Shown here: piece by piece, positions 1 to 64,000 of the stretch
Layout of the letters: every line of letters starts with the position of its first letter
Numbering within the stretch: position 1 is the first letter of the stretch
NCBI GenBank assembly: GCA_963802735.1
Contig: CAWDJY010000017.1
Coordinates: 94,521 to 158,520 of the forward strand
Length of the DNA: 64,000 nt
Reading direction: 5' to 3'
From: an uncultured Acidimicrobiaceae bacterium
GTDB lineage: Bacteria; Actinomycetota; Acidimicrobiia; Acidimicrobiales; RAAP-2
Translations under genes and position numbers: made by a program
Notes under the pieces: model-generated
What the model was told of the DNA's origin: nothing
Database searches by the model: none
Seen by the model: the letters and a program-made list of their open reading frames with translations, nothing else

Positions 1-1
1 C

Positions 2-3407
<3,406 letters not shown>

Positions 3408-3415
<8 letters not shown>

Positions 3416-4838
3416 GACGACCGGCTTCCTCGAGTACCCGCGACAGGGCCCGCGACACCGGCCGGTGGCCGTGCGCCTGCGCGACTGGCGCGAAGTGTAC
3501 GAACCCCAGAGCGACGACGAGGTCTCGATCCAGGGTGCGCGCTGCATGGACTGCGGGATTCCGTTCTGCATGCAGGGCTGCCCGCTCGGCAATCGCATCC
3601 CGACCTTCAACGACCACGTCTACCGCACGCACTGGGAAGAGGCGGCCGAGCAGCTCTTCGACACCAACAACTTCCCCGAGTTCACCGGACGGCTCTGTCC
3701 CGCGCCGTGCGAGTCGGCCTGCGTGCTCGGCATCTCCGACAGCCCCGTCACGATCGAACGCATCGAGTACGAGGTGGTCGAACACGCCTTCGCCCACGGC
3801 TACCGGGTCGCCGACGTCGCGTCCACCAGCACCGGACAGCGCGTCGCCGTCGTGGGCTCCGGGCCGGCCGGGCTCGCCTGCGCCGCGCAACTCGCGAGCG
3901 TGGGTCACGAGGTCCACGTCTTCGAACGCAGCGACGCCATCGGCGGACTCCTGCGCTACGGCATCCCGGAGTTCAAGCTCGAGAAGGCGATCCTCGAACG
4001 ACGCCTCGCCGTGATGGCGGCCTCGGGCGTCTCCTTTCACACCAACGTGTGCGTGGGCGAGTCCGACGCGCCGCTCGAGGATTTCCAGCGCGACTTCGAC
4101 GCCGTCGTCCTCGCGCTCGGTTCGACGAGGCCGCGACTGATCCCGGTGCCGGGAGCGGACCTCGCCGGCGTGTACCCGGCGATGACGTATCTCGAAGCGG
4201 CCAACCGTGCGCTGCGCGACGAGACGCCGACGATCATTGACGCCGCCGATCGCCACGTCGTCATCCTGGGTGGCGGCGACACCGGCGCCGACTGCCTCGG
4301 CACCGTGCACCGTCAGGGCGCGCGTTCGGTCGTGCAGATCGAGATCCTCGACCGCCCGCCGGACGAGCGTCCGGAGGATCAGCCCTGGCCCACGATGGCG
4401 CGGATCTTCAAGTCGTCACCGGCCCACGACGAAGGTGGCGAGCGACGCTTCTCGACCGAGACCCTGGAGTTCCACGGGGACGAGCGGGTGGAACGCATCG
4501 TCGTACGCGACGACGCCTCGGGCGAATCGCTCGTGATGGCGGCCGATCTCGTGTTGATCGCGGCCGGCTTCGTCGGTCCGGAGCTTGAGCGCCTCGGCCT
4601 CACGGATGAACGCTTCGTCACGTCGCGCGCCACGTTGTCGGTTGGGCGTGACTGGCGTGTCGCGGCCCTCGAGGGGTCGGCGCCGGTCTTCGCCTGCGGC
4701 GACGCCGTTCGCGGTCAGAGCCTGATCGTCTGGGCCATTGCCGAGGGTCGCAGCGCCGCCGCGGCGGTGGACGCGCGGCTCACGGGCCGAGCGAGCGCGC
4801 TGGCGGCGCCCGTGGAGCCGTACAGCCTCTCCTGGTAG
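3408..4838 (+). CDS. gltD: Glutamate synthase small subunit (NADPH)
   Basis: GTG at 3408 overlaps the gltB stop. N-terminus [12 protein letters not shown], Cys clusters CMDCGIPFC and CPAPCESAC, dinucleotide motif VGSGPAGL. Confidence 0.9.
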
Positions 4839-4898
4839 CGAACTCGGTTCGCCGCGCAGAGTTTGTAGCATCGTCGCAACAGGACTAGAGGGGGAACC

Positions 4899-6515
4899 GT
4901 GGAAAGCACGATGCAAGACGCGCCACTGCTCATCAGCAGCATCATCCGCCACGGCGAGTTCGTGTACGCCGACAAGAAAGTACTGACCGTCACGCCCGAC
5001 GGGGTCGAGGAGGCGACGTTCTACCAGGTCGCCAGGCGCGCGGAGCAGCTGGCCGCGGCGCTCGTGAAACTCGGCGTGAAGCCCGGTGACCGAGTGGCGA
5101 CGTTCATGTGGAACAACCAGGCGCACATGGAGGCCTACGTCGCGGTCCCGTGCATGGGCGCCGTCTTGCACACGCTCAACATCCGGCTCTTCCCCGAACA
5201 GTTGGCCTTCATCATCAACGACGCCGAGGACTTGGTCGTCATCGTCGATAGTTCCTTGATCACGGCCTTCGAGAAGGTGCGTGACCACATCCCGACGGTC
5301 AAGCACGTCATCGTCCACGGTCCCGACGAGGGTGCGGTGCTCGGCGAGACGATCGACTACGAGACCTTCCTCTCCGCCGAGTCACCCGGCTTCGAGTGGC
5401 CCGAACTCGACGAGCGATCGGCCGCGATCATGTGTTACACCTCCGGCACGACGGGCAACCCCAAGGGCGTCGTCTACTCCCATCGATCGACGTGGCTGCA
5501 CTCGATGGCCTCGACGACCACGAACTCGATCGGCTTCAGTGAACGCGACCGCTGCCTGTTGATCGTGCCCATGTTCCACGTCAACGCCTGGGGCGCCGCC
5601 TACACCGCGTTCCTCGCCGGCACCGAATTGATCATGCCCCAGATGTACCTCCAGGGCGAACCGATCGTCAAGATGATTCAAGAACTGCGCCCCACCATCT
5701 CCCTCGGCATCCCGACCATCTGGAACGACGTGTTGCGCGTCACCGAGGGCAAGTCCGACGCCGACCTCTCGAGCCTTCGCGGCATCGTGATCGGTGGCGC
5801 GGCCGTGCCGCGCGTGATGATCGAGGCGTTCCGTGACCGCTTTGGCATCGACGTGATCCAGGGTTGGGGGATGACCGAGACCAGTCCACTGGCCGCCGTG
5901 TCGATCCCGCCAGCGGGCACGCCGGCCGACATGGAGATCGACTACCGCGTGAAGGCGGGTCGCGTCGTCGCCGGTGTCGAGGTACGCGCCGTCGCCGAGG
6001 ACGGCACCGTCTTGCCGCGCGACGGCAAGACGGTCGGGGAGATCGAGATCCGCGGGCCGTGGATCACCGGGTCCTACTTCGGTGTGGACGCGTCCGATCG
6101 GTTCCACGACGGCTGGCTGCGCACCGGCGACATCGGCAACCTCGACGCGGAGGGCTTCTTGACGATCAGCGATCGCTCGAAGGACGTGATCAAGTCCGGC
6201 GGGGAGTGGATCAGCTCGGTCGACCTCGAGGGCACGTTGATGGCCCACCCGGCGGTCTTCGAAGCAGCGGTCATCGCCGTGCCCGACGAGCGCTGGCAGG
6301 AGCGGCCCCTGTGTTGCGTGGTGTTGCGACCGGGCGCGACCGCCAGCCCCGAGGAGCTCAAGGAGTTCCTGTCCACGCGCGTCGCGAAGTGGTGGCTCCC
6401 CGAACGTTGGGCCTTCATCGAGACCGTTCCCAAGACCAGCGTCGGCAAGTTCGACAAGAAGGTGTTGCGCGCCCAGTACGCCGAGGACGAGTTGCCGTTC
6501 GAGACCCTCGACTAG
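4899..6515 (+). CDS. AMP-dependent acyl-CoA synthetase/ligase (FadD-like)
   Basis: AMP-binding signature [19 protein letters not shown]-terminal [10 protein letters not shown]-like GGGGGA lies upstream of the GTG. Confidence 0.85.
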
Positions 6516-6712
6516 TGGAGTCCTTCGACACTCTGGCCGATGAGGTGGGCGCCCTCGAGAGTCGCGTCGCCGACGCCATCTTCGACACCGTGCGGGCTCA
6601 GCTGCGCGCCGAGGGCGCGGACGAGGCCAAGGAGTTGGAACGACGCCTGGCCAAGGTGCGCCGGAGCCTCCAGAAGGCCGAGATGTTGTTACGTGGCGCG
6701 AACGACGATTAG
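6515..6712 (+). CDS. Small helical hypothetical protein (65 aa)
   Basis: GTG overlaps the last nt of the upstream stop. Product [18 protein letters not shown]...AEMLLRGANDD looks like a coiled coil. No family recognised. Confidence 0.3.
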   Translation: MESFDTLADEVGALESRVADAIFDTVRAQLRAEGADEAKELERRLAKVRRSLQKAEMLLRGANDD

Positions 6713-7683
6713 GACCAGTCGTTGATCTGATTGATCAGCAGCCGCAGGTTCACGTAGTTGCGCCCGTCGAACGCAAAGGAGATCGTGGCGTCGTCCTCGA
6801 GGACGAAACCTTGACCTTGGGCGAAGCGTGGCACGATCGTCGCGAGCGTCGCGAGTTGCTCGGCACTCGGGCGGCGCCGGATCTGGACGTAGCCACGATC
6901 ACCGCGAACGTCGAAGCGCACGTAGTTGGAGAAGAAGTGGTCGATCTCGGCCGCCGCCGCCTCGACCGTGGAGCAGACGCACACGAGGCACATGTCGAAC
7001 TCGTCGATGTAGTGGTCGGCGATGACCGCGTGGTTCACGAAGTCCATCCACTGGCGCCAGAAGGTGCCGTCCGGCGTGTCGACCAGGACGACCGGCGCCG
7101 GGGAGGTCTTGCCGGTGTGCAGCAACGTGAGGACCTCGAAGGTCTCGTCCATGGTGCCGAGACCGCCGGGGAAGATGGCGAACGCGTTCGAGGGTCGTGT
7201 CATGGCGACCTTGCGCGTGAAGAAGTACTGCATCGCCACGAGCATCGTCTCGGCGTCGATGTACGGGTTGGAGAACTGCTCGAAGGGCAGTTCGATGTTT
7301 ACGCCGAGCGTGTGCTCGCGACCGGCGCCCTTGGCCGACGCCTCCATGATCCCCGGTCCGGCGCCCGAGATGATCATCCAGCCGCGTTCGGCCATCACGG
7401 CGCCGAGTTCACGAGCCATCTCGTAGAGCGGGTTCGACGCGTCCGTGCGCGCCGAACCGAAGATGGCGAGCTTGGGGACGTCGCGCCAGAACGAGAAGAG
7501 CGTCGAGGCCTCGGTCAGCTCGTTGAGCGCCTGCACCGCGACGCGCAGGTCGCCGAGGTCGTGGTCGACCATCGCCAGGTCCACGAAGCGCACGAGCAGG
7601 GCCCGCAGCACTTCGATGCGCTCGTCGGTGAGCGAGGAGTCGCGCCGCAGCGCGTCGAGGAACCCATCGATCAATTCGTCCAC
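6709..7683 (-). CDS. LOG-family (TIGR00730-like) protein
   Basis: PGGLGTMDE and GSAR motifs. Start trimmed to GTG 7683, 2 nt after the fbiC stop. The rest of the 500-aa ORF overlaps fbiC. Confidence 0.8.
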   Translation of the reverse strand: MDELIDGFLDALRRDSSLTDERIEVLRALLVRFVDLAMVDHDLGDLRVAVQALNELTEASTLFSFWRDVPKLAIFGSARTDASNPLYEMARELGAVMAERGWMIISGAGPGIMEASAKGAGREHTLGVNIELPFEQFSNPYIDAETMLVAMQYFFTRKVAMTRPSNAFAIFPGGLGTMDETFEVLTLLHTGKTSPAPVVLVDTPDGTFWRQWMDFVNHAVIADHYIDEFDMCLVCVCSTVEAAAAEIDHFFSNYVRFDVRGDRGYVQIRRRPSAEQLATLATIVPRFAQGQGFVLEDDATISFAFDGRNYVNLRLLINQINDWS

Positions 7684-7685
7684 GG

Positions 7686-9944
7686 CTACAACGTCTGATA
7701 GAGGGTGCTGCGCTGGACCAGGGGACGCCCCAACGGCTCGACGAGGGCCCGCAAGGTGTCGACGTCCATCTCCTGGCCGTGGCTCGCGCCCGCCGCCCGT
7801 GAGATGTTCTCGTCCATCAACGTGCCGCCGACGTCGTTCGCCCCGGCGGCCAGTATGCGCCGCGAACCTTCCACGCCCATCTTGACCCAGCTCACCTGGA
7901 TGTTGTCGATGAGCGTGGCGTAGTGGAGTCGCGCGACCGAGTGCATCAACACGGCCTCGCGGAACGTCGGACCTCGCCGGGCGCGACCTTGGAGGAAGAT
8001 CGGCGTCGCCATGTGGACGAAGGGGAGTGGCACGAACTCGGTGAAGCCGCCCGTCTCGCGCTGCAGGTCGCGCGTACGCAACAAGTGGGTGACCCAACTG
8101 TCCACGCCCTCGACGGCGCCGAACATGATCGTGATGTTCGAATGAAGGCCGACGCTGTGTGCTGCGCGGTGGACCTCGAGCCACTGATCGGAGTTGATCT
8201 TGTCGGGGCACAGGACCTTGCGGACGTCGTCGTCCAGGATCTCCGCGGCCGTGCCCGGCAGCGTCTTCAGACCGGCGTCCTTGAGGCGCGTCAGGTACGT
8301 CACGAGATCCTGTTCGGAACGCCGCGCACCCTCGAAGACCTCGAGCGCGCTGAACGCGTGGATGTGGATCCTCGGTGAACCGGCGCGCACGGCCGCCACC
8401 ACGTCGATGTAGTAGTCACCATCGAACTTGGGATGGATGCCGCCCTGGAGGCAGACCTCCGTTGCCCCCTTGGCCTCGGCCTCGCGGACCCGCTCGCTGA
8501 TCTCGTCGAGGGTCAACAGGTAGGGGTCGCCGCGCAGGTTCAACGAGAGCGGACCTTTGGAGAACGCGCAGAACCGGCACTTGAAGGTGCAGACGTTGGT
8601 GTAGTTGATGTTGCGGTTGATGACGAAGGTGACGGCGTCGCCGACGAGGTCACGCCGCACCGCGTCGGCGCGTTCGACCACGGCGTTGTAGTCGGCGCCA
8701 CGGGCCCAGAAGAGCGTGCGCAGTTCCTCGCGGTCGAAGTCGTAGCCCGGTTCGTAGCGCGCGAGCAGGGACGTGACCTCGCTGGTGCGCGACCTGGTGG
8801 TCGGCGCGCTCGGCGGTGTCACTTCGGTGCCCGAGGCCCAGACGTCGTTGCGCGCGAGGAACGTCGAGTCGGCGTGCGCGAGTACGGAGGGGCGGACCTT
8901 GTCGTCGAGGAAGCCGACGGTGGCGATGAACTCGGGGTAGACGGTGAGTCGCGGTTCGAGGTTGAAACCGCGGGCGTCGCACTCCTCGCCCAGCACCGCG
9001 ACGGCCGGCCAGGCCCGTTCGGGGTTGACGTGGTCGGCCGTGACCGGCGAGATGCCGCCGAAGTCGTCGATGCCGAAGTCCAGCAGCCGCGTGGGATCGT
9101 CGCTCAGGTTCGGCGGCGCCTGGAGGTGGATCGACGACGGCAGGATCAGGCGCGCGACGCTGATCGTCCAGTGGAACTCCTCGTCGCTGGCGGCCGGTTC
9201 GTGGGCCATCGCGGTGCGCGCCTTGGGCAAGAAGTTCTGGATGATCACCTCTTGGACGTGACCGAACTCCTCGTGGGACTGGGCGATCGCCTCGAGCGTC
9301 GCGACACGCTCAGCCCGCGTCTCGCCGATGCCGACGAGCAGACCGGTCGTGAAGGGTATCTGCAGCTCACCGGCGAAGCGCAGCGTGTCGAGACGACGCT
9401 GCGGCTCCTTGTCCGGGGCCAGTCGATGCGCCGCGAGGTCGGCCAGGGCTTCGATCATCATCCCCTGTGACGCCGCGACGGTTCGCAGTTGGGCGAGTTC
9501 GTGACGGTAGAGCGCGCCGGCGTTCGCGTGCGGAAGGAGTCCCGTGCTCTCGAGGACCATCTGCGCCGCGTTGGCGACGTAGTCGACCGTCGACTCGTAC
9601 CCGCGCGCGGCGAGCCAGCGCGCGGCTTCGTCGTAGCGAAGTTCCGGGCGTTCACCCAACGTGAAGAGCGCCTCGGTGCAACCGGCGTCGCGGCCGGCCT
9701 GGGCGACGGCCATCACCTCGTCGAGGCCCATGTACGGCGACTCGACGTGCGCCGGCGCCTGGGCGAACGTGCAGTAGCCGCAGCGATCGCGACAGAGCTT
9801 GGTCAACGGGATGAAGACCTTGGGGGAGTAGGTGACGACGTAGCCGTGCGCCGAGCGCGCCTTGGCGTAGGCCGCGCTCGCGAGCTCTTCGAGGGGAAGT
9901 GCGAGGAGTTCGGATTTCGTGGTGGCCCCGCGCGACGACGTCAT
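7686..9944 (-). CDS. fbiC: FO synthase, fused CofG/CofH (F420 chromophore biosynthesis)
   Basis: Two radical-SAM CxxxCxxC motifs (CRDRCGYC and CTFKCRFC) in one 752-aa protein. Confidence 0.9.
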   Translation of the reverse strand: MTSSRGATTKSELLALPLEELASAAYAKARSAHGYVVTYSPKVFIPLTKLCRDRCGYCTFAQAPAHVESPYMGLDEVMAVAQAGRDAGCTEALFTLGERPELRYDEAARWLAARGYESTVDYVANAAQMVLESTGLLPHANAGALYRHELAQLRTVAASQGMMIEALADLAAHRLAPDKEPQRRLDTLRFAGELQIPFTTGLLVGIGETRAERVATLEAIAQSHEEFGHVQEVIIQNFLPKARTAMAHEPAASDEEFHWTISVARLILPSSIHLQAPPNLSDDPTRLLDFGIDDFGGISPVTADHVNPERAWPAVAVLGEECDARGFNLEPRLTVYPEFIATVGFLDDKVRPSVLAHADSTFLARNDVWASGTEVTPPSAPTTRSRTSEVTSLLARYEPGYDFDREELRTLFWARGADYNAVVERADAVRRDLVGDAVTFVINRNINYTNVCTFKCRFCAFSKGPLSLNLRGDPYLLTLDEISERVREAEAKGATEVCLQGGIHPKFDGDYYIDVVAAVRAGSPRIHIHAFSALEVFEGARRSEQDLVTYLTRLKDAGLKTLPGTAAEILDDDVRKVLCPDKINSDQWLEVHRAAHSVGLHSNITIMFGAVEGVDSWVTHLLRTRDLQRETGGFTEFVPLPFVHMATPIFLQGRARRGPTFREAVLMHSVARLHYATLIDNIQVSWVKMGVEGSRRILAAGANDVGGTLMDENISRAAGASHGQEMDVDTLRALVEPLGRPLVQRSTLYQTL

Positions 9945-10004
9945 TGCGACATCCTAGGGCGCGCCCCTCGCGCCCTGAACCGGCCCGACGTCGATTCACC
10001 CCGG

Positions 10005-11117
10005 CTAGGCGCGAGCGTCGATCTTCCCCTTCACGGTCGCGAGCAGTTCCTCGTACGACGTGACGAACGCCGTGACGCCGTCGATCTCGAGCTTCTCGGT
10101 TACGGCGGCGAGCGAGACGTTGTCCGGCAACTGCGCGAGGAGGGCGGCGGCGGCGGCGATGCTCTCGTCGTTTCCCAACTCCGAGGCGTCGAAGTTCCCG
10201 TGGTCGAGCGTCGCCGCCAGCGTGGTGTCGGGCATCGTGTTCACGGTCTCGTCACCGACGATGGTGTCGACGTAGAGCAGGTCGAAGTACGCCGGATTCT
10301 TCGTCGAGGTCGACGCCCACAGCGGACGCTGAACCTGGGCTCCCGCGTCGAAGAGCGCCGTGGCGCGATCGCTCGACATACGACGACGGAACAGTTGGTA
10401 CGCCCCGGCCACCTGCGCGTTCGCCGTGGTGCCACGACGGGGATCGCCCTCGGGCAACAGCGCGTCGACGGCCACGTCGACGCGCGAGACGAAGAACGAC
10501 GCGACACTGCCGATCGAACTGACGTCACTGCGACGTTTCAGGGCGAGCTCGAGTCCCTCCATCCACGCCGTGATCACGTCGTTGTAGCGATCGAGGGAGA
10601 AGATCAGCGTCACGTTGACGTTGATGCCGGCGCCCAGGACCTCGGTGATCGCCGGGAGGCCCTCTTTGGTGGCGGGGATCTTGATCATGACGTTGGGGCG
10701 ACCGACCTCGGCGGCCAGGCGCTTCGCGGCGGTCACCGTGGCGACGGTGTCGCGCGCGAGTCGCGGCGATACCTCGAGCGAGACGAACCCGTCACAGTAG
10801 CGACGCTCTTTCGCGGCGAAGGCTCCGAGCGACGCGGTGTGCACCGAGCTCAAGACGTCACAGGCGTCGCGCACGTCGCGCACCGCCAACTCTTCGAAGA
10901 GGACTTCGACGTCCACGTCGGCCTTACCCTCGAGCATGTCGTCGTACGCCGAGGACGTCGCCAGGGTCTTGGCGAATATCGACGGGTTGGACGTCACGCC
11001 GCGCACTCCTTCGGCGACCATGCCGGCGAGGGTGCCGTCGTTCAGCCAGTCCCGACGGATGTTGTCGATCCAAGGGCTCTGTCCGTAGTCCGCGAAAAGT
11101 TCATCCAACTTGGTCAT
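10005..11117 (-). CDS. tal: Transaldolase
   Basis: N-terminus MTKLDELFADYGQSPWIDNIRRDW, actinobacterial long-type transaldolase. ATG 11117 overlaps the tkt stop (ATGA). Confidence 0.9.
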   Translation of the reverse strand: MTKLDELFADYGQSPWIDNIRRDWLNDGTLAGMVAEGVRGVTSNPSIFAKTLATSSAYDDMLEGKADVDVEVLFEELAVRDVRDACDVLSSVHTASLGAFAAKERRYCDGFVSLEVSPRLARDTVATVTAAKRLAAEVGRPNVMIKIPATKEGLPAITEVLGAGINVNVTLIFSLDRYNDVITAWMEGLELALKRRSDVSSIGSVASFFVSRVDVAVDALLPEGDPRRGTTANAQVAGAYQLFRRRMSSDRATALFDAGAQVQRPLWASTSTKNPAYFDLLYVDTIVGDETVNTMPDTTLAATLDHGNFDASELGNDESIAAAAALLAQLPDNVSLAAVTEKLEIDGVTAFVTSYEELLATVKGKIDARA

Positions 11118-13111
11118 CGCTTGTCTCCTAGCCCTTCGTGCACGTGCGCGACCACCGTCGCCGCGTTGATGTTGAAGTAGTCCATGACGTAACTGCCGGG
11201 GGCCGACATGCCAAAGGAGTCGATGCCGATCGCCTGGTCCACGTACTTCGTCCACCCTAGGGTGGCGCCGGCTTCGAGTGACACCGACGGTATGTCGCGG
11301 CGCAGGACGCCCTGTCGGTAGTCGCTCGCCTGGGCGTCGAAACAGCGCCAGCAGGGCAACGCGACGACGCGAGTGACGATGCCTTCGCCGGCGAGGGTGT
11401 CGTTCGCGCTGAGACAGTGTTGGACCTCGGAGCCGGTCGCGACCAACGTGAACACCGCGTCCGGGTTCTCGCGAACGACGTAGCCGCCACGACGGGCGTT
11501 CAGCTTCGAGGACGCGGCGTCGGACTCGTTGAAGACCGCCACGTCCTGGCGCGAGAGGACCATGGCGGTCGTCACGGGCTCGGGGGCGCTCAAGAACTGC
11601 TCCACGAGGTCGAGCGTCTCATTGGCGTCCGAAGGTCGCACCACGTGCAGGTGCGGCATCGCGCGCAGCGCCATCAGGTGCTCCACGGGCTCGTGCGTCG
11701 GTCCGTCCTCGCCGACGCCTACGGAGTCGTGCGTGTACACGAACATCACGCCGGCGTCACTCAGGGCCGCCAGTCGCACGGCGGGGCGCGCGTAGTCACT
11801 GAAGACGAAGAACGTCGATCCGAGGGGACGAAAGCCTCCGTGCAGCGCCTGTCCGGTCAAGTTGGCGCTCATCGCGAGTTCGCGGATTCCGTAGTGGAAC
11901 TGACGGCCCGCGGGGTTGCCGACGTTCTGGACCGTCAGCGCTGACAGGGTCATGCCGGTGTTGTCGGTCAGGTCGGCCGAACCCGCCGTGATGCCGGGCG
12001 TCTGGACGGCGTAGGTGTCCATCGCGCGCTGGATCGCCTTGCGCGTGGCGACCTTGGTGCCGGGCGCGAACTGCTCCGGCCGCGTCGTGACCTTCGCCGC
12101 ACCGTTGTCGTTGAGCTGCTCGAGGAGCGTCGCCCCACGCTGGCCCGCGGCCGTGATCCTCGATTCCCACGCCAGTCGTTCGTCGCGACGGCCCTCGAGG
12201 GACAAGAGGCACTGCGCGCGCACCGTCGGGTCGAAGTGAAAGGCCTCGTCCACCACGCCCAGGATCTTCTTGGCCTCGGTGATGACAGCGGGTTTAAACG
12301 GGGATCCGTGCGCCTCGCGATTGTCCATCATCTCGGGCGATGGGAAGCCAATGTGCGAACGCACCACGATCAACGTCGGACGAGCGGTCTCGGCCATGGC
12401 CTCACGCATCGCGTGCTCGAGGACGTCGAGGTCGTTCGCCTGGTCGCCCACGTCGATCACGTGCCAGCCGTAGGCCGTGAAGCGCTCGACCGCGTCATCG
12501 CGGTAGGCCAGTTCGGTCGCCCCGTCGATCGTGATGTGGTTGTTGTCGTAGAACACGGTGAGGTGGTCGAGGCCCAGCGAACCGGCCAGCGACGCGGCCT
12601 CGTGACTCACGCCCTCCTCGAGACAGCCGTCCCCGGCGACGACCCACGTGCGGTGATTCACCAGTTCCGATCCGAAGTCATTGCGCAGGATCCGCTCGGC
12701 GATCGCCATGCCGACCCCGTTGGCGATGCCCTGACCGAGCGGGCCGGTGGTCACCTCGACGGTCGGCGCGCAGTGGCGCTCGGGGTGGCCCGGCGTCCGG
12801 GAGTGCGGCTGGCGAAAGGCCCGCAGGTCGTCGACCGAGAGGTCGTAACCGAACTCGTGCGCGAGCGCGTACTGCAGGATGCAGGCGTGTCCGTTGCTCA
12901 AGATGAAGCGGTCCCGGTCACTCCAGCCGGGGTCGGTGGGGTCGTGGCGCATGACGCGACCCCACAAGGTCACACCGAGCGGGGCCAGCGCCATGGCCGT
13001 CCCGCTGTGGCCGGAGTTGGCCGCCGCCGGGGCGTCCATGGCCACCGCGGCGATCTCGCGAATGGTCTTTCCTTCTAGTTCGCTGGCGCCGGGAAAGAGA
13101 GTGTCGGTCAT
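11114..13111 (-). CDS. tkt: Transketolase
   Basis: TPP-binding motifs (NSGHSGT, GDGCLEEGVSHEA). Start trimmed to ATG 13111 (MTDTLFPG...). Confidence 0.92.
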   Translation of the reverse strand: MTDTLFPGASELEGKTIREIAAVAMDAPAAANSGHSGTAMALAPLGVTLWGRVMRHDPTDPGWSDRDRFILSNGHACILQYALAHEFGYDLSVDDLRAFRQPHSRTPGHPERHCAPTVEVTTGPLGQGIANGVGMAIAERILRNDFGSELVNHRTWVVAGDGCLEEGVSHEAASLAGSLGLDHLTVFYDNNHITIDGATELAYRDDAVERFTAYGWHVIDVGDQANDLDVLEHAMREAMAETARPTLIVVRSHIGFPSPEMMDNREAHGSPFKPAVITEAKKILGVVDEAFHFDPTVRAQCLLSLEGRRDERLAWESRITAAGQRGATLLEQLNDNGAAKVTTRPEQFAPGTKVATRKAIQRAMDTYAVQTPGITAGSADLTDNTGMTLSALTVQNVGNPAGRQFHYGIRELAMSANLTGQALHGGFRPLGSTFFVFSDYARPAVRLAALSDAGVMFVYTHDSVGVGEDGPTHEPVEHLMALRAMPHLHVVRPSDANETLDLVEQFLSAPEPVTTAMVLSRQDVAVFNESDAASSKLNARRGGYVVRENPDAVFTLVATGSEVQHCLSANDTLAGEGIVTRVVALPCWRCFDAQASDYRQGVLRRDIPSVSLEAGATLGWTKYVDQAIGIDSFGMSAPGSYVMDYFNINAATVVAHVHEGLGDKR

Positions 13112-13168
13112 GGCTACGACAGTAGTGAATGGGCTCGCGCCGACGAGCGAGGGACCCACGGATAGCCT

Positions 13169-13573
13169 GTGGCGATGGCCCTCCAGGTACCGCCGAACTG
13201 CGATCTGACGCTGGGCCTGACGTGCGTGGAGAAGGGCGCCGACGCCACGACGGTGTGGCGGATGCGCGTCGACGAGCGCTTCCTCAATCCGGCGGGCATC
13301 GTGCAGGGCGGGTTCTTGTCCGCGATGATGGACTCGGCCATGGGCGCCTCGGCCGTGCTGAGCGTGCAGGACCGCAAGGTCTACGTCGCCAACACCGAGA
13401 TGAAGTCCTCCTTCCTTCGACCGGCGCGCAGCGGCGACGTCCTCACGTGCACGGCGACGGTCTTGAAGCCCGGCAAGGTCGTCGCGTTTTTGCAGGCGCG
13501 CGTCCTCGACGATCGGGGGAACCTGGTCTCGACGGCGAGTTCCACCTACCTGATCAAAGAGCGTGGTGAGTAG
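13169..13573 (+). CDS. PaaI/hotdog-fold thioesterase
   Basis: LNPAGIVQGGFLSAMMDSAMG hotdog motif, about 134 aa. Confidence 0.75.
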   Translation: MAMALQVPPNCDLTLGLTCVEKGADATTVWRMRVDERFLNPAGIVQGGFLSAMMDSAMGASAVLSVQDRKVYVANTEMKSSFLRPARSGDVLTCTATVLKPGKVVAFLQARVLDDRGNLVSTASSTYLIKERGE

Positions 13574-13582
13574 GCTGAGGTC

Positions 13583-13936
13583 GTGAAAAAGGCCACCTGG
13601 CGCAAGTTCCTGCGAGGCAACTCGCTGCAGCGCGACCTCGACGAGATCAAGAGTCTGGCCGTTCGCTACATCAAGGAAGAGACCATCCAGCCCCTCAAGG
13701 ACATGGGACGCTTCGTCGCGTGGGGAGCACTCGGCAGCCTGCTCGTGGGCTTCGGCTACTTCTTCTTGCTGTTCGGCGCCCTGCGATTCCTCCAGGACCA
13801 GTTCAAGGTGCTCGACGGGACGCTGTCGTGGATCCCGTACCTGATCGTCACCGTGTTGGCGACGGTCGTCATCGGTCTCACCGTCTGGCGGATCGTGAGC
13901 GGCACCGCCAAGAAACGGCTGAAGGACACCAAGTGA
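13583..13936 (+). CDS. Membrane protein (2 TM, holin-X/DUF-like)
   Basis: Amphipathic N-terminus followed by two hydrophobic helices. First gene in a chain of overlapping starts and stops. Confidence 0.55.
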   Translation: MKKATWRKFLRGNSLQRDLDEIKSLAVRYIKEETIQPLKDMGRFVAWGALGSLLVGFGYFFLLFGALRFLQDQFKVLDGTLSWIPYLIVTVLATVVIGLTVWRIVSGTAKKRLKDTK

Positions 13937-14127
13937 GAGAGCAGTCGGCCACCCGCCGCCAGCTCGAGGCGTCGATCCGAGCGCTGCTGCCGAGCCAAGA
14001 GGACCTCGAAGAGTTGACGCCGTCCAAGAACTCGGCCGCGTCGATCGCCGGCGTCGGTGGAATCATGACCGGCTACGTTTGGGGCCGCTACCGCGGCCGC
14101 CAGGTCCGCAAGAGGCGCGCGTCTTGA
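13933..14127 (+). CDS. Small protein with C-terminal TM segment (64 aa)
   Basis: GTG overlaps the upstream TGA (GTGA). C-terminal IAGVGGIMTGYVWG followed by a basic tail. Confidence 0.4.
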   Translation: MREQSATRRQLEASIRALLPSQEDLEELTPSKNSAASIAGVGGIMTGYVWGRYRGRQVRKRRAS

Positions 14128-14284
14128 TGCTGAAGCGCCTCTTCGGCTTCGCCACGGCGAGCGCGCTCGCCCAGGCGTGGGCGAAGAGATCCCCGAAGTG
14201 GCTCTCGGTCGCCGGCGCCCTCGTGCTCTTCCAGTTCTGGGACTCGCGCGCCGCGCGCGCGCCGGTACCCAAAAAATCGGCCAA

Positions 14285-14288
<4 letters not shown>
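14127..14288 (+). CDS. Small membrane protein (53 aa)
   Basis: The A of ATG 14127-14129 is the last base of the upstream TGA stop (sequence TGATG), and the ORF's own stop overlaps the trmI ATG. Hydrophobic product. Confidence 0.35.
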
Positions 14289-15387
<1,099 letters not shown>

Positions 15388-15404
15388 TCACCTAGGGTGA
15401 CGTT

Positions 15405-17150
15405 ATGGACCGTTCCACGCCCTTCGGCAGTGACGACATTCCCGAGGACGACGACCAGATCGTGGTGAGTTCTCCGCGCGACTCGACCATGAGCGACGTC
15501 GAGCAGGCCAGCCGCCGAATCGAGATGCTCGAAGAGAAACTGCTCGAGGCCCGCGGCGCCCTCGCCCAGAGTCGCTCCAACAACGAGAAGCTCACCATCA
15601 CCATCCAACAGACGCGTGACCAGATCGCGGCGTTGCGTGACGAAGTCGAGAAACTGACGCAACCGCCCGCGGTCTACGGCACCTTCATCGACTTCAACGA
15701 GGACGGCACGGTCGACATCTTCGCCTCCGGTCGAAAGATGCGCGTGGCCCTGCACCCGGGCCTCGACCCGGCCCAGATCGACCGCGGCAACGAGGTCGTG
15801 CTGAACGAGTCCTTCACGGTCATCGGCGTGCGCGAGTCCGACGGTCAAGGCGAGGTCGTCACCGTCAAGGAGGTCCTGGACGAACGCCGGGTCCTCGTCT
15901 ACGGACGCGCCGACGAGGAACGCGTCGTCGAACTGGCCGACTCGTTGCGCCACGTCAAACTTCGCAGCGGCGACGCCCTCTTGCTCGACATGCGTTCGAA
16001 CCTGCTGGTCGAGAAGCTCCTGCGTCAAGAGGCCGAGGAACTCATCTTGGAAGAGGTCCCGGACATCACCTACGCCGACGTCGGGGGACTCGACAGCCAG
16101 ATCGAGGCCATCACCGACGCCGTGGAGCTGCCGTACCTGCACCGCGCGCTGTTCAACGACTACGACCTGCCGGCGCCCAAGGGCATCTTGCTCTACGGCC
16201 CGCCGGGCTGCGGCAAGACGCTCATCGCCAAGGCCGTGGCGAACTCGCTCTCCCAGAAGGTCGCCGAACTGACCGGCAACCGCAACGTGCGCTCGTACTT
16301 CCTCAACATCAAGGGTCCGGAGCTGCTCAACAAGTACGTCGGCGAGACCGAGCGTCAGATCCGCGTGGTCTTCCAGCGCGCCCGCGAGAAGGCCGAGGAG
16401 GGCGTGCCGGTCATCATCTTCTTCGACGAGATGGACTCGCTCTTTCGCACTCGCGGCACGGGCATCAGCTCGGACATGGAATCGACGATCGTCCCGCAAC
16501 TGCTGGCCGAGATCGACGGCGTCGAGTCGCTGCGCGACGTCATCGTGATCGGCGCGACCAACCGCGAGGACCTGATCGACCCGGCCATCCTTCGCCCGGG
16601 CCGCCTCGACGTCAAGATCAAGATCGAACGCCCCGACGCCGACGCGGCCGCGCAGATCTTCCAGCGCTACCTGCACGGCGACCTGCCGATCGACGAGACG
16701 TCGATCCACGACCTCGGCGGGGGAGACCGCGCCAAGGCCATCCAGGTGATGATCGAAGAGACGGTCACGGACATGTACCGCGTGACCGACGAGAACCGCT
16801 TCCTCGAGGTCACCTACCAAGGTGGCGACAAGGAGGTCCTGTACTTCAAGGACTTCGCCAGTGGCGCCATGATCGAGAACATCGTGCGGCGCGCCAAGAA
16901 GCTCGCGGTCAAGCGCGAGATAGCCGACAAGGGACGTGGCCTACGCGCCGATGACCTCATCGAATCAATTCGACAGGAGTACCGCGAGAACGAAGACCTG
17001 CCGAACACGACGAACCCGGACGACTGGGCGCGCGTGTCGGGCAAGAAGGGCGAGCGGATCATATTCATCCGCACCCTCGTGAACCGCGAAGAGACCGACG
17101 TCCTCGGCGGACGCTCCATTCAACACGTCGGCACCGGCCAGTACCTCTAA
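15405..17150 (+). CDS. mpa: Proteasome-associated AAA+ ATPase
   Basis: Coiled-coil N-terminus, Walker A GPPGCGKT, Walker [10 protein letters not shown]-terminal GQYL docking tail. Confidence 0.95.
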
Positions 17151-17154
17151 GGCG

Positions 17155-18642
17155 ATGTCCGTCGCGAAGGTCCTCGGGATCGAGACAGAGTACGGCATCG
17201 CGGGCGGGCCGGACGCCGACCAGATCGTTGCCTCGAGCATCATCGTCAACGCCTACGCGCAAGAGGGTCGCACCCGGATCAACTGGGACTTCGAGGGCGA
17301 GACGCCCGACATGGACGCGCGCGGCCTCCCGGATTTGACGTCCTTCGCCCCCGTGGTCGAGACGCACCTCGCGAACACGGTCCTCACCAACGGCGCCCGG
17401 CTCTACGTCGATCACGCCCACCCGGAGTACTCCTCGCCCGAGTGTCGCACGCCGCTCGAAGCCACGCTGTACGACGCCGCCGGTGAGGAGGTCATGCGCC
17501 GGGCGCTGCTGGTGGCCAACGAGATGGTCGAGCCGCATCAGGCCATCACGCTCTACAAGAACAACTCCGACGGCAAGGGCAACTCCTACGGCACCCACGA
17601 GAACTACCTCGTGAGCCGCGAGGTGGAGTTCAACCACCTGGTGCGCGCGATGGTGCCCCATTTCGTCTCGCGCCAAATCATCATCGGCGCCGGCAAAGTG
17701 GGCGCCGAGACCGAGGCCGGCATGGACAGCGATCCCTTCTTCCAGTTGAGTTCGCGCGCCGAGTTCTTCGAAGAGGTCGTCGGACTCGAGACGACACTGA
17801 AACGCCCGATCATCAACACCCGCGATGAACCGCACGCCGACGCCGAGCGATTCCGCCGACTCCACGTCATCATCGGCGACGCCAACATGAGCCAGGTCGC
17901 GACCTTCGTCAAGCTCGGCTCCACCGCGTTGTTGCTCGCGGCGTTGGAGGACTCCGGCCTCGGAGCATTTCCCGCGATGCCGCGACAGCCGGTCGGCGCC
18001 GTTCGGGGCTTCGCGCTCGATCCGAGTTTGAAGTTTGCCGTGCTGTGCGACGACGACCGCGAACGAACCGCGTGGGACTTCCAAGACGAACTCTGGCACC
18101 TCGCCGACGACCACGTGGAGCGAAAGGGCGCTGACGCCGTCGCCCCGCCCGAGGAGGTCCAGCTGGTTCTGACGCAATGGCGCGAGATGCTCGACGGCGT
18201 GCGTGACGACCCGGCGTCGGTCGCCGACCGGGTCGACTGGGTGGCCAAATTAAGGGTCCTTCGGGGCTTTCAAGAGCGCCACGGGCTCGCCCACGGGGAC
18301 GCGCGCCTGCACGCCATCGATCTGCAGTACCACGACCTGCGCCCCGAACGATCGCTGGCCCAGCGTGTGGGGCTGCGCGCGCTGCACTCGGAGGACGACG
18401 TTCGTGAAGCGGTTCACAATCCGCCGGAAGAGACGCGGGCGTACTTCCGTGGCCAGTGCGTGGCCCGTTACCCCGACGAAATCGTGGCGGCGAATTGGGA
18501 TTCGGTCGTCTTCGATCTGGGCGAAGGACCGTTGCAACGTGTGCCGATGCTCGATCCCTTGAGGGGTACACGCGTTCTCACTGAAGAGTTGCTAGAAACG
18601 AGTGCGACGGCACACGCGCTTCTCGACGCACTAGACAGGTAG
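17155..18642 (+). CDS. dop: Pup deamidase/depupylase
   Basis: LGIETEYG N-terminus of the Pup-ligase/deamidase family. Located between mpa and pup. Confidence 0.93.
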   Translation: MSVAKVLGIETEYGIAGGPDADQIVASSIIVNAYAQEGRTRINWDFEGETPDMDARGLPDLTSFAPVVETHLANTVLTNGARLYVDHAHPEYSSPECRTPLEATLYDAAGEEVMRRALLVANEMVEPHQAITLYKNNSDGKGNSYGTHENYLVSREVEFNHLVRAMVPHFVSRQIIIGAGKVGAETEAGMDSDPFFQLSSRAEFFEEVVGLETTLKRPIINTRDEPHADAERFRRLHVIIGDANMSQVATFVKLGSTALLLAALEDSGLGAFPAMPRQPVGAVRGFALDPSLKFAVLCDDDRERTAWDFQDELWHLADDHVERKGADAVAPPEEVQLVLTQWREMLDGVRDDPASVADRVDWVAKLRVLRGFQERHGLAHGDARLHAIDLQYHDLRPERSLAQRVGLRALHSEDDVREAVHNPPEETRAYFRGQCVARYPDEIVAANWDSVVFDLGEGPLQRVPMLDPLRGTRVLTEELLETSATAHALLDALDR

Positions 18643-18651
18643 AACAATCGT

Positions 18652-18846
18652 ATGACAGAACAAGAGCGAATCCAAAAGCAGCGCACCGAACGAGCGAGTG
18701 AATCGGCACCGCCCGTCACGGTCGACGCGACCAAGGGCGACCAGTTGAAGGCCGACCTGGATGACCTGCTCGACGAGATCGACGAAGTCCTTGAGGAGAA
18801 CGCCGAGGAGTTCGTTCGCAACTACGTCCAAAAGGGTGGCGAGTAG
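18652..18846 (+). CDS. pup: Prokaryotic ubiquitin-like protein
   Basis: 64 aa, acidic, ends ...FVRNYVQKGGE. Immediately upstream of prcB. Confidence 0.9.
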   Translation: MTEQERIQKQRTERASESAPPVTVDATKGDQLKADLDDLLDEIDEVLEENAEEFVRNYVQKGGE

Positions 18847-19641
18847 ATGGGTCTACCGCTGTTCAGCGCCTCGGACGATCCGGGGCCTTCGTTCTTCCAC
18901 TTCGCCCAATCGACCGGACTGACGCCGCCGGTGTCGAGCGCGGGCGCCGCGTCGGCGCACGCCACGACGGTCATCGCCGTGCGCTACCGCGACGGCGTCG
19001 TGATGGTGGGGGACCGCCAGGCGACGACCAACTACATCGCCAGCCGCGACGTCCGAAAGATCGAAGCGGCCGACCGGTTCACGGCGATCGCCATCTCCGG
19101 CACGGCGGCGCGCGGCATCGAGTTCATCCGCATGGCGCAACTCTCCTTCGAGCACTACGAGAAGATGACCGACACCGCGCTCAGCCTCGAGGGGAAGGCG
19201 AACTACCTCTCTCCGATCATCCAGCGCAACAACCTCACGTCGCCGCTGGTGGTGGTGCCGTTGCTGGCCGGATGGGACACGTCGCTGCAGGCCGGTCGGA
19301 TCTTCGAGTACGACGGCGCCGGTGGTTGCTATGAGCGCTTCGACTTCGCGACCATCGGCTCGGGCACGCCCTTCGCCGAGGGCACGCTGCGACTCGGCTT
19401 CAGCGCCGACCTCGATCGCGACGCCGCGATCGAACTCGGCGCCCTCGCCATCTACGAGGCCGGTGACAACGACCCGAGCACTGGAGGACCGGACTTCGTG
19501 CGCAACATCTACCCGATGATCGTGACGATCTCCAGCGATGGTTTCCAGGAACTCGATCACGATGACGTCGCCACGCGTTTTCGCGTCATCAACGAACGTC
19601 GCACGCAGAGCGGCGGCGTGGCCGGGGGCTCGTTGCGATGA
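18847..19641 (+). CDS. prcB: 20S proteasome beta subunit
   Basis: Propeptide followed by the Thr-1 context HATTVIAVRY. Confidence 0.92.
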   Translation: MGLPLFSASDDPGPSFFHFAQSTGLTPPVSSAGAASAHATTVIAVRYRDGVVMVGDRQATTNYIASRDVRKIEAADRFTAIAISGTAARGIEFIRMAQLSFEHYEKMTDTALSLEGKANYLSPIIQRNNLTSPLVVVPLLAGWDTSLQAGRIFEYDGAGGCYERFDFATIGSGTPFAEGTLRLGFSADLDRDAAIELGALAIYEAGDNDPSTGGPDFVRNIYPMIVTISSDGFQELDHDDVATRFRVINERRTQSGGVAGGSLR

Positions 19642-20315
19642 GCAACTACTTCTACGTCGCCCCGGAGCAGCTGATCCGCGACCGCGCGGAGTTCGCGCAG
19701 AAGGGGATCGCGCGGGGCCGCTCCATCGTCGGGGCCATCTTCGACAACGGCGTCGTGCTCGTGGCCGAGAACCCCTCAGCGTCGCTCTTCAAGATCTCGG
19801 AGATCTATGACCGGATCGCCTTCGCCGGCGTGGGCAAGTACAACGAATTCGACCGGCTCCGCGAGGCCGGCATCCGGTGGGCCGACTCGACCGGGTTCAC
19901 CTACTCGCGCGGCGACGTCGACGTCCGGGCGCTGGCCAACTACTACGCCCAGCACCTCGGTGACATGTTCACCGAGGGCCAAAAGCCGCTCGAGGTCGAG
20001 ATCCTGGTCGCCCAACTGGGCAATACGACGCGCCCGACGAAGCTCTACCGGATCGCCTACGAGGGCACCATCTCGGACGAGCCGCGCTTCGCCGTCCTGG
20101 GCGGGGACGCCGAGACCATCAAGGCCCGCTTCGCCGCCTCCGAGGACCACCTCGAGACCCTGTCCGTGACGCTGAAGAACGCCGTAGGCGCCCTCGCTGG
20201 GCCCGATCGCACGATTGAGGTCGGTGACCTCGAGGTCGGGATCCTCGAGGACCGCGGGAGCCGACGCACGTTCACTCGTCTCAACGACGACCAAGTCAGC
20301 GAGCTCCTTCGCTGA
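19638..20315 (+). CDS. prcA: 20S proteasome alpha subunit
   Basis: ATGA overlap with prcB. N-terminus SNYFYVAPEQLIRDRAEFA. Confidence 0.92.
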   Translation: MSNYFYVAPEQLIRDRAEFAQKGIARGRSIVGAIFDNGVVLVAENPSASLFKISEIYDRIAFAGVGKYNEFDRLREAGIRWADSTGFTYSRGDVDVRALANYYAQHLGDMFTEGQKPLEVEILVAQLGNTTRPTKLYRIAYEGTISDEPRFAVLGGDAETIKARFAASEDHLETLSVTLKNAVGALAGPDRTIEVGDLEVGILEDRGSRRTFTRLNDDQVSELLR

Positions 20316-20336
20316 GGAATCGGCAAGGGTGACGAC

Positions 20337-21707
20337 GTGCTGCGACGCATCTACGGCATCGAAACCGAATACGGCATCACCTTCTCGCTGCGCGGACAAC
20401 GGCGCCTGAGCCCCGACGAGGTCAGTCGGTTTCTGTTCCGCAAGGTCGTCGCGTGGGGTCGTTCCAGCAACGTCTTCTTGGAGAACGGCAGTCGTCTCTA
20501 CCTCGACGTCGGCTCACACCCCGAGTACGCGACCGCCGAGTGCGACACGCTCGTCGACGCCGTGGCCCAGGACAAGGCGGGGGAGTCGATCCTGCGCGAG
20601 CTCGTCGAGTACGCGCAGGGCCAGCTCAGCGACGAAGGCATCCGCGGCGACATCTACCTGTTCAAGAACAACACCGACTCGACCGGCAACTCCTACGGCT
20701 GTCACGAGAACTACTGCATCGAGCGCATCGACGACCTGACGCGTCTCGAACAGGTCTTCATCCCGTATCTGATCAGCCGTCAGATCTTCACCGGCGCCGG
20801 CAAGGTCGTCACCAACGCCAAGGGCACCGCCTATTCGATGAGCCAGCGCGCCGAACACATCTGGGAGGCGATCTCCTCGGCGACGACGCGCAGTCGCCCG
20901 ATCATCAACACCCGCGACGAACCACACGCCGACCCCGAGAAGTACCGGCGACTGCACGTCATCGTCGGCGACTCCAACATGAGCGAGTTCGCGACGTACC
21001 TGAAGCTCGGCACCGCCGCCGTGGTGCTCGCCATGATCGAGGACCGCAACACGGTCCTGCGCGACTACAACATGGCCTCACCGATCAACGCACTGCGCGA
21101 CATCTCCTACGACCTCTGGAGCAAGGAGCCCGTCAAGTTGACCAACGGGCGCGACCTCACCGCGCTCGAGATCCAAGACGACCTGTGCGAGCGCGCCGAG
21201 CAGTTCTTGCAGGGTCACCCGCTCCCGGCCGACCAGGTGCACGCGGTGCAACTGTGGCGCGAGGTCATCGAGCAGTACCGCAACGACCCGATGGGACTGG
21301 CCGATCGCGTCGACTGGATCGCCAAACTGCAGATCATCGAGCGAGAGCGAGAGCGCAGCGGGGTCGACCTCAGCGACCCCAAGATCGCGCTCATCGACCT
21401 GCTCTATCACGACACGAGTTTCGAACGCGGTCTCTACTATCGCCGACAGGCCCGGGGTCACTTGCGACGGATGGTGAGCGACGAGGAGATCGCCACGGCC
21501 ACGCACACACCACCCCCGACGACGCGCGCGCACATGCGCGGCACGTTCATCAAGGCCGCCAAGGAGTGGCGCCGGGACTACACGGTTGACTGGGTCCATT
21601 TGAAGTTGAACGACGAGATGCAACGAACGGTACTGCTGAAGGACCCCTTCAAGAGCACCGACGAGCGCTTCCAGAAGCTCCTGCTCTCGCTCGAACGCCA
21701 CGGTTGA
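20337..21707 (+). CDS. pafA: Pup--protein ligase
   Basis: IYGIETEYG N-terminus. Paralog of dop, downstream of prcA. Confidence 0.93.
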   Translation: MLRRIYGIETEYGITFSLRGQRRLSPDEVSRFLFRKVVAWGRSSNVFLENGSRLYLDVGSHPEYATAECDTLVDAVAQDKAGESILRELVEYAQGQLSDEGIRGDIYLFKNNTDSTGNSYGCHENYCIERIDDLTRLEQVFIPYLISRQIFTGAGKVVTNAKGTAYSMSQRAEHIWEAISSATTRSRPIINTRDEPHADPEKYRRLHVIVGDSNMSEFATYLKLGTAAVVLAMIEDRNTVLRDYNMASPINALRDISYDLWSKEPVKLTNGRDLTALEIQDDLCERAEQFLQGHPLPADQVHAVQLWREVIEQYRNDPMGLADRVDWIAKLQIIERERERSGVDLSDPKIALIDLLYHDTSFERGLYYRRQARGHLRRMVSDEEIATATHTPPPTTRAHMRGTFIKAAKEWRRDYTVDWVHLKLNDEMQRTVLLKDPFKSTDERFQKLLLSLERHG

Positions 21708-21725
21708 GCGGACTAACCTTGATGG

Positions 21726-22358
21726 GTGTCTGATTCGACCCCCCAAGAGTCCGCGGTCGTCCTGACGTCCGATCCGCCACCGACGGAACCGGCGCCCACC
21801 AAACAGCTCAAGCCCCGTCGTCGGGCCATGATCGAATGGTCCGCGATCATCGTCGTCGCGGTACTCGTCTCGTTCTTGATGCGCGCCTACGCGTTCCAGA
21901 CCTTCTTCATCCCGTCCGGTTCGATGGAACCGACCCTGCAGATCGGTGACCGCATCATCGTGAACAAGCTCGCCGTCGAATGGGGCACCATCAACGTCGG
22001 TGACATCGTCGTGTTCAAGGCACCGCCGGCTGAGAACTGTGGCGAACCGGTCACGGACCTCGTGAAGCGCGTCATCGGCGTGCCCGGCGACTCCCTCAAG
22101 TCCGAGGGCAACACGATCTACCTCGAGAACGTCTCGCAGCACCAACCGTGGCACGCGTTGGACGAGACGTGGAGTCACACCGAACCATTGGGCCAGCCCA
22201 TCACGCCCATCACCTTGAAGGCGAATCAGTACTTCATGATGGGCGACAATCACTCCGATTCGTGCGACAGCCGCATGTGGGGCACGGTGCCACGCTCGGA
22301 CATCATCGGCAAGGCGTTCGTGCGGATCTGGCCGGTTTCCCGCATCGGATTTCTTTAG
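21726..22358 (+). CDS. lepB: Signal peptidase I
   Basis: S26 motifs IPSGSMEPTL, VKRVIG, GDNHSDSCDSR. Confidence 0.88.
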   Translation: MSDSTPQESAVVLTSDPPPTEPAPTKQLKPRRRAMIEWSAIIVVAVLVSFLMRAYAFQTFFIPSGSMEPTLQIGDRIIVNKLAVEWGTINVGDIVVFKAPPAENCGEPVTDLVKRVIGVPGDSLKSEGNTIYLENVSQHQPWHALDETWSHTEPLGQPITPITLKANQYFMMGDNHSDSCDSRMWGTVPRSDIIGKAFVRIWPVSRIGFL

Positions 22359-22379
22359 TCCCCGACCTACAATGGTCTG

Positions 22380-22760
22380 ATGTTCCTCAGTCCCGTCAAA
22401 GTCATGGTGATCGTGGCCGTGGTCTTGCTCTTGATGGGTCCCGACAAGTTGCCCGAGGTGGCGCACCGTCTGGGTTCGAGTTGGCGCGCCCTCAAGCGAC
22501 TCCAAGAGCGCGTGGAGAGCGAGGTGCGCGACGCCATCCCCGACCTCCCGAGTACCGGGGACATCGCGCGCATCGTGCGCAGCCCCATCAATCTGTTGAA
22601 CCAGCTGTCCGACCAGGTCGACGCCAAGGAGGCCGCCGAGGTGAGGAAGAACGCCGCGCCGGCCGAGACCACACCGCCACCGCTCATCTCCCCGCCCAGT
22701 CGACCGGTCGCCGCGCGGACCGAGTCCTCGACGCCGCCGCCTGATCCGTCGCTGAACTAG
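22380..22760 (+). CDS. Twin-arginine translocase TatA/TatB-family subunit
   Basis: N-terminal TM helix followed by MGPDKLPEVAHRLG amphipathic helix. Directly upstream of tatC. Confidence 0.8.
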   Translation: MFLSPVKVMVIVAVVLLLMGPDKLPEVAHRLGSSWRALKRLQERVESEVRDAIPDLPSTGDIARIVRSPINLLNQLSDQVDAKEAAEVRKNAAPAETTPPPLISPPSRPVAARTESSTPPPDPSLN

Positions 22761-22765
22761 GTCAC

Positions 22766-23503
22766 GTGTCGCGATTCAGCAAAGCCCAATCCGGCATGAC
22801 GCTCGCCGAGCACCTCGCCGAGGTGCGCCACCGCTTCTTGGTCTCGGCGATCACCGTATCGATCTTCGGGGTGGGCGCCTTCATCTTCTACCAACGGATA
22901 CTGGACTTCCTCCAGAAGCCGTACTGCGCCGCGCGCAGCGTGGCCCACAAGGGCTGCACGTTCCTGGTCACCGCACCCCTGGACGGACTCACGCTGCGCA
23001 TCAAGATTGCGTTCTTCGGTGGGCTACTACTGGCCTCGCCGGTGCTCTTCTGGCAACTGTGGCGTTTCATCACGCCGGGCCTCAAGGCGCGCGAGCGCAA
23101 GTACATCATCCCGTTCGTCTCGGCGTCGTTGGTCTTTTTCATCTCCGGCATGACGGTCGCGTACTTCAGCTTCGGGCACGCGATCCAGTTCCTCGAGAAC
23201 ATCGGCGGGAAGTCGCTCCTGACCGAGTACAACCCCAACCAGTACCTGACCCTGTTCTTGTTGATGATGTTCATCTTCGGCGTGACCTTCGAGTTCCCGG
23301 TGGTGCTCGTCGCGATGGAGATGGCCAACATCGTTACCCCCAAACAGCTCCTGCACTACTGGCGCTACGCGCTCATCGCGATCACCATCGCCGCGGCCGT
23401 GTTCACGCCGAGCGGCGACCCGCTCTCCATGCTGGCACTCGCGTTGCCGCTCGCCGTGTTCTACTTCGTCTCGATCGGCGTAGGTAAGTTGTTGAAGAAG
23501 TGA
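22766..23503 (+). CDS. tatC: Twin-arginine translocase subunit TatC
   Basis: LAEHLAEVRHRF N-terminus, 6-TM profile. Confidence 0.9.
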   Translation: MSRFSKAQSGMTLAEHLAEVRHRFLVSAITVSIFGVGAFIFYQRILDFLQKPYCAARSVAHKGCTFLVTAPLDGLTLRIKIAFFGGLLLASPVLFWQLWRFITPGLKARERKYIIPFVSASLVFFISGMTVAYFSFGHAIQFLENIGGKSLLTEYNPNQYLTLFLLMMFIFGVTFEFPVVLVAMEMANIVTPKQLLHYWRYALIAITIAAAVFTPSGDPLSMLALALPLAVFYFVSIGVGKLLKK

Positions 23504-25629
23504 CCGACGGCGACTACCGCGGTCGATTCCTCAACAGCCTCGCCTTCGGACTCGACCGCTTCCAGACCGAGGCGATCGACGCCGTGGACGAACACGTCAA
23601 CGTATTGGTGAGCGCCCCCACGGGTTCGGGTAAGACGTTGATCGCCAACTACGCCATCGGCCGCATCTTCGAACGCGGCGAACGCGCCTTCTACACAACG
23701 CCGCTCAAGGCGCTCTCCAACCAGAAGTACGGCGAACTCTGCGCTCTCTACGGGGAGCGCCGCGTCGGACTCCTCACCGGGGACGTGTCGATCAACGGCG
23801 GCGCCGAGGTCGTGGTCATGACGACCGAAGTGCTGCGTAACATGCTGCTGACCGAATCGCACCAGCTCAACACCCTGGGTCTCGTCGTCCTCGACGAGGT
23901 GCACTACCTCCAGGACCCGTTTCGCGGGGGCGTGTGGGAAGAGGTCATCATCTTGACCCCCGCCGCGGTGCGTTTCGTTGCGCTCTCGGCCACGATCGGC
24001 AACGCCAACTTCATCGGGGAGTGGTTCGCCGAGGTCCGCGGCCCCACGGCGATCATCGTGGAGAACGAGCGACCGATCCAATTGCATAATCACCTCGCCG
24101 TGATACGACGGGGCCAGTCCGCGGTCGAGATCGTGGACCTGCTCGACGGCCAGCGACTCTCGGACGAGGCCCGCCGCGTCGACAACCTCATGAAGGCGAC
24201 GAGGAAGTTCCGGCCCGGTCCGAAGTGGAAGGGACCGAAGACCAGCGCGCCGCCGCCGCCGTTTCGCGCGCCGCGGCGCAGTGAACTCCTCCACGCGCTC
24301 GAGCGCGACGACCTCTTGCCGGTCATCGTGTTCATCTTCTCTCGCGCGGCCTGTGATGACGCCGCCCACCAGTGCCGACGCGACGGGTTGATGTTCACCA
24401 CGCCCGAAGAACGGCGCGACATCGAAGCCATCGCCCAGTCGCGCCTCGTCGACTTCTCCGACGACGACCTCAAGGCACTCGAGTACGCGGACTTCATCGA
24501 CTGCCTGCGGCGTGGCCTCGCCATGCACCACGCCGGCATGGTGCCCGCGTTCCGAGAGATCGTCGAGACGTGCTTCGAGCTGAACCTGCTCGCCGTGGTC
24601 TTCGCCACCGAGACGCTCGCGCTGGGCGTCAACATGCCCGCTCGCTCAGTCGCGCTGGAGCGGTTCTCGAAGTACTCCGACGCCGGCCGCAAGTTCCTCA
24701 CCAGTGGCGAGTACTCGCAGATGACCGGCCGCGCCGGACGGCGCGGACTCGACGACGAGGGTCACGCGATCGTCTGCTTCGCGCCCGAGGTCGCCCTGAT
24801 GGACGTGGGGCGCGTCGCGCTCGCCCCGCCGTCGGACCTGCACTCATCCTTTCGACCGACCTACAACTTCACCGCCAACCTGATCAATCACTTCGAATAC
24901 GACACGGCGCTCGAGGTCGTCCAGCGCTCCTACGCGCAGTTCGAGACGGACCATCGCCCGACGGGCAACAAGCGGCCCCTCGGTGACCAGATGGTCGCGC
25001 GCCATCACGTCCTCGAGGAGCTCGGCTACGCCGACGGCTGGCACCTAACCAATCAGGGCCAGCTCCTACGTTCGATCTATCACGAGTGTGACCTGCTCAT
25101 CGCCGAGTCGATCACGACCGGCGTCTTCGAGGGCCTGGAGCCGGCACAACTGGCCGGCCTGTTGTCGTGCTTCGTGTTCGAGTCCAAGCGCGCCGGGCGC
25201 CTCGCGAACGCCGCGCGACAGGTGACCACCAAGAAGAAGCGCACTCTGAACGACCGGCTCGGTCACCAGCGCCGCGGCAACCTGAGCGACCGGCTCTCCG
25301 AGATCGCCGTCACCGCGCTCGCAATCCAGGAGATCGAGAGCCGATTCAAGGTTCCGGGTGCCAAGGAGCCCGACGGTAAATTCGCCACCACCATCGCGGC
25401 CTGGGCCCGGGGCGCCTCGCTCGGGACGGTCCTGGACCTGGCCGACGTCGAGGTCGGCCAGACCTCGCCCGGTGACTTCGTGCGAAACGCCAAGCAGGTC
25501 GCCGACCTCTGTGAGCAACTGGCCCGCATCAGTGACCTCACCTCAGTCGCCGAAGTGGCCGCCCAGGCCCGTGACGCGGTCCTACGCAGCGTCGTGGCGG
25601 GCTATTCGAGCGTCCACCCGCGCGCCTGA
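23500..25629 (+). CDS. helY: Ski2-like DEAD/DEAH-box helicase (HelY-like)
   Basis: Walker A APTGSGKT, DEVH box (VLDEVHY), SAT, and the conserved tatC-helY neighbourhood. Confidence 0.85.
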   Translation: MTDGDYRGRFLNSLAFGLDRFQTEAIDAVDEHVNVLVSAPTGSGKTLIANYAIGRIFERGERAFYTTPLKALSNQKYGELCALYGERRVGLLTGDVSINGGAEVVVMTTEVLRNMLLTESHQLNTLGLVVLDEVHYLQDPFRGGVWEEVIILTPAAVRFVALSATIGNANFIGEWFAEVRGPTAIIVENERPIQLHNHLAVIRRGQSAVEIVDLLDGQRLSDEARRVDNLMKATRKFRPGPKWKGPKTSAPPPPFRAPRRSELLHALERDDLLPVIVFIFSRAACDDAAHQCRRDGLMFTTPEERRDIEAIAQSRLVDFSDDDLKALEYADFIDCLRRGLAMHHAGMVPAFREIVETCFELNLLAVVFATETLALGVNMPARSVALERFSKYSDAGRKFLTSGEYSQMTGRAGRRGLDDEGHAIVCFAPEVALMDVGRVALAPPSDLHSSFRPTYNFTANLINHFEYDTALEVVQRSYAQFETDHRPTGNKRPLGDQMVARHHVLEELGYADGWHLTNQGQLLRSIYHECDLLIAESITTGVFEGLEPAQLAGLLSCFVFESKRAGRLANAARQVTTKKKRTLNDRLGHQRRGNLSDRLSEIAVTALAIQEIESRFKVPGAKEPDGKFATTIAAWARGASLGTVLDLADVEVGQTSPGDFVRNAKQVADLCEQLARISDLTSVAEVAAQARDAVLRSVVAGYSSVHPRA

Positions 25630-25653
25630 TTTCGCCTCTAGCCTCGATATTCC

Positions 25654-27261
25654 ATGCACGTCTACGTCGCCGAAGAGTTCACCGACGCCGAAATCGCCGT
25701 CCTGCGCCGCTATTTCACGAACCTCGAGGGACCGGTCTTCGCCCTGGTCAATCTGCCCGAGGTCGTGAAGGGCGCCCTCTTCGCGCGCTACTCGCGTTCC
25801 ACCAAGAGCCTGCGACGACTGTTCTTGGATGAGTTCGTCGGCGACCTCGACCTCTCAGGCGACGCCTCGATCGACGCGACGGTCGGACTGGACCGGGCCG
25901 ACGAGCTCTACCAGCGGATCTTCGTCGAGTACGGCGACGACTCGGTCGCCCAGCTCGGTGGTGTCCACCTGGCGTGCGAGCAAGCGAGCAACGTGCTCAC
26001 CAAGGTGCTCGAGTGGGGCCGGCTGATGAGTTACCTGGAGCAGTCCACTCGCTACCTCGGCTACGACCGACGGTTCTCGAACGGTCACTACCGCTTCTAT
26101 CGCGACCACGACCTGCTCGAATCGCGCTTCGGCGCGCGCTACGTCGGCGAGATGGATCGCATGTTCGACACCTACGCCGATCTGCTGCCGATCCTCACCG
26201 AGTGGCTGACGAAGAGGTTTCCCAAGACCCCTGAGGACACCGACTTCGTGTACCGACAGGCCATCCGCGCGAAGGCGCTTGACGCGACGCGCGGTCTGTT
26301 GCCAGCCAGTGCGCTCTCGAACCTCGGCATCTACGCCTCGGGGCAGGCCTACGAGTCGCTGTTGTTGCACATGCGCGCCCATCCGCTGTCCGAGGTTCGC
26401 CACTACGGGCAACTCATGATGGACGAACTCGTGAAGGTCATCCCGTCGTTCTTGAAGCGCGTCGACGTGCCCGAACGCGGCGTCGCGTGGTCGACGTACT
26501 TGTCCGAGACCAAGGGCGCGACGCGCGACCTCATCGCGTCGACGTGGGCGACGGTCGCCGAGGACGAGCCGACCGAGCAGGTTCGACTCATCTCCTTCGA
26601 CCCGGACGGCGAGTCGCGGGTACTCGAGTCCATCGTCTTCGCGAACTCGACGGTCGGACACGACGAAGCCGAGAGGCGTGTCGCCTCGATGTCGGCGTCG
26701 GAACGCTCGACGTTAATGGCGACCTACGTGGGGGAGCGCAAGAATCGTCGTCACCGTCCGGGCCGCGCCTTCGAGCGAACGGACTACCGCTTCGAACTCG
26801 TGACCGACTACGGCGCGTTCCGCGACTTGCAACGCCATCGTCTCCTCACGATCGAGTGGCAGCCACTCACCGCGGACCTCGGCTATGACGTGCCGGACGT
26901 CATCCAGGAGGCCGGCCTCGCCCGTCGCTACGAGGAGTCGTTGCGCCGCTCGGCGGACCTGTACTACGACCTGCGTCGAGAGTTCCCGGAGCAGGCGCAG
27001 TACGCCGTCGCGCTCGCGTTCCGTATTCGCTACGTCATGCAGATGAACGCCCGCGAGGCGATGCACCTCATCGAGCTGCGATCGAGTCCGCAGGGCCATC
27101 CCAGTTACCGTCGCGTGGCCCAGGAGATGGCCCGACTGGTGCGTGAGGTCGCCGGCCACGAGTTGATCGCCGACGCGATGAAATACGTCGATTTCTCCGA
27201 TACCGACCTCGAACGACTCGAAGCGGAACGCGCCGCCGAGCGAAACCGGCTCAATCGCTAG
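25654..27261 (+). CDS. ThyX-family (FAD-dependent thymidylate synthase-like) protein, double length
   Basis: ThyX RHR signature (LQRHRLLT) and ELRSSPQGHPSYR in the C-terminal half. At 535 aa it is about twice a canonical ThyX. Confidence 0.65.
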   Translation: MHVYVAEEFTDAEIAVLRRYFTNLEGPVFALVNLPEVVKGALFARYSRSTKSLRRLFLDEFVGDLDLSGDASIDATVGLDRADELYQRIFVEYGDDSVAQLGGVHLACEQASNVLTKVLEWGRLMSYLEQSTRYLGYDRRFSNGHYRFYRDHDLLESRFGARYVGEMDRMFDTYADLLPILTEWLTKRFPKTPEDTDFVYRQAIRAKALDATRGLLPASALSNLGIYASGQAYESLLLHMRAHPLSEVRHYGQLMMDELVKVIPSFLKRVDVPERGVAWSTYLSETKGATRDLIASTWATVAEDEPTEQVRLISFDPDGESRVLESIVFANSTVGHDEAERRVASMSASERSTLMATYVGERKNRRHRPGRAFERTDYRFELVTDYGAFRDLQRHRLLTIEWQPLTADLGYDVPDVIQEAGLARRYEESLRRSADLYYDLRREFPEQAQYAVALAFRIRYVMQMNAREAMHLIELRSSPQGHPSYRRVAQEMARLVREVAGHELIADAMKYVDFSDTDLERLEAERAAERNRLNR

Positions 27262-27351
27262 TTTTTCTCGTCCTTAGTCATTGTTTATGCCATTTGGCGT
27301 CACTCGGGGCCTAAAAGGCTCTACAATGCCAGCGCTATAGAAGAGGGATTT

Positions 27352-27813
27352 ATGTCTAGTGACGGCAATTCAGACGAAGTATTCGACGAAGAGGAGCTCG
27401 CCGACGGCTTCGACGAAGAGACCATTGGTGAGGAAGACCTCGAGGACGTCGAGGATGTAGACGTCGAGGACGTCGAGGACGTGGAAGTGGACGACGTGGT
27501 GGATGTCGACGACGTCGAAGAGATCGAAGACGAGGACGTCGTGCCCGAGGTCGTGGTCGTCGAAGACGACGACGTGGTGGACGACGCCGACATCGAATTG
27601 GCACTTGACGAGGTACTTGCCGAGACCATCCGGCGCACGTCCACGCCTGAGGACGACGAGGAGGTGCCGGGCGAAATCGACACGCTGGTCGATCCGGCGG
27701 AGACTATCTTGCCCAAGCAGGACGACGAATTCCGCTGCACGTCGTGCCGACTACTCAAGAAGACGAGTCAGCTCTCGGACCGAGCGAAGATGCTCTGTCG
27801 TGACTGTGTGTGA
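27352..27813 (+). CDS. DUF4193-like acidic protein with C-terminal zinc ribbon
   Basis: Long D/E/V-rich N-terminus, C-terminal CTSC...CRDC. Confidence 0.7.
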   Translation: MSSDGNSDEVFDEEELADGFDEETIGEEDLEDVEDVDVEDVEDVEVDDVVDVDDVEEIEDEDVVPEVVVVEDDDVVDDADIELALDEVLAETIRRTSTPEDDEEVPGEIDTLVDPAETILPKQDDEFRCTSCRLLKKTSQLSDRAKMLCRDCV

Positions 27814-27855
27814 GTTCAACGCCGTCGTCACTCGCGCGAACCCGTAGCGGCTGAC

Positions 27856-28266
27856 GTGCGCGTCACGCAATCCAGCACGGTCTCGGACGAACTCCGTGAT
27901 CTCTGGGAGCACGCGCGAAGGCGACTCGTGAGCCATCGCGGGGGCCCCGAACTCTACGACACGATCCGTCGTGGCGTCGACGAGGACGCACTGCTCGCGC
28001 ACCTGGTGGACGGCGGCGCACTGTGGGCCATTGACGACGACGCGGGACTCCTCGGGTTCGCGGTCGTCCGTGACGAGGTGGTCGAGGGCGTGTTCGTGGC
28101 CCCTCATCATCGTCGGCGACGCGTCGCGACGACACTGCTGCACACGTTGATGGTGGGGGAGTGTTCGCCCAAGGACGGCTTGGCCCTGCCGGGCGACCGA
28201 GGGATGAAATCCCTCTACGAATCCCTTGGCTGGAAGGCCCGACTACTTACGATGCGCGGCGAGTAG
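27856..28266 (+). CDS. GNAT-family N-acetyltransferase
   Basis: GFAVVRDEVVEGVFVAPHHRRRRVATTLL acetyl-CoA binding-like motif. Confidence 0.6.
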   Translation: MRVTQSSTVSDELRDLWEHARRRLVSHRGGPELYDTIRRGVDEDALLAHLVDGGALWAIDDDAGLLGFAVVRDEVVEGVFVAPHHRRRRVATTLLHTLMVGECSPKDGLALPGDRGMKSLYESLGWKARLLTMRGE

Positions 28267-29647
28267 GCGGGCGACGCGTCGTCGGACGGCGCGTGATCCG
28301 CGTCGGCGGCGGTGGCGGTGGCACCTTCATGCCGAGCAGCTTGGCGAACTCCGGGATCGCGCCGGCGTTGTGGATCGCGACCGCCTTGCACGACTCGTCA
28401 TCCGGGATGCCCTGCGGCTTCACGTTGCGACGGATCGAGGTGTCGACCGTCAACTCGACGATCTCCTTCCACTGCGTCGGGTCAGCGTCGGCGCTGAGGG
28501 CCTCGGACGTGATCGCCACAACCTTGGCCGCCATCTCCGCACTGACGCGCGTCGACATGTCCGGGGGGCGCGCCACGAGGGCGAGCGCGTCTTTGACGTT
28601 CTTCGACTCGACCGCGGATTCGAGCTTCGCGTTCCACTGCGTTCGCAGGTGCTCCAGTCGGGCGCTCAGCGAGACCTGAAGCTCCTTGAGTTGGACGCGC
28701 GCCTCGTCGTCGAGCGACACCGTCTTGGCCGACGTCACCACGGCGCGAAGGTCGCGTAGTCGCAACTCACGTCCGGCCCCGATGGCGCCCGCGGCGCGGT
28801 CCTTCCACAGGGCGAGGTTGGTCCTGCCCAGGAGCTCTTCGGCGATGCGGTCGATCGTGGCGGCGTCGATGGTCGGGCGTCCCTGTGCCGTGGCGTTCTT
28901 GTTCTGTTCGGCGACGGCGGCGCGCACCGACGGCATCCCGCCGCGTAATAGCTGTTCGGCGACGGGCAGCTGCTCCGGCGACAATGTGGCCAACAGAGAG
29001 TTCCGGTGCGTCGTCGTCATCGGCGGCTGCACCGGTCCCGACGGGCGCTCCGGTCGGGGTGGGCGTGCGCCACGAGTGGGTCGATCGGTGCGGGGTCCGC
29101 GCGCCGGACGCTCGCCGGGCGTCGCGCTCGCGTCGCGCTCGACGGGAGTGCGCGGTGGTCGCTTCGTGCGTTCCGGACGCGACGACGAGTCGCGAGTCTC
29201 GGAACCCTCGGACTTGGTTGATCCGCTCTCACGACGACCGGGACCCGCGTCACGACGTCCGGGACCGGACTCACGACGACCGGGGCCGCCCTCGCGCCGG
29301 CTCGGACCGCCCTCACGGCGAGTATCGGCGCCGTCACGGCGCGAACTGCCTCGACCCTTGGGCGCGTAGGTGACCACGACGTCAGGTCCCGTTTTGACGC
29401 TGGGAATGATTTCGAGTCGTTCGTGTCGAGGATCGAGCGGCGACGCGGTCTTGGGCGCCATCACGGAGAGGATCTCGATGCCCTCCATGTACTGCTCGAT
29501 GTCGGCTCGATAGACGTTGCCAACGATTGGCCCACCGGGAACGAGCGAGGAGTTGAGGACACCTTTGGGCAGTTTCGCGCCCGCCGCGCGCCACGTCGCC
29601 ACGTCGCCGTTCAGACTCGTGATTTCGATCTCAATGCGACGCGACAT
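28247..29647 (-). CDS. Hypothetical protein with Arg/Gly-rich tandem-repeat linker and Pro/Arg tail
   Basis: 466-aa ORF with normal codon bias. Folded-looking N- and C-terminal parts flank RREGGPSRREGGPGRRESGPGRRDAGPGRRESG. Confidence 0.7.
   Translation of the reverse strand: MSRRIEIEITSLNGDVATWRAAGAKLPKGVLNSSLVPGGPIVGNVYRADIEQYMEGIEILSVMAPKTASPLDPRHERLEIIPSVKTGPDVVVTYAPKGRGSSRRDGADTRREGGPSRREGGPGRRESGPGRRDAGPGRRESGSTKSEGSETRDSSSRPERTKRPPRTPVERDASATPGERPARGPRTDRPTRGARPPRPERPSGPVQPPMTTTHRNSLLATLSPEQLPVAEQLLRGGMPSVRAAVAEQNKNATAQGRPTIDAATIDRIAEELLGRTNLALWKDRAAGAIGAGRELRLRDLRAVVTSAKTVSLDDEARVQLKELQVSLSARLEHLRTQWNAKLESAVESKNVKDALALVARPPDMSTRVSAEMAAKVVAITSEALSADADPTQWKEIVELTVDTSIRRNVKPQGIPDDESCKAVAIHNAGAIPEFAKLLGMKVPPPPPPTRITRRPTTRRPPTRRAS
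29229..29339 (-). repeat. About 5 tandem 21-nt units encoding (R)RExGPG heptads
   Basis: + strand units tcacgacgaccgggacccgcg / tcacgacgtccgggaccggac / tcacgacgaccggggccgccc / tcgcgccggctcggaccgccc / tcacggcgagtatcggcgccg. Confidence 0.7.
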
Positions 29648-29734
29648 AGGGTCTCCAATCTAGCCGCTCATCAATAAACAAACATTTCGGACCGCATTTA
29701 GGTCATTTTTAGATTGAGTGCCTAGCATGTTCGC

Positions 29735-31045
29735 ATGAGTGATCACCCCGGTGACGACGCCCAACCGACGCCGAGTGAGGTGGTCGCGACCGGGCCATTC
29801 GAGACGAACGCTCCGCCGACTCTGACGCACGGAGCGTCGGCCGCCGACGACGCCGTCACAACGTCGCCCTCGTCGGGCGCTGCTCCCGTCGTCGACGTCG
29901 TGCCACTTTCATCACAACCGTCGGTGCGTCCGATGAAGCGTTCTCTCTGGTCAACGCGGGTGTCGCTGCTGTTGGTCGCCGCGTTGGTCGGTGGATTAGC
30001 CGGTCACTACGCGTCGACGACGAACTCGGGGCCCGGGGGAGTGACCATCGACGCGGTCACCAACAAGCCGGGCGCCGGCTATCTCCCCGGCGGTATGAGC
30101 ATTCCGAAACTGATCAACAAGGCGCTGCCGTCGATCGTCTCGATCGACGTGAAGGGCGAAGGTGAAGAGGACCAGGGGACCGGCATGGTCATCACCAAGA
30201 ACGGCCTCGTCATCACGAACAATCACGTCATCGCCGCGGCCGTCAACGGCGGAACCATCACTGTCACGCGCACGGGCTCCACGAAAGCGCTGCCCGCCAC
30301 GCTCATCGGGACCAATCCCATCGACGACGTGGCCCTCATTCGCATCAACAACATCTCAGGACTGACACCCGTCACCTTCGGCAACTCGAACGACCTGGTC
30401 GTCGGCGATGCCGTCGTCGCAATCGGCAACGCCCTGGGACTCGCGGCCGGCACGCCGACCGTGACCTCGGGCATCGTGTCGGCGCTGGGTCGCACGGTCA
30501 CCGCGGGATCGAATTCGTCGAGCGAAACGCTGGACAACATGATCCAGACCGACGCCGCGATCAATCCGGGGAACTCCGGTGGCCCCTTGCTCGACTCGAG
30601 CGGTGACGTCATCGGCATGAACACGGCCGTGGCCGGAACCCTGCCGGACGGGACCAGCGCGCAGAACATCGGATTCGCCATTCCCGACGCCACGATCGAG
30701 GCGCTCTTGAAGCAACTGGAGGCGGGCGAGAGTGTCGTCAACCACGGAGCGTTCATCGGCGTAGAGATCACGTCGATGACGCCGTCCCTCCAGGAGGAGT
30801 ACGGCTTCACGGTGTCGGCGGGGGCCGTCGTGATGAGCGTCATCTCGGGAACCGGCGCGGCGGCGGCCGGCGTGAAGCAGGGTGACATCATCGTGGGAAT
30901 CAACAAGTCGTCGATCGGTAGCGCTCAGGACGTGGGCAGCGTCATCTCGGCCTTGCGCCCGGGCGACGTCATCGCGTTGCACATCGTACGGGGTAAGCGC
31001 CACCTGACCATCAGCGTCACGCTGGGCACGCAACCCAAGAGTTAA
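29735..31045 (+). CDS. HtrA-like trypsin-family serine protease with PDZ domain
   Basis: TM anchor, TNNHV (His), GNSGGPL (Ser), C-terminal PDZ-like region. Confidence 0.85.
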   Translation: MSDHPGDDAQPTPSEVVATGPFETNAPPTLTHGASAADDAVTTSPSSGAAPVVDVVPLSSQPSVRPMKRSLWSTRVSLLLVAALVGGLAGHYASTTNSGPGGVTIDAVTNKPGAGYLPGGMSIPKLINKALPSIVSIDVKGEGEEDQGTGMVITKNGLVITNNHVIAAAVNGGTITVTRTGSTKALPATLIGTNPIDDVALIRINNISGLTPVTFGNSNDLVVGDAVVAIGNALGLAAGTPTVTSGIVSALGRTVTAGSNSSSETLDNMIQTDAAINPGNSGGPLLDSSGDVIGMNTAVAGTLPDGTSAQNIGFAIPDATIEALLKQLEAGESVVNHGAFIGVEITSMTPSLQEEYGFTVSAGAVVMSVISGTGAAAAGVKQGDIIVGINKSSIGSAQDVGSVISALRPGDVIALHIVRGKRHLTISVTLGTQPKS

Positions 31046-31809
31046 GCCAGCGTCGCGATCCCACCGTCGACCGGCAAGATGACGCCGGTGATGTAGCTCG
31101 CGGCCGGGGACGACAGAAATATCGCCGCACCGGCCATATCGTCGGGACGACCGATGCGCTTCATGGGCGCCGCCTTGGCAATCTCGTCGCCCATCGCCTC
31201 CAGGGTGGCGCGCATCATCTTCGAGGGAAACGGACCGGGCGCGATCGCGTTCACGGTGATCTTCGGGGCCAACGTCTTGGCGAGGTGCCGGGTGAGTTGG
31301 TGCACGGCGGCCTTGGACGCCGAATAGGCGAACGTGTCCATCGCCGGTACGTGGAGGCCGTCGATGGAGCCGATGTTGATCACCCGTGAAGGGCTCTCCG
31401 CCGTCCCGCGGGCGTCCAGAAGGGGACGCAGGAACTTCGTCACGTGGAAGACACCCTTCACGTTGAGACCGAGCACGCGCTCCCACGCCGCTTCGTCGTA
31501 GTCCTCCAACTTGGCTCCCCAGACCGCGCCCGCGTTGTTCACGAGGACGTCGAGGTGGTCTTCACGGGCCTTGATCTCGTTGGCGAGTCGTTGGCACTCG
31601 GCCTCGGAGGAGAGGTCAGCCGGCAGGGAAGTGCACGAGCCGTTCTTGGAGAGCTCCTCGGCGAGCGCCTCACACACGTCCGCCTTGCGCGAGGAGATAT
31701 AGACCTTGGCGCCGGCATCGATGAAGCCGCGAGCGATCATCTCGCCGATGCCGCGACTCCCGCCGGTTACCAGTACGACCTTGCCACTGACGTCAAAGAG
31801 AGAACTCAT
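31042..31809 (-). CDS. SDR-family oxidoreductase
   Basis: VTGGSRGIG cofactor motif and YSASKAAV catalytic motif. Start set at ATG 31809. Confidence 0.85.
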   Translation of the reverse strand: MSSLFDVSGKVVLVTGGSRGIGEMIARGFIDAGAKVYISSRKADVCEALAEELSKNGSCTSLPADLSSEAECQRLANEIKAREDHLDVLVNNAGAVWGAKLEDYDEAAWERVLGLNVKGVFHVTKFLRPLLDARGTAESPSRVINIGSIDGLHVPAMDTFAYSASKAAVHQLTRHLAKTLAPKITVNAIAPGPFPSKMMRATLEAMGDEIAKAAPMKRIGRPDDMAGAAIFLSSPAASYITGVILPVDGGIATLA

Positions 31810-31853
31810 TTGCGCAGTGTAAACCACGGACTGCGGACAGACGACGTGGGTCC

Positions 31854-32012
31854 TTACTCGTTGGTCGCCAAGGCGACCCGGGGCCGGGGGAGTTCCGGGT
31901 GCCGTGCATGCGCGATCACCAACGCCTCCTCGGCGTCGTGGGCCTCAACGATCACTTGCGACATGCCCTTGAAGGGGTCTCCCCAGAGGACGCGAAACTT
32001 GACCGGACCCAC
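31854..32012 (-). CDS. Small hypothetical protein (52 aa)
   Basis: GTG 10 nt after the stop of the upstream secreted-protein gene. No family recognised. Confidence 0.25.
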   Translation of the reverse strand: MGPVKFRVLWGDPFKGMSQVIVEAHDAEEALVIAHARHPELPRPRVALATNE

Positions 32013-32022
32013 TGGCCCTGAA

Positions 32023-32418
32023 CTAGTTGAGGACGCGAAGGTTCGTGACGGCGACGGCCACGACGTCGGTCTGTGGAGCGGTGACGTACTGCGCGTGGAT
32101 CGCCCACACGCCGTTGTCCGGGAAGTTGAAGGCGCACTCGACCTGACTCTGATCGATCCACTGGAAGTGGCACACGATGTTCGAGTCGTTCGTGCTCGCC
32201 GGCGCGACGGCGAACATGCGCACGAGTCCCGTCGTATCGCCGGGCAAGACGTCGACGATGACGTTGAACGACCCGTTTGACGCCGACGGCGGCGCACTGT
32301 TGTCGCTGTAGTCAAATGACAGCAGGACCTTGTCAGAAGAGCTGTCGGCCGCGGCTGGAATCACAATGATCCCAATGCTGGATGCCACTAAGAGGGCAGC
32401 ACAAAGTAGCCGACGCAT
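32023..32418 (-). CDS. Secreted hypothetical protein (131 aa)
   Basis: Signal peptide MRRLLCAALLVASSIGIIVIPAAA. AT-richer than the core. Confidence 0.55.
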   Translation of the reverse strand: MRRLLCAALLVASSIGIIVIPAAADSSSDKVLLSFDYSDNSAPPSASNGSFNVIVDVLPGDTTGLVRMFAVAPASTNDSNIVCHFQWIDQSQVECAFNFPDNGVWAIHAQYVTAPQTDVVAVAVTNLRVLN

Positions 32419-32573
32419 ACCGACCAGTATAACAGCGATTTCTCACTTTATCGCCGATAATGTACGTTATGTAAAGTTACGTTCTGAAGCTGGCGGAGTG
32501 AGAATATCGTCACGCTTGATGCGCTCGACGATGAACAAAGCGTAATCCCCCTCAAACTAAGTTCGACGTACCG

Positions 32574-33020
32574 ATGCGCGCCCACATCACCCTCTCCCCG
32601 AAACAGTTTGGTCTCGCGATGCTGTTCGTCGCGCTCGGCGGCGGCGCCGGCACGTTGGTTCGCGACCTGCTTTTGATGATCAATACGAGCAGCATCCCTC
32701 GAGGCACGGCGGTCTATTCGACCCCGGACTGGACGCATCAGATTCCCTGGGTGCTGCTCGCGATCAACACAGTCGGCGTGTTCGTTGCGACGGACCTCCT
32801 GCGGCACCGCTTGCGACACCATGATCCGAACGATCCAATGCGATTGCTGCTCGTCACAGGGTTCTTGGGCGGACTGACGTCCTATTCGGGCCTCTTCGTC
32901 GATCTAGCCGCACTCTGGCACCTGACCATAGGCGGGTGTCTTTTGGTGGCCGCAGGGGCCATCCTGAGCGGCCTTCTTGCGGGCATGCTCGGCTTGGGTC
33001 GCCATCGGCGACGAACATGA
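32574..33020 (+). CDS. crcB: Fluoride channel CrcB/FluC (subunit 1)
   Basis: 4-TM small protein with GFLGGLTSYS motif. Confidence 0.85.
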   Translation: MRAHITLSPKQFGLAMLFVALGGGAGTLVRDLLLMINTSSIPRGTAVYSTPDWTHQIPWVLLAINTVGVFVATDLLRHRLRHHDPNDPMRLLLVTGFLGGLTSYSGLFVDLAALWHLTIGGCLLVAAGAILSGLLAGMLGLGRHRRRT

Positions 33021-33376
33021 CGCTTTTACTGATTTCCATCGCCGGCGCAGTGGGCTGTGTTGTTAGGTACACGTTCGAGTACCTCGTTCGACGAAATCAT
33101 CCGACGAGTCGGCCGTGGGCCACGGCTGCGGCGAACGCACTGGGTACCGGCATTGCCGGGTTTGCCGCGTATCGCCTGGTGCCACTTGGCGACGCGAACA
33201 TTCGAGCGGTGGTGTTAACGGGATTTTGTGGGGGATTGACCACCTTCTCATCCGCACTCGCGGTTCCGGTGATCTTGCAGCGTGAACACCATTGGGGATA
33301 CGCAGCAGCTCTCATCACCACTACCCCACTCCTTTGTTCTGGGATGTTCCTCCTAGGAATGTCACTCGCTCACTGA
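33017..33376 (+). CDS. crcB: Fluoride channel CrcB/FluC (subunit 2)
   Basis: ATGA overlap with the first crcB. GFCGGLTTFS motif. Confidence 0.85.
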   Translation: MTLLLISIAGAVGCVVRYTFEYLVRRNHPTSRPWATAAANALGTGIAGFAAYRLVPLGDANIRAVVLTGFCGGLTTFSSALAVPVILQREHHWGYAAALITTTPLLCSGMFLLGMSLAH

Positions 33377-33433
33377 CGACACAATTCCGGTGAACGACTC
33401 CCCCACCCTTGTTCGGCCATAATCCGTGCGGGT

Positions 33434-34867
33434 TCACGTCGGACCTCCGACACCAACATTCTCCGGTACCTTCAGTCCGACTTCCCAGAGCAGGACGTTT
33501 ATCCAAGGACTACCGGCCACTTTGACCTCCAAATGATCGGGAAACACCTTTACGCACTCCACGAGGTTCTCGACAAGGATGCGCCGTTCACGCTGGTCTG
33601 CCTCTGCCCACACCACTTCCATATCAAGATCGGCAAGAATGCGCGCGACCTCCTCGAAGCGGACCTCTAATTCGGTCTTCAGTCGCTCCGCGTCGTCATC
33701 TATTGCGATCTGTTGGCGAACCGCCTCTATCGCCACCGCGATCCGCGTTTCCTCCTGCTGAAAGCCATCTTGGCTGACCTTCTGCGCGTAGTAGAGGTCG
33801 AAGAGTTTTCGCCGTTCCTCGTTGAGTGCCTTCATCGTCTTCGCCGGTGCTGCCCGTCGGGTCCGGCGCGGCAGTCCCGCCGCGTCCGGTCCCCCACCGG
33901 CCAACCGCCGTCGGATTGCGCTGCGAAGGCTCTCATCGTGACCGACCAGGCGAAGTCCCTTGACCGCTGCCCGAGCCAGTCCCAGGTTGCTTCGTGACGG
34001 CTGATCGCAGCCCTGGCCCCGGTGACGACACTTGTAGGTGAGATTTCTTTTGCCATTTTGCGCCACGACCATCTTTCGATTGCACAGGCCGCAGACAACA
34101 CGACCCGAGAGCGGATCACTCGACCGACGGACGCCCTTCGCCGTGCCCCGGTGCGCGTTCTGCCACTCCTCCTCGCTCACGAGCGGCTCGTGTCTGCCGT
34201 CGTACCACTTATCTTTGCGCAAGACCTCGCCGCGATAGATGCGCGAATCCAAAATCGACTTGACGGTGGAGTACTTAAGGCCAGTCCGCTCTTCAATCAC
34301 GCGATACGACAGTCGCTCACCTCGGAGTCGGAAGCACTCGATCACGAGCGCGGCGTCGACGTTCGGCACGAGTAGTCCGTTGACGAGGTCGTAACCGGTC
34401 TTCGGACGATTGATCCAGCGGCCTTCCTTCACCGCCCGGTCGAGACCCATGCTGACGTTCTCCGAGAGCGCCTCGCGGTAGTACTCCGCCTGTCCGCCCA
34501 TCATCGAGAAGAACCACCGACCCGCCGGAGTTGACAGGTCGAGGTTCTCACAGACCGAGTGCAGCGTGACGTGGTGCTTGTCGAACTTGTCGCGCAGCTC
34601 CATCAAGTCACGGAGGTTTCGCGAGAGTCGGTCGAGCTTCCACACGATGACGTGCGTAACGTGGCCCGCTTCAACCGCCGCGAGCAACTGCTGTAGACCC
34701 GGGCGCAGCATGTTCTTGCCCGAGATACCGGGATCAGAGATGACGGTGATATCGCCCAAGTCGTGTAAGTCCGAATAGGCCCGGAGTTTGTCCGTCTGCC
34801 CCTCGATCGACCAGCCCTCCGCCGCTTGTTCCTCCGTCGAGACTCGACAGTACGCCAGGGTTAGCAC
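33434..34867 (-). CDS. Large serine recombinase
   Basis: Resolvase catalytic N-terminus (LAYCRVSTEEQ, VWKLDRLSRN), recombinase domain, zinc ribbon CGLCNRKM...YKCRHRGQGC, C-terminal coiled coil. Confidence 0.92.
   Translation of the reverse strand: MLTLAYCRVSTEEQAAEGWSIEGQTDKLRAYSDLHDLGDITVISDPGISGKNMLRPGLQQLLAAVEAGHVTHVIVWKLDRLSRNLRDLMELRDKFDKHHVTLHSVCENLDLSTPAGRWFFSMMGGQAEYYREALSENVSMGLDRAVKEGRWINRPKTGYDLVNGLLVPNVDAALVIECFRLRGERLSYRVIEERTGLKYSTVKSILDSRIYRGEVLRKDKWYDGRHEPLVSEEEWQNAHRGTAKGVRRSSDPLSGRVVCGLCNRKMVVAQNGKRNLTYKCRHRGQGCDQPSRSNLGLARAAVKGLRLVGHDESLRSAIRRRLAGGGPDAAGLPRRTRRAAPAKTMKALNEERRKLFDLYYAQKVSQDGFQQEETRIAVAIEAVRQQIAIDDDAERLKTELEVRFEEVARILADLDMEVVWAEADQRERRILVENLVECVKVFPDHLEVKVAGSPWINVLLWEVGLKVPENVGVGGPT
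33441..33466 (-). repeat. Inverted copy (S0) of the cassette-array repeat core inside the last 10 codons of the recombinase gene
   Basis: Minus strand reads ccGGAGAATGTtggtGTCGGaggtcc. CGGAGAATGT (10/10) plus GTCGG (5/5) sit at the same 4-nt spacing as in the array repeats. Confidence 0.6.
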
Positions 34868-34960
34868 GCAGACCTCCTTTCGGTCCTAGGTTTTTGTTCA
34901 CAATACGCAGCCCGATCGTCACGAGTACCGATGCCACCGCCTCGTAGTCGGGTGGCGGCA

Positions 34961-36015
34961 TCATAAGAGTTCCAAACTTCGACGCTTTTGCCAGATGCGA
35001 TGGTCCGTCGACACGTGCGTCTCCTTGGCGTAGCGCCCGAGGTAGTCCTTTAGGACTACGAGCAGTTCCGCCTCCGAGTGGCAGTCGCTCAGGGCACCAA
35101 AACGAGCCACGTAGCCAACAAAGGCCGGCATCATCTTCGCCAATTCACCGCGTTGCTTACCTCTATAGGTGCGCTCCAGTCCCATCGCGCCCTCACTGAT
35201 CCGCGCGTGTCGCACGTCCTCCCATTCCGGTGCGAGTGGCCACCTCGATCGCGTGTGGTCGCCCGTTGGCACGCGATAGGAGAGCCACGTCGTCAAGTAC
35301 GACCAGAGCGCGCCCGTCGCGTCGAGGACCTCGTCAGGATCATCCAGTCCGAACTCGCGTAGAGCGCCTCGCAGCACCTCGAACTCCAAGCGCAACACGT
35401 CGCGCGCCGGGTCGTAGGTGTCGTTCCACATCTCTTGCACGTACTGCGCACCAGAAGAGACGATCTCAATCGTCTTGTTGTAGAGGCGGGCGTCCACCGT
35501 GCCCGAGGAGCGCTTCCCGAATTTCAGTCCGTTGAGCGTGCCATTCGCTTCAAACGTACCGAGGTCCGACGCTCGACAGACGAAGTGGGAGCGATCGTCG
35601 CCCGACAGGTCCCAGCCCTGGAAATCCGCGAACAGATCGATGCGACTCACCGTCAACTTCACCAAGCCGCACTCGTCTTCAATGAGGTCGCGGAAGCCCT
35701 GGACGGCCGCGCGCACTCCGACGCCGTGCAAGAACTCCGCGCGGGGTTGGATGCGAAAGGCCGGGAGGTTCAGGCTCGGTGAGACCCCGATACGGCCAAA
35801 GGGGTGTGTGAGGCAGTATCGGTGTTTCCCCCAGGCGTGCGGTGCCATGAGCATTTCCAAGGCTCCAAATTGGAAGGGGGGCTGCCGTCAAGTTCTTGCG
35901 CGAGGCTGCGAGAGGTCTCGAGCCGTGCGAGGAGGGAGTCCGGTAGTGGCGCGCGCCCGGTGAGATAGATCGCGTCGACTCCGGAGGCCACTTCGTTCAA
36001 AATCGGTACTCTCAC
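34961..36015 (-). pseudogene. Rep_trans-type replication initiation protein, split by a frameshift at a C6 run
   Basis: C-terminal ORF has SRIDLFADF and ARLYNKTIEI motifs. The N-terminal 81-aa ORF (35770-36015) is in the +1-shifted frame. The G6/C6 run at 35876-35881 joins them if read as C7 or by -1 slippage. Confidence 0.7.
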
Positions 36016-36045
36016 GTTTGCGAGTATACCGGCGACCCTGTTACA

Positions 36046-36435
36046 TCACGTGTGCTTCTTCGGAGTACGTCCGACTTTGACCTGCGCTTCGACCCAGTAC
36101 GCCTTGGGGTCGATCGCGATGCCGGGCATCTGGTACACGTCCGGGTGTGAGCCGGTCATCTTGCGGAACCGGGCCACTTTGCGCCAGATCGTGGACTTGT
36201 GCATCCCAAACTCTTCGAGGCCCTCAAAGCCGCCGTAGAGATGCCACATGACCCAGAAGCCGATCATGTCCTCGACAATCTGCGTCCCTAGTGGGAGCGC
36301 AGCCGCCTCGATCTTCGCCTTGACGAAAGGAGGCACGCGTCGATCAACGGCCTTGACATAAGCGTTCCAGGCTTTTTTTGCGATGCCTTGACCTTCTGGC
36401 GTCTCCATCGGGTCGGAGCGGAAGTCTGAGTCCAT
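36046..36435 (-). CDS. HTH DNA-binding protein (excisionase/regulator-like)
   Basis: Start trimmed to ATG 36435. HKSTIWRKVARFRKMTG helix-turn-helix-like segment. Confidence 0.6.
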   Translation of the reverse strand: MDSDFRSDPMETPEGQGIAKKAWNAYVKAVDRRVPPFVKAKIEAAALPLGTQIVEDMIGFWVMWHLYGGFEGLEEFGMHKSTIWRKVARFRKMTGSHPDVYQMPGIAIDPKAYWVEAQVKVGRTPKKHT

Positions 36436-36483
36436 ACTCGCAGTATAGAGAGTATGTGTCACACTACATGCAATAGTTGATGT

Positions 36484-37440
36484 ATGTCCGAGATTGCACA
36501 TGAAGAGCCGGCGGTGCCTGACGACCCAATTTCGACGGCCATCATCAGTTTCGTAACTGGTGAGTGGATTAAGGGCGTTGTTCCGGGAACCGTTCCTCCA
36601 CTCTTTCACTACACGAACGCAGAAGGACTGAAAGGAATAGTTGAATCGAAGAGTCTTTGGGCATCGCACGTGGCGTTCATGAATGATCCGATGGAAATGA
36701 ATTATGCGGTTGCCCTTTGCAGAGAGATTTTATCGGAACACTTTCTTGGGCAAATGGAAGACGCAAGTCCTACGAAGATGGAAGTACTGCTATACGAATC
36801 GGTCACAAGGGCGCTTGATCGCATTGGTGACTTGCTGACAGGCTTCGTGTTCTGTTTTTGTGAGAAAGACGATCTTCTCAGCCAATGGCGAGGCTATGGA
36901 GACCTGTCCTCGGCCTTTTCGATTGGCATTGACCTCAATGAATTGGGAACACTGACTTTGGCTCGCGGCGACATTAGGAAGGTCGTCTACGAGTTGGAGC
37001 AGCAGAGGGAGATGATCCTTCGGTACATGACCGATTGGCTCCTAGTTCTTCAGAATCTGCTTGACCAAGATGCACTGGACTTCGCACAGCTTCAACTTCT
37101 AAGGGTTGGATTCATCATGGGATTTGCGCCGATTGCACTCTCAATCAAGGCGCCTGCCTTCCAAGAGGAATGCGAATGGAGACTTATCACTATTCGGATG
37201 CACACGTCTCAAGGGGACTCACGAGAGGACTATCCCACTCGTATACGAAATGGACTTATCGTTCCTTATCTGGTAATCAGTGAGCCGACGTCGCCTGATG
37301 CATCGCCCCGACTTCCAATTACGTCCGTGCGAGTTGGCCCCTCTTCAGATGTGACCGTGGCCCTAAGAGGAGTCAAGAACCTCCTCCGGTTTAACAAAAT
37401 TTTGGTCGATCCGGTACCGTCGGCGTTCCAACTTCGCTAG
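36484..37440 (+). CDS. DUF2971-family protein
   Basis: LFHYTNAEGLKGIVESKSLWASHVAFMNDPMEMNY matches the DUF2971 N-terminal signature as I recall it. Confidence 0.7.
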   Translation: MSEIAHEEPAVPDDPISTAIISFVTGEWIKGVVPGTVPPLFHYTNAEGLKGIVESKSLWASHVAFMNDPMEMNYAVALCREILSEHFLGQMEDASPTKMEVLLYESVTRALDRIGDLLTGFVFCFCEKDDLLSQWRGYGDLSSAFSIGIDLNELGTLTLARGDIRKVVYELEQQREMILRYMTDWLLVLQNLLDQDALDFAQLQLLRVGFIMGFAPIALSIKAPAFQEECEWRLITIRMHTSQGDSREDYPTRIRNGLIVPYLVISEPTSPDASPRLPITSVRVGPSSDVTVALRGVKNLLRFNKILVDPVPSAFQLR

Positions 37441-37576
37441 GCCATCGCGAAACTACGGCGGTCAATCCTTTGGAATTTTGCAATGCAGTTTGCGGGTGCT
37501 GTGATACAGGGATCGCACCCGACTATGCCTGGAGAGCCCTGACGCGCATCGCTGTTCTAATCTGCGTATCACTTCT

Positions 37577-38059
37577 CTAGTTACCGCTGTCTGAGACATC
37601 GCGAAAGTGCACGTTCGTGTGCGCTCTGAGGATTGCCCGGAGTTCGGCCTCTTGGCCAACAAAGAACCGCTTCAAAATAATTGTGGCGGGCCGATGAGAA
37701 GTCTTTTGCAATGCGTAGTGTTCACTTCTTTCTTTCGTTCCCTTGTAGTTCGCCCATTCCTCTTTACGAGTCATTGATTTGCTTACAACAGAGACTCCAA
37801 CGTCATTCAAAGTGATCGCCCGCTCTTCCGAGAAGTCGCGCCTTAACCTCCAGAGAGCAAAAGGACTAACGATCAGTACGAATATGGCGTACACAACAAT
37901 TCCCACGACCAGATCCCAAACTAAGTATCCAAAGATCCATCCGTAAACGAGCAGTCCCGCGATAAGTACCAATTCGTGCCAACCCACGCGATATTCGCGC
38001 CGCTGAACACGCCTGAATTCCCGTGGTGTCCACTTTCCGGATGCGCTCACGGATTCCAC
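37577..38059 (-). CDS. Membrane protein, YcxB-like
   Basis: Two adjacent TM helices followed by a soluble ~90-aa domain. Family assignment is tentative. Confidence 0.5.
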   Translation of the reverse strand: MESVSASGKWTPREFRRVQRREYRVGWHELVLIAGLLVYGWIFGYLVWDLVVGIVVYAIFVLIVSPFALWRLRRDFSEERAITLNDVGVSVVSKSMTRKEEWANYKGTKERSEHYALQKTSHRPATIILKRFFVGQEAELRAILRAHTNVHFRDVSDSGN

Positions 38060-38107
38060 TTTCTGACCTTAGAATCTATGAGGCGTCGAAGCCATTACTT
38101 CATCCCC

Positions 38108-38135
38108 AGAGTCGGAGAATCATTCAATTCTGACC
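38108..38135 (+). repeat. Array repeat R1' (degenerate)
   Basis: agagtcggagaatcattcaattctgacc. Good left arm, diverged right arm. Confidence 0.45.
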
Positions 38136-38145
38136 ACTTGGTACA

Positions 38146-38175
38146 CCGCCACTCGGAGAATGTGCGGGTCGGTCC
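38146..38175 (+). repeat. Array repeat R1
   Basis: ccgccactcggagaatgtgcgggtcggtcc. Confidence 0.85.
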
Positions 38176-38471
38176 TGGAAACCTTTCTGTTTTCGAGACA
38201 GATGAACGGCTAGTTATCGGGTATCAACGGCAGCAAAAGCGGATACGGCAAAGGCACACACTGGGAGCCGCAACTTCACGACGAACTCCTCGAACGGGCT
38301 GGTACACCATAGTGTCCGCTCGACGACACCATCTTCATTCGCTTGAGAGAAACGTCACACCTGAAAGGAGGGCCAATGAAGGCTTGCACACCTGTTGCGT
38401 CAAGTGGGTCAAATAAAGGCGTGAAGTGAAAATCCAATCCGGATGCGACAATATCTTTGTGAAGGAGTCTC

Positions 38472-39389
38472 ATGACAGAGAAAATTCGCAGCAAGACTCT
38501 TAGAAGCCTGGCAATTGTCTTCGCGTTGACGATCTCAATGTTCTCGGCGCCTCCCGTAGTGTCTGGCGCCGGGACCGTGGTGTCTCCGGGAACATCGGTT
38601 GCGCGAGAACTTCTGAATCTGGCCATACTTCCCCCGAATGCAACACTCGTGCATCCCGCCAGAGCCGTGGTCTGTCAGTGTGCTGGTACCTTCGACACGA
38701 AGTATCTCGTCACGATGCATCGTTTCTACCTGGTTCTGGGTTCGCCAGCTTCTGTTGAAGAATTCATTGCGACCCATGTTCCAATGGGTGGCGTTGATGG
38801 CGGAGAAGCCCAGGGCGGTTCTGTCCTTGAAAACACAACCGAGTTTCCCGCGAACGGGCCGCATATTTACCTGCGCCAACTTGCTTACTCAATTACAGCG
38901 AGGAACGCATCTTCGTCGTGGTTACGGATCGACGGTCAAGTGACTTGGGTTCCTAGTCGCGCGTCGTCCCAAGTCGTCGCCGGAGCCATCTCTGCAACGG
39001 TCACCGGCTACAAGAGCGTGGGCCTCAGTGGCTCGACCGGAGCAACGAAGGTTCACGTTTCAGGAGGCAATCTCACCCATCTGATTCGATCTCTCAATTC
39101 ACTGCCTCTCGGTCCGCAATTCGGGTGCGTGGAAGAACTAACCGGCTTCGTTCTCCAAATAACTTTGAGAAACGGGGTCACGGTTGAGGTCTACAACAAT
39201 TTCTGTGGAGGGCCGTCCGACTTGGTGTCCTATCAAAAGGGCAGGATCCAAGGGACTCGCTACTTCCTATCGGACACCTCATGCGCACTGCTCAAAGATG
39301 TTGTGTCTCTCTTCGGCGGTGCAACGATAAAGGGAACAAGAGAGGCGCTGCGCAGTTGTCAGGCATGGATAAAGCATCCTGTCGCATAG
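38472..39389 (+). CDS. Secreted hypothetical protein (cassette A)
   Basis: SD GAAGGAG, signal peptide ...FALTISMFSAPPVVSGAG. Confidence 0.7.
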   Translation: MTEKIRSKTLRSLAIVFALTISMFSAPPVVSGAGTVVSPGTSVARELLNLAILPPNATLVHPARAVVCQCAGTFDTKYLVTMHRFYLVLGSPASVEEFIATHVPMGGVDGGEAQGGSVLENTTEFPANGPHIYLRQLAYSITARNASSSWLRIDGQVTWVPSRASSQVVAGAISATVTGYKSVGLSGSTGATKVHVSGGNLTHLIRSLNSLPLGPQFGCVEELTGFVLQITLRNGVTVEVYNNFCGGPSDLVSYQKGRIQGTRYFLSDTSCALLKDVVSLFGGATIKGTREALRSCQAWIKHPVA

Positions 39390-39439
39390 CCTTCGGCACC
39401 CCGTCTTGACCGGTGACTAATTACGCCGCCAGGCTCTGA

Positions 39440-39470
39440 GACGCCAGTCGGAGAATGTGTAAGTCGGCCC
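39440..39470 (+). repeat. Array repeat R2
   Basis: gacgccagtcggagaatgtgtaagtcggccc. It abuts the stop codon (39471-39473) of the minus-strand ORF. Confidence 0.85.
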
Positions 39471-40145
39471 TCAGAAGATGTTTGTCAATACGCTCATTGT
39501 CCGTCGAATTTTGTCCGCCTGAATTGCAGCCACCAATACGGCGTTCTCCCAGTTCCAAACATCAGATCGAGAACTGACTTGAATTGAAAAGTGAACTTGT
39601 CCGACATGGCTGAAAATCATGAGGACTTGGTACTTGACGTTCCCGGATTCGATCGATTCCTCATGAGCGAATACTGTCTCAAGACCTTCAATTCGGAGGT
39701 CTGTTAGATCTTGCGAGTGTGGTATCGCAACTCCCCTTGTCGGGTCATGAACGATGGAATCACTGGCTCGTTCAACGTTATGAATCGCGAGCCTTGCGGT
39801 GGAGAATGGGGTTACTCGTACAACCACGTCGCTCAAAGGATCTTGGCGCAGGAATTCGCGCTGGCCAGTTATTCCTCCTATCCCTTCGGCTCCCATTGGA
39901 GAGCGCACACGATTCACCGGACGAAATCCAACTTCTTTGACAAGTTTGAAGCCTTTGAAACCTTGAAGTTCCAAATCAATTTCGTCGATGAGCATCGCGA
40001 TCGAATACTTCTTCTTCCGCATTGGACCAAGCGACCTCAGCCAAAGTCGAACAAGCCGACCAAAGTCGCGCATACGCATACTCGGCGAAGCACTCACTGC
40101 CATAACTAAGGAACCTACTTCGGTATTCTCAACGGCATCGCTCAT
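39471..40145 (-). CDS. Hypothetical protein (cassette B)
   Basis: 224-aa ORF filling the R2-R3 interval. No family recognised. Confidence 0.55.
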   Translation of the reverse strand: MSDAVENTEVGSLVMAVSASPSMRMRDFGRLVRLWLRSLGPMRKKKYSIAMLIDEIDLELQGFKGFKLVKEVGFRPVNRVRSPMGAEGIGGITGQREFLRQDPLSDVVVRVTPFSTARLAIHNVERASDSIVHDPTRGVAIPHSQDLTDLRIEGLETVFAHEESIESGNVKYQVLMIFSHVGQVHFSIQVSSRSDVWNWENAVLVAAIQADKIRRTMSVLTNIF

Positions 40146-40206
40146 ATTGCCTCACGCAACCTTTCCGAGGACGTCTTGGGTAAGGATGTCACAATCCCCA
40201 GGGACT

Positions 40207-40239
40207 GATCCTCCACTCGGAGATTGTGTAGGTCGGCCC
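40207..40239 (+). repeat. Array repeat R3
   Basis: gatcctccactcggagattgtgtaggtcggccc. Confidence 0.85.
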
Positions 40240-40297
40240 AACGAACACCGAACATTCATTGATACTTCCTGCGTTCGCGGGCTGGAAGGATGAGCTT

Positions 40298-41311
40298 ATG
40301 ACGAGGCCACCGATTCCGCAATGGAGTGTCGATACTGGTCAGGCTGAATCGTTACTGGAACAGCTCGATGACCTCATGGCCGGGACCGTGTCTTCAATCG
40401 TGCCCGCAGGATTCGAGGCCTACGCTCGAATTTTGCATCCCGTTGAAACGCCGTTGTATGGCGACAGGTTGGTGCGCTGGAGGGACGTCGCCCACTGGGG
40501 TGGTCAAATACTGACGCCTCATTCCCAATGGCTCGAAGTGGCAATGCCCGAACGCTTGCCCGAACTACCACGACCTTGGAGAAGTCAAGGCCCTCAATCA
40601 GGCTCTCTCCACTCTGGCGACGCTCAGGCTCTCGTCAAGATCGCTCGCCGATTCACTGAGACGCCCGAAGAGTGCTGGTGCTGCGTCTGGGAGGGTTTCG
40701 GCTGGTGGTCGAGAGTGACTTACTCTCCTGGCCAATTGGGGACGCGATCGACGGGTCCGATCCCGATCGAAGCGAAGGATTGGCCAAAGGTTCACACTCG
40801 CTATCGCGACTACTTGCTCTATAAAGCGTCGCTCGGCCCCTCCTTCATGGAAGCGATCGAGATACTTGAGGGGCACTCACCAAACCTGTGGTGGCCGTCA
40901 GATCTTGCGTGGTGCGTAGGCACGGAGATCGATCTTGATTCGACCTATGTGGGAGGTTCGAAACCCTTCATTGAGGCGATTCTCCAGAATGAAGATCTTG
41001 AGGCATTCCAAATTGGTTCGACGGATTCGACGAGATTCGAATGGCCCGAGTGGATGATTCGTATTGTTGAAAGCAGTGTCGACGATCTGCTTTCATCGGG
41101 GCAGGCAGTAGTTGAGACCTCGATTGGAAGGATTCGCTTTGAATTGGCAAGTCCAAGACGATTGCGCCGCGGACTATTTCGATACGAGGTCGAGCGCGAC
41201 GGTCACGGAGGCGGCTCTGGACAGTCACCACTTAGCAACGATTCAGGTGAGAACCTGCGTCGGCAACTTCAGTTCCTCGTCCAAGGTGGCCTTCGAAGTC
41301 TCGCGACCTGA
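40298..41311 (+). CDS. Hypothetical protein (cassette C)
   Basis: ATG preceded by GGAAGGA. 337 aa, Trp-rich. No family recognised. Confidence 0.65.
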   Translation: MTRPPIPQWSVDTGQAESLLEQLDDLMAGTVSSIVPAGFEAYARILHPVETPLYGDRLVRWRDVAHWGGQILTPHSQWLEVAMPERLPELPRPWRSQGPQSGSLHSGDAQALVKIARRFTETPEECWCCVWEGFGWWSRVTYSPGQLGTRSTGPIPIEAKDWPKVHTRYRDYLLYKASLGPSFMEAIEILEGHSPNLWWPSDLAWCVGTEIDLDSTYVGGSKPFIEAILQNEDLEAFQIGSTDSTRFEWPEWMIRIVESSVDDLLSSGQAVVETSIGRIRFELASPRRLRRGLFRYEVERDGHGGGSGQSPLSNDSGENLRRQLQFLVQGGLRSLAT

Positions 41312-41398
41312 GGCAGAACTAGACGCCCGTCATTGCTGTGACGCATCGCGCGGACCTATCGGTCGACCGACTAGCGACCTCGCTGAATTCCACTTGCG

Positions 41399-41431
41399 GA
41401 TCCTCCACTCGGAGATTGTTGACGTCGGCCC
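41399..41431 (+). repeat. Array repeat R4
   Basis: gatcctccactcggagattgttgacgtcggccc. Confidence 0.85.
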
Positions 41432-41509
41432 GTCGACACATCACCCGGCTAAATGCGACGTCGCCTCGAGAGTTACCATGACCGCAATCGAGAAATCGAA
41501 AGGACCGCC

Positions 41510-42100
41510 ATGCTTGCATCCAAGAAAGATCAGCAAATCTTGCGTCGATTCCTTGTCGCAGCAGCGATGTTGTTGGGCGTCATTGGACTCAATTTCACTG
41601 CTAGTTCACCGATGGCCTCCGCCTTAAGCAACGTGCCGACGTGCGCCGATAGCCAGTTGGCCGTGGCTGTCGTGTCGTCGAGTGGAGCCTATTTCGCTGC
41701 AGGGAATGTCGGTATCCCTTTTGTCATCATCAACATCAGCAAGACAACTTGTTCGCTTAAGGGTTACCCAAGGCTCACCACGTATCCCGCTGCGTACAAG
41801 TTCAACAGGGTGCGGGTCACCGACGGTGGCGGCATGATCTTCGTTCAGGTGCGACCAAAAGTCGTGACCATCGGCGCCGGGGCTACCGCCTCGTTTGGAC
41901 TCAACTATGGAGATGCCTACGACCAGCAAGATCCGAATTCTGGACCGTGCATGACAAAGAAAATGCAGGTCTTCTTGCCAACCCGATCACATCCTTTCGC
42001 TCAGTCCTACTCAGCAACGGTAGATGTCAATTTTTGTTACGCGGGTTTCAAGTTCGAAATCACTTCAATCCAAAGCGGGCCTATCGCCAGACTGGGCTAG
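41510..42100 (+). CDS. Secreted DUF4232-like protein (cassette D)
   Basis: Signal peptide, then C..QL.V...G.AG......V.N.S...C.L.GYP pattern (TCADSQLAV...NISKTTCSLKGYPRL). Confidence 0.7.
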   Translation: MLASKKDQQILRRFLVAAAMLLGVIGLNFTASSPMASALSNVPTCADSQLAVAVVSSSGAYFAAGNVGIPFVIINISKTTCSLKGYPRLTTYPAAYKFNRVRVTDGGGMIFVQVRPKVVTIGAGATASFGLNYGDAYDQQDPNSGPCMTKKMQVFLPTRSHPFAQSYSATVDVNFCYAGFKFEITSIQSGPIARLG

Positions 42101-42115
42101 GTGATCGAGTCCGCA

Positions 42116-42147
42116 AGTCTCCAGTCAGAGATTGTTGACTTCGGTCC
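42116..42147 (+). repeat. Array repeat R5
   Basis: agtctccagtcagagattgttgacttcggtcc. Confidence 0.8.
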
Positions 42148-42174
42148 ACCAATGCGATCTCGAATTTCAGCCGG

Positions 42175-42855
42175 CTAACCGGATTGGATTAACTCTTCGA
42201 CGAAAGCTTCGAAAGTCCTTGCGTGGTCGTGACCTTTCGCGTTGCAAAAGTTCAGTGGATCGATGTGAATCGCTCGCATTCCCACGCCCATCGCGCCAAC
42301 CACATCGCTGTGCAATGAATCACCAACGTGAACGGCTCTTGCCGGACTCTCACCTAGCGCCTCAAGAGCCAAAAGGAATGGGCGAGGATCCGGCTTCTCA
42401 ATCCCAATGACCTGTGAGTCAATAATGGCCGCAACGCGTTGATGATTGCCGTCCACACTGCACAACTCGACTCTTTCCAGCAATGCGGACAACTCGCCGT
42501 GAACCGTATTGGAGACTACGGCCGCGCCAATTCCGGCAGCGATTAGTTGCGCTAATGCCGCAGTGGCTCCCGGCGCCGGAATCCATGAAGTTCCGAGGTA
42601 CACCTTTTCGGCAAGCTTTGCTCCAGCAGCATCCTGATCGGATGGAGCTACTCCAAGGGCATTTGCAAATCTCCGATTCATAGTGGGCCAGTCCGGTTGC
42701 ACTTGAAGATCGAGCAGTCGGACCATCTCATAATGGGCTCTCCAACAGGTCCCGTTGTCTGGTTCGCAAGAAAAGTCTTTAAGGATGCCTCTAATAACGC
42801 CTGGATCGGGGAGCAATAGAACTCCGTGAGCGTCAAGGGTTATTGCGCGGATCAT
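42175..42855 (-). CDS. HAD-superfamily hydrolase (cassette E)
   Basis: N-terminal ITLDAHGVLL, VSNT, and C-terminal HVGDSLHSDVVGA motifs. Confidence 0.8.
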   Translation of the reverse strand: MIRAITLDAHGVLLLPDPGVIRGILKDFSCEPDNGTCWRAHYEMVRLLDLQVQPDWPTMNRRFANALGVAPSDQDAAGAKLAEKVYLGTSWIPAPGATAALAQLIAAGIGAAVVSNTVHGELSALLERVELCSVDGNHQRVAAIIDSQVIGIEKPDPRPFLLALEALGESPARAVHVGDSLHSDVVGAMGVGMRAIHIDPLNFCNAKGHDHARTFEAFVEELIQSG

Positions 42856-42892
42856 GCCCTCATCATGTCACTGACTCAATCCTCCACTGACT

Positions 42893-42925
42893 GATCCGCC
42901 AGTCGGAGAAAGTGCAGGTCTGCCC
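42893..42925 (+). repeat. Array repeat R6
   Basis: gatccgccagtcggagaaagtgcaggtctgccc. Confidence 0.8.
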
Positions 42926-43085
42926 AGCATGACTTGCATACAACGACGCCTTTGCTACCATCGCAATTGAGCGATGAGGCCCGCCCCTAAAACCGCCGAT
43001 TGACTTCGGTTGATGGCTTCTACCAGCGCAACACGAGAGCTGGTAGGGCCGGTCCGCCGTACCCCTGCCGTGACAGGAGGAAACG

Positions 43086-44297
43086 GTGAACATTTACTAC
43101 GTAATGGCGATTTGGATCGGAATGGCGCTCGTAGCGTCATTCATCAGCATCCGCGTCGGCGTCTCGGTCGCCCTCGTTGAGATCCTGGTCGGCGCGATCT
43201 GCGGCAACATCCCAGGGATCAGGGAGCACGTCCAACAGACGGACTACACGACCTTGCTGGCCGGTATTGGTTCGGTTCTGCTCACGTTCCTCGCCGGAGC
43301 AGAGATCGACCCCGTATCGCTCAAGAAGCATTGGAAGGCCAGCCTCTCGCTAGGTTTTGTCGCTTTCATCCTGCCGCTCATCGGAGCATTCTGTTTTGCG
43401 CGGTTCGTCTTCGACTGGAACTTCCACGGCTCAGAGATTGCCGGCATCGCCCTCAGTACGACGTCAGTAGCGGTGGTCTACGCGGTGATGGTCGAGACCG
43501 GACTCAATCGACACGACATCGGCAAGCTCATACTGGCCGCTTGTTTCGTCTGCGACCTCGGCACAGTTTTGGCGCTCGGGGGACTGTTTGCCACATACGG
43601 CTGGCTCTTACTCGTCTTTGTTGCCGTCACCACGCTTGTCCTTTCATTCCTGCCGAGGACGCTCCGCTGGGTCGTGGCCAACGTCGGGCACAGGGTGAGC
43701 GAACCCGAAGTGAAAATCATCTTTGTCGTCCTGCTGGGCCTTGGCGGCCTCGCCACAGCGGCGGGTAGCGAAGCGGTCTTGCCCGCCTACGTGGCCGGAC
43801 TAGTGGTGGCTGGGGTCTTCATGAACGACCGGGTCATCCTCGATCGAATCCGCACCATCGCCTTCGCTTTGCTCACGCCGTTTTTCTTCCTACGCGCAGG
43901 CACGCTCATCTCAGACTCGGCTCTCATCAAGGGCGCCGGAATCATCGGGACGCTGTTCCTCGTCAAGATGGTGACGAAATTCATTGGGCTCTGGCCCACG
44001 GCCACGGCGTTCAAGTTACCCAAGCGAGAGAGGGCATACACGACGTTGCTCATGGCGACGGGCTTGACCTTCGGGTCAATATCAGCGCTCTTTGGGTTGA
44101 CCCACCATTTCATCAATGAGGCCCAGTACACCGAACTTGTGACCGTGGTGATTCTGTCGGCCTTCGTGCCAACGTTGATCGCTCAGCAGTTCTTCCAGCC
44201 ATCGGTGGGCATTCCGATTGATGAAGAGGAATCTCTCGGCGAAGAAGACATCTCCCTGCCTCACCGTCCTAGAAAACCTGACGCGCCATCCGACTAG
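43086..44297 (+). CDS. Cation:proton antiporter (Na+/H+ exchanger family) (cassette F)
   Basis: SD AGGAGGA followed by GTG. Polytopic, about 11-12 TM, typical CPA-family sequence. Confidence 0.85.
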   Translation: MNIYYVMAIWIGMALVASFISIRVGVSVALVEILVGAICGNIPGIREHVQQTDYTTLLAGIGSVLLTFLAGAEIDPVSLKKHWKASLSLGFVAFILPLIGAFCFARFVFDWNFHGSEIAGIALSTTSVAVVYAVMVETGLNRHDIGKLILAACFVCDLGTVLALGGLFATYGWLLLVFVAVTTLVLSFLPRTLRWVVANVGHRVSEPEVKIIFVVLLGLGGLATAAGSEAVLPAYVAGLVVAGVFMNDRVILDRIRTIAFALLTPFFFLRAGTLISDSALIKGAGIIGTLFLVKMVTKFIGLWPTATAFKLPKRERAYTTLLMATGLTFGSISALFGLTHHFINEAQYTELVTVVILSAFVPTLIAQQFFQPSVGIPIDEEESLGEEDISLPHRPRKPDAPSD

Positions 44298-44328
44298 CCG
44301 ACTCTGGCTCTCCGCCTGACAACCTTGA

Positions 44329-44361
44329 AATCCGCCAGTCGGAGAATGTGTAGGTTGGCCC
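44329..44361 (+). repeat. Array repeat R7
   Basis: aatccgccagtcggagaatgtgtaggttggccc. Confidence 0.85.
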
Positions 44362-44443
44362 ACTGAACACTTCGAGTGGCGTACGTTGAGAATCGAAACA
44401 AGTTTCATGTGTTCGTAATCACCCCCAGTGCGATACTCGAGTC

Positions 44444-45067
44444 GTGCCTCGCGGGTTCGCTTTCTTGTTAGTGCTGTTTCTAACTACAGTCGTCGGACCT
44501 ACTGCGGCAACAGAAACCGGAGCCACCACGCTGAGCGCTTGTACCACCACACAGCTCAACGTGATCTCATACGACGTCTCGGTCGCCACGGGTAGCGTCG
44601 GTGATCTCTTCTGGGTTGCCGACATCGGCGCGCGCGCCTGTACCTTGCGCGGCTACCCGCGAGCTTCCTACTGGGGCAACTACGGCTCAGTCCAGTCGAA
44701 GAAGCCCGCTCAACCCCTGGTGGTTGGCGAGTCGCACGGCAGACGTCGCTTCGACTTCGCAGGTGTTGCGAATGATCGCGCGCTCCCCACGGTCACACTT
44801 TCGCCGGACGGTGCGATCGCATCGTTCTGGATATTCGGCACCGACATGCCGGGACGGCTCGCCGACGGTCACCTGTCAAGATGCATTGTTTCCTATGAGA
44901 TGTGGGTGTCGATGTCGAAGGGACCGTCGGCGGTCATTGTCACTCCGAAAAGAGCCGGGAACTTCGACTGGTGCGGGTCAGTTACGGTCTACCCGGTCGT
45001 CGAGGGCGACACGGGCTCGGACCCCGCATTTCCTCTCGACCGCATGTTCGGCCCAACTCTTCCCTGA
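44444..45067 (+). CDS. Secreted DUF4232-like protein (cassette G)
   Basis: Signal peptide, then ACTTTQLNV...GARACTLRGYPRA. Paralog class of cassette D. Confidence 0.7.
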   Translation: MPRGFAFLLVLFLTTVVGPTAATETGATTLSACTTTQLNVISYDVSVATGSVGDLFWVADIGARACTLRGYPRASYWGNYGSVQSKKPAQPLVVGESHGRRRFDFAGVANDRALPTVTLSPDGAIASFWIFGTDMPGRLADGHLSRCIVSYEMWVSMSKGPSAVIVTPKRAGNFDWCGSVTVYPVVEGDTGSDPAFPLDRMFGPTLP

Positions 45068-45129
45068 CTTCAAAGGTTGCCAGATTCTCTCAACCAATTC
45101 TCGTCAAACACAGACTCACTCCAAGTCCG

Positions 45130-45162
45130 GATTCGCCCATCGGAGAATGTGTACGTCGGTCC
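45130..45162 (+). repeat. Array repeat R8
   Basis: gattcgcccatcggagaatgtgtacgtcggtcc. Confidence 0.85.
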
Positions 45163-45204
45163 AACGATGCCGTTGCAACCTTGGATCAAACCGACAAATG
45201 GAAA

Positions 45205-45669
45205 CTATTGGCAGACCGTGGCAATTGTGGCCTCAATGATGTCCTTCGAATTCCTGCGCACAACAATGTTGCCGCGCGGCGGCGGAGAAGTCGCCTCACT
45301 TGTAGTCAGGTAATAGGTCCCCAGCCCAACCGCAAAAGCGTAGTGACTCAGATGCATACTGGGCCTCAATATCGTGGTTGCAACGACGCGTCCGTTTGAA
45401 CGCACATGGAGTGTGACCGTGAAGGGACGGCGAAGACCGGGGGACGGACCGACACCGCACTCAGAGACGCTCCCGGTGATGATGCTGACTTTGCCCAATG
45501 GCGAACTGGACGCGGCACCGATGTCCAGCGGCAGTACGCAGAGAGTGGCCGACAAAGCAGCGGCGGCAACGCCCCAGCGTCCTAAGCGCCACTTCGAATT
45601 CTGAAAGCCGTATCGCCTTATCTCGCTGACCGGCTCGCCTGATCCTGAGTTGTCGCGTTCATTAGTCAT
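45205..45669 (-). CDS. Membrane-anchored/secreted hypothetical protein (cassette H)
   Basis: Start set at ATG 45669 (MTNERD...). Has a hydrophobic anchor WGVAAAALSATLCVLPL. Confidence 0.55.
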   Translation of the reverse strand: MTNERDNSGSGEPVSEIRRYGFQNSKWRLGRWGVAAAALSATLCVLPLDIGAASSSPLGKVSIITGSVSECGVGPSPGLRRPFTVTLHVRSNGRVVATTILRPSMHLSHYAFAVGLGTYYLTTSEATSPPPRGNIVVRRNSKDIIEATIATVCQ

Positions 45670-45863
45670 CAACACCCCTTCTCTTCGGCTATGTCCTACC
45701 ACCACGAGAACTTTCCCGACGAGAGGGATTTCACATGATCGTCAATGATCCGCAGCCATCTTCGACCAGGCAGACAGGAGAGTGTCAACAGGGCGGCAAT
45801 TCGCGTGAAACGGCACCGTCACAATCATCGACCCTTTCAAGCGCAGCCTCATCTCCACTCTTT

Positions 45864-45896
45864 GAGTCGCAACTCGGAGATTGTGGACGTCGGCCC
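45864..45896 (+). repeat. Array repeat R9
   Basis: gagtcgcaactcggagattgtggacgtcggccc. Confidence 0.85.
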
Positions 45897-45974
45897 TTCG
45901 GTTAATTCAAATCGCCCTTTGGGTAACGGTTGCGAAATGCGCTACGAATACACCGAGGTATAAACTCCAGTCGG

Positions 45975-46012
45975 CAACAAGGGCTGGCGGGAATTGGGCT
46001 CCGCCCTTGTTG
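45975..46012. other. Perfect 10-bp inverted repeat (hairpin) in the ORF-less 291-bp unit
   Basis: CAACAAGGGC-n18-GCCCTTGTTG. A left-arm half-site actccagtcgg lies at 45964-45974 and overlaps its start. Confidence 0.6.
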
Positions 46013-46154
46013 ACCTACCCGCGGCGGGTTGGGAACTCATCATGGCAGTTCCCATCATCGGGCCGACCGCGATTATCCCGGGCACTTCCGGAAGCAGAAC
46101 AGAAGCCATCGTTCACTACTTTCGCCGACCATTAGATTGAGTCTCCCACGAACA

Positions 46155-46187
46155 GATTCGCCAGTCGGAGAATGTGTAGGTCGGCCC
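46155..46187 (+). repeat. Array repeat R10
   Basis: gattcgccagtcggagaatgtgtaggtcggccc (closest to the consensus). Confidence 0.88.
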
Positions 46188-46217
46188 TCTGATACGACCA
46201 AGTCCGATGCACCGTTG

Positions 46218-46997
46218 CTAATGCCGAGCGGCCGTCACCCACCCGAACTCCGATGAGACTCGAAGTCCGCCCCGTTGGTCAAACCGTGGGGTCAAGGTTT
46301 CGTTGAGTTCCTCACAAAACTGATCGTATCCAATCGTCTCAATCGCCGGAACTGAGGGGCCTGCGGCGGCCAGCGCTCGGACCGCGGTCGCTACGTCGGG
46401 CCACTCGTTGGTCACGGTGACTTCGCCACGTTCAAGAAGATGAAACCCTGTCGCTTCCAGCATCCCCTCAATGACTCCCGGCCTACCGGTGTCGCCCTGT
46501 TCCACGCTCGCCGAACCGTGGCTCTGAGGAGAGTGTTCGATTATCTTGAGGAAGTAGGGCAAGAGTCCCAGGTTCGCGTATCGACCCCAAAACGTCATTC
46601 CGAATACTCCACCGTCGATCAAAACTCGGCGCACCTCGGTAAGTGCTGCTTCGCATCCTTTCCAAATGCCATTGAATGAAACGCCGCGATCGAAGGATCC
46701 GTCGTTGAAGGGAAGAGCGAACATGTCCCCCACACGAAAATCGCTCTCCGGTGATCTCAGTCGAGCAATCTCGATCAATGGTGCGGCGGCATCTATGCCC
46801 GCGACCTCGGCGCCTTTCAGGGCGGCGAGGCGTGCGGCGTATCCTGAACCGCACGCAACGTCGAGCAGGCGCGTTCCGGGACCGACTTCCAATTTGCGAA
46901 GTATGAGCTCATTCGCTGGGAGTGAATACGGCTCGAATAGATAGGCCCACTCACGAGCTCGCTCACCCCAGCCCCGGCCGGCCTCTTCCCAGTCCAT
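46218..46997 (-). CDS. Class I SAM-dependent methyltransferase (cassette J)
   Basis: LLDVACGSGYAA motif I, then DMFALPFNDGSFD. Confidence 0.85.
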   Translation of the reverse strand: MDWEEAGRGWGERAREWAYLFEPYSLPANELILRKLEVGPGTRLLDVACGSGYAARLAALKGAEVAGIDAAAPLIEIARLRSPESDFRVGDMFALPFNDGSFDRGVSFNGIWKGCEAALTEVRRVLIDGGVFGMTFWGRYANLGLLPYFLKIIEHSPQSHGSASVEQGDTGRPGVIEGMLEATGFHLLERGEVTVTNEWPDVATAVRALAAAGPSVPAIETIGYDQFCEELNETLTPRFDQRGGLRVSSEFGWVTAARH

Positions 46998-47108
46998 TGC
47001 ACCTCCTGCACATCGTCAAATCATCGGTTCTGTGAAATTCATGGTCAGATTATCCAAATAACCTTCACCCGATGACGGATTCTTCAAATTGGAGTGCCTC
47101 CGCTTCTG

Positions 47109-47141
47109 CAGTCGCCACTCGGAGATCGTTGATGACGGCCC
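47109..47141 (+). repeat. Array repeat R11
   Basis: cagtcgccactcggagatcgttgatgacggccc. Confidence 0.8.
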
Positions 47142-47182
47142 GGGGACCTCTTCGCCTTCGTCTTCGTCGTTATGGTGGTGAG

Positions 47183-48319
47183 GTGAAGGCGAGATTTGCC
47201 CTTAGAGCGTGTTCGCTGATCGCTGCGGCTCTGATTTTCCTCACTTCCATCGTCGTTTCCCCGGGCGCGCTCGCATCAACAGGGTCGATACAGACGCCGG
47301 TTCTTCTGATTCGAGCGGGATCGTCGAAGGTCTTCTATGTGGTGACGACAAGTGGCTGCCACTCGCCGGCGTGCTTACGAATGTACCGAACCGACAGTCA
47401 CGCGACGACATTTACGCGCGTATCGCCACCGCCGGTAGCTCGTGAGCAAGGAGGGACGGCGGGCACGACGTTGGACGACGTCGTTTTCGCCAACGCCAAC
47501 GATGGCTACGCCACCGTAGGGAATTACTCGCCGTCGGCTCTCTACGTGACGGTGAACGGCGCGCGGACGTGGCGACGAGTCATGGGCGCGAAGGATCTCA
47601 CGATCTCGGTGGCGATGACGAGGAATGAGATCTTCGTAACTTCGGTCACGTGTCGGCCCCGAAGCATCGTTTGTGGCCAGTTCACGACGCGACGCGCGTC
47701 GCTCACAGCGAAGGACTGGGTGACCCTGCCGAGGTTGTGGAAGACCGGGACGGGTCGGAAGGAAACGTACTACGGACCATCGCTGGCTGCCTTCGGCAAC
47801 ACGGTCTGGGAGCTCCAGACGGGGTCCGAGACGTACTTGTGGACCTCGCACGACAACGGGCGCACGTTTGCGCGGATAGAAGAGAGGTTTCCTGCACTCG
47901 CGAGCGTGAGCGGCTGCACGATCACGCCGAAGAGCTCCGTCTCGCTTTGGGCGGAGTGCCCAACGGGCATGCAGGAGTCCTTTTGGCACTCTGAGAACGG
48001 TGGTGCCACGTGGTCGCCGGCGAGCCCCAACGATCTCCAGTTCATGGGCACCGGCGGCGGTTCATTCGATCCGATTACGTCGAACGTGGCCGTGCTGGAC
48101 TACGGGGCCGTAGCGACTCCGCCCGACCTTTATCGAATCAGCGACGGAGGCGCACTCTTCACGCCTATCGGCGAAGTGCGCTGCACCAACGTTTCCCCAA
48201 TGATCTTCACGAACATATCTGACGGCCTGATGGTATGCGGCCTCAACTCCACGACGGTTGTACGTCGTACGAGCAACGGAGGAGCGACCTGGGAGAACGT
48301 TGCGCTGCCGCGATGGTGA
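47183..48319 (+). CDS. Secreted BNR/Asp-box repeat protein (cassette K)
   Basis: Signal peptide plus repeated SxDxGxTW-like boxes (TVNGARTW, SHDNGRTF, SENGGATW, TSNGGATW). GTG 47183 chosen. An alternative ATG at 47132 lies inside R11. Confidence 0.7.
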   Translation: MKARFALRACSLIAAALIFLTSIVVSPGALASTGSIQTPVLLIRAGSSKVFYVVTTSGCHSPACLRMYRTDSHATTFTRVSPPPVAREQGGTAGTTLDDVVFANANDGYATVGNYSPSALYVTVNGARTWRRVMGAKDLTISVAMTRNEIFVTSVTCRPRSIVCGQFTTRRASLTAKDWVTLPRLWKTGTGRKETYYGPSLAAFGNTVWELQTGSETYLWTSHDNGRTFARIEERFPALASVSGCTITPKSSVSLWAECPTGMQESFWHSENGGATWSPASPNDLQFMGTGGGSFDPITSNVAVLDYGAVATPPDLYRISDGGALFTPIGEVRCTNVSPMIFTNISDGLMVCGLNSTTVVRRTSNGGATWENVALPRW

Positions 48320-48340
48320 TCGTCAGGATTCGGTCGCTCC

Positions 48341-48371
48341 GGATCAGTCGGAGCGGTGTAGAAAGTGCCCC
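48341..48371 (+). repeat. Array repeat R12 (degenerate, terminal)
   Basis: ggatcagtcggagcggtgtagaaagtgcccc. Left arm is kept, right arm diverged. Confidence 0.55.
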
Positions 48372-48560
48372 TCTCGGTTCGAGTGACGCTGCAAGAGCCA
48401 CGTCGAAGATCGTCGGGCAATCTTGTACGCCAAGTCCGTTCGAGGTGATACCTCTCGACGCACTCCGCGAGCAGCTGGCTGCCGTCTCGTTCATGTTTCA
48501 TTGCTAGAACGGTTCTATGCGTTGTCGACCAACACGTCACGAGCCAGGGACGCTCACGGG

Positions 48561-48833
48561 ATGATCCGTTTCGCCGTAAAGGTTCATCCCGGGTCGACCA
48601 CGATCAGCGTCGGCGGCAGCTACGACGGCGCTCTCCAGGTTCGTGTACGCGCCCGGGCGATCGACAACGCAGCGACGAATGAGGTGTGCGCCGTTCTCGC
48701 CGACGCCTTTGGCGTTCGCCCTGGTGCGGTGCGGTGCGTGCGAGGTGCACGTTCTCGAATCAAACTCATCGCTATTACGGGCAACGACGACGTCCTCGCG
48801 GCTCGGCTCGACACCCTGCTGTCGTCAAGCTAG
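48561..48833 (+). CDS. DUF167 (YggU-like) protein
   Basis: MIRFAVKVHPGS...IDNAATNEV...GARSRIKLI pattern. Confidence 0.75.
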   Translation: MIRFAVKVHPGSTTISVGGSYDGALQVRVRARAIDNAATNEVCAVLADAFGVRPGAVRCVRGARSRIKLIAITGNDDVLAARLDTLLSSS

Positions 48834-48994
48834 GGCGCCGTTGGCTCGACGTCGCAACGGTGCGGAGAAATGCCGTCGACTCTCTACTCCAAACCACGGG
48901 CCCTTACTGATGGGCTGCGAAGGTCGCCGTTTCTCATCAAACTGTAAGTCGATTCTTCCGAGAAACGGTTTCGAGACTCCTAGGCTTAAGTCAC

Positions 48995-50842
48995 GTGCAC
49001 TCTCTACTGACGAAGTCCTCGTTCGCGGTCGTTATGACCGCGGTCATACTTTCGGCCTCTGTGGTTGTCGCCGCAGCCGGCACTCCCCTCGCACCCACGG
49101 CGACCGGCTTCGACATCAGCTTTCCGCAGTGCACCGAGTCCTTGCCACCTTCACCGGGCTTTGGCATCGTGGGCGTCAACGCGGGTACGACCTTTAGCGC
49201 TAACACATGTCTCTCGCGAGAACTGGCCTGGGCCGAGGGCGCCGCGAACGCAACGCCCGCCTTCTACGCCAACACCGAGGATCCCGGTCCCGCGAACGCT
49301 TCGAACTGGCCAACGAGCCAGCAGTCCCCGCGCGTGTGCAGCGGCGCGAACTCGGTGGCCTGCTCGTACGACTACGGCTGGAACGCGGCGCGACTCGCCT
49401 TCGCCAACGCCGTCAACGCGGAGAAGGAGGACGGCAGGTCGTCACCAACGGCCTCGGCCGTTGCGGCGAAGTGGTGGCTCGACGTGGAAACAGGGAACAA
49501 GTGGGAGACCCTCGAATACGGACGACGTTCCGCGACGGGCTCGTACGACGAGGCGTCCATAGAAGGCATGATCGCCTCCTTCGAGAACATCGGCGTCGCG
49601 TCGGTCGGCATCTACTCAACTTCGCAACAATGGAAGGTCATCGCCGTTCGCACTGACGCGTCGTTTCCCTCGGTGCCGGTATGGCTCGCGGGTTTCGGCT
49701 CGCTGACGACAGCCGAGGTGGGCTGTGGCACGACGTCGTTCACCGGCGGACGCGTGGCCCTGATCCAGTACGGATCACTCGGGTACGACGGTGACTACGC
49801 CTGCGGACTCTTGAGCACGCCGGTGACGACGTCGGTCTCCGCGGTCGGATCGCCAGCGTTCACGGATCAGATCGTCTCCACGAACAGCGACGGAACGGTC
49901 ACGTACGTTCAGACCACTGGCAGCCCCGCGTTGCTGGTCAGCGGCAGTGGGCTCGTCACCACCAGTGGCGCGTTGGCCCCCGGTGCCTACGTCGCCACGG
50001 GCACGACCAGTGATCCGAACGGCGACACCGGTTCGTTCTCGCTAACGCTCGAAGTCGGCGAATTAATCCAGAGTCTGCCCACGACCGCCTCGGTCAAGGT
50101 GAGCGGATCACCGACCTTTCACGACCAGCTGGAGGTCACGGGCAGCGATGGCGCCGTCACGTACGTCCAGACGAGCGGCACGCCCGCCTTGATCGTGAGC
50201 ACGAGTGGACTCGTCACGACCGCGGGACCGCTAACGGTCGGCACGTACGTCGCGACGGGCACCACGATCGACGCGGCTGGCGACGCGGGGAGCTTCACGC
50301 TCACCCTAAAGGTCGGAGCGCTCGTTCAACGTCAGCCCACGTCGGCGACCGTACTCACCACGAGCTCATCGTCGTTCCGCACTCAACTCGCCATCGGCGC
50401 CAACCTGGGGGTGGTCACCTTCGTCCAAGAGCGTGGGGCACCCGCATTGACCGTGAGCACGAGTGGACTCGTCACGACCAGCGGATCATTGGCCGACGGC
50501 ACCTACCGCGCCACCGGCACGGTGAGCGACGCGACCGGCGACGTCGGAACGTTCACCTTCACGCTGAGCGTCAAGACCCCACTGGTGGTGCCAACGGCGA
50601 GGTCCGTGGTCGGGTACGCCGTCGCCGGCAAGACCAGGATTCTGACGGTCCACGGCACGGGCTTCTACGGCGATCCCCGCATTACGAGCCATTCGGGAAC
50701 GACCGCGCTCGTTACGCGGGACACGGGCCAAGTACTGGTCGTGCGCGTCGCCGTGCGCGCCGGCTCTCGGAACGGCGTGTTCACCTTCACCATCGTCCTG
50801 GCCGACGGTGAATCATGCCAGGTCCGCTACAACCAGCGTTAG
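48995..50842 (+). CDS. Secreted protein: glycoside-hydrolase-like N-domain (GH25/DUF1906-like, tentative) plus 3 Ig-like repeats
   Basis: Signal peptide, GFDISFPQC motif, then three ~86-aa repeats. Confidence 0.7.
   Translation: MHSLLTKSSFAVVMTAVILSASVVVAAAGTPLAPTATGFDISFPQCTESLPPSPGFGIVGVNAGTTFSANTCLSRELAWAEGAANATPAFYANTEDPGPANASNWPTSQQSPRVCSGANSVACSYDYGWNAARLAFANAVNAEKEDGRSSPTASAVAAKWWLDVETGNKWETLEYGRRSATGSYDEASIEGMIASFENIGVASVGIYSTSQQWKVIAVRTDASFPSVPVWLAGFGSLTTAEVGCGTTSFTGGRVALIQYGSLGYDGDYACGLLSTPVTTSVSAVGSPAFTDQIVSTNSDGTVTYVQTTGSPALLVSGSGLVTTSGALAPGAYVATGTTSDPNGDTGSFSLTLEVGELIQSLPTTASVKVSGSPTFHDQLEVTGSDGAVTYVQTSGTPALIVSTSGLVTTAGPLTVGTYVATGTTIDAAGDAGSFTLTLKVGALVQRQPTSATVLTTSSSSFRTQLAIGANLGVVTFVQERGAPALTVSTSGLVTTSGSLADGTYRATGTVSDATGDVGTFTFTLSVKTPLVVPTARSVVGYAVAGKTRILTVHGTGFYGDPRITSHSGTTALVTRDTGQVLVVRVAVRAGSRNGVFTFTIVLADGESCQVRYNQR
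49829..50584 (+). repeat. Three tandem ~258-nt coding repeats
   Basis: Repeat units contain ...DG.VTYVQT.G.PAL.VS.SGLVTT.G.L..G.Y.ATGT..D..GD.GSF.LTL.VG, three times. Confidence 0.8.
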
Positions 50843-50922
50843 ACGCCAGGAACCTCACCCAACGATGCTCGCCACGCTCTGGTGCTCGGTCCTGGGCCGG
50901 TCACGATAGGTGGGGTGGCTAT

Positions 50923-51117
50923 CTAGATGAACGCGAAGAACACGATGGTGAAGAGAACTGCAAAGACCAAAACTGCGAATATTGAAGTTCCGACGAGGCC
51001 GAAATGATGTCGCGAGCGTCGATGCCGGCGCACGGTCCACGCGGTTGCGACACCAGCGATCAGTGCGGAGACGGCCGCGGCCTGCCAGGAGTCGAAGTCG
51101 TTCAAGACCTTGAGCAT
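50923..51117 (-). CDS. Small 2-TM membrane protein (64 aa)
   Basis: Two hydrophobic helices separated by RRHRRSRHH. No family recognised. Confidence 0.3.
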   Translation of the reverse strand: MLKVLNDFDSWQAAAVSALIAGVATAWTVRRHRRSRHHFGLVGTSIFAVLVFAVLFTIVFFAFI

Positions 51118-51279
51118 CAGGCGAAGTCTCTGAATTTCGCACTCAGGTCACGCTGACTGGCCCGCACGTCACGAGCCTACGGCTGACATCCTCGCGTCAC
51201 GGATGAAGCGTGTGCATCGAGTGGACGCAAATCACGGAGAGCGCCTTTGTCACACCGAGCGATGGCAGGATGAACTGCT

Positions 51280-52515
51280 ATGACAGAACCGTCGAAGCCA
51301 CGAAGGACGTTCGAGGCACTACGTGTACGGGACTTCTCTCTCCTGTGGTCGGGTCAGACGGTTTCGTCGCTCGGCGATGGAGTGTTCACCATCGCACTGG
51401 CGCTCGTGGCGCTCCACATCGGACACGGTCCGATCGATCTCGCCTACGTGCTCGCCGCGCGCGCGGTGCCATCCGTCGTCTTCGCGCTGTTAGGCGGCGT
51501 CATCGTCGACCGCGTCCCGCGTCGGCTGGCGATGCTTGCCTCCGACACGGTTCGCGGGCTCGCCGTGGGCGTCGTGGCAGTTCTCCTCGCTCGGCACGAC
51601 CTGGGACTCGGAGATTTGATCGCGATGTCAGCGATATTCGGGACCGCGGACGCGTTCTTTGGTCCCGCGTCGATGGCGATCGTGCCCGAGCTACTCGATG
51701 ACCATCTGCTCGTTCAAGGAAATGCCCTCGGTGCCATGAGCGGCCAACTCTCCCAGGGCCTCCTCGGCCCGGCGCTCGGCGGGCTCGTCGTGTCGGCCAT
51801 CGGTTACTCGTGGTCCTTCGCGATCGACGCCCTCAGCTTCGCAGTTTCAGCCTTGTGCTTACTGGCGATGAGGATTCGAACGCCGCGAGCCGATCACCAC
51901 GGCTCGGCCTACGCCGAGGCCAAGGAGGGAATCGCCTACGTGCGCAGTCAGCGATGGCTGGTCGCCTCCCTGTTGGGCGCGGCGCTCGCGAACTTCATCG
52001 GCATGACGCCACTCACCGTCCTGCTGCCCCTCCTGGTGAGGAATGTGCTACACGGCAGCGCCCTGTCGCTGGGACTGGTGTACGCGGCGGGCGGTGCCGC
52101 GGGAGTCCTGGCGTCCCTCGTCGTCGCCCGCCTCGGCTCGCCTCGTCTCCGCGTGACGGTCCTATGGAGCGCGTACGCGCTGGGAGGTGTCGCGGCCGCA
52201 ACGATGGCGTTTGCGCCCAGTCCGTGGGTCGCGGCATTGTGCAGCGCGGTCGAGGTCGGATTCATTATCTACGGCGACGTCCTGTGGGTCGCCATGATGC
52301 AAGAAATCGTGCCGCGTGAGGTCCTCGGCCGGGTCTCCTCACTCGTCTACCTACTGGCGTTCTCCCTCGGACCCCTCGGCATTCTCCTCGGTGGTGTCGC
52401 GGCTGACGCGATCGGCATCCGCGTCACGTTGCTGCTGAGCGGCCTCGTCTCCGGCCTCATCTGCGTGGTCGTCCTCTTCACACCCGGCGTGAGGGACGTG
52501 GAGCGTTCAGTCTGA
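51280..52515 (+). CDS. MFS transporter
   Basis: 12-TM profile with a GGVIVDRVPRR loop motif. Confidence 0.85.
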   Translation: MTEPSKPRRTFEALRVRDFSLLWSGQTVSSLGDGVFTIALALVALHIGHGPIDLAYVLAARAVPSVVFALLGGVIVDRVPRRLAMLASDTVRGLAVGVVAVLLARHDLGLGDLIAMSAIFGTADAFFGPASMAIVPELLDDHLLVQGNALGAMSGQLSQGLLGPALGGLVVSAIGYSWSFAIDALSFAVSALCLLAMRIRTPRADHHGSAYAEAKEGIAYVRSQRWLVASLLGAALANFIGMTPLTVLLPLLVRNVLHGSALSLGLVYAAGGAAGVLASLVVARLGSPRLRVTVLWSAYALGGVAAATMAFAPSPWVAALCSAVEVGFIIYGDVLWVAMMQEIVPREVLGRVSSLVYLLAFSLGPLGILLGGVAADAIGIRVTLLLSGLVSGLICVVVLFTPGVRDVERSV

Positions 52516-52560
52516 GCCTCATCTCGTCGCAGCGATGTTCAAAGCGCGCGCGGCGACGGC

Positions 52561-53217
52561 TCAAAACCACTCGAGGGATTTCAACGGCCAAATCCGCACG
52601 AACACCTTGCCGATGAGATCAGATTTCGGTACGGTCCCCCATGTTCGACTGTCGCACGAGTCGTCGTGATTGTCCCCCATCATGAAATACTGGCCAGCGG
52701 GCACGGTCGTCGGTTTGATCGGCTCGCCCAGCGTGGGGACGATGGTCCACTTTTGATCCAGCGCCTTGCCGTTGACGTAGATCGTGTTGCCCTTGGAGTA
52801 AAGGCGATCGCCGGGCAGCCCGATTACTCGTTTCACCAGATCGGTGACCGGGTCCTGGCAGAGTCTCGAGACGTCAGAGGGAGCCTTGAATACGACGATG
52901 TCGCCGATATTGATCGTGCCGAACTCCACGCTGAGTTTGTTGACCACGATTCGATCCCCCTTCCAGAGCGTGGGGTTCATGGATCCGGAAGGTATGAAGA
53001 ATGTTTGAAAGACGTAGGTGCGAACGAGCAACGACGCCGCGACCGCGACGACCAGGATGATCGTCCACTCAATGACGACCCGTCGCCGCCGATTGAACCG
53101 AGTCGAACTCGGGGCATTGCCCGCCGCCTCGACGTCGGTGGCGAGTTCACTAGAGGTCACCGAGCGTCTCCGTTCGCAGTCGAACCAGTTCTGGTGACGG
53201 ACACCAAATCGGCTCAT
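52561..53217 (-). CDS. lepB: Signal peptidase I (second paralog)
   Basis: IPSGSMNPTL, VKRVIG, GDNHDDSCDSR. Start trimmed to ATG 53217. Confidence 0.85.
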   Translation of the reverse strand: MSRFGVRHQNWFDCERRRSVTSSELATDVEAAGNAPSSTRFNRRRRVVIEWTIILVVAVAASLLVRTYVFQTFFIPSGSMNPTLWKGDRIVVNKLSVEFGTINIGDIVVFKAPSDVSRLCQDPVTDLVKRVIGLPGDRLYSKGNTIYVNGKALDQKWTIVPTLGEPIKPTTVPAGQYFMMGDNHDDSCDSRTWGTVPKSDLIGKVFVRIWPLKSLEWF

Positions 53218-53369
53218 CCCAGCGTAACGGCCAGCTTGATTAAGGGACGCTAAGAATTCGGATCCGGTCGCGCGTCTCCAACGCACTGCCAACTCTCGCC
53301 ACGGACTCACACGCTGGTGTGCAGCAGTGTCCGCGAAGCGACGAGTGACGTCCGTGACATGATGAACGG

Positions 53370-53639
53370 ATGGGATCGCGTCAACCGAATCGTGCGCAAC
53401 GCGTGGTGGTCGTGGTCGCACTGGCCGCGGCGCTCGGCGCTTCGGGTCAGTGGCTGACGTCGCTTGGTTCTCGACCCGACTTCGGATGGGTCGCCTACGC
53501 ACCGCTCAGCAATCGGATCACGCCGGACGGTCTTCATCCGTGGGTGCAACTTTTGATCTGGCTGGCTCTTATCATCGTGTGGGCGTTCGTCGGCGTCGCA
53601 CTTCTGAGGACCGACATCCCACGAGGTGGGCCAGAGTAG
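53370..53639 (+). CDS. Small membrane protein (89 aa)
   Basis: Two predicted TM helices. No family recognised. Confidence 0.35.
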   Translation: MGSRQPNRAQRVVVVVALAAALGASGQWLTSLGSRPDFGWVAYAPLSNRITPDGLHPWVQLLIWLALIIVWAFVGVALLRTDIPRGGPE

Positions 53640-53678
53640 TTGGCACCGTCCGCCTGGCTGCAACGTCCGCCGGACGCT

Positions 53679-54410
53679 TCAGACCTTGGCCAGGATGGCG
53701 ACGTACGGCTCGCCTAACTGCGTTCCCAACGAACGTTCCATCCGCCAACCCGTGCCGACCAGGATCGCTTGCATTTCCTTTCGCGACGCATAGATCCACT
53801 GGAACCACGGTCCGACCCATTGCTCGTAGCGGTAGCGCAACGTGACCTGACCGGGACTCACACCACGGGCCCTGTTGCGACGGTAATAGGTTCGATCGAA
53901 CGCGGGGGCGCCGCCGAAGTACGCGCTCGTACTCTCGACATAGATCCGAGCGCCGGGCTTGGTCGACGTCGCCAATCGGGTCAGAACACGTCGAGCCCGC
54001 TCTGGCGTTGCGAAGATTCCAAAGTTGTTGCCGAACAAGACGATGGAGTCAAAGGACTCGATCCTCTCACCCAACTGGTCGATCGACGACGTCCACACCG
54101 TGTTCACGCCTCGAATCTTGGCCGCCTTCGACGCACGCGGTGAGGCGTCGAGGCCGACGACATCGATGTTCCGATTCTGCAGTTCAAGCGCCACACGGCC
54201 CGCGCCGCACCCAACGTCCAGTACGCGACCGCGCATGTAGCGAATCGACTGACGCTCCGCGGCCGGCCAATCCTTGAAGGTGGAGAGGTACACGTCCGGT
54301 CCCGCGCCCGATTGGGTGAATCCGTCTTCGCGTTCCAGGATCTCGGGCGCCGTAGCACCCGTCGTCCAATCGAGCAAGGCGCGCCCAAATACGTCGCTGT
54401 CCCGTGTCAC
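53679..54410 (-). CDS. Class I SAM-dependent methyltransferase
   Basis: VLDVGCGAGRVALEL motif I. Confidence 0.8.
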   Translation of the reverse strand: MTRDSDVFGRALLDWTTGATAPEILEREDGFTQSGAGPDVYLSTFKDWPAAERQSIRYMRGRVLDVGCGAGRVALELQNRNIDVVGLDASPRASKAAKIRGVNTVWTSSIDQLGERIESFDSIVLFGNNFGIFATPERARRVLTRLATSTKPGARIYVESTSAYFGGAPAFDRTYYRRNRARGVSPGQVTLRYRYEQWVGPWFQWIYASRKEMQAILVGTGWRMERSLGTQLGEPYVAILAKV

Positions 54411-54599
54411 GACGCGCCAACTGTATCGGTGTGACGGCGACCGTGCGAATCATGAATCACGTCTCCGACGCTAATCAAAGCCGACGCCACTGCTGCGCGC
54501 GGCGTGACGATGACCGTCGGACCGCGCCTCCACCTTCAACATCGATCTCCCCTTGTGGGAGCGTTTGACTACGCCGCGTTGGCGGCCGATAATTGCGAC

Positions 54600-54953
54600 A
54601 TGTCGAGTGCAGAGATCACGTCCTATCTGGACCAGCTCGACGAACCCAAGCGCACGACGCTGCAAGCGCTCCGAGAGACGATCCTCGAAATCATCCCCGA
54701 CGCTGAGCAGGGCATTGCCTACCAGGTTCCGGCCTTTCGTCTGGAGGGAAAGGTCGTCGCTGGCTTCGCCGCGTTCAAGAACCACTTGAGCTACTTGCCC
54801 CACAGCGGTTCGGTATTCCCGGAACTGACAGCGGAACTCGCCGACTACACCTTCTCGACCGGCGCGCTTCGCTTCGCCATCGATCAGCCGCTCCCCAAAC
54901 GACTCGTCGAGCGTTTGATCTCGGTGCGGGTCGGACAAGCGTTCCGCGAGTAG
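54600..54953 (+). CDS. DUF1801 (YdhG-like) protein
   Basis: EITSYLDQLDEPKRTTLQALRETI... and AFKNHLSYLP pattern. Start set at ATG 54600. Confidence 0.65.
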   Translation: MSSAEITSYLDQLDEPKRTTLQALRETILEIIPDAEQGIAYQVPAFRLEGKVVAGFAAFKNHLSYLPHSGSVFPELTAELADYTFSTGALRFAIDQPLPKRLVERLISVRVGQAFRE

Positions 54954-55102
54954 CCCCGCGCGGTGGTCTCGCCCGACTCCCCGAACGCTTGGCGGACGCA
55001 CTCGCAAGCGACGTCGCCAACGGGAGCGCCCGACTTCGAATAGCGTCTTTCTCGGAGAGCCGGGAAGCCTGGTCGGCGAAGTGTCTATTCGAGGAGGAAT
55101 CC

Positions 55103-56098
55103 GTGGCTCTCGCCTTCACCGCCTTCGTGGTCGGCGCAGTGATCAGCCTCGCCACGAGTTGGCTGCTCGTGACTCGCCTCGAACGTGTCGGCGAACGATT
55201 CGGCTTGTCCGAAGCGCTGTTGGGCGTGCTCGCGGCACTGGCCGCCGATACACCCGAGATCACTTCGGCGATCTCCGCGATTACCCAACACCAACGTGCC
55301 ATCGGCGCCGGCGTCGTCATCGGATCGAACGTCTTCAACCTGGCGGCGCTCCTTGGGCTCGGAGCGGTCGTCTCGGGTTTCATCGCGTTTCATCGGAGGG
55401 TGGTAATTCTCGGTGGTGTCGTGGCGTTGTGGGTCGCGAGTTGGTGTGTCGTTGCGTCGGTCGGACTCGTTTCGGACGAACTCACTCTGTCGTTCGCCGC
55501 GTTCGTCCTGGTGGGCTACTTCATTCTCCTGGGACTGAAGCGCGGAGCGCTCTTCCGTCTTCACCTGCCACGAGGCGTCATCACTTGGTTGGCCCTCGCC
55601 GTCGACGAAGAAGAGATCGAGCTAGAGGCGTCAATACGACCCCCTCGTGGTCGCCCACTCGACGCGTTCGTGGCACTCGGCGCTCTGGTCATCGTCGTCC
55701 TGTCGAGCATCGCCATGGAGCGTGGTGCGTCGAACGTGGGTCGTCACTTTCACCTCGCTGACGTGATCGTCGGCGGCATCGTCCTGGCGGCAGTTACGAG
55801 TCTCCCCAACGCGGTCGCGGCGGTGCACTTGGCGTCGAAAGGACGCGGCGCGGCCGCACTCAGTACGGCGCTCACCAGCAATAACTTGAACGTCGTTGCC
55901 GGGCTCCTAATCCCGGGGGCGATCGTTGGTCTGTCCGCGCCGTCATTCGCCGGCAACTTCACCGCCATCAGCTACTTCGTCCTGACCGCCGTGGTCCTCA
56001 CTCTCGCCTACGCCTATCGTGGCCTGAGCCGTCGGTCCGGTTGGCTCATCATCACCGCCTACGGGCTGTTCGTCGTCTGGCTTCTGGCCGTCTCGTGA
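55103..56098 (+). CDS. Ca2+/cation antiporter (CaCA, YrbG-like)
   Basis: SD GAGGAGGA followed by GTG. Alpha-repeat motifs GLSEALLGVLAALAADTPE and GIVLAAVTSLPN. Confidence 0.8.
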   Translation: MALAFTAFVVGAVISLATSWLLVTRLERVGERFGLSEALLGVLAALAADTPEITSAISAITQHQRAIGAGVVIGSNVFNLAALLGLGAVVSGFIAFHRRVVILGGVVALWVASWCVVASVGLVSDELTLSFAAFVLVGYFILLGLKRGALFRLHLPRGVITWLALAVDEEEIELEASIRPPRGRPLDAFVALGALVIVVLSSIAMERGASNVGRHFHLADVIVGGIVLAAVTSLPNAVAAVHLASKGRGAAALSTALTSNNLNVVAGLLIPGAIVGLSAPSFAGNFTAISYFVLTAVVLTLAYAYRGLSRRSGWLIITAYGLFVVWLLAVS

Positions 56099-56111
56099 GA
56101 CGGGAGTCCAT

Positions 56112-56660
56112 CTACTGAACGTGCGAACGTCGGAGTCGCTTTCGTCGTCGCACGACGTGGACGATGACGTAGAGAACGAGAACGATGGCGGCGAGTTTGT
56201 GCCACTGCGAGAGACCGGGCGGCAACCCGAGTGCTGACGCGAACGGAAGCTGCGTCGCCTGGTGACTGAGGGCGTCGACGATGCCGGACACGAGCACGTC
56301 CAGCACGAGGAGCTCGAGCACCGCGTCGGAGATCGCCAAACGCTTCGGTGCGCCGGAGCTGGAACGTCCGCGAAACAGTCGACGAAGGAGCGACGTGATC
56401 GTTCGACGCCGTTGGTAGAGATGAAACACCATCATGACCACGAACCACACGCCGAATATCACGTGGATCGTGATGCTGTGACTCAAGTAGATCAACGAGA
56501 GCAGCGACCCGGCCAGTGAGACAAGGAGGGCCAAGTGGACGTACCATCGTCGTCGTTCCCCGCCCGCGAGAGAGTGACTCCTGGAAGGTGAGATGATCAC
56601 GCTCCTCGCCGTGGACCTTCGCCGATCGTAACTTTCAGCCCCGGTTGACTGCCGCATCAA
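56112..56660 (-). CDS. Membrane protein (4 TM, DUF4405-like, tentative)
   Basis: Hydrophobic profile with His residues in the TM helices. Start uncertain. Confidence 0.45.
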   Translation of the reverse strand: MMRQSTGAESYDRRRSTARSVIISPSRSHSLAGGERRRWYVHLALLVSLAGSLLSLIYLSHSITIHVIFGVWFVVMMVFHLYQRRRTITSLLRRLFRGRSSSGAPKRLAISDAVLELLVLDVLVSGIVDALSHQATQLPFASALGLPPGLSQWHKLAAIVLVLYVIVHVVRRRKRLRRSHVQ

Positions 56661-56754
56661 CCCCTAAGGGAAAACCCCGAGTGCAACACTGCGAGCGCGT
56701 CCCTCGTCACCGCGCGTCAACAACGGTTCGCAACCAAACGTGCGGTGCTGGGAA

Positions 56755-57213
56755 TTACACGATTTCGAGATCGACCGGCAGAAATTCGAATGCTCCGCTG
56801 TGTACGTAGACGAGACGGCACTCTTCCAGGTACTTCGCGTCATGTATACGATCGGCGCTGGTGTAGCCGACGTCACCCTTGTTCAGGATGATCGGTTCGC
56901 CGTCGGTGACCAAGTGGTCCCCCTCACGTCGATACCGCTGCGTCGACATCTTGCCCTCGACGACGATCGTCATGTCATCCCCCGGGTGCGAGTGGGGATG
57001 CTCCTCGGTGCCGGCATCCCAATGCTCCAACATCACCTCGACGCCGTTTGGGTTCGTAGGGTACGTGGTGCGAAGACTGAAACCGGGCGACCCGGCATCG
57101 GGAACCAAGTGACTCCAGATGTCACTGGCGTCAGTCACGCTCTCTCGCTTCGTGTCGTCGACCGTCATCACGCCTCCCGTCTGGACGATCGACCGTCGCG
57201 CGTCATCGTCCAT
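56755..57213 (-). CDS. Cupin-domain protein
   Basis: HPHSHPGDDMTIVVEGK cupin motif 1. Confidence 0.7.
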   Translation of the reverse strand: MDDDARRSIVQTGGVMTVDDTKRESVTDASDIWSHLVPDAGSPGFSLRTTYPTNPNGVEVMLEHWDAGTEEHPHSHPGDDMTIVVEGKMSTQRYRREGDHLVTDGEPIILNKGDVGYTSADRIHDAKYLEECRLVYVHSGAFEFLPVDLEIV

Positions 57214-57420
57214 CGCCTCGAGCCGATACTAGAGGTCGACCCGGGCTTCGAGATTCCCTTCGGCCGAACCACTCCGTTTGCTACGCCACGGTTGAGCGGT
57301 GAGACCCGTCCACAAGGGTGTCGATTCGTCCAGCGATTGGCCCCTACCAGCACGAAAGCCAGGCTGACAGGGTCGGCGCGCTGAACCCCGGCCGACGACG
57401 ACGGCGCGACGTCGCGCAGC

Positions 57421-58458
57421 TTAGGTGACGAGGAGACCGCCCACCAACGTCGCGACCGTCACGATGACGCCCACCTTCGTGAACGTCCACGCCGCCGGCG
57501 TCGCCCCTTCGCGTCGCGATACCTTGAGCCACAGGATCGAGGACAGCGCTCCCACGACGCTCAGGTTGGGACCGAGGTTCAATCCGAGGAGCAAGCTGTA
57601 CGGGTGCGCTGGGAACGTCGCTGACAACATCGCCGCCGCCGGCAGATTGTTGATCAGATTTGACGAGGCCGCCGCGACGCCAGCCGTCTGCCACGTTCCG
57701 GCACCCCCGATCAGGTGCCCCGCGAGATGCCAGTACCGCGACGCGACCGAGACGGCGGTGGCCAGGACGAAGAGTCCGACGACCATCGGCAGATTGGCGC
57801 TTCGGATGAGCGCCGGCGCCGCGAAACGGTGTCTGATCACTACGTCGACTGTGGCGACCACCAACGCCACGATCAACACCGGAATCGCCGGTCGGCTCAC
57901 CGCGAGCATCACGACGATCGCCGCGACGACGCCGACGACGCCCGGACCCAAAGAGAATCTCGGCACGTGTTCTGGCTCGACGCGCGGCGTCGACGAGAGG
58001 TCGCGCCAGCGCCAGACCATCACCACGACCGTTGTGAGCGCGATCGACACTAACCACGGTAGGAACATCGTTCGCGCAAACGCCGCACCGCGTACGTCGG
58101 ATCGTGCGAAGACCAGGATGTTCGTGAGATTCGAGCCGAGCAGTAGGAGCGACGCCGCGTTGGCCATGAAGATCGATCCGTAGAGGAACGCCTCCTCTTT
58201 CACCGAACGGTGACGAGCGGTGTGCAACAGCACGGGCGTGAGAAAGACCACGGACGTGTCGAGGTTCAGGGTCGCCGTGACCACCGCCACGAGGAGCATC
58301 ATCGAAACGAAGAGGACGACGGTGCCGCCGCGCAGGCGCGAGAGCCTCGCGCCCGCGACCACGAACAGGCCGTCGCTCGACGCGACGTGGCCGATCAGTA
58401 ACAGGCCGATTACCAGGACGAACGGCTCCCACGTCTGCTGCGTCGCCGCCCAGAGCAT
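57421..58458 (-). CDS. ArsB/NhaD-superfamily permease
   Basis: Polytopic membrane protein resembling the arsenical pump / citrate transporter-like family. Confidence 0.75.
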   Translation of the reverse strand: MLWAATQQTWEPFVLVIGLLLIGHVASSDGLFVVAGARLSRLRGGTVVLFVSMMLLVAVVTATLNLDTSVVFLTPVLLHTARHRSVKEEAFLYGSIFMANAASLLLLGSNLTNILVFARSDVRGAAFARTMFLPWLVSIALTTVVVMVWRWRDLSSTPRVEPEHVPRFSLGPGVVGVVAAIVVMLAVSRPAIPVLIVALVVATVDVVIRHRFAAPALIRSANLPMVVGLFVLATAVSVASRYWHLAGHLIGGAGTWQTAGVAAASSNLINNLPAAAMLSATFPAHPYSLLLGLNLGPNLSVVGALSSILWLKVSRREGATPAAWTFTKVGVIVTVATLVGGLLVT

Positions 58459-58558
58459 GGTCAGTCCGAACCGTGGAAGGGCATCCGTCCACCTTACGAG
58501 GACCGCGGAGGTTCACTCCACCGGCGCCGCGTCGCCGACGATTCCAGGCGGGTCCTCG

Positions 58559-58969
58559 GTGTACGGACGAATTACGCTGGACGGACCAGGTCCGTTGAGT
58601 GGACCGTCTGAGATCGATCGGGAATGGAGCGGCGTGGACAACGAACGAGCCCGACTCTTACTGAACGCCGAACGTACGCGCGTCGAGCACCTTCTCGACG
58701 CCGTCAAGGGCGACAGCGAATCGGACCGATCGGCCGCGAACCAGCACGGCGACATGAGTGATTCGTCCGAGCTCTTGGTCTCCGAAGGTACCGACGACGC
58801 GGTCGCCAAGGCCCTCACGAAGCGACTGGCGGCGATTGGCCGGGCCGAACAGCGACTCGCGGCCGGCACCTACGGTCGCTCCATCGCTAGCGGCGAGCTC
58901 ATCCCCGACGAGCGCCTCGAAGCCGACCCCGCCGCGGAGCTGACGGTCGAGGAGGCTCAGCAGCTCTAG
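58559..58969 (+). CDS. DksA/TraR-like protein lacking zinc-finger cysteines
   Basis: Coiled-coil region, then LAAGTYGRSIASGELIPDERLEADP where C4 fingers normally sit. The GTG start is uncertain. Confidence 0.5.
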   Translation: MYGRITLDGPGPLSGPSEIDREWSGVDNERARLLLNAERTRVEHLLDAVKGDSESDRSAANQHGDMSDSSELLVSEGTDDAVAKALTKRLAAIGRAEQRLAAGTYGRSIASGELIPDERLEADPAAELTVEEAQQL

Positions 58970-58987
58970 TCGACGTCGGCCCCGCCG

Positions 58988-59503
58988 CTAGTTGATCCAG
59001 TATCGACGGCGCGGCGTTTCACCGTGGCCACCGGCGATCACCTCGTCGAGCACTCCCCCACACCGTTCGATCGCCGTGAACGATCCGACGTTGGTGTCCG
59101 AGCAGTAGAGCAGCACCGGATCGACGCCGGCGGCGCGCGCGATGACGAGTGCTTGGCGAAGGATCTCCGTGGCGTAGCCGCGCCGACGGTACTCGGGCAA
59201 CACGACGTAGCCGATATGGCCACCTTCGGTGGCGAAGAAGTCGTTCAGTTCGAATCGGATTGACGCGCGTCCCACTAGTTCGTCGCCGACAACGGCCGCG
59301 AGCTGGAGGGCGCGGACGCGGTACGTCGAGGGGTAGAGACCGAGGCGTTGGGTCTCGACGCGCTCGAGGAACTCGGTCCAGGACAACCCCGGCTCCATCC
59401 CGAGGAGGAACATGGAACCTTCGGCCTCGGCCATCTCGTCGGCGCGCCGCGCCGCTCCTTCGTCGTCCACGCGGTAGGGACGTAGTCGCAGATCCACGGT
59501 CAC
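58988..59503 (-). CDS. GNAT-family N-acetyltransferase
   Basis: VLPEYRRRGYATEILRQAL acetyl-CoA motif. Confidence 0.8.
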   Translation of the reverse strand: MTVDLRLRPYRVDDEGAARRADEMAEAEGSMFLLGMEPGLSWTEFLERVETQRLGLYPSTYRVRALQLAAVVGDELVGRASIRFELNDFFATEGGHIGYVVLPEYRRRGYATEILRQALVIARAAGVDPVLLYCSDTNVGSFTAIERCGGVLDEVIAGGHGETPRRRYWIN

Positions 59504-59551
59504 GACGATAACGGTGCGTGCGGCGTCGCCGCCGCGTCTACCAGGGATCGG

Positions 59552-60361
59552 CTACGGCGCCTCACGAGGGGTGACCGTGAAGTCGAACGGGACGGTTCCC
59601 GCGTCCACGAGTCGATGGCCGCCGTCGACGCTCACCGTGGCACCGTTGACGTAGCTGGCCAACGGGCCGAGGAGCCAGACGATGACTTGGGCGACCTCGT
59701 GGGCGAGGGCCGGACGCCCGAGCGGTACGAGACGGCTCAGTTCGCGGTAGGCCGACTCCACGTCCCCGCCGGTCGCCGCGCCGAAGGCCCTCATCTCACG
59801 ATCGGCCATCTCGGTGCGTGTCCAACCGGGATTGACGACGTTGCAGCGAACCGGACGCCCGCCGCGACCCTCTTCGACCGCGAGCACGTAGCCGAGCATG
59901 GCCATGCCGGCCTTGGACACGGCGTAGGCCGCGGCGCCGCTGGGCGCCCGATCGGCGGCGACCGAGGCCACCATGACGATCGATCCGCCGCTCGCGCGAA
60001 GCGCGGGGAGGAGTTGCCGCGTTACGTCGAAGGTGCCGGTGAGGTTAACGGCGATGGTCTCGTTCCACACTTCGAGCGTCGCCTCGCCGACCGTTCCCTC
60101 ATAGTTGACACCGGCCGCGTTGACCAGACCGACCAGCGGCGCGTCGAATGAAGCCACCCGCTCGCGCAGTCGCTCATTGTCGATCATCTTCGCGACGTCG
60201 CCCGCGAACGTCGCGCACCCGGTCGCCGCGGACACGCCCTTCAACGCCTCCGCTCTTCGCCCGGTCGCGAGCACCTCGTAGCCGACGTCGCGGAGTTGGG
60301 CGACCGTGGCCGCCCCGATCCCGGAGCCGCCACCCGTCACGACGACGAGTCCGTCGCTCAA
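59552..60361 (-). CDS. SDR-family oxidoreductase
   Basis: VTGGGSGIG and YAVSKAG motifs. Confidence 0.85.
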   Translation of the reverse strand: MSDGLVVVTGGGSGIGAATVAQLRDVGYEVLATGRRAEALKGVSAATGCATFAGDVAKMIDNERLRERVASFDAPLVGLVNAAGVNYEGTVGEATLEVWNETIAVNLTGTFDVTRQLLPALRASGGSIVMVASVAADRAPSGAAAYAVSKAGMAMLGYVLAVEEGRGGRPVRCNVVNPGWTRTEMADREMRAFGAATGGDVESAYRELSRLVPLGRPALAHEVAQVIVWLLGPLASYVNGATVSVDGGHRLVDAGTVPFDFTVTPREAP

Positions 60362-60364
60362 CGT

Positions 60365-61822
60365 CTACAGCGCCGTCTCGGTCAGCTGGTGCTGCAGGGC
60401 GTGGTTGCCCGCGGCTTCGACAGCCTCGGGATTGCGCACCATGTGATAGACGAGCCACAGGACGATGAGGACGATCCCGACCAGCGCGAGATTGCGGCCC
60501 TGCAACGCCGTGCCCGTCGGCGCGAGGCCGCTGATGAACTGAGCGGCGATGCCACCGGCCGAGATCGCGAACCCGAAGAGCGCGGGGATCGCGCCGCGAC
60601 CGAGCGTGCCGTTCGCGAGGAACATCTTGACCGCCGCGACGCACAGGACCGCGTAGATCAACGAGATCAGGAAGGACCCGAAGGCCGAGGCGATCAGGAA
60701 CATCCAGAAGGCGTCGAACGGCACGGCGACGTTGGTCGTCGAGTTGCTCCAGTTCCAGATCAGGCCGGCCAGCACCATCAAGATCACCATCAGCGCACTG
60801 ATGGACATGGTGCCCACGATGGGCACGCGGCGCGACGAGACCCTGGTGAACGGCTTGGGCAGCAGTTGGTCGCGCGACAAGGCGTAGAGACCTCGGGCGC
60901 ACGCCGCCGAGAAGCCGATGGCGATGCCGATGATGTCGAGCATGATCGCGATGCCGATCAGCGCGCTCAGCCAGCTCCCTACGTAGTGCGTCGCGATGGC
61001 CTGGAAGTCGAAGGGGATGTTCTTGGGTCCACCCGAGCCGATGGTGCCGACGTACTGCGTCACGACGTAGATGACGGCGGTGATGATGATCACCGTGAAG
61101 ATGGCGATCGGGATCGAACGCTTGGGCTTCGCGGTCTCCTCGCCGAGCACCGCGGCGAGTTCGAATCCGACGAACATGAGGATCGCGAACAGCAGGCCCT
61201 TGAAGACCGAACCACCCGCCGCGATGTGATCGGGTTCGAAGACCGAGAAGTGATTGCCCGAGACGCCACCCTTGTAGATGACGACGATCGACAAGATAAT
61301 GAACGGGATGATCGAAAGGGCGACCACGGTCAGTTGCGCACGCACCGAGAACGTGATGCCGAGCACGTTGATCACCGTGACGATGACGATGAGCGCGACG
61401 CCGAAAATCCACCACGGGACGTTCTGATGAAACTCCGTCTGCCAGAACGGGACCGCGGTGCTGCCGAACGCCATGGGCAGCCCGCCGACCAAGAACGCGT
61501 ACGCCAAGAAGTAGGCCGCCGCGCCGAAGATGGCCGCCTTCTTGCCCAACGTGTGCGCGAGGAACTCGTAGACCGCGCCGGCGCCGCTGTAGCGCTTGGC
61601 GAACTCACTGATCACGTAGCCGAGTCCGAGGATGCCCACCATGGTGAGGATGACGACGAACGGACCGACCCCACCGGCGAACGCGGCCAGTGCGCCACCG
61701 ATCACCGCGGCCGAGAAAATCGGTCCCACGGCCATGGACTGCGCCACGCAATCGGTCGTGGTCAGCGTCCCCGATCCTTGACCTAGCAGTACGCCGCCGT
61801 CGTTTTCCATCTTCTCCCCCAT
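60365..61822 (-). CDS. APC-family amino acid/polyamine permease
   Basis: 12-TM profile, typical N-terminal SMAVGPIFS region. Confidence 0.85.
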   Translation of the reverse strand: MGEKMENDGGVLLGQGSGTLTTTDCVAQSMAVGPIFSAAVIGGALAAFAGGVGPFVVILTMVGILGLGYVISEFAKRYSGAGAVYEFLAHTLGKKAAIFGAAAYFLAYAFLVGGLPMAFGSTAVPFWQTEFHQNVPWWIFGVALIVIVTVINVLGITFSVRAQLTVVALSIIPFIILSIVVIYKGGVSGNHFSVFEPDHIAAGGSVFKGLLFAILMFVGFELAAVLGEETAKPKRSIPIAIFTVIIITAVIYVVTQYVGTIGSGGPKNIPFDFQAIATHYVGSWLSALIGIAIMLDIIGIAIGFSAACARGLYALSRDQLLPKPFTRVSSRRVPIVGTMSISALMVILMVLAGLIWNWSNSTTNVAVPFDAFWMFLIASAFGSFLISLIYAVLCVAAVKMFLANGTLGRGAIPALFGFAISAGGIAAQFISGLAPTGTALQGRNLALVGIVLIVLWLVYHMVRNPEAVEAAGNHALQHQLTETAL

Positions 61823-61873
61823 CGATTGAACCGCTTAGTTGAGTGCCAACCGTAAGGACTCAAACGACTCTTG

Positions 61874-62791
61874 TCAAGTACTGGATGCGGTGGCGAGGAA
61901 CTCGACCACTCGTTCGCAGACGTTCACGACCTGATCACGCGCGTCGGTGAACATCGACGGCTTGAAGCAGATGGTCGTGTAGCCCAACGCCAACTGCTCG
62001 CGCACTCCCTCCAACGCGACGTCGAGTGGGGCCACGCTGTTCGCGTCCGCAAAACGCCCGCGTATCCCTCCGACCATCTCGATCTCGTCGCGGCTCCGAC
62101 CGACCGCGGCCAACGCGTCGTCCAATACTCGCAGTTCGTCGAGCGATGGACGACCGAGGGGATTGAAGCCCACGCCGTAGCTCGCCAGGCGTCGCGCCAC
62201 CGCCTCGTGCACGGTCGACCCGCCGAACCAGAGCGCCGGACCACCCGGCCGCGACGCCTTCGGTTCTACCCAGACCGCGTCGAAGTCGTAGTGGCGACCG
62301 TGGTGAGCGACCGGGGACGTTGTCCACACCTGGCGCCAAATCGCGAGTTGTTCGTCGAGTATCTCACCGCGTCGGTGGAAATCCACACCGAGGGCGGCGT
62401 ACTCGTCGCGGTGCCAACTGACCGTCGGCAGGACCGCGAGGCGGCCGTCACTCAACAGGTCCAGCGTGCCGAGGTCCTTCGCCGTCACCAGCGGATGACG
62501 AAGCGGTGAGACGATAGCGCCCAGCACGAGACGAAGCGTTGTCGTGCGCGACGCGATCGCGGCGAGCAGGACGTAGGGACTGGGCCACGGCGTGGCGGGA
62601 TCCTGATTGCCGGGCAAGGCGTAATCGCGGAGGTTGAGCGGTTCTCCGTGTTCGTTGGACGTGGGTCCGAGTACCACGTGATCGCTCACCATCACGCCGT
62701 CGACCCCCACGGACTCGGCCTGCACCGCGAGTTCGACGAGATCGCTCAGCGAGGGGTGCGGCTCCAGCGTCCAGTTCTCGGTGAGAACCAT
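61874..62791 (-). CDS. LLM-class (luciferase-like, probably F420-dependent) oxidoreductase
   Basis: Start trimmed to ATG 62791 (MVLTENWTLEPH...). AESVGVDGVMVSDHV motif. Confidence 0.8.
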   Translation of the reverse strand: MVLTENWTLEPHPSLSDLVELAVQAESVGVDGVMVSDHVVLGPTSNEHGEPLNLRDYALPGNQDPATPWPSPYVLLAAIASRTTTLRLVLGAIVSPLRHPLVTAKDLGTLDLLSDGRLAVLPTVSWHRDEYAALGVDFHRRGEILDEQLAIWRQVWTTSPVAHHGRHYDFDAVWVEPKASRPGGPALWFGGSTVHEAVARRLASYGVGFNPLGRPSLDELRVLDDALAAVGRSRDEIEMVGGIRGRFADANSVAPLDVALEGVREQLALGYTTICFKPSMFTDARDQVVNVCERVVEFLATASST

Positions 62792-62811
62792 CAACGCCCG
62801 TGCGGCGTCCA

Positions 62812-63546
62812 CTACCGCTTGCGGGCTAGATAGTCGCTGCTTCGTTCGACCAGCCAACGGAAGGTCGGATCGGGCTTGTCGAGAAGTTCCGGGTGCCACT
62901 GCACCGCCAGGACGTCGTGACCCGGGAGTTCGACGGCTTCGACGACGCCGTCGGTCGCCGTCGCCGACACGACCAGGTCGTTGCCGAGCAACGCCAGTGT
63001 CTGGTGGTGGAGCGAATTGACGCCGATGGTCGCCGGGTAGAGCGACGACAGCAGCGAACCGGGGACCACGTTCACCTCGTGCGTGCGTTCGTGACCGTCG
63101 GTGTCCCATTGGGGATGTCCGGCCCCGTCCTCGAGCTCGACGTGTTGGTTCAGGGTGCCGCCGTAGTAGACGTTGGCGAGCTGGGCGCCGCGACAGATCG
63201 CCAGGACCGGCATCTCCAGGCGGCGCGCCTCGCGAAAGAGCGCGAGCTCCCATTCGTCGCGGTCCGGTTCGATCGAGCCGAGGTTCTCGTCCGCGTGATG
63301 ACCGTAGCGATCAGGTTCGACGTCGGCGCCCCCACTGAGGATGAGACCGTCCAGTCGGGCGAGCACGCCCTCGACGTCGGCGTCGCGGGTCAGTTCGACC
63401 GGTAATCCCCCGGCCGCGGCGACCGACGCCGGGTAGTCCGAGAAGTGCAGGTCGAACTTGAGTTCGTACATGGCCTTGGGCACGTTGTTGGCGAGCGCCG
63501 AGGCCGGCCAGCGCCGCCCCGACATGCCGATCAGCGGTTTGGTCAT
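62812..63546 (-). CDS. Class I glutamine amidotransferase / gamma-glutamyl-GABA hydrolase-like (peptidase C26)
   Basis: ICRGAQLANV (Cys nucleophile) and QWHPE (His). Start trimmed to ATG 63546. Confidence 0.85.
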   Translation of the reverse strand: MTKPLIGMSGRRWPASALANNVPKAMYELKFDLHFSDYPASVAAAGGLPVELTRDADVEGVLARLDGLILSGGADVEPDRYGHHADENLGSIEPDRDEWELALFREARRLEMPVLAICRGAQLANVYYGGTLNQHVELEDGAGHPQWDTDGHERTHEVNVVPGSLLSSLYPATIGVNSLHHQTLALLGNDLVVSATATDGVVEAVELPGHDVLAVQWHPELLDKPDPTFRWLVERSSDYLARKR

Positions 63547-63634
63547 CTCTCCATAGTAGGAACCAATCGGCTCGGATGTCGAGCAATTTCGTTTGGCTAC
63601 GAACGAGTACCCTTTGAACAACGGAGGAGGTCTC

Positions 63635-64000
63635 ATGTCGCCCGACGCCACGGCCGTCGATATCACGTCACACGACACCTACGTCGGGGGCATCCCGCAC
63701 GAGGTCTTCACCCACCTGCGCGCCACCGATCCGGTGGCCTGGACCGACGAGACCGACGGGGGTCGAGGCTTCTGGAGTCTGACCAAGTACGACGACGTCC
63801 TCTACGCCAGTCGCCACACAGAACTGTTCTCCAGCCGCTTCGGCATCCGTATGGAGGACATGGACGCCGAGGAGACCGAGGCCCGGCGCACGATGATGGA
63901 GATGGACTCGCCCGAACACACCCGTCTGCGTCGGATCGTGGCCCGTCCCTTCACCCCGCGTGCCGTCGCCGACTACGAGAGCGCCGTGCGAGAACTCGCC
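63635..64000 (+). CDS. Cytochrome P450 (3' end truncated by window)
   Basis: SD GGAGGAGG followed by ATG. N-terminal region ...DPVAWTDE...FWSLTKYDDV...SPEHTRLRRIV is typical of actinobacterial P450s. Confidence 0.8.
   Translation, partial: MSPDATAVDITSHDTYVGGIPHEVFTHLRATDPVAWTDETDGGRGFWSLTKYDDVLYASRHTELFSSRFGIRMEDMDAEETEARRTMMEMDSPEHTRLRRIVARPFTPRAVADYESAVRELA

What the first reader, a model, noticed from the sequence alone, without database searches (positions are those of the whole stretch)
33434..33470. Inverted, in-frame copy of the array repeat forms the C-terminal codons of the serine recombinase gene
On the minus strand the last 10 codons of the recombinase read CCG GAG AAT GTT GGT GTC GGA GGT CCG ACG TGA (PENVGVGGPT*). 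This contains CGGAGAATGT (10/10) and GTCGG (5/5) with the same 4-nt spacer as the array repeats. Allowing one extra codon (GGA), it continues TCCgACG, versus TCCaACG in R8.

My rough estimate for a chance 10+5-nt match at fixed spacing in 2 x 64 kb is about 1e-4.

Read in the equivalent frame, the array repeats give a related peptide pattern: R8 IRPSENVYVGPT, R1 HRHSENVRVGPG, R4 ILHSEIVDVGPS, R9 SRNSEIVDVGPS, R5 SLQSEIVDFGPP. R2, R3, R7 and R10 carry TAA/TAG at the variable triplet (SENV*).

So the repeats look like copies or relics of the 3' end of this (or a homologous) recombinase gene, or the recombination site overlaps the recombinase stop. This is the only sequence-level link between recombinase and array.

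Because S0 is inverted relative to R1-R12, S0 x Rn recombination would invert the intervening DNA, not excise it. It would also give the recombinase ORF a new 3' tail, as in shufflon or invertase systems.
Basis: partly seen in the sequence, partly recalled or inferred. Interest (0 to 1): 0.8.

Follow-up and report, generated by a model that had tools for sequence, protein, structure and literature searches.

The report
Serine-recombinase attachment site with cassette array
The repeat copy inside the last codons of the recombinase gene is one arm of that enzyme's own attachment site, which mimics the 3' end of a leucine tRNA gene. The eleven repeats nearby are the matching arm and mark off single-gene cassettes, an integron-like arrangement run by a serine rather than a tyrosine recombinase.

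Summary
Window 33447-33465 (-) is an exact 10+5-nt copy of the motif shared by 11 same-strand repeats at 38.1-47.2 kb.

It is not an invertase site or a gene relic. It is one arm of the recombinase's attachment site.
- In about 80 related Acidimicrobiia loci, the same large serine recombinase (LSR) gene ends inside a ~45-bp dyad: [CGGAGAATGT-N4-GTCGGa] GG [tCCGAC...].
- The gene-internal arm is the reverse complement of the tRNA-Leu(GAG) 3' end, which it replaces on integration.
- The stop codon lies beyond the crossover, in target DNA.

The array repeats are the opposite junction type. Each has the other long arm, the same central dinucleotide and a weak TCCGAC-like arm.

Central dinucleotides co-vary between partner sites (GG/CC or GA/TC). 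S0 and every Rn are therefore head-to-tail, and S0 x Rn would excise, not invert.

The repeats also delimit discrete cassettes. Among 266 such sites, homology between arrays starts or stops exactly at the central CC, and one cassette end has at least 6 different neighbours.

The element encodes an LSR, a Rep_trans-like rolling-circle initiator and a small protein, and it carries an integron-like array. I found no description of such a system.

The parts
33446..33472 (-). S0 long arm (x, P-type half-site): aaggtacCGGAGAATGTTGGTGTCGGa. It forms the last codons of the recombinase (KVPENVGVG). Its reverse complement, TCCGACACCAACATTCTCCG, begins with the tRNA-Leu(GAG) acceptor 3' strand plus CCA.
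33444..33445 (-). Central (crossover) dinucleotide of S0: GG on the minus strand, CC on the plus strand. It sits at the centre of the palindrome GTCGGA-GG-TCCGAC.
33426..33443 (-). S0 target-side arm (y, B-type): TCCGACGTGAACCCGCAC. It is a tRNA-Leu T-arm-like fragment that supplies the codons P, T and the TGA stop (33434-33436). There is no complete tRNA here.
33434..34867 (-). Large serine recombinase, 477 aa (Resolvase + Recombinase + Zn_ribbon_recom domains; N-terminal motif AYCRVST).
34961..36015 (-). Rep_trans-like rolling-circle replication initiator. It is 351 aa in homologues; here it is frameshifted near 35875-35881.
36046..36438 (-). Conserved 130-aa core protein of unknown function, with a possible helix-turn-helix motif.
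36435..36454 (.). Sharp end of the conserved core, marked by an inverted repeat TACTCGC-N6-GmGAGTA at the start of the 130-aa gene. It is a candidate operator or promoter.
37483..37522 (+). Hyper-conserved ~38-nt hairpin motif atGCAGTTTGCGGGTGCTGTgATACAGnnnnCGCACCC. It occurs once per element in 56 loci and is a candidate rolling-circle double-strand origin.
38142..38185 (+). R1: long arm X + centre CC (38174-38175) + weak arm Y. It is the first attL-type site and the end of the basic element.
39437..39480 (+). R2 (centre 39469-39470). Cassette 1 (1295 bp) carries a 305-aa ORF on the + strand.
40206..40249 (+). R3 (centre 40238-40239). Cassette 2 (769 bp) carries a 224-aa ORF on the - strand.
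41398..41441 (+). R4 (centre 41430-41431). Cassette 3 (1192 bp) carries a 350-aa ORF on the + strand.
42114..42157 (+). R5 (centre 42146-42147). Cassette 4 (716 bp) carries a DUF4232 gene on the + strand. Homology with L198 starts exactly at this CC.
42892..42935 (+). R6 (centre 42924-42925). Cassette 5 (778 bp) carries a HAD hydrolase gene on the - strand. Homology with L100 ends exactly at this CC.
44328..44371 (+). R7 (centre 44360-44361). Cassette 6 (1436 bp) carries a fluoride-riboswitch candidate and a Na_H_Exchanger gene on the + strand.
45129..45172 (+). R8 (centre 45161-45162). Cassette 7 (801 bp) carries a DUF4232 gene on the + strand. Homology with L166 ends at this CC.
45863..45906 (+). 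R9 (centre 45895-45896). Cassette 8 (734 bp) carries a 166-aa ORF on the - strand.
46154..46197 (+). R10 (centre 46186-46187). Cassette 9 (291 bp) has no convincing ORF.
47108..47151 (+). R11 (centre 47140-47141), the last detectable site. Cassette 10 (954 bp) carries a methyltransferase gene on the - strand. Synteny with the same host locus in L025 resumes near 48.9 kb.

Best explanation
S0 is the recombinase-proximal junction (attR-type) of an integrated large-serine-recombinase element, and its attachment site overlaps the 3' end of the recombinase gene.

Site anatomy:
- The complete site is an imperfect ~45-bp dyad, [CGGAGAATGT-N4-GTCGGa] GG [tCCGAC-N4-ACATTCTCCG], with a non-palindromic 2-bp crossover at its centre.
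- In S0 the long arm lies inside the gene. It doubles as a replacement for the 3' end of tRNA-Leu(GAG), the family's usual target. The other arm is target DNA.
- Each array repeat Rn is the opposite junction type (attL-type). It has the second long arm X (CGCCAGT-CGGAGAATGT-N4-GTCGGc), the same centre and a short TCCGAC-like arm.
- The '10+5 inverted copy' is therefore simply the two recombinase-binding half-sites of one attP.

Predicted reactions:
- S0 and all Rn carry the centre in the same polarity, so S0 x Rn excises a circle. The circle holds the recombinase, a Rep_trans-like rolling-circle initiator, a small protein and the first n-1 cassettes, and it carries attP = Xn-CC-x*.
- The chromosome keeps y-CC-Yn and the distal cassettes.

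The array:
- The repeats delimit discrete single-gene cassettes, each [CC | weak arm - gene - long arm X | CC].
- These cassettes are reassorted between arrays by breakage and joining at the CC.

Most likely dynamics (inferred, about 0.45): only canonical reactions are used. Excision between S0 and any one of the nested attL-type sites leaves an attB-like site plus the distal cassettes. The next incoming element, with its own cassettes, integrates there.

Shown:
- site anatomy;
- tRNA overlap;
- central-dinucleotide co-variation;
- co-variation of the two long arms across subfamilies;
- a filled-versus-empty comparison at the R-type junction, in a related locus;
- cassette breakpoints at CC.

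Inferred:
- catalysis by this enzyme;
- directionality;
- which pairs of sites actually recombine;
- how new cassettes arise.
For: 1. The recombinase is a full-length serine integrase-type protein (PHROG integrase 5e-89).

2. The tail ...EVGLK(V/G)(P/S)E(N/I)VGVGG is conserved to 60% identity over 120 homologues. They end either GVGG|GT* or GVGG|PT*, or carry variable extensions after GVGG.

3. In 80 genome loci, the S0-type site sits at the gene's end. One R-type site in the opposite orientation lies 2-6 kb upstream of the gene.

4. ARAGORN finds tRNA-Leu(GAG) on the opposite strand in 27 of the 38 loci scanned. In most of these it overlaps the last ~19 nt of the gene; in a few it lies kilobases away. 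R-type sites there are followed by TCCGACACC(A), the displaced tRNA 3' end.

5. Filled versus empty comparison. An intact tRNA-Leu with its native downstream flank in L052 and L054 was compared with the R junction of L060. Identity starts at CC-TCCGACACGCGACAACCCC.

6. The centre co-varies between S0 and the nearest R site. Among the 38 related loci with a recognisable S0, a partner R site was found upstream in 21. S0 GG pairs with nearest-R CC in 17 of them, and S0 GA pairs with R TC in L003, L006 and L018. The one mismatch is L022, where the only R site found lies far upstream. The window has GG at S0 and CC at all 11 Rn. The host tRNA allele matches: L018 and L016 have ...CCCG-TC-TCCGAC.

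7. The outer motifs of the x and X arms change in parallel across subfamilies (GAGAATGT, GGGTTTTG, GTGCAATTTTG and others).

8. In 229 distinct R sites, most positions of the X arm's recognition motif exceed 90% conservation, the centre is CC in 91%, and the Y arm carries information only in its first ~10 nt, with consensus TCCGACACCA.

9. R-to-R spacing has a median of 735 bp, and 61 of 63 multi-site loci have a single orientation.

10. Cassette breakpoints. The window's HAD cassette is 94-96% identical in L198 and L100, with identity starting at the R5 CC and ending at the R6 CC. The same holds for the R7-R8 cassette against L166 and L092.

11. In an all-against-all comparison of 266 sites, 46 pairs share the upstream cassette and X arm and diverge right after CC. 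Another 26 pairs share the downstream cassette from CC onward.

12. The 351-aa core protein models with pLDDT 92 and matches the RepD/RepSTK1 rolling-circle initiators (Foldseek E 4.5e-10).
Against: - No excised circle or empty site was seen for this window. Short contigs carrying homologues have no terminal repeats.
- The window's S0 is not next to a real tRNA but next to a 29-nt tRNA-Leu 3' fragment. The arm after R11 (GGGGACCTC...) does not obviously complete that site.
- The Rep-like gene is frameshifted here, so this copy may be partly defective.
- Canonical serine integrases do not recombine attL x attL, and they need a directionality factor for attL x attR. No such factor was identified.
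- How a gene first acquires an X arm on one side and a CC boundary on the other is unexplained.
- One locus (L022) has a GA centre at S0 but CC at the only R site found.
Confidence: 0.8

Rival explanations
1. Free cassette circles (true integron logic). Recombination between two adjacent R sites excises a single cassette as a circle carrying X-CC-Y, and this circle re-inserts at any R site. The recombinase thus works on like sites (R x R), and S0 serves only for movement of the whole element.
For: - Cassettes behave as single units with both neighbours different (window versus L198 and L100).
- One cassette end has at least 6 different downstream partners.
- A recombinase-less single-gene unit with both long arms sits alone in an attB-like site in L131, so small units can move in trans.
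Against: - Known serine integrases block attL x attL-type synapsis.
- The strong asymmetry of the sites (long X arm, ~10-nt Y arm identical in consensus to the natural attB arm) is what an attL should look like. It needs no new reaction.
- Two successive canonical events also give single-cassette sharing.
Confidence: 0.3
2. Passive scars. The array is the debris of repeated tandem integration of whole elements at the restored tRNA or attB site. Deletion of each older recombinase core followed, and the repeats have no present function.
For: - Tandem or cointegrated full elements exist. S0 abuts an inverted long arm in L035, L081/L082 and L085-L090.
- Some Y arms resemble a decayed gene-side arm, for example window R3 AACGAACACCGAACATTC and L047 site 8440.
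- L004 carries degenerate repeats.
Against: - Across 229 sites the X arm is highly conserved while everything else in the cassettes is unrelated.
- Ten of the eleven window Y arms show no significant similarity to the gene-side arm.
- Cassettes are compact single genes, and breakpoints fall exactly at CC. Random deletions would not produce this repeatedly.
Confidence: 0.12
3. S0 and Rn are inverted recombination sites of a shufflon or invertase-like switch. It would flip the intervening DNA and give the recombinase alternative C-terminal tails.
For: - The 19-nt motif is on opposite strands in S0 and Rn.
- Homologues do show alternative tails after GVGG.
Against: - The motif is a half-site lying on opposite sides of the crossover.
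- The non-palindromic centre has the same polarity in S0 and all Rn, and it co-varies in partner sites.
- The same S0/R pair flanks ordinary integrated elements at tRNA-Leu, with the displaced tRNA end outside.
- The enzyme is a 477-aa integrase-type LSR, not a ~190-aa invertase.
- The repeat 'peptides' contain stops.
Confidence: 0.03
4. Chance similarity between the recombinase 3' end and the repeats.
For: None beyond the short length of the motif (15 specified bases).
Against: - 0 of 100 shuffles reach the observed count.
- The same relationship recurs in dozens of loci, and the two arms co-vary across subfamilies.
Confidence: 0.01

Closest known systems
Serine integrase attachment sites (phiC31, Bxb1, A118/LI integrase paradigm)
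   Same: - Large serine recombinase with resolvase, recombinase and zinc-ribbon domains.
- attP is a ~45-bp imperfect dyad.
- A 2-bp non-palindromic central dinucleotide sets polarity.
- attL and attR are hybrids of a long element arm and a shorter target arm.
   Different: - The attP overlaps the stop region of the integrase gene, so the last codons and the stop come from target DNA.
- The target is the 3' end of a tRNA gene, which the element restores. This habit is typical of tyrosine integrases; from memory it is unusual for serine integrases.
- There are many attL-type sites in series instead of one.
Integrons (IntI, attI, attC, gene cassettes)
   Same: - Arrays of compact, mostly single-gene cassettes.
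- Each cassette carries its recombination site at one end.
- Crossover occurs at a fixed point, so the site is split between neighbouring cassettes.
- The same cassette occurs in different arrays with different neighbours.
- The array has lower G+C than its host.
   Different: - The recombinase is a serine, not a tyrosine, enzyme.
- The sites are asymmetric double-strand half-site pairs with no single-strand hairpin.
- There is no attI next to the recombinase gene.
- Cassette genes lie on either strand.
- The whole platform is itself an integrative, probably rolling-circle-replicating element.
SCCmec / SCC composite islands (CcrAB, CcrC)
   Same: - Large serine recombinases.
- Integration into the 3' end of a conserved gene, which is restored.
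- Tandem accretion of units separated by repeated att sequences.
- Alternative excision of one or several units.
   Different: - Those units are multi-gene elements of many kb, not ~0.3-1.4 kb single genes.
- The target is rlmH, not a tRNA.
- The recombinase here scores far below the Ccr family cut-offs.
Actinomycete integrative elements with rolling-circle Rep (pSAM2-like AICEs)
   Same: - A small integrative element in Actinomycetota.
- It combines site-specific integration at a tRNA gene with a rolling-circle initiator.
   Different: - pSAM2-type elements use a tyrosine integrase and carry transfer genes (from memory).
- The core here is only LSR + Rep_trans-like protein + a 130-aa protein.
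Shufflons and Hin/Gin-type invertases
   Same: Repeated short sites near a site-specific recombinase gene.
   Different: - Site polarity predicts deletion or integration, not inversion.
- There are no alternative coding segments.
- The enzyme class and size are different.

Membership tests
Large serine recombinase (serine integrase) system | Protein with an N-terminal resolvase catalytic domain, a recombinase domain and a zinc ribbon. | tested here: met
   PF00239 2.4e-39, PF07508 1.3e-4 and PF13408 3.6e-7; PHROG 95 integrase 5e-89.
Large serine recombinase (serine integrase) system | Catalytic serine in a conserved N-terminal R-x-S motif. | tested here: met
   AYCRVSTEEQ at residues 5-14; R8, V9, S10 and T11 are invariant in 20 homologues.
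Large serine recombinase (serine integrase) system | Attachment sites are imperfect dyads of two half-sites around a 2-bp crossover. | tested here: met
   GTCGGA-GG-TCCGAC centre with CGGAGAATGT-N4 arms; x and X arms co-vary across subfamilies.
Large serine recombinase (serine integrase) system | Partner sites share the same non-palindromic central dinucleotide. | tested here: met
   GG/CC in 17 related loci and GA/TC in 3 loci, with one exception; the window has GG at S0 and CC at all 11 Rn. The tRNA allele matches.
Large serine recombinase (serine integrase) system | Integrated element is flanked by hybrid junctions, and the empty target exists elsewhere. | tested here: met
   L060 R junction versus intact tRNA-Leu with native flank in L052 and L054; tRNA-Leu overlaps the gene end in most of the 27 loci where one was found. 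Not shown for the window's own locus.
Large serine recombinase (serine integrase) system | Recombination activity and control by a directionality factor. | not testable with these tools
   Needs an assay; no candidate factor was identified beyond the 130-aa core protein.
Integron | IntI-type tyrosine recombinase. | tested here: not met
   The only recombinase in the island is a serine enzyme; no tyrosine recombinase domain is present among the ORFs at 33-49 kb.
Integron | attC sites that fold as imperfect single-strand hairpins. | tested here: not met
   Eight repeat regions folded as ssDNA give z-scores from -1.3 to +1.0.
Integron | Array of compact cassettes, each bounded by the crossover point of its site and exchangeable between arrays. 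| tested here: met
   Ten cassettes of 291-1436 bp, with one ORF in nine of them; breakpoints at CC.
Integron | attI and a common promoter next to the integrase gene, with cassettes co-oriented. | tested here: not met
   S0 lies at the far end of the gene from the array. Among the nine cassettes with an ORF, 5 genes are on the + strand and 4 on the - strand.
Shufflon / DNA invertase switch | Recombination sites in inverted functional orientation. | tested here: not met
   The centre reads CC on the + strand in S0 and in all Rn.
Shufflon / DNA invertase switch | Alternative in-frame coding segments for a target gene. | tested here: not met
   Several repeat 'peptides' are interrupted by stops, and cassettes hold unrelated complete genes.
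SCC-type composite island | Ccr-family recombinase and an rlmH target. | tested here: not met
   CcrA/B/C models score 63-111 bits against cut-offs of 700-900; the target is tRNA-Leu or a fragment of it.
Rep_trans rolling-circle initiators (351-aa core protein) | RepD/RepSTK1 fold. | tested here: met
   AlphaFold model pLDDT 92.4; Foldseek 4cij E 4.5e-10 and 4cwc 3.3e-8, probability 1.0, TM 0.44-0.57. No sequence-level Pfam, NCBIfam, PHROG or PDB hit. Active-site residues were not checked.

The most novel reading that the evidence does not exclude
This is a second, independent invention of the integron principle.
- A large serine recombinase on a small, rolling-circle-replicating integrative element in Acidimicrobiia captures, stores and reshuffles single-gene cassettes.
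- Each cassette ends in a ~32-bp recombinase half-site plus a CC crossover.
- Individual cassettes move as units, by R x R circles or by nested attL x attR excision and re-integration.
- The whole array can leave and enter chromosomes through a tRNA-Leu-mimicking site built into the recombinase's own stop region.
Probability: 0.45. Interest if true: 0.9.

Novelty: new variant of a known kind. Interest (0 to 1): 0.78.

Why it matters
To my knowledge, cassette arrays that accumulate and reshuffle single genes have so far been tied to one enzyme family, the integron tyrosine integrases, and are mostly reported from Gram-negative bacteria.

Here the same genetic logic appears with a serine integrase, in uncultured Actinomycetota from peat and soil metagenomes. 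The evidence is breakpoints at base-pair resolution in dozens of independent arrays.

What follows from this:
- It gives a testable system for asking how a strictly directional serine integrase can handle many attL-type sites in series.
- It may provide new integrase/att pairs for genome engineering, because serine integrases are prized tools and this one has a defined tRNA-derived attB.
- It offers a simple sequence signature (X arm + CC) for mining a large pool of mobile genes in Acidimicrobiia.

For the finding as stated, it replaces a shufflon-type reading with a concrete, checkable site model.

Tried and rejected
- **Twelfth repeat.** A weight-matrix scan down to 4 bits finds none after 47151; there is only a 5-bit match at 37379.
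- **tRNA at S0 in the window.** None is present; only a 29-nt 3' fragment remains.
- **Array Y arms as decayed copies of the gene-side arm.** Local alignment scores match the null for 10 of the 11 window sites. The idea is rejected as a general rule for this array, although R3 and some sites in L047 and L025 fit it.
- **Excised circular forms.** Contigs carrying homologues with extended tails (L081-L090, L211, L212) have no terminal repeats. They show tandem or hybrid junctions or decayed arms instead.
- **Function of the 299/351-aa protein by sequence.** There are no Pfam, NCBIfam, PHROG or PDB sequence hits. It was solved only by fold comparison.
- **attC-like folding of the repeats.** Not significant.
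- **Matches at 24856-24874(-) and 34446-34464(-) from the motif search.** The first is inside a conserved host gene and the second inside the recombinase gene itself. Both recur in the corresponding position in related loci. Both were rejected as chance or coding similarity.
- **Literature.** Five full-text searches found no serine-recombinase cassette array and no description of this element family. This covers only the held library.
Full report
**1. The observation**

On the minus strand, the ORF 33434-34867 ends ...GTA CCG GAG AAT GTT GGT GTC GGA GGT CCG ACG TGA. The 19-nt pattern CGGAGAATGT-N4-GTCGG is exact at 33447-33465(-) and at four plus-strand sites. With up to 3 mismatches there are 14 hits against 3.8 expected, and no shuffle out of 100 reaches 14.

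A weight matrix from the array gives eleven strong plus-strand sites, R1-R11, with core starts at 38154, 39449, 40218, 41410, 42126, 42904, 44340, 45141, 45875, 46166 and 47120. It finds no twelfth.

Nine of the ten inter-repeat units hold one ORF, on either strand; one unit has no convincing ORF. The region 36-48 kb has 51-59% G+C against about 65% in the flanks. The ORF is a large serine recombinase (LSR) with Resolvase, Recombinase and Zn_ribbon_recom domains.

**2. What S0 is**

The 120 best homologues, down to 59% identity, keep the tail ...EVGLK-x-x-E-x-VGVGG. They end GVGGGT* or GVGGPT*, or carry unrelated extensions right after GVGG.

Eighty genome loci with relatives of the LSR, almost all Acidimicrobiia MAGs, were fetched. 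Nearly every close relative has the S0-type site at the gene's end. An R-type site lies on the opposite strand 2-6 kb upstream of the gene start. It reads ...CCGCCAGTCGGAGAATGTGTAGGTCGGC-CC-TCCGACACC....

Read on one strand, the two sites are the two halves of one dyad: [CGGAGAATGT N4 GTCGGa] GG [tCCGAC N4 ACATTCTCCG].

ARAGORN finds tRNA-Leu(GAG) on the opposite strand in 27 of the 38 loci scanned. In most of them it overlaps the last ~19 nt of the LSR gene. The tRNA ends ...GGGTTCAAGTCCCGCC-TCCGACACCA. Three points follow:
- The gene-internal arm of S0 is the reverse complement of the tRNA's acceptor 3' strand plus CCA, and it restores the tRNA after integration.
- The arm outside the gene is the tRNA T-arm. 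Its complement ACTTGA supplies the stop codon, which explains the GVGG|GT* ending.
- R-type sites are followed by the displaced original tRNA end.

A filled-versus-empty comparison supports this. L052 and L054 have an intact tRNA-Leu followed by GCGACAACCCCACGCGG. L060 has its long X arm joined at CC to TCCGACACGCGACAACCCCACGCG.

**3. Polarity**

Serine recombinases cut a 2-bp stagger at the dyad centre, and the identity of that dinucleotide decides which alignment gives products. This is established for phiC31 and Bxb1 (from my own knowledge).

Here the centre is GG in S0 and CC in the nearest R site in 17 related loci. In L003, L006 and L018, S0 has GA and the R site has TC. The tRNA alleles of L018 and L016 carry the matching TC. 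One locus, L022, does not fit.

In the window, S0 reads CC on the plus strand, as do all eleven repeats. S0 and Rn are therefore head-to-tail, and recombination between them would delete or excise, not invert.

The outer motif of the two long arms also changes in parallel across subfamilies (GAGAATGT, GGGTTTTG, GTGCAATTTTG and others). This is expected if one protein binds both arms.

**4. The window's own site**

The window contains no tRNA. The S0 flank, TCCGACGTGAACCCGCAC at 33426-33443(-), is a 29-nt tRNA-Leu 3' fragment. Three bases next to the crossover are changed, which makes GTCGGA-GG-TCCGAC a perfect palindrome.

The same locus downstream of two crcB genes is occupied in L004, L010, L025 and L031 by LSRs only 59-84% identical. 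L025 shares both host flanks and has its own, different array. Host synteny resumes near window position 48.9 kb.

**5. The element**

The conserved core has three genes:
- the LSR;
- a protein that is 351 aa in homologues, frameshifted in the window near 35875-35881;
- a 130-aa protein.

The core ends sharply at 36454 with an inverted repeat.

The 351-aa protein has no sequence-level family hit. A confident model (pLDDT 92.4) matches the Rep_trans rolling-circle initiators 4cij and 4cwc (E 4.5e-10, probability 1.0).

A ~38-nt hairpin motif occurs once per element in 56 loci, between the core and the first R site. In the window it starts at 37485 and reads GCAGTTTGCGGGTGCTGTGATACAG...CGCACCC. 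It is a candidate origin of replication.

**6. The array**

Many of the contigs carry arrays of 3-10 sites.

Properties of the sites and arrays:
- Over 229 distinct sites, most positions of the X arm's recognition motif exceed 90% conservation.
- The centre is CC in 91% of them.
- The arm after the centre carries information only in its first ~10 nt, with consensus TCCGACACCA, the natural attB arm.
- Spacing has a median of 735 bp.
- 61 of 63 multi-site loci have all sites in one orientation.
- The sites do not fold as single-strand hairpins.

The key result concerns breakpoints:
- The window's HAD cassette is 96% identical in L198. Identity begins exactly at the R5 CC, while the X arm and the cassette to its left are unrelated.
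- The same cassette is 94% identical in L100, and identity ends exactly after the R6 CC. There it is followed by a tRNA remnant, so it is terminal in that array.
- The R7-R8 cassette behaves the same way against L166 and L092.
- In all pairs of 266 sites, 46 pairs share the upstream cassette plus X arm and diverge immediately after CC.
- Another 26 pairs share the downstream cassette from CC onward, with different X arms.
- One cassette end has at least six different downstream neighbours.

Cassettes are therefore discrete units, [CC | weak arm - gene - X arm | CC], and they are exchanged at the crossover dinucleotide.

**7. How it most likely works**

The anatomy and the breakpoints are shown. 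The reactions are inferred.

Each Rn looks like a proper attL, with a long element arm plus an attB-like short arm, and S0 looks like the attR. I therefore favour nested canonical reactions (about 0.45):
- S0 x Rn excision takes the core and the proximal cassettes out as a circle with attP Xn-CC-x*. The Rep-like protein could replicate this circle.
- The chromosome keeps an attB-like y-CC-Yn plus the distal cassettes.
- A later element can integrate at that site, bringing its own cassettes.

This explains four things: the asymmetric conservation of the sites, their single orientation, the breakpoints at CC, and why the X arm travels with the upstream cassette.

The alternatives are free single-cassette circles through R x R (about 0.3) and passive scars of tandem accretion (about 0.12). 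L131 shows a recombinase-less unit made of the gene-side arm, the hairpin motif, one gene and the X arm. It sits alone in an attB-like site, so small units can be moved in trans. Tandem or cointegrated full elements also exist.

None of the models explains how a new gene first becomes a cassette.

**8. Comparison with known systems**

- The sites fit the serine-integrase paradigm on every sequence-level criterion tested.
- The array works like an integron but fails integron membership on three counts: no tyrosine integrase, no attC hairpins and no attI/Pc layout.
- It resembles SCC composite islands in using an LSR and accreting units at a restored gene end. It differs in target, in unit size and in recombinase family.
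- The shufflon or invertase reading is not supported.
- Five full-text searches found no description of such a system.

**9. Verdict**

The finding is real, and its core intuition is right: the recombination site overlaps the recombinase stop codon and links the enzyme to the array. The proposed inversion mechanism is wrong.

What lies behind it is an LSR integrative element that targets tRNA-Leu and carries an integron-like cassette array. I rate it a new variant of a known kind, of high interest.

Noticed in passing
window 42961-43029 (+): A fluoride riboswitch candidate (RF01734, 29.5 bits against a gathering score of 34; E 1e-4 over 20 kb). It lies inside cassette 6, just upstream of the Na_H_Exchanger gene 43086-44297. 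The island itself sits next to two host crcB (fluoride channel) genes at 32574-33376.
   Followed up: partly
window 35875-35881 (gene 34961-36015, minus strand): The Rep_trans-like core gene is frameshifted relative to its 351-aa homologues: aa 1-47 are in one frame and aa 46-351 in another. This is either a pseudogene or an assembly error, so this copy of the element may not replicate autonomously.
   Followed up: partly
window 37485-37508 (+); 56 other loci: A ~38-nt motif, GCAGTTTGCGGGTGCTGTGATACAG...CGCACCC, with a 7-bp stem and a conserved loop. It is identical across LSR subfamilies that are only ~50% identical, occurs once per element and points toward the array. It is also kept in the recombinase-less mini-element in L131 and in L047, which lacks the Rep gene. 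It is a candidate rolling-circle origin or an outward promoter. It has no Rfam match.
   Followed up: partly
window 33426-33454: A 29-nt fragment of a tRNA-Leu(GAG) 3' half (CGTGCGGGTTCAcGTCggaCCTCCGACAC) lies downstream of crcB, with no tRNA body. Similar T-arm-like arms flank both ends of elements in L002, L006, L009, L028 and L035. This implies a palindromic pseudo-attB made of two inverted T-arm-like arms, of unknown origin.
   Followed up: partly
window 45897-46185 (cassette 9): A 291-bp cassette with no convincing ORF is conserved at 75-81% in L025, L098 and L170. It could be a non-coding cassette, for example a promoter or a small RNA.
   Followed up: no
L081 147/6302; L082; L085-L090; L019 2080/4359; L043 11403/12757: A second family of long arms (GGTATCAGATCTG..., with CCGCCAGT further out) flanks type-1 elements on both sides. 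This indicates head-to-tail tandems or cointegrates of two LSR subfamilies joined at hybrid attP-like sites.
   Followed up: partly
L131 about 2330-2965 (minus strand): A recombinase-less mini-element. A pseudo-tRNA arm, then CC, then a full gene-side arm (TTCGACACCAACAATCTCCGA) are followed by the conserved hairpin motif, one small secreted-protein gene, and the X arm with CC.
   Followed up: partly
window 41453-42100 and 44444-45067: Two different cassettes in the same array both encode DUF4232 secreted proteins. The first has 75%-identical homologues in L004, L123 and L183.
   Followed up: no
window 37379-37412 (+): A very weak R-like match (5 bits) at the 3' end of the DUF2971 gene. It may be a decayed site splitting the cargo between the core and R1.
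   Followed up: no
window 47072-47183: The mechanical ORF 47072-48319 runs through R11. The likely true start is the GTG at 47183, which gives a signal-peptide-bearing BNR/Asp-box protein. Whether this gene and the DUF167 gene (48423-48833) belong to the island or to the host is unresolved.
   Followed up: partly

Follow-up and report, generated by a model that had tools for sequence, protein, structure and literature searches.

Genes and repeats of the variable block

The window, the whole 64-kb stretch of DNA analysed here, holds a variable block that runs from 33446 to ~48900. The first-pass annotation had set the extent of the block at 38108–48371; it is larger and includes a recombinase module, which is its first cassette. 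The features are as follows.

33426–33445, +: B half-site, GTGCGGGTTCACGTCGGACC, after crcB; left half of an attL-like junction
33434–34867, − (opposite to the repeats): large serine recombinase (LSR), 477 aa (Pfam)
33446–33470, +: P′ half-site, TCCGACACCAACATTCTCCGGTACC, overlapping the 3′ end of the LSR gene (its last codons and stop)
34961–35860, −: Rep_trans-like protein (weak Rep_trans match, 0.0012, via a longer homologue of u299)
36046–36669, −: small ORF, first cassette
36484–37440, +: DUF2971 protein (Pfam, 6.9e-7)
37577–38059, −: 160-aa ORF, first cassette
38134–38175, +: P repeat R1 (pattern, nhmmer and consensus), closing the recombinase cassette
39429–39470, +: P repeat R2, closing cassette c1 (305-aa ORF, 38472–39389, +)
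40198–40239, +: P repeat R3, closing c2 (ORF, 39471–40145, −)
41390–41431, +: P repeat R4, closing c3 (ORF, 40259–41311, +)
42106–42147, +: P repeat R5, closing c4 (DUF4232, 41453–42100, +)
42884–42925, +: P repeat R6, closing c5 (HAD hydrolase, 42175–42855, −)
44320–44361, +: P repeat R7, closing c6 (Na+/H+ exchanger family, 43086–44297, +)
45121–45162, +: P repeat R8, closing c7 (DUF4232-like, 44444–45067, +)
45855–45896, +: P repeat R9, closing c8 (ORF, 45205–45705, −)
46146–46187, +: P repeat R10, closing the 291-bp c9
47100–47141, +: P repeat R11, closing c10 (SAM methyltransferase, 46218–46997, −)
47142–48882, +: last two cassettes (gene calls and Pfam)
~47132–48319, +: BNR/Asp-box protein, then a decayed P-like copy (48341–48371)
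48561–48833, +: PF02594 protein of 90 aa, then a decayed P-like copy (48862–48882)
48920–50842, +: start of the conserved right flank, with a 615-aa repeat protein (48995–50842)

The repeats are real and co-oriented, as first claimed. A pattern search allowing up to three mismatches found 10 copies in the window, all on the plus strand, with none expected by chance (100 dinucleotide-preserving shuffles), and an nhmmer profile found 11 co-oriented copies between 38129 and 47141 (E values of 2e-12 to 1.6e-8) and no match in the window outside that span. Start-to-start distances (1295, 769, 1192, 716, 778, 1436, 801, 734, 291 and 954 bp) reproduce the earlier spacings. The conserved unit, previously put at ~33 nt, covers ~47 nt among 186 unique copies: CCA-N7-A-NN-CGCCAGTCGGAGAWTGTKNANGTCGGCCC, followed by a weaker tcCGAcacca. 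Besides the 11 copies, the degenerate P-like stretches at 38106–38134, 48341–48371 and 48862–48882, the last of them an addition to the earlier list, score no higher than background (ungapped scoring), and it is their position at cassette ends that makes them plausible P sites. Neither Rfam families nor tRNAs were matched within the window.

Genes lie on both strands between repeats of fixed polarity, for example the HAD hydrolase on the minus strand and DUF4232 on the plus strand, and independent gene calls concur. The ORFs are packed against the repeats, the stop codon of the c2 ORF lying at +23 to +25, directly 3′ of the crossover at the R2 end (39470), on the R3 side; c9 has no confident ORF. 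GC content is 0.51–0.60 across 36–49 kb versus ~0.65 in the flanks. In these respects the first reading holds.

The recombinase gene forms part of an attachment site

The LSR has Resolvase (2.4e-39), Zn_ribbon_recom and Recombinase domains in Pfam, matches the TP901-1 integrase catalytic domain (4.6e-19) and is partially similar to XisF, CcrB and CcrC, under the family cut-offs. Its homologues at E ≤ 1e-30 number more than 500; the 120 top-ranking ones listed are 59–100% identical, mostly of equal length, and come from environmental assemblies.

A link between the array and this nearby enzyme had been proposed; the LSR gene is in fact a physical component of the site. Read on the opposite strand, P′ gives CGGAGAATGT-N4-GTCGG and matches the P repeat (CGGAGAWTGT-N4-GTCGG), so that P′ is the mirror image of P, with the dyad centre at the CC of P positions +21/+22 (C in 175 and 176 of the 186 copies, respectively). 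The earlier statement that there is no attC-type palindrome is correct for the repeat itself, but P and P′ form a dyad across the cassette junction. The geometry of LSR and repeat is identical in seven loci and in L132, whose LSR is 64% identical and has the same dyad layout. Intact LSR genes occur in seven loci, all retrieved by the repeat alone, and the 34961–38059 module accompanies the recombinase in five (L037, L001, L021, L042 and L059). In L048 just ~420 nt separate the start of the LSR from the following P, and this gap holds no accessory genes within the extent of the available locus.

The crossover was mapped in two independent ways. B and its crcB-side flank are kept in six loci (L039, L094, L051, L054, L091 and L066), and homology ends right after B, whose last two bases (CC, 33444–33445) probably form the crossover dinucleotide; cassettes shared between arrays lose homology at +22/+23, the same point. 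P′ is also found after six distinct left contexts at other loci. B is identical to the 3′ part of tRNA-Leu(GAG) at 16 of 20 positions, resembling the T-arm, and in five loci P′ remnants or arrays come after true tRNA-Leu(GAG) genes.

On this site anatomy, the repeats are probably the P arms of LSR attachment sites and not attC sites. Counting against this reading, many arrays have no LSR in the available sequence (for example, the crcB locus of OY970319.1), and conservation of P extends 40 nt from the crossover, past the mirrored part.

Empty sites and cassette turnover in related genomes

The P pattern occurs at 107 genome loci, nearly all in Acidimicrobiaceae metagenome-assembled genomes (MAGs) and none viral; since contigs of MAGs or metagenomes supply most of the sequences, individual loci may be mis-binned. 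Copies are co-oriented within almost every locus, and genome-wide scatter, which the first-pass annotation had named as a refutation, was not found: P is confined to co-oriented arrays lying between a B and a B′ half-site, B′ being B in reverse complement. attL-, attR- and attB-type junctions are all present. Arrays open with B|x′, in the crcB context and at least eight other genomic contexts, and close with P|B′ in more than 12 loci; a metagenome scan gave 14 B|B′ palindromes, of which seven contigs (five distinct loci) are truly unoccupied. One empty locus (L117) has a counterpart (L015) whose right flank is 97.2% identical and which carries P|B′ at that point. The right flank of the window is ~80% identical to those of L105 and L003, where it also lies 3′ of an array, with homology starting at 48920–48971.

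Nor is the array identical in all relatives, the other refuting scenario open to sequence analysis, since content differs at the same chromosomal site: L114 and L051 have 97.8% identical flanks and different first cassettes. Cassettes and blocks are also found again in other arrays, the breaks falling precisely where the repeat ends, as expected of the cassette array first claimed. Positions 41138–41432 are 97.6% identical to L070:2–296, the homology ending with R4 and the next cassettes differing; 44357–45170 match one L036 cassette (88.6%) with different neighbours; 45895–46174 are found again in L049 (85.7%) and L103 (81.5%); and 48496–48846 match an L084 cassette closed by a P|B′ junction (83%). 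A two-cassette block without an LSR (97.9% identity over 1,236 nt) stands behind B at two separate places in the chromosome (L054 and L085); the homology of the block starts at B and stops exactly at the second P. Further whole cassettes are common to different arrays. Across 134 intervals the median cassette is 840 bp, and the longest ORF runs with the repeats in 87 and against them in 43, while 4 have no ORF.

Two further features accompany some arrays. Other arrays contain an interleaved second class of site, P2, a point against the LSR reading. IS110-family transposases recur in six array loci, and no IS110 ends were found abutting P or B sites.

Proposed mechanism, alternatives and known systems

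We propose that an LSR probably built the array by inserting, accreting and exchanging cassettes that mostly hold a single gene (median ~840 bp). The target would be the attB-type chromosomal site downstream of crcB, whose left half (GTGCGGGTTCACGTCGGNCC) resembles the tRNA-Leu(GAG) T-arm and which, when unoccupied elsewhere, is a B-CC-B′ palindrome. DNA circles bearing a P|x′ site would insert at the central CC, so that a resident cassette spans x′ (tcCGAcacca) to the P arm ending GTCGGCCC, usually with one gene in either orientation inside. The first cassette (33446–38175) encodes the LSR, whose last codons form P′; P and P′ make a quasi-palindrome of ~2 × 22 bp around a non-palindromic CC. 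Repeated insertion at the array and excision between junctions would stack and reshuffle cassettes into a hypervariable store of genes, richer in AT, whose place in the chromosome stays fixed.

Canonical serine integrases recombine attP with attB only. As the internal junctions are P|x′, building or using the array would require non-canonical pairing (attP × attL) or Ccr-like promiscuity. We infer that this LSR would act on all P sites, would tolerate such non-canonical pairs and would move recombinase-less cassettes in trans.

It is also possible, if unlikely, that the units are remnants of complete LSR elements that integrated in tandem and then lost their recombinase modules, leaving P arms as fossils and cassettes that are not independently mobile. 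LSR fragments lie directly 3′ of P in six further loci (L006, L038, L061, L019, L022 and L047), compatible with passive accretion of whole elements followed by decay; a few junctions retain a full P′, x′ resembles an eroded P′ or a tRNA 3′ end, two LSR elements stand in tandem at tRNA-Leu in L001, and the array is unchanged within one species (99.98% identity). However, P is highly conserved across 47 nt in 186 copies, whereas in the x′ halves next to it conservation is limited to the inner ~10 nt; remnants of the same age would be expected to have decayed to the same degree. The cassettes are short and their genes abut the crossover, as in c2, so this scenario needs repeated deletions ending a few bases from the site. 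Nor does it sit well with single cassettes recurring beside different neighbours, or with the LSR-free block that is 98% identical at two attB loci and cut exactly at the sites.

A motif unrelated to recombination (a REP/MITE-like element, a regulator-binding site, a promoter or terminator, or an IS110-family target) is very improbable: P is short, conserved, intergenic and lineage-specific, with an additional conserved 5′ part and with IS110 transposases near six arrays, but its orientation is constant in arrays regardless of gene direction, it is never scattered (none elsewhere in the window), inter-genome homology breaks exactly at its end, IS110 ends do not abut it, and the window has no match to Rfam families or tRNAs.

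Integrase-less site clusters are common among integrons, and the one-site-per-gene organization, the cassette sizes and a first site that, like attI, has just its crossover-adjacent part in common with the repeats would suit unusual attC sites served by a tyrosine integrase encoded elsewhere in the genome, yet we regard this as the least credible explanation, because the repeat lacks the internal R″/L″-L′/R′ palindrome, its sequence and not its pairing is conserved, single-strand folds differ between copies, the crossover-side box is GTCGGCC rather than GTTRRRY, the other half of the dyad is found beyond the junction, within a gene for a serine recombinase, and empty targets are double-strand palindromes. 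The first-pass annotation had recorded integron logic without IntI or attC, and we agree: there is no tyrosine recombinase in the window and none recurrent near arrays, where a box-II-like motif was found in 1 of 1,941 ORFs, from a non-Acidimicrobiaceae MAG.

With about a dozen cassettes stacked in one chromosomal LSR attachment site, this peat-soil actinobacterium appears to carry an integron-like gene-collecting platform built on a different enzyme family. The likeness to integrons is functional and extends to single-gene cassettes of integron size, but the symmetry that attC holds within the repeat lies here across the junction, between P and P′, as in the classic serine-integrase layout of a quasi-palindrome around a non-palindromic centre. 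Tandem accretion at one att site, first taken to be new, has precedents in the closest known systems: in SCCmec/Ccr and in the Dehalococcoides ssrA islands (PMC3146451), serine-recombinase elements have likewise accumulated in tandem. The present arrays are unusual in their number and in being miniaturized to cassettes with a single gene and no recombinase.

The repeat and the variable block it occupies

A degenerate pattern allowing up to three mismatches found ten copies of the array repeat (P, which forms the cassette end), all on the plus strand, where 100 dinucleotide-preserving shuffles gave an expectation of none. A profile built from the copies recovered 11 (38129–47141) and no copy elsewhere in the 64 kb window. 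Start-to-start spacings, when remeasured, agree with those of the first-pass annotation, which had listed 12 co-oriented copies and an extra one at 38108. Eleven copies stand; the degenerate copies at 38106 and 48341 have no significance in ungapped scoring, and the same is true of a further degenerate copy at 48862. The main features are as follows.

33426–33445 (+): B, the left target half-site, after crcB
33434–34867 (−): large serine recombinase (LSR) gene, part of the first cassette
33446–33470: P', the mirror half-site of P
34961–35860 (−): gene adjoining the LSR gene
38129–47141 (+): 11 copies of P, separating the cassettes that follow (c1–c10)
45897–46187: 291-bp cassette
48995–50842: open reading frame (ORF) for a 615-aa protein of the right flank

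With position 0 set at the T of TCGGAG, the consensus of 186 unique copies of P reads CCA (−19 to −17), N7, A (−9), NN and CGCCAGTCGGAGAWTGTKNANGTCGGCCC (ending at +22), followed at +23 to +32 by a weaker tcCGAcacca. C is present at +21 in 175 and at +22 in 176 of these copies. The 186-copy logo reflects conservation of sequence in a fixed register and not of pairing, as the variable stretch pairs with nothing, and the single-strand DNA folds of the 11 window copies are mutually inconsistent. The repeat is therefore not attC-like, in keeping with the initial impression that no attC-type palindrome is present: attC sites are 57–141 nt long, have an R''-L''...L'-R' organization and conserve structure over sequence. 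A hairpin between an AATCYCCAC left arm and GTCGGAGAWT, seen in a few copies only, was dropped because the logo has no conserved partner.

One exact-pattern scan of a species-representative genome collection yielded 107 loci, nearly all of them in Acidimicrobiaceae metagenome-assembled genomes from peat, palsa, bog and Danish soils, and profile searches found co-oriented arrays in most of them. The corresponding scan of a viral collection returned no match to the motif, and a phage origin of the array was dropped. A dispersed REP- or MITE-like repeat, the generic scattered element against which the first-pass annotation had cautioned, does not fit with the absence of copies outside the array in the window and with the clustered, co-oriented copies at other loci. 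The repeat is also not a promoter, terminator or ribosome-binding site, because its polarity is independent of gene direction, as that annotation had reasoned. Pfam-annotated genes, together with source-contig gene calls that agree with the genes assigned between repeats, confirm genes on both strands against a fixed repeat polarity: a HAD hydrolase and a SAM methyltransferase on the minus strand, and a Na+/H+ exchanger and two DUF4232 proteins on the plus strand.

The GC content is 0.51–0.60 at 36–49 kb, compared with about 0.65 outside, matching the AT-richer region noticed by eye. Elsewhere the window has the genes of an ordinary actinobacterial chromosome (glutamate synthase, transketolase, Pup-proteasome genes and Tat). 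The left flank (HtrA, SDR and two crcB genes) and the right flank (the 615-aa protein) are 77–90% conserved in several genomes, in which the DNA between them is unrelated. Left-flank homology ends at 33445–33451 in six genomes, directly after the conserved GTGCGGGTTCACGTCGGNCC (B), and right-flank homology begins at 48920–48971; the variable block, of which the recombinase module is a part, therefore extends from 33446 to about 48900. At the right boundary, the half-site B' (the reverse complement of B) is too decayed for a call. No known RNA, tRNA or tmRNA was found within the window. The 615-aa protein has no Pfam or NCBIfam match, and its ORF contains three tandem 258-bp units (49898–50572) that are 68–72% identical over 159 nt.

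The recombinase and its probable target sites

The 477-aa product of 33434–34867 is a large serine recombinase with the domains expected of a serine integrase: Resolvase (PF00239, 2.4e-39), Recombinase (PF07508, 1.3e-4) and zinc ribbon (PF13408, 3.6e-7). Its catalytic domain matches that of the TP901-1 integrase, including the RVST serine motif, and its similarity to XisF and Ccr is only sub-threshold. The last codons of the gene read TCCGACACCAACATTCTCCGG on the plus strand, directly after the junction, and this sequence follows six different left contexts at other loci, among them a canonical repeat (L006) and a tRNA-like T-arm (L037). The reverse complement of P', CCGGAGAATGTTGGTGTCGGA, mirrors the repeat as CGGAGAWTGT-N4-GTCGG around the central CC at +21/+22. 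Judged by their sequences, P and P' together have the layout of a serine-integrase att site, with two half-sites of ~22 bp around a non-palindromic central dinucleotide. This fits an attP-type site, an imperfect inverted repeat of ~40–50 bp next to the recombinase gene, and P' overlaps the 3' end of the LSR gene. The dyad centre CC coincides with the crossover mapped independently from homology breaks in shared cassettes. On the 5' side of P, the conserved CCA-N7-A-NN-CGCCAG has no mirrored partner.

A 64% identical LSR homologue (L132) has the same arrangement, and in the seven loci with an intact LSR gene the gene is always upstream of the repeats and on the opposite strand. In one of the loci compared (L048), only ~420 nt separate the LSR start from the next P, and this stretch has no accessory genes, as far as the locus extends. 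The gene adjoining the LSR gene (34961–35860) travels with it in six other loci. A longer homologue of this gene (L042:3714–4811) has a weak match to Rep_trans, a rolling-circle replication initiator (E 0.0012, below the Pfam cut-off), which hints that the excised module might replicate.

In agreement with the first-pass annotation, no IntI-type tyrosine recombinase turned up when nearly all large ORFs in the window were annotated with Pfam; a rough scan for a box-II motif matched 1 of 1,941 ORFs near arrays. In a census of recurrent proteins around the 107 arrays, an LSR and an IS110 transposase were the only recombinase-type candidates. IS110-family (DEDD) transposase genes lie within a few kb of arrays in six loci (L024:601–1878, L104:3024–4190, L045, L050, L026 and L100), but the ends of three comparable copies are in unrelated sequence and not at P or B sites, and these transposases were rejected as the agent.

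Real tRNA-Leu(GAG) genes end in GTGCGGGTTCAAGTCCCGCC|TCCGACACCA, and recombinase genes, P' remnants or arrays come after them in five loci. B is alike to the 3' part of tRNA-Leu(GAG) at 16 of 20 positions; arrays begin with it both at the crcB locus and in eight or more unrelated contexts, always in repeat orientation. At the far end, P and then TCCGAnnnGAACCCGCAC (B') close the array in more than a dozen loci. Hybrid junctions are thus present at both ends, B|x' at array starts (x' being the start of the cassette after P) and P|B' at array ends, as expected for attL and attR. An empty B|B' site was predicted first and then sought in a metagenome collection, in which 14 were found, 7 contigs (5 distinct loci) being truly empty. 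One empty site (L117) and a locus with P|B' at the same nucleotide (L015) share right flanks that are 97.2% identical over 2.8 kb, and the left flank of the former matches that of the L085 array. Set beside the tRNA-Leu genes of L017, L020 and L099, P (all window copies, 38134–47141) together with the next cassette start resembles a tRNA-Leu(GAG) minihelix, with an acceptor 5' strand GTCGGAG, a T-loop-like TKNANGT, an acceptor 3' strand CTCCGAC and ACCA. A second LSR, 44% identical to that of the window (L001:6389–7819), lies directly against a real tRNA-Leu(GAG) gene (L001:7787–7871) and forms a tandem with an element like that of the window, so that two LSR lineages share one target.

A second class of cassette-end site (P2), nCGCCAGTGCAAGGTKGCA-NNNCTGTNNCGTCGGGCC|TCCGACACCA, occurs 63 times in L017, L084, L056, L005, L116 and other loci, and has no instance in the window. 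P2 sites are interleaved and co-oriented with the P repeats of the same arrays, and what they have in common with P is limited to the initial CGCCAGT and the GTCGGSCC at the crossover; their first part resembles the tRNA-Leu(GAG) anticodon arm. A pairing of P2 with the second LSR type was considered, but that type has a single full-length example (L001), and a fragment (L047) contradicts a clean pairing. Half of the B|B' palindromes (L112, L114, L116, L120, L123, L124 and L125) are followed by P2 within about 10 nt, so that B' plus P2 makes up a recurring unit of ~70 nt that amounts to a nearly empty cassette.

Cassette exchange and a model for movement

The 3' end of c3 (41138–41432) is 97.6% identical to L070:2–296, with similarity ending at the last base of the repeat and a different cassette following, and c7 (44357–45170) is 88.6% identical to one L036 cassette that has other neighbours. 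These breaks place the start of a cassette immediately behind GTCGGCCC of a repeat and its end at GTCGGCCC of the following one. The 134 intervals between adjacent P copies have a median of 840 bp (10th–90th percentile, 444–2,225 bp); their longest ORF points the same way as P in 87 and the opposite way in 43, and 4 intervals have none. Among the recurrent cargo are RibD_C, glyoxalase, chloramphenicol-phosphotransferase-like, AHSA1, BNR and DUF4232 proteins. The 291-bp cassette of the window has no confident ORF and is 82–86% conserved in the L049 and L103 arrays; one gene caller places a 55-aa minus-strand ORF within it (about 45942–46109), and the product of the cassette may be a small protein or an RNA.

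Content turns over at the sites. In two relatives (L114 and L051), the crcB-side flanks are 97.8% identical over 6.9 kb and diverge from the first base after CC. A two-cassette block common to the crcB locus of L054 and to another locus (L085) is 97.9% identical over 1,236 nt, with homology running from B to exactly the second P and different flanks on both sides, and further whole cassettes are common to several arrays. The array is identical in one long same-species contig from another sample, and an identical-protein look-up found P0059 on many contigs but in a single context. The search of related genomes that had been proposed from the first reading returned co-oriented arrays of variable content, and not the identical arrays in all relatives that it had named as the adverse outcome. 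Short same-species contigs from other samples (L110, L136, L111, L134 and L135) stop at or just past the crossover (33444–33450); L136 ends exactly at ...GTCGGACC, and L110 has ACCA in place of the window's TCCG after the junction. These breaks and the 4-nt variant are suggestive, at most, of population variants, and the breaks may reflect assembly-graph branching from alternative first cassettes or repeated P' copies.

Reading from sequence the site anatomy, the attB, attL and attR types, the crossover position, the linkage of LSR and site and the exchange of cassettes at sites, we propose that the LSR would insert P|x'-bearing circles into B-type sites, at their CC, and would also recombine junctions, such that cassettes and blocks are excised or moved. 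The recombinase itself would ride on one cassette. Internal junctions are P|x', and within x' only the inner tcCGAcacca is conserved. Canonical serine integrases pair only attP with attB, a strict rule that involves a directionality factor; Ccr enzymes are reported to be promiscuous, accepting several site pairings. The internal junctions suggest a departure from strict attP × attB directionality, for which there are two options: either the LSR is promiscuous like Ccr, or whole elements accreted and then lost their recombinases. We favour activity of the LSR in trans on cassettes, because the P arms are strongly conserved while the adjoining x' halves have decayed, because genes abut the crossover within a few bases, and because LSR-free blocks at different attB loci break exactly at sites.

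Taken to its full extent, LSR activity in trans would make the system a true serine-recombinase counterpart of integrons, in which recombinase-less, gene-sized cassettes (one conserved P arm and a minimal x') leave the array as circles and are put back in trans by an LSR that itself lies on a cassette, at B-headed arrays on many tRNA-Leu-like palindromic sites per genome. We advance this tentatively, as a serious possibility that falls a little short of probable. If true, a platform for gene capture would have evolved independently in Actinomycetota, and its LSR would by nature accept site pairs other than attP × attB. An enzyme acting in trans on minimal sites would represent a second, independent route to gene-cassette capture, would explain hypervariable islands of uncultured actinobacteria, and would offer genome engineering a family of serine integrases whose natural landing pads are defined and whose site-pair rules are possibly relaxed. 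If instead the array only documents elements that accreted and decayed again and again, it remains a clean example, resolved to the site, of genomic-island building. An abundant soil and peat lineage, the Acidimicrobiaceae, appears to keep one-gene-one-site bookkeeping on a large serine recombinase; the attB/attL/attR anatomy is clear, arrays are numerous per genome, and sites exchange cassettes with one another.

Comparison with known systems

A Xer/dif-like identity is rejected, as the repeat has no Xer-type dyad and GANAATGT resembles dif sequences only at chance level in a comparison by eye.

Integrons and CALINs, the latter of which may lack IntI, are the closest in logic. The 'one gene, one site' reasoning of the first-pass annotation holds, with one recombination site of constant polarity per mostly single-ORF cassette and content that varies among relatives. 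Further likenesses are a distinct first site that shares only the crossover-adjacent part with cassette sites, a crossover at the 3' edge of the conserved cassette site, the cassette size range, the diverse accessory cargo and the fast turnover at a fixed locus. However, IntI, attC structure and the R' box were all looked for and are not found; integrons have GTTRRRY with crossover between G and TT, and the box here is GTCGGCC|C with crossover at the CC of +21/+22. Unlike IntI, the recombinase is a serine and not a tyrosine enzyme, is not divergently placed beside the first site, and is itself encoded on a cassette. The sites are double-strand quasi-palindromes in place of folded single-strand attC, and one-third of the cassette genes point against the array. 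To our knowledge, integrons are essentially absent from Actinomycetota, and cassette platforms are known almost only with tyrosine recombinases on folded attC sites.

In CIMEs (cis-mobilizable elements), which accrete with integrative elements, and in tycheposon-type tRNA-linked islands, recombinase-less elements keep their att sites and pile up by a tRNA-type target, yielding arrays of partial tRNA-like repeats. Such systems mostly use tyrosine recombinases and have units of kb to tens of kb, few per site, in contrast to the serine-integrase-type sites and single-gene-sized units here.

In mechanism, the closest systems are SCC/Ccr elements and the Dehalococcoides ssrA islands. SCC and SCCmec elements share LSR-driven insertion at one fixed chromosomal site, tandem stacks with direct repeats of the site between elements, and stack members without recombinase genes that are thought to be moved in trans; PMC11470126 describes tandem SCC arrangements. 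Membership of the SCC/Ccr family is nonetheless rejected on orthology, unit size and target. The LSR scores 111 bits against the NCBIfam CcrB model and 100 against CcrC (cut-offs 900 for both), the catalytic domain alone aligning. SCC elements span tens of kb with many genes, compared with a median unit of 840 bp and one gene here; they target the 3' end of rlmH and not tRNA-Leu(GAG) with its look-alike palindromes; and they reside in Bacillota. The window's genome family, unlike SCC hosts, has many attB sites.

In Dehalococcoides, multiple tandem islands (DsiB serine recombinase; McMurdie et al. 2011, PMC3146451) lie downstream of a small-RNA gene, each flanked by a direct repeat of its 3' end that is preceded by further conserved bases. 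Their integration module adjoins attL and is encoded on the reverse strand, with the LSR gene overlapping the repeat; insertion is in the T-loop region, and islands lacking the module are proposed to be cis-mobilizable (PMC3146451, in which CIMEs are also discussed). Tandem units, a reverse-strand LSR overlapping the repeat, T-loop insertion and units that may be cis-mobilizable are common to both systems. By contrast, the Dehalococcoides target is tmRNA, with a 20-bp repeat in place of a 47-nt P arm with mirrored P'; the islands are large and multi-gene, and their integration module has six genes, one of them for a second, small serine recombinase; and there is one site per genome, whereas here empty palindromic attB sites occur at many loci.

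The first-pass annotation had held that either cassette capture or tandem accretion would be new. Accretion by serine recombinases is known, from SCC and from Dehalococcoides (PMC3146451), and what stands of that claim is the gene-sized cassettes at many tRNA-like sites; a literature search found no prior description of this system. We rate it as serine-recombinase accretion miniaturized to gene-sized cassettes, spread over many tRNA-like landing sites and belonging to a phylum in which integrons are not a known feature.
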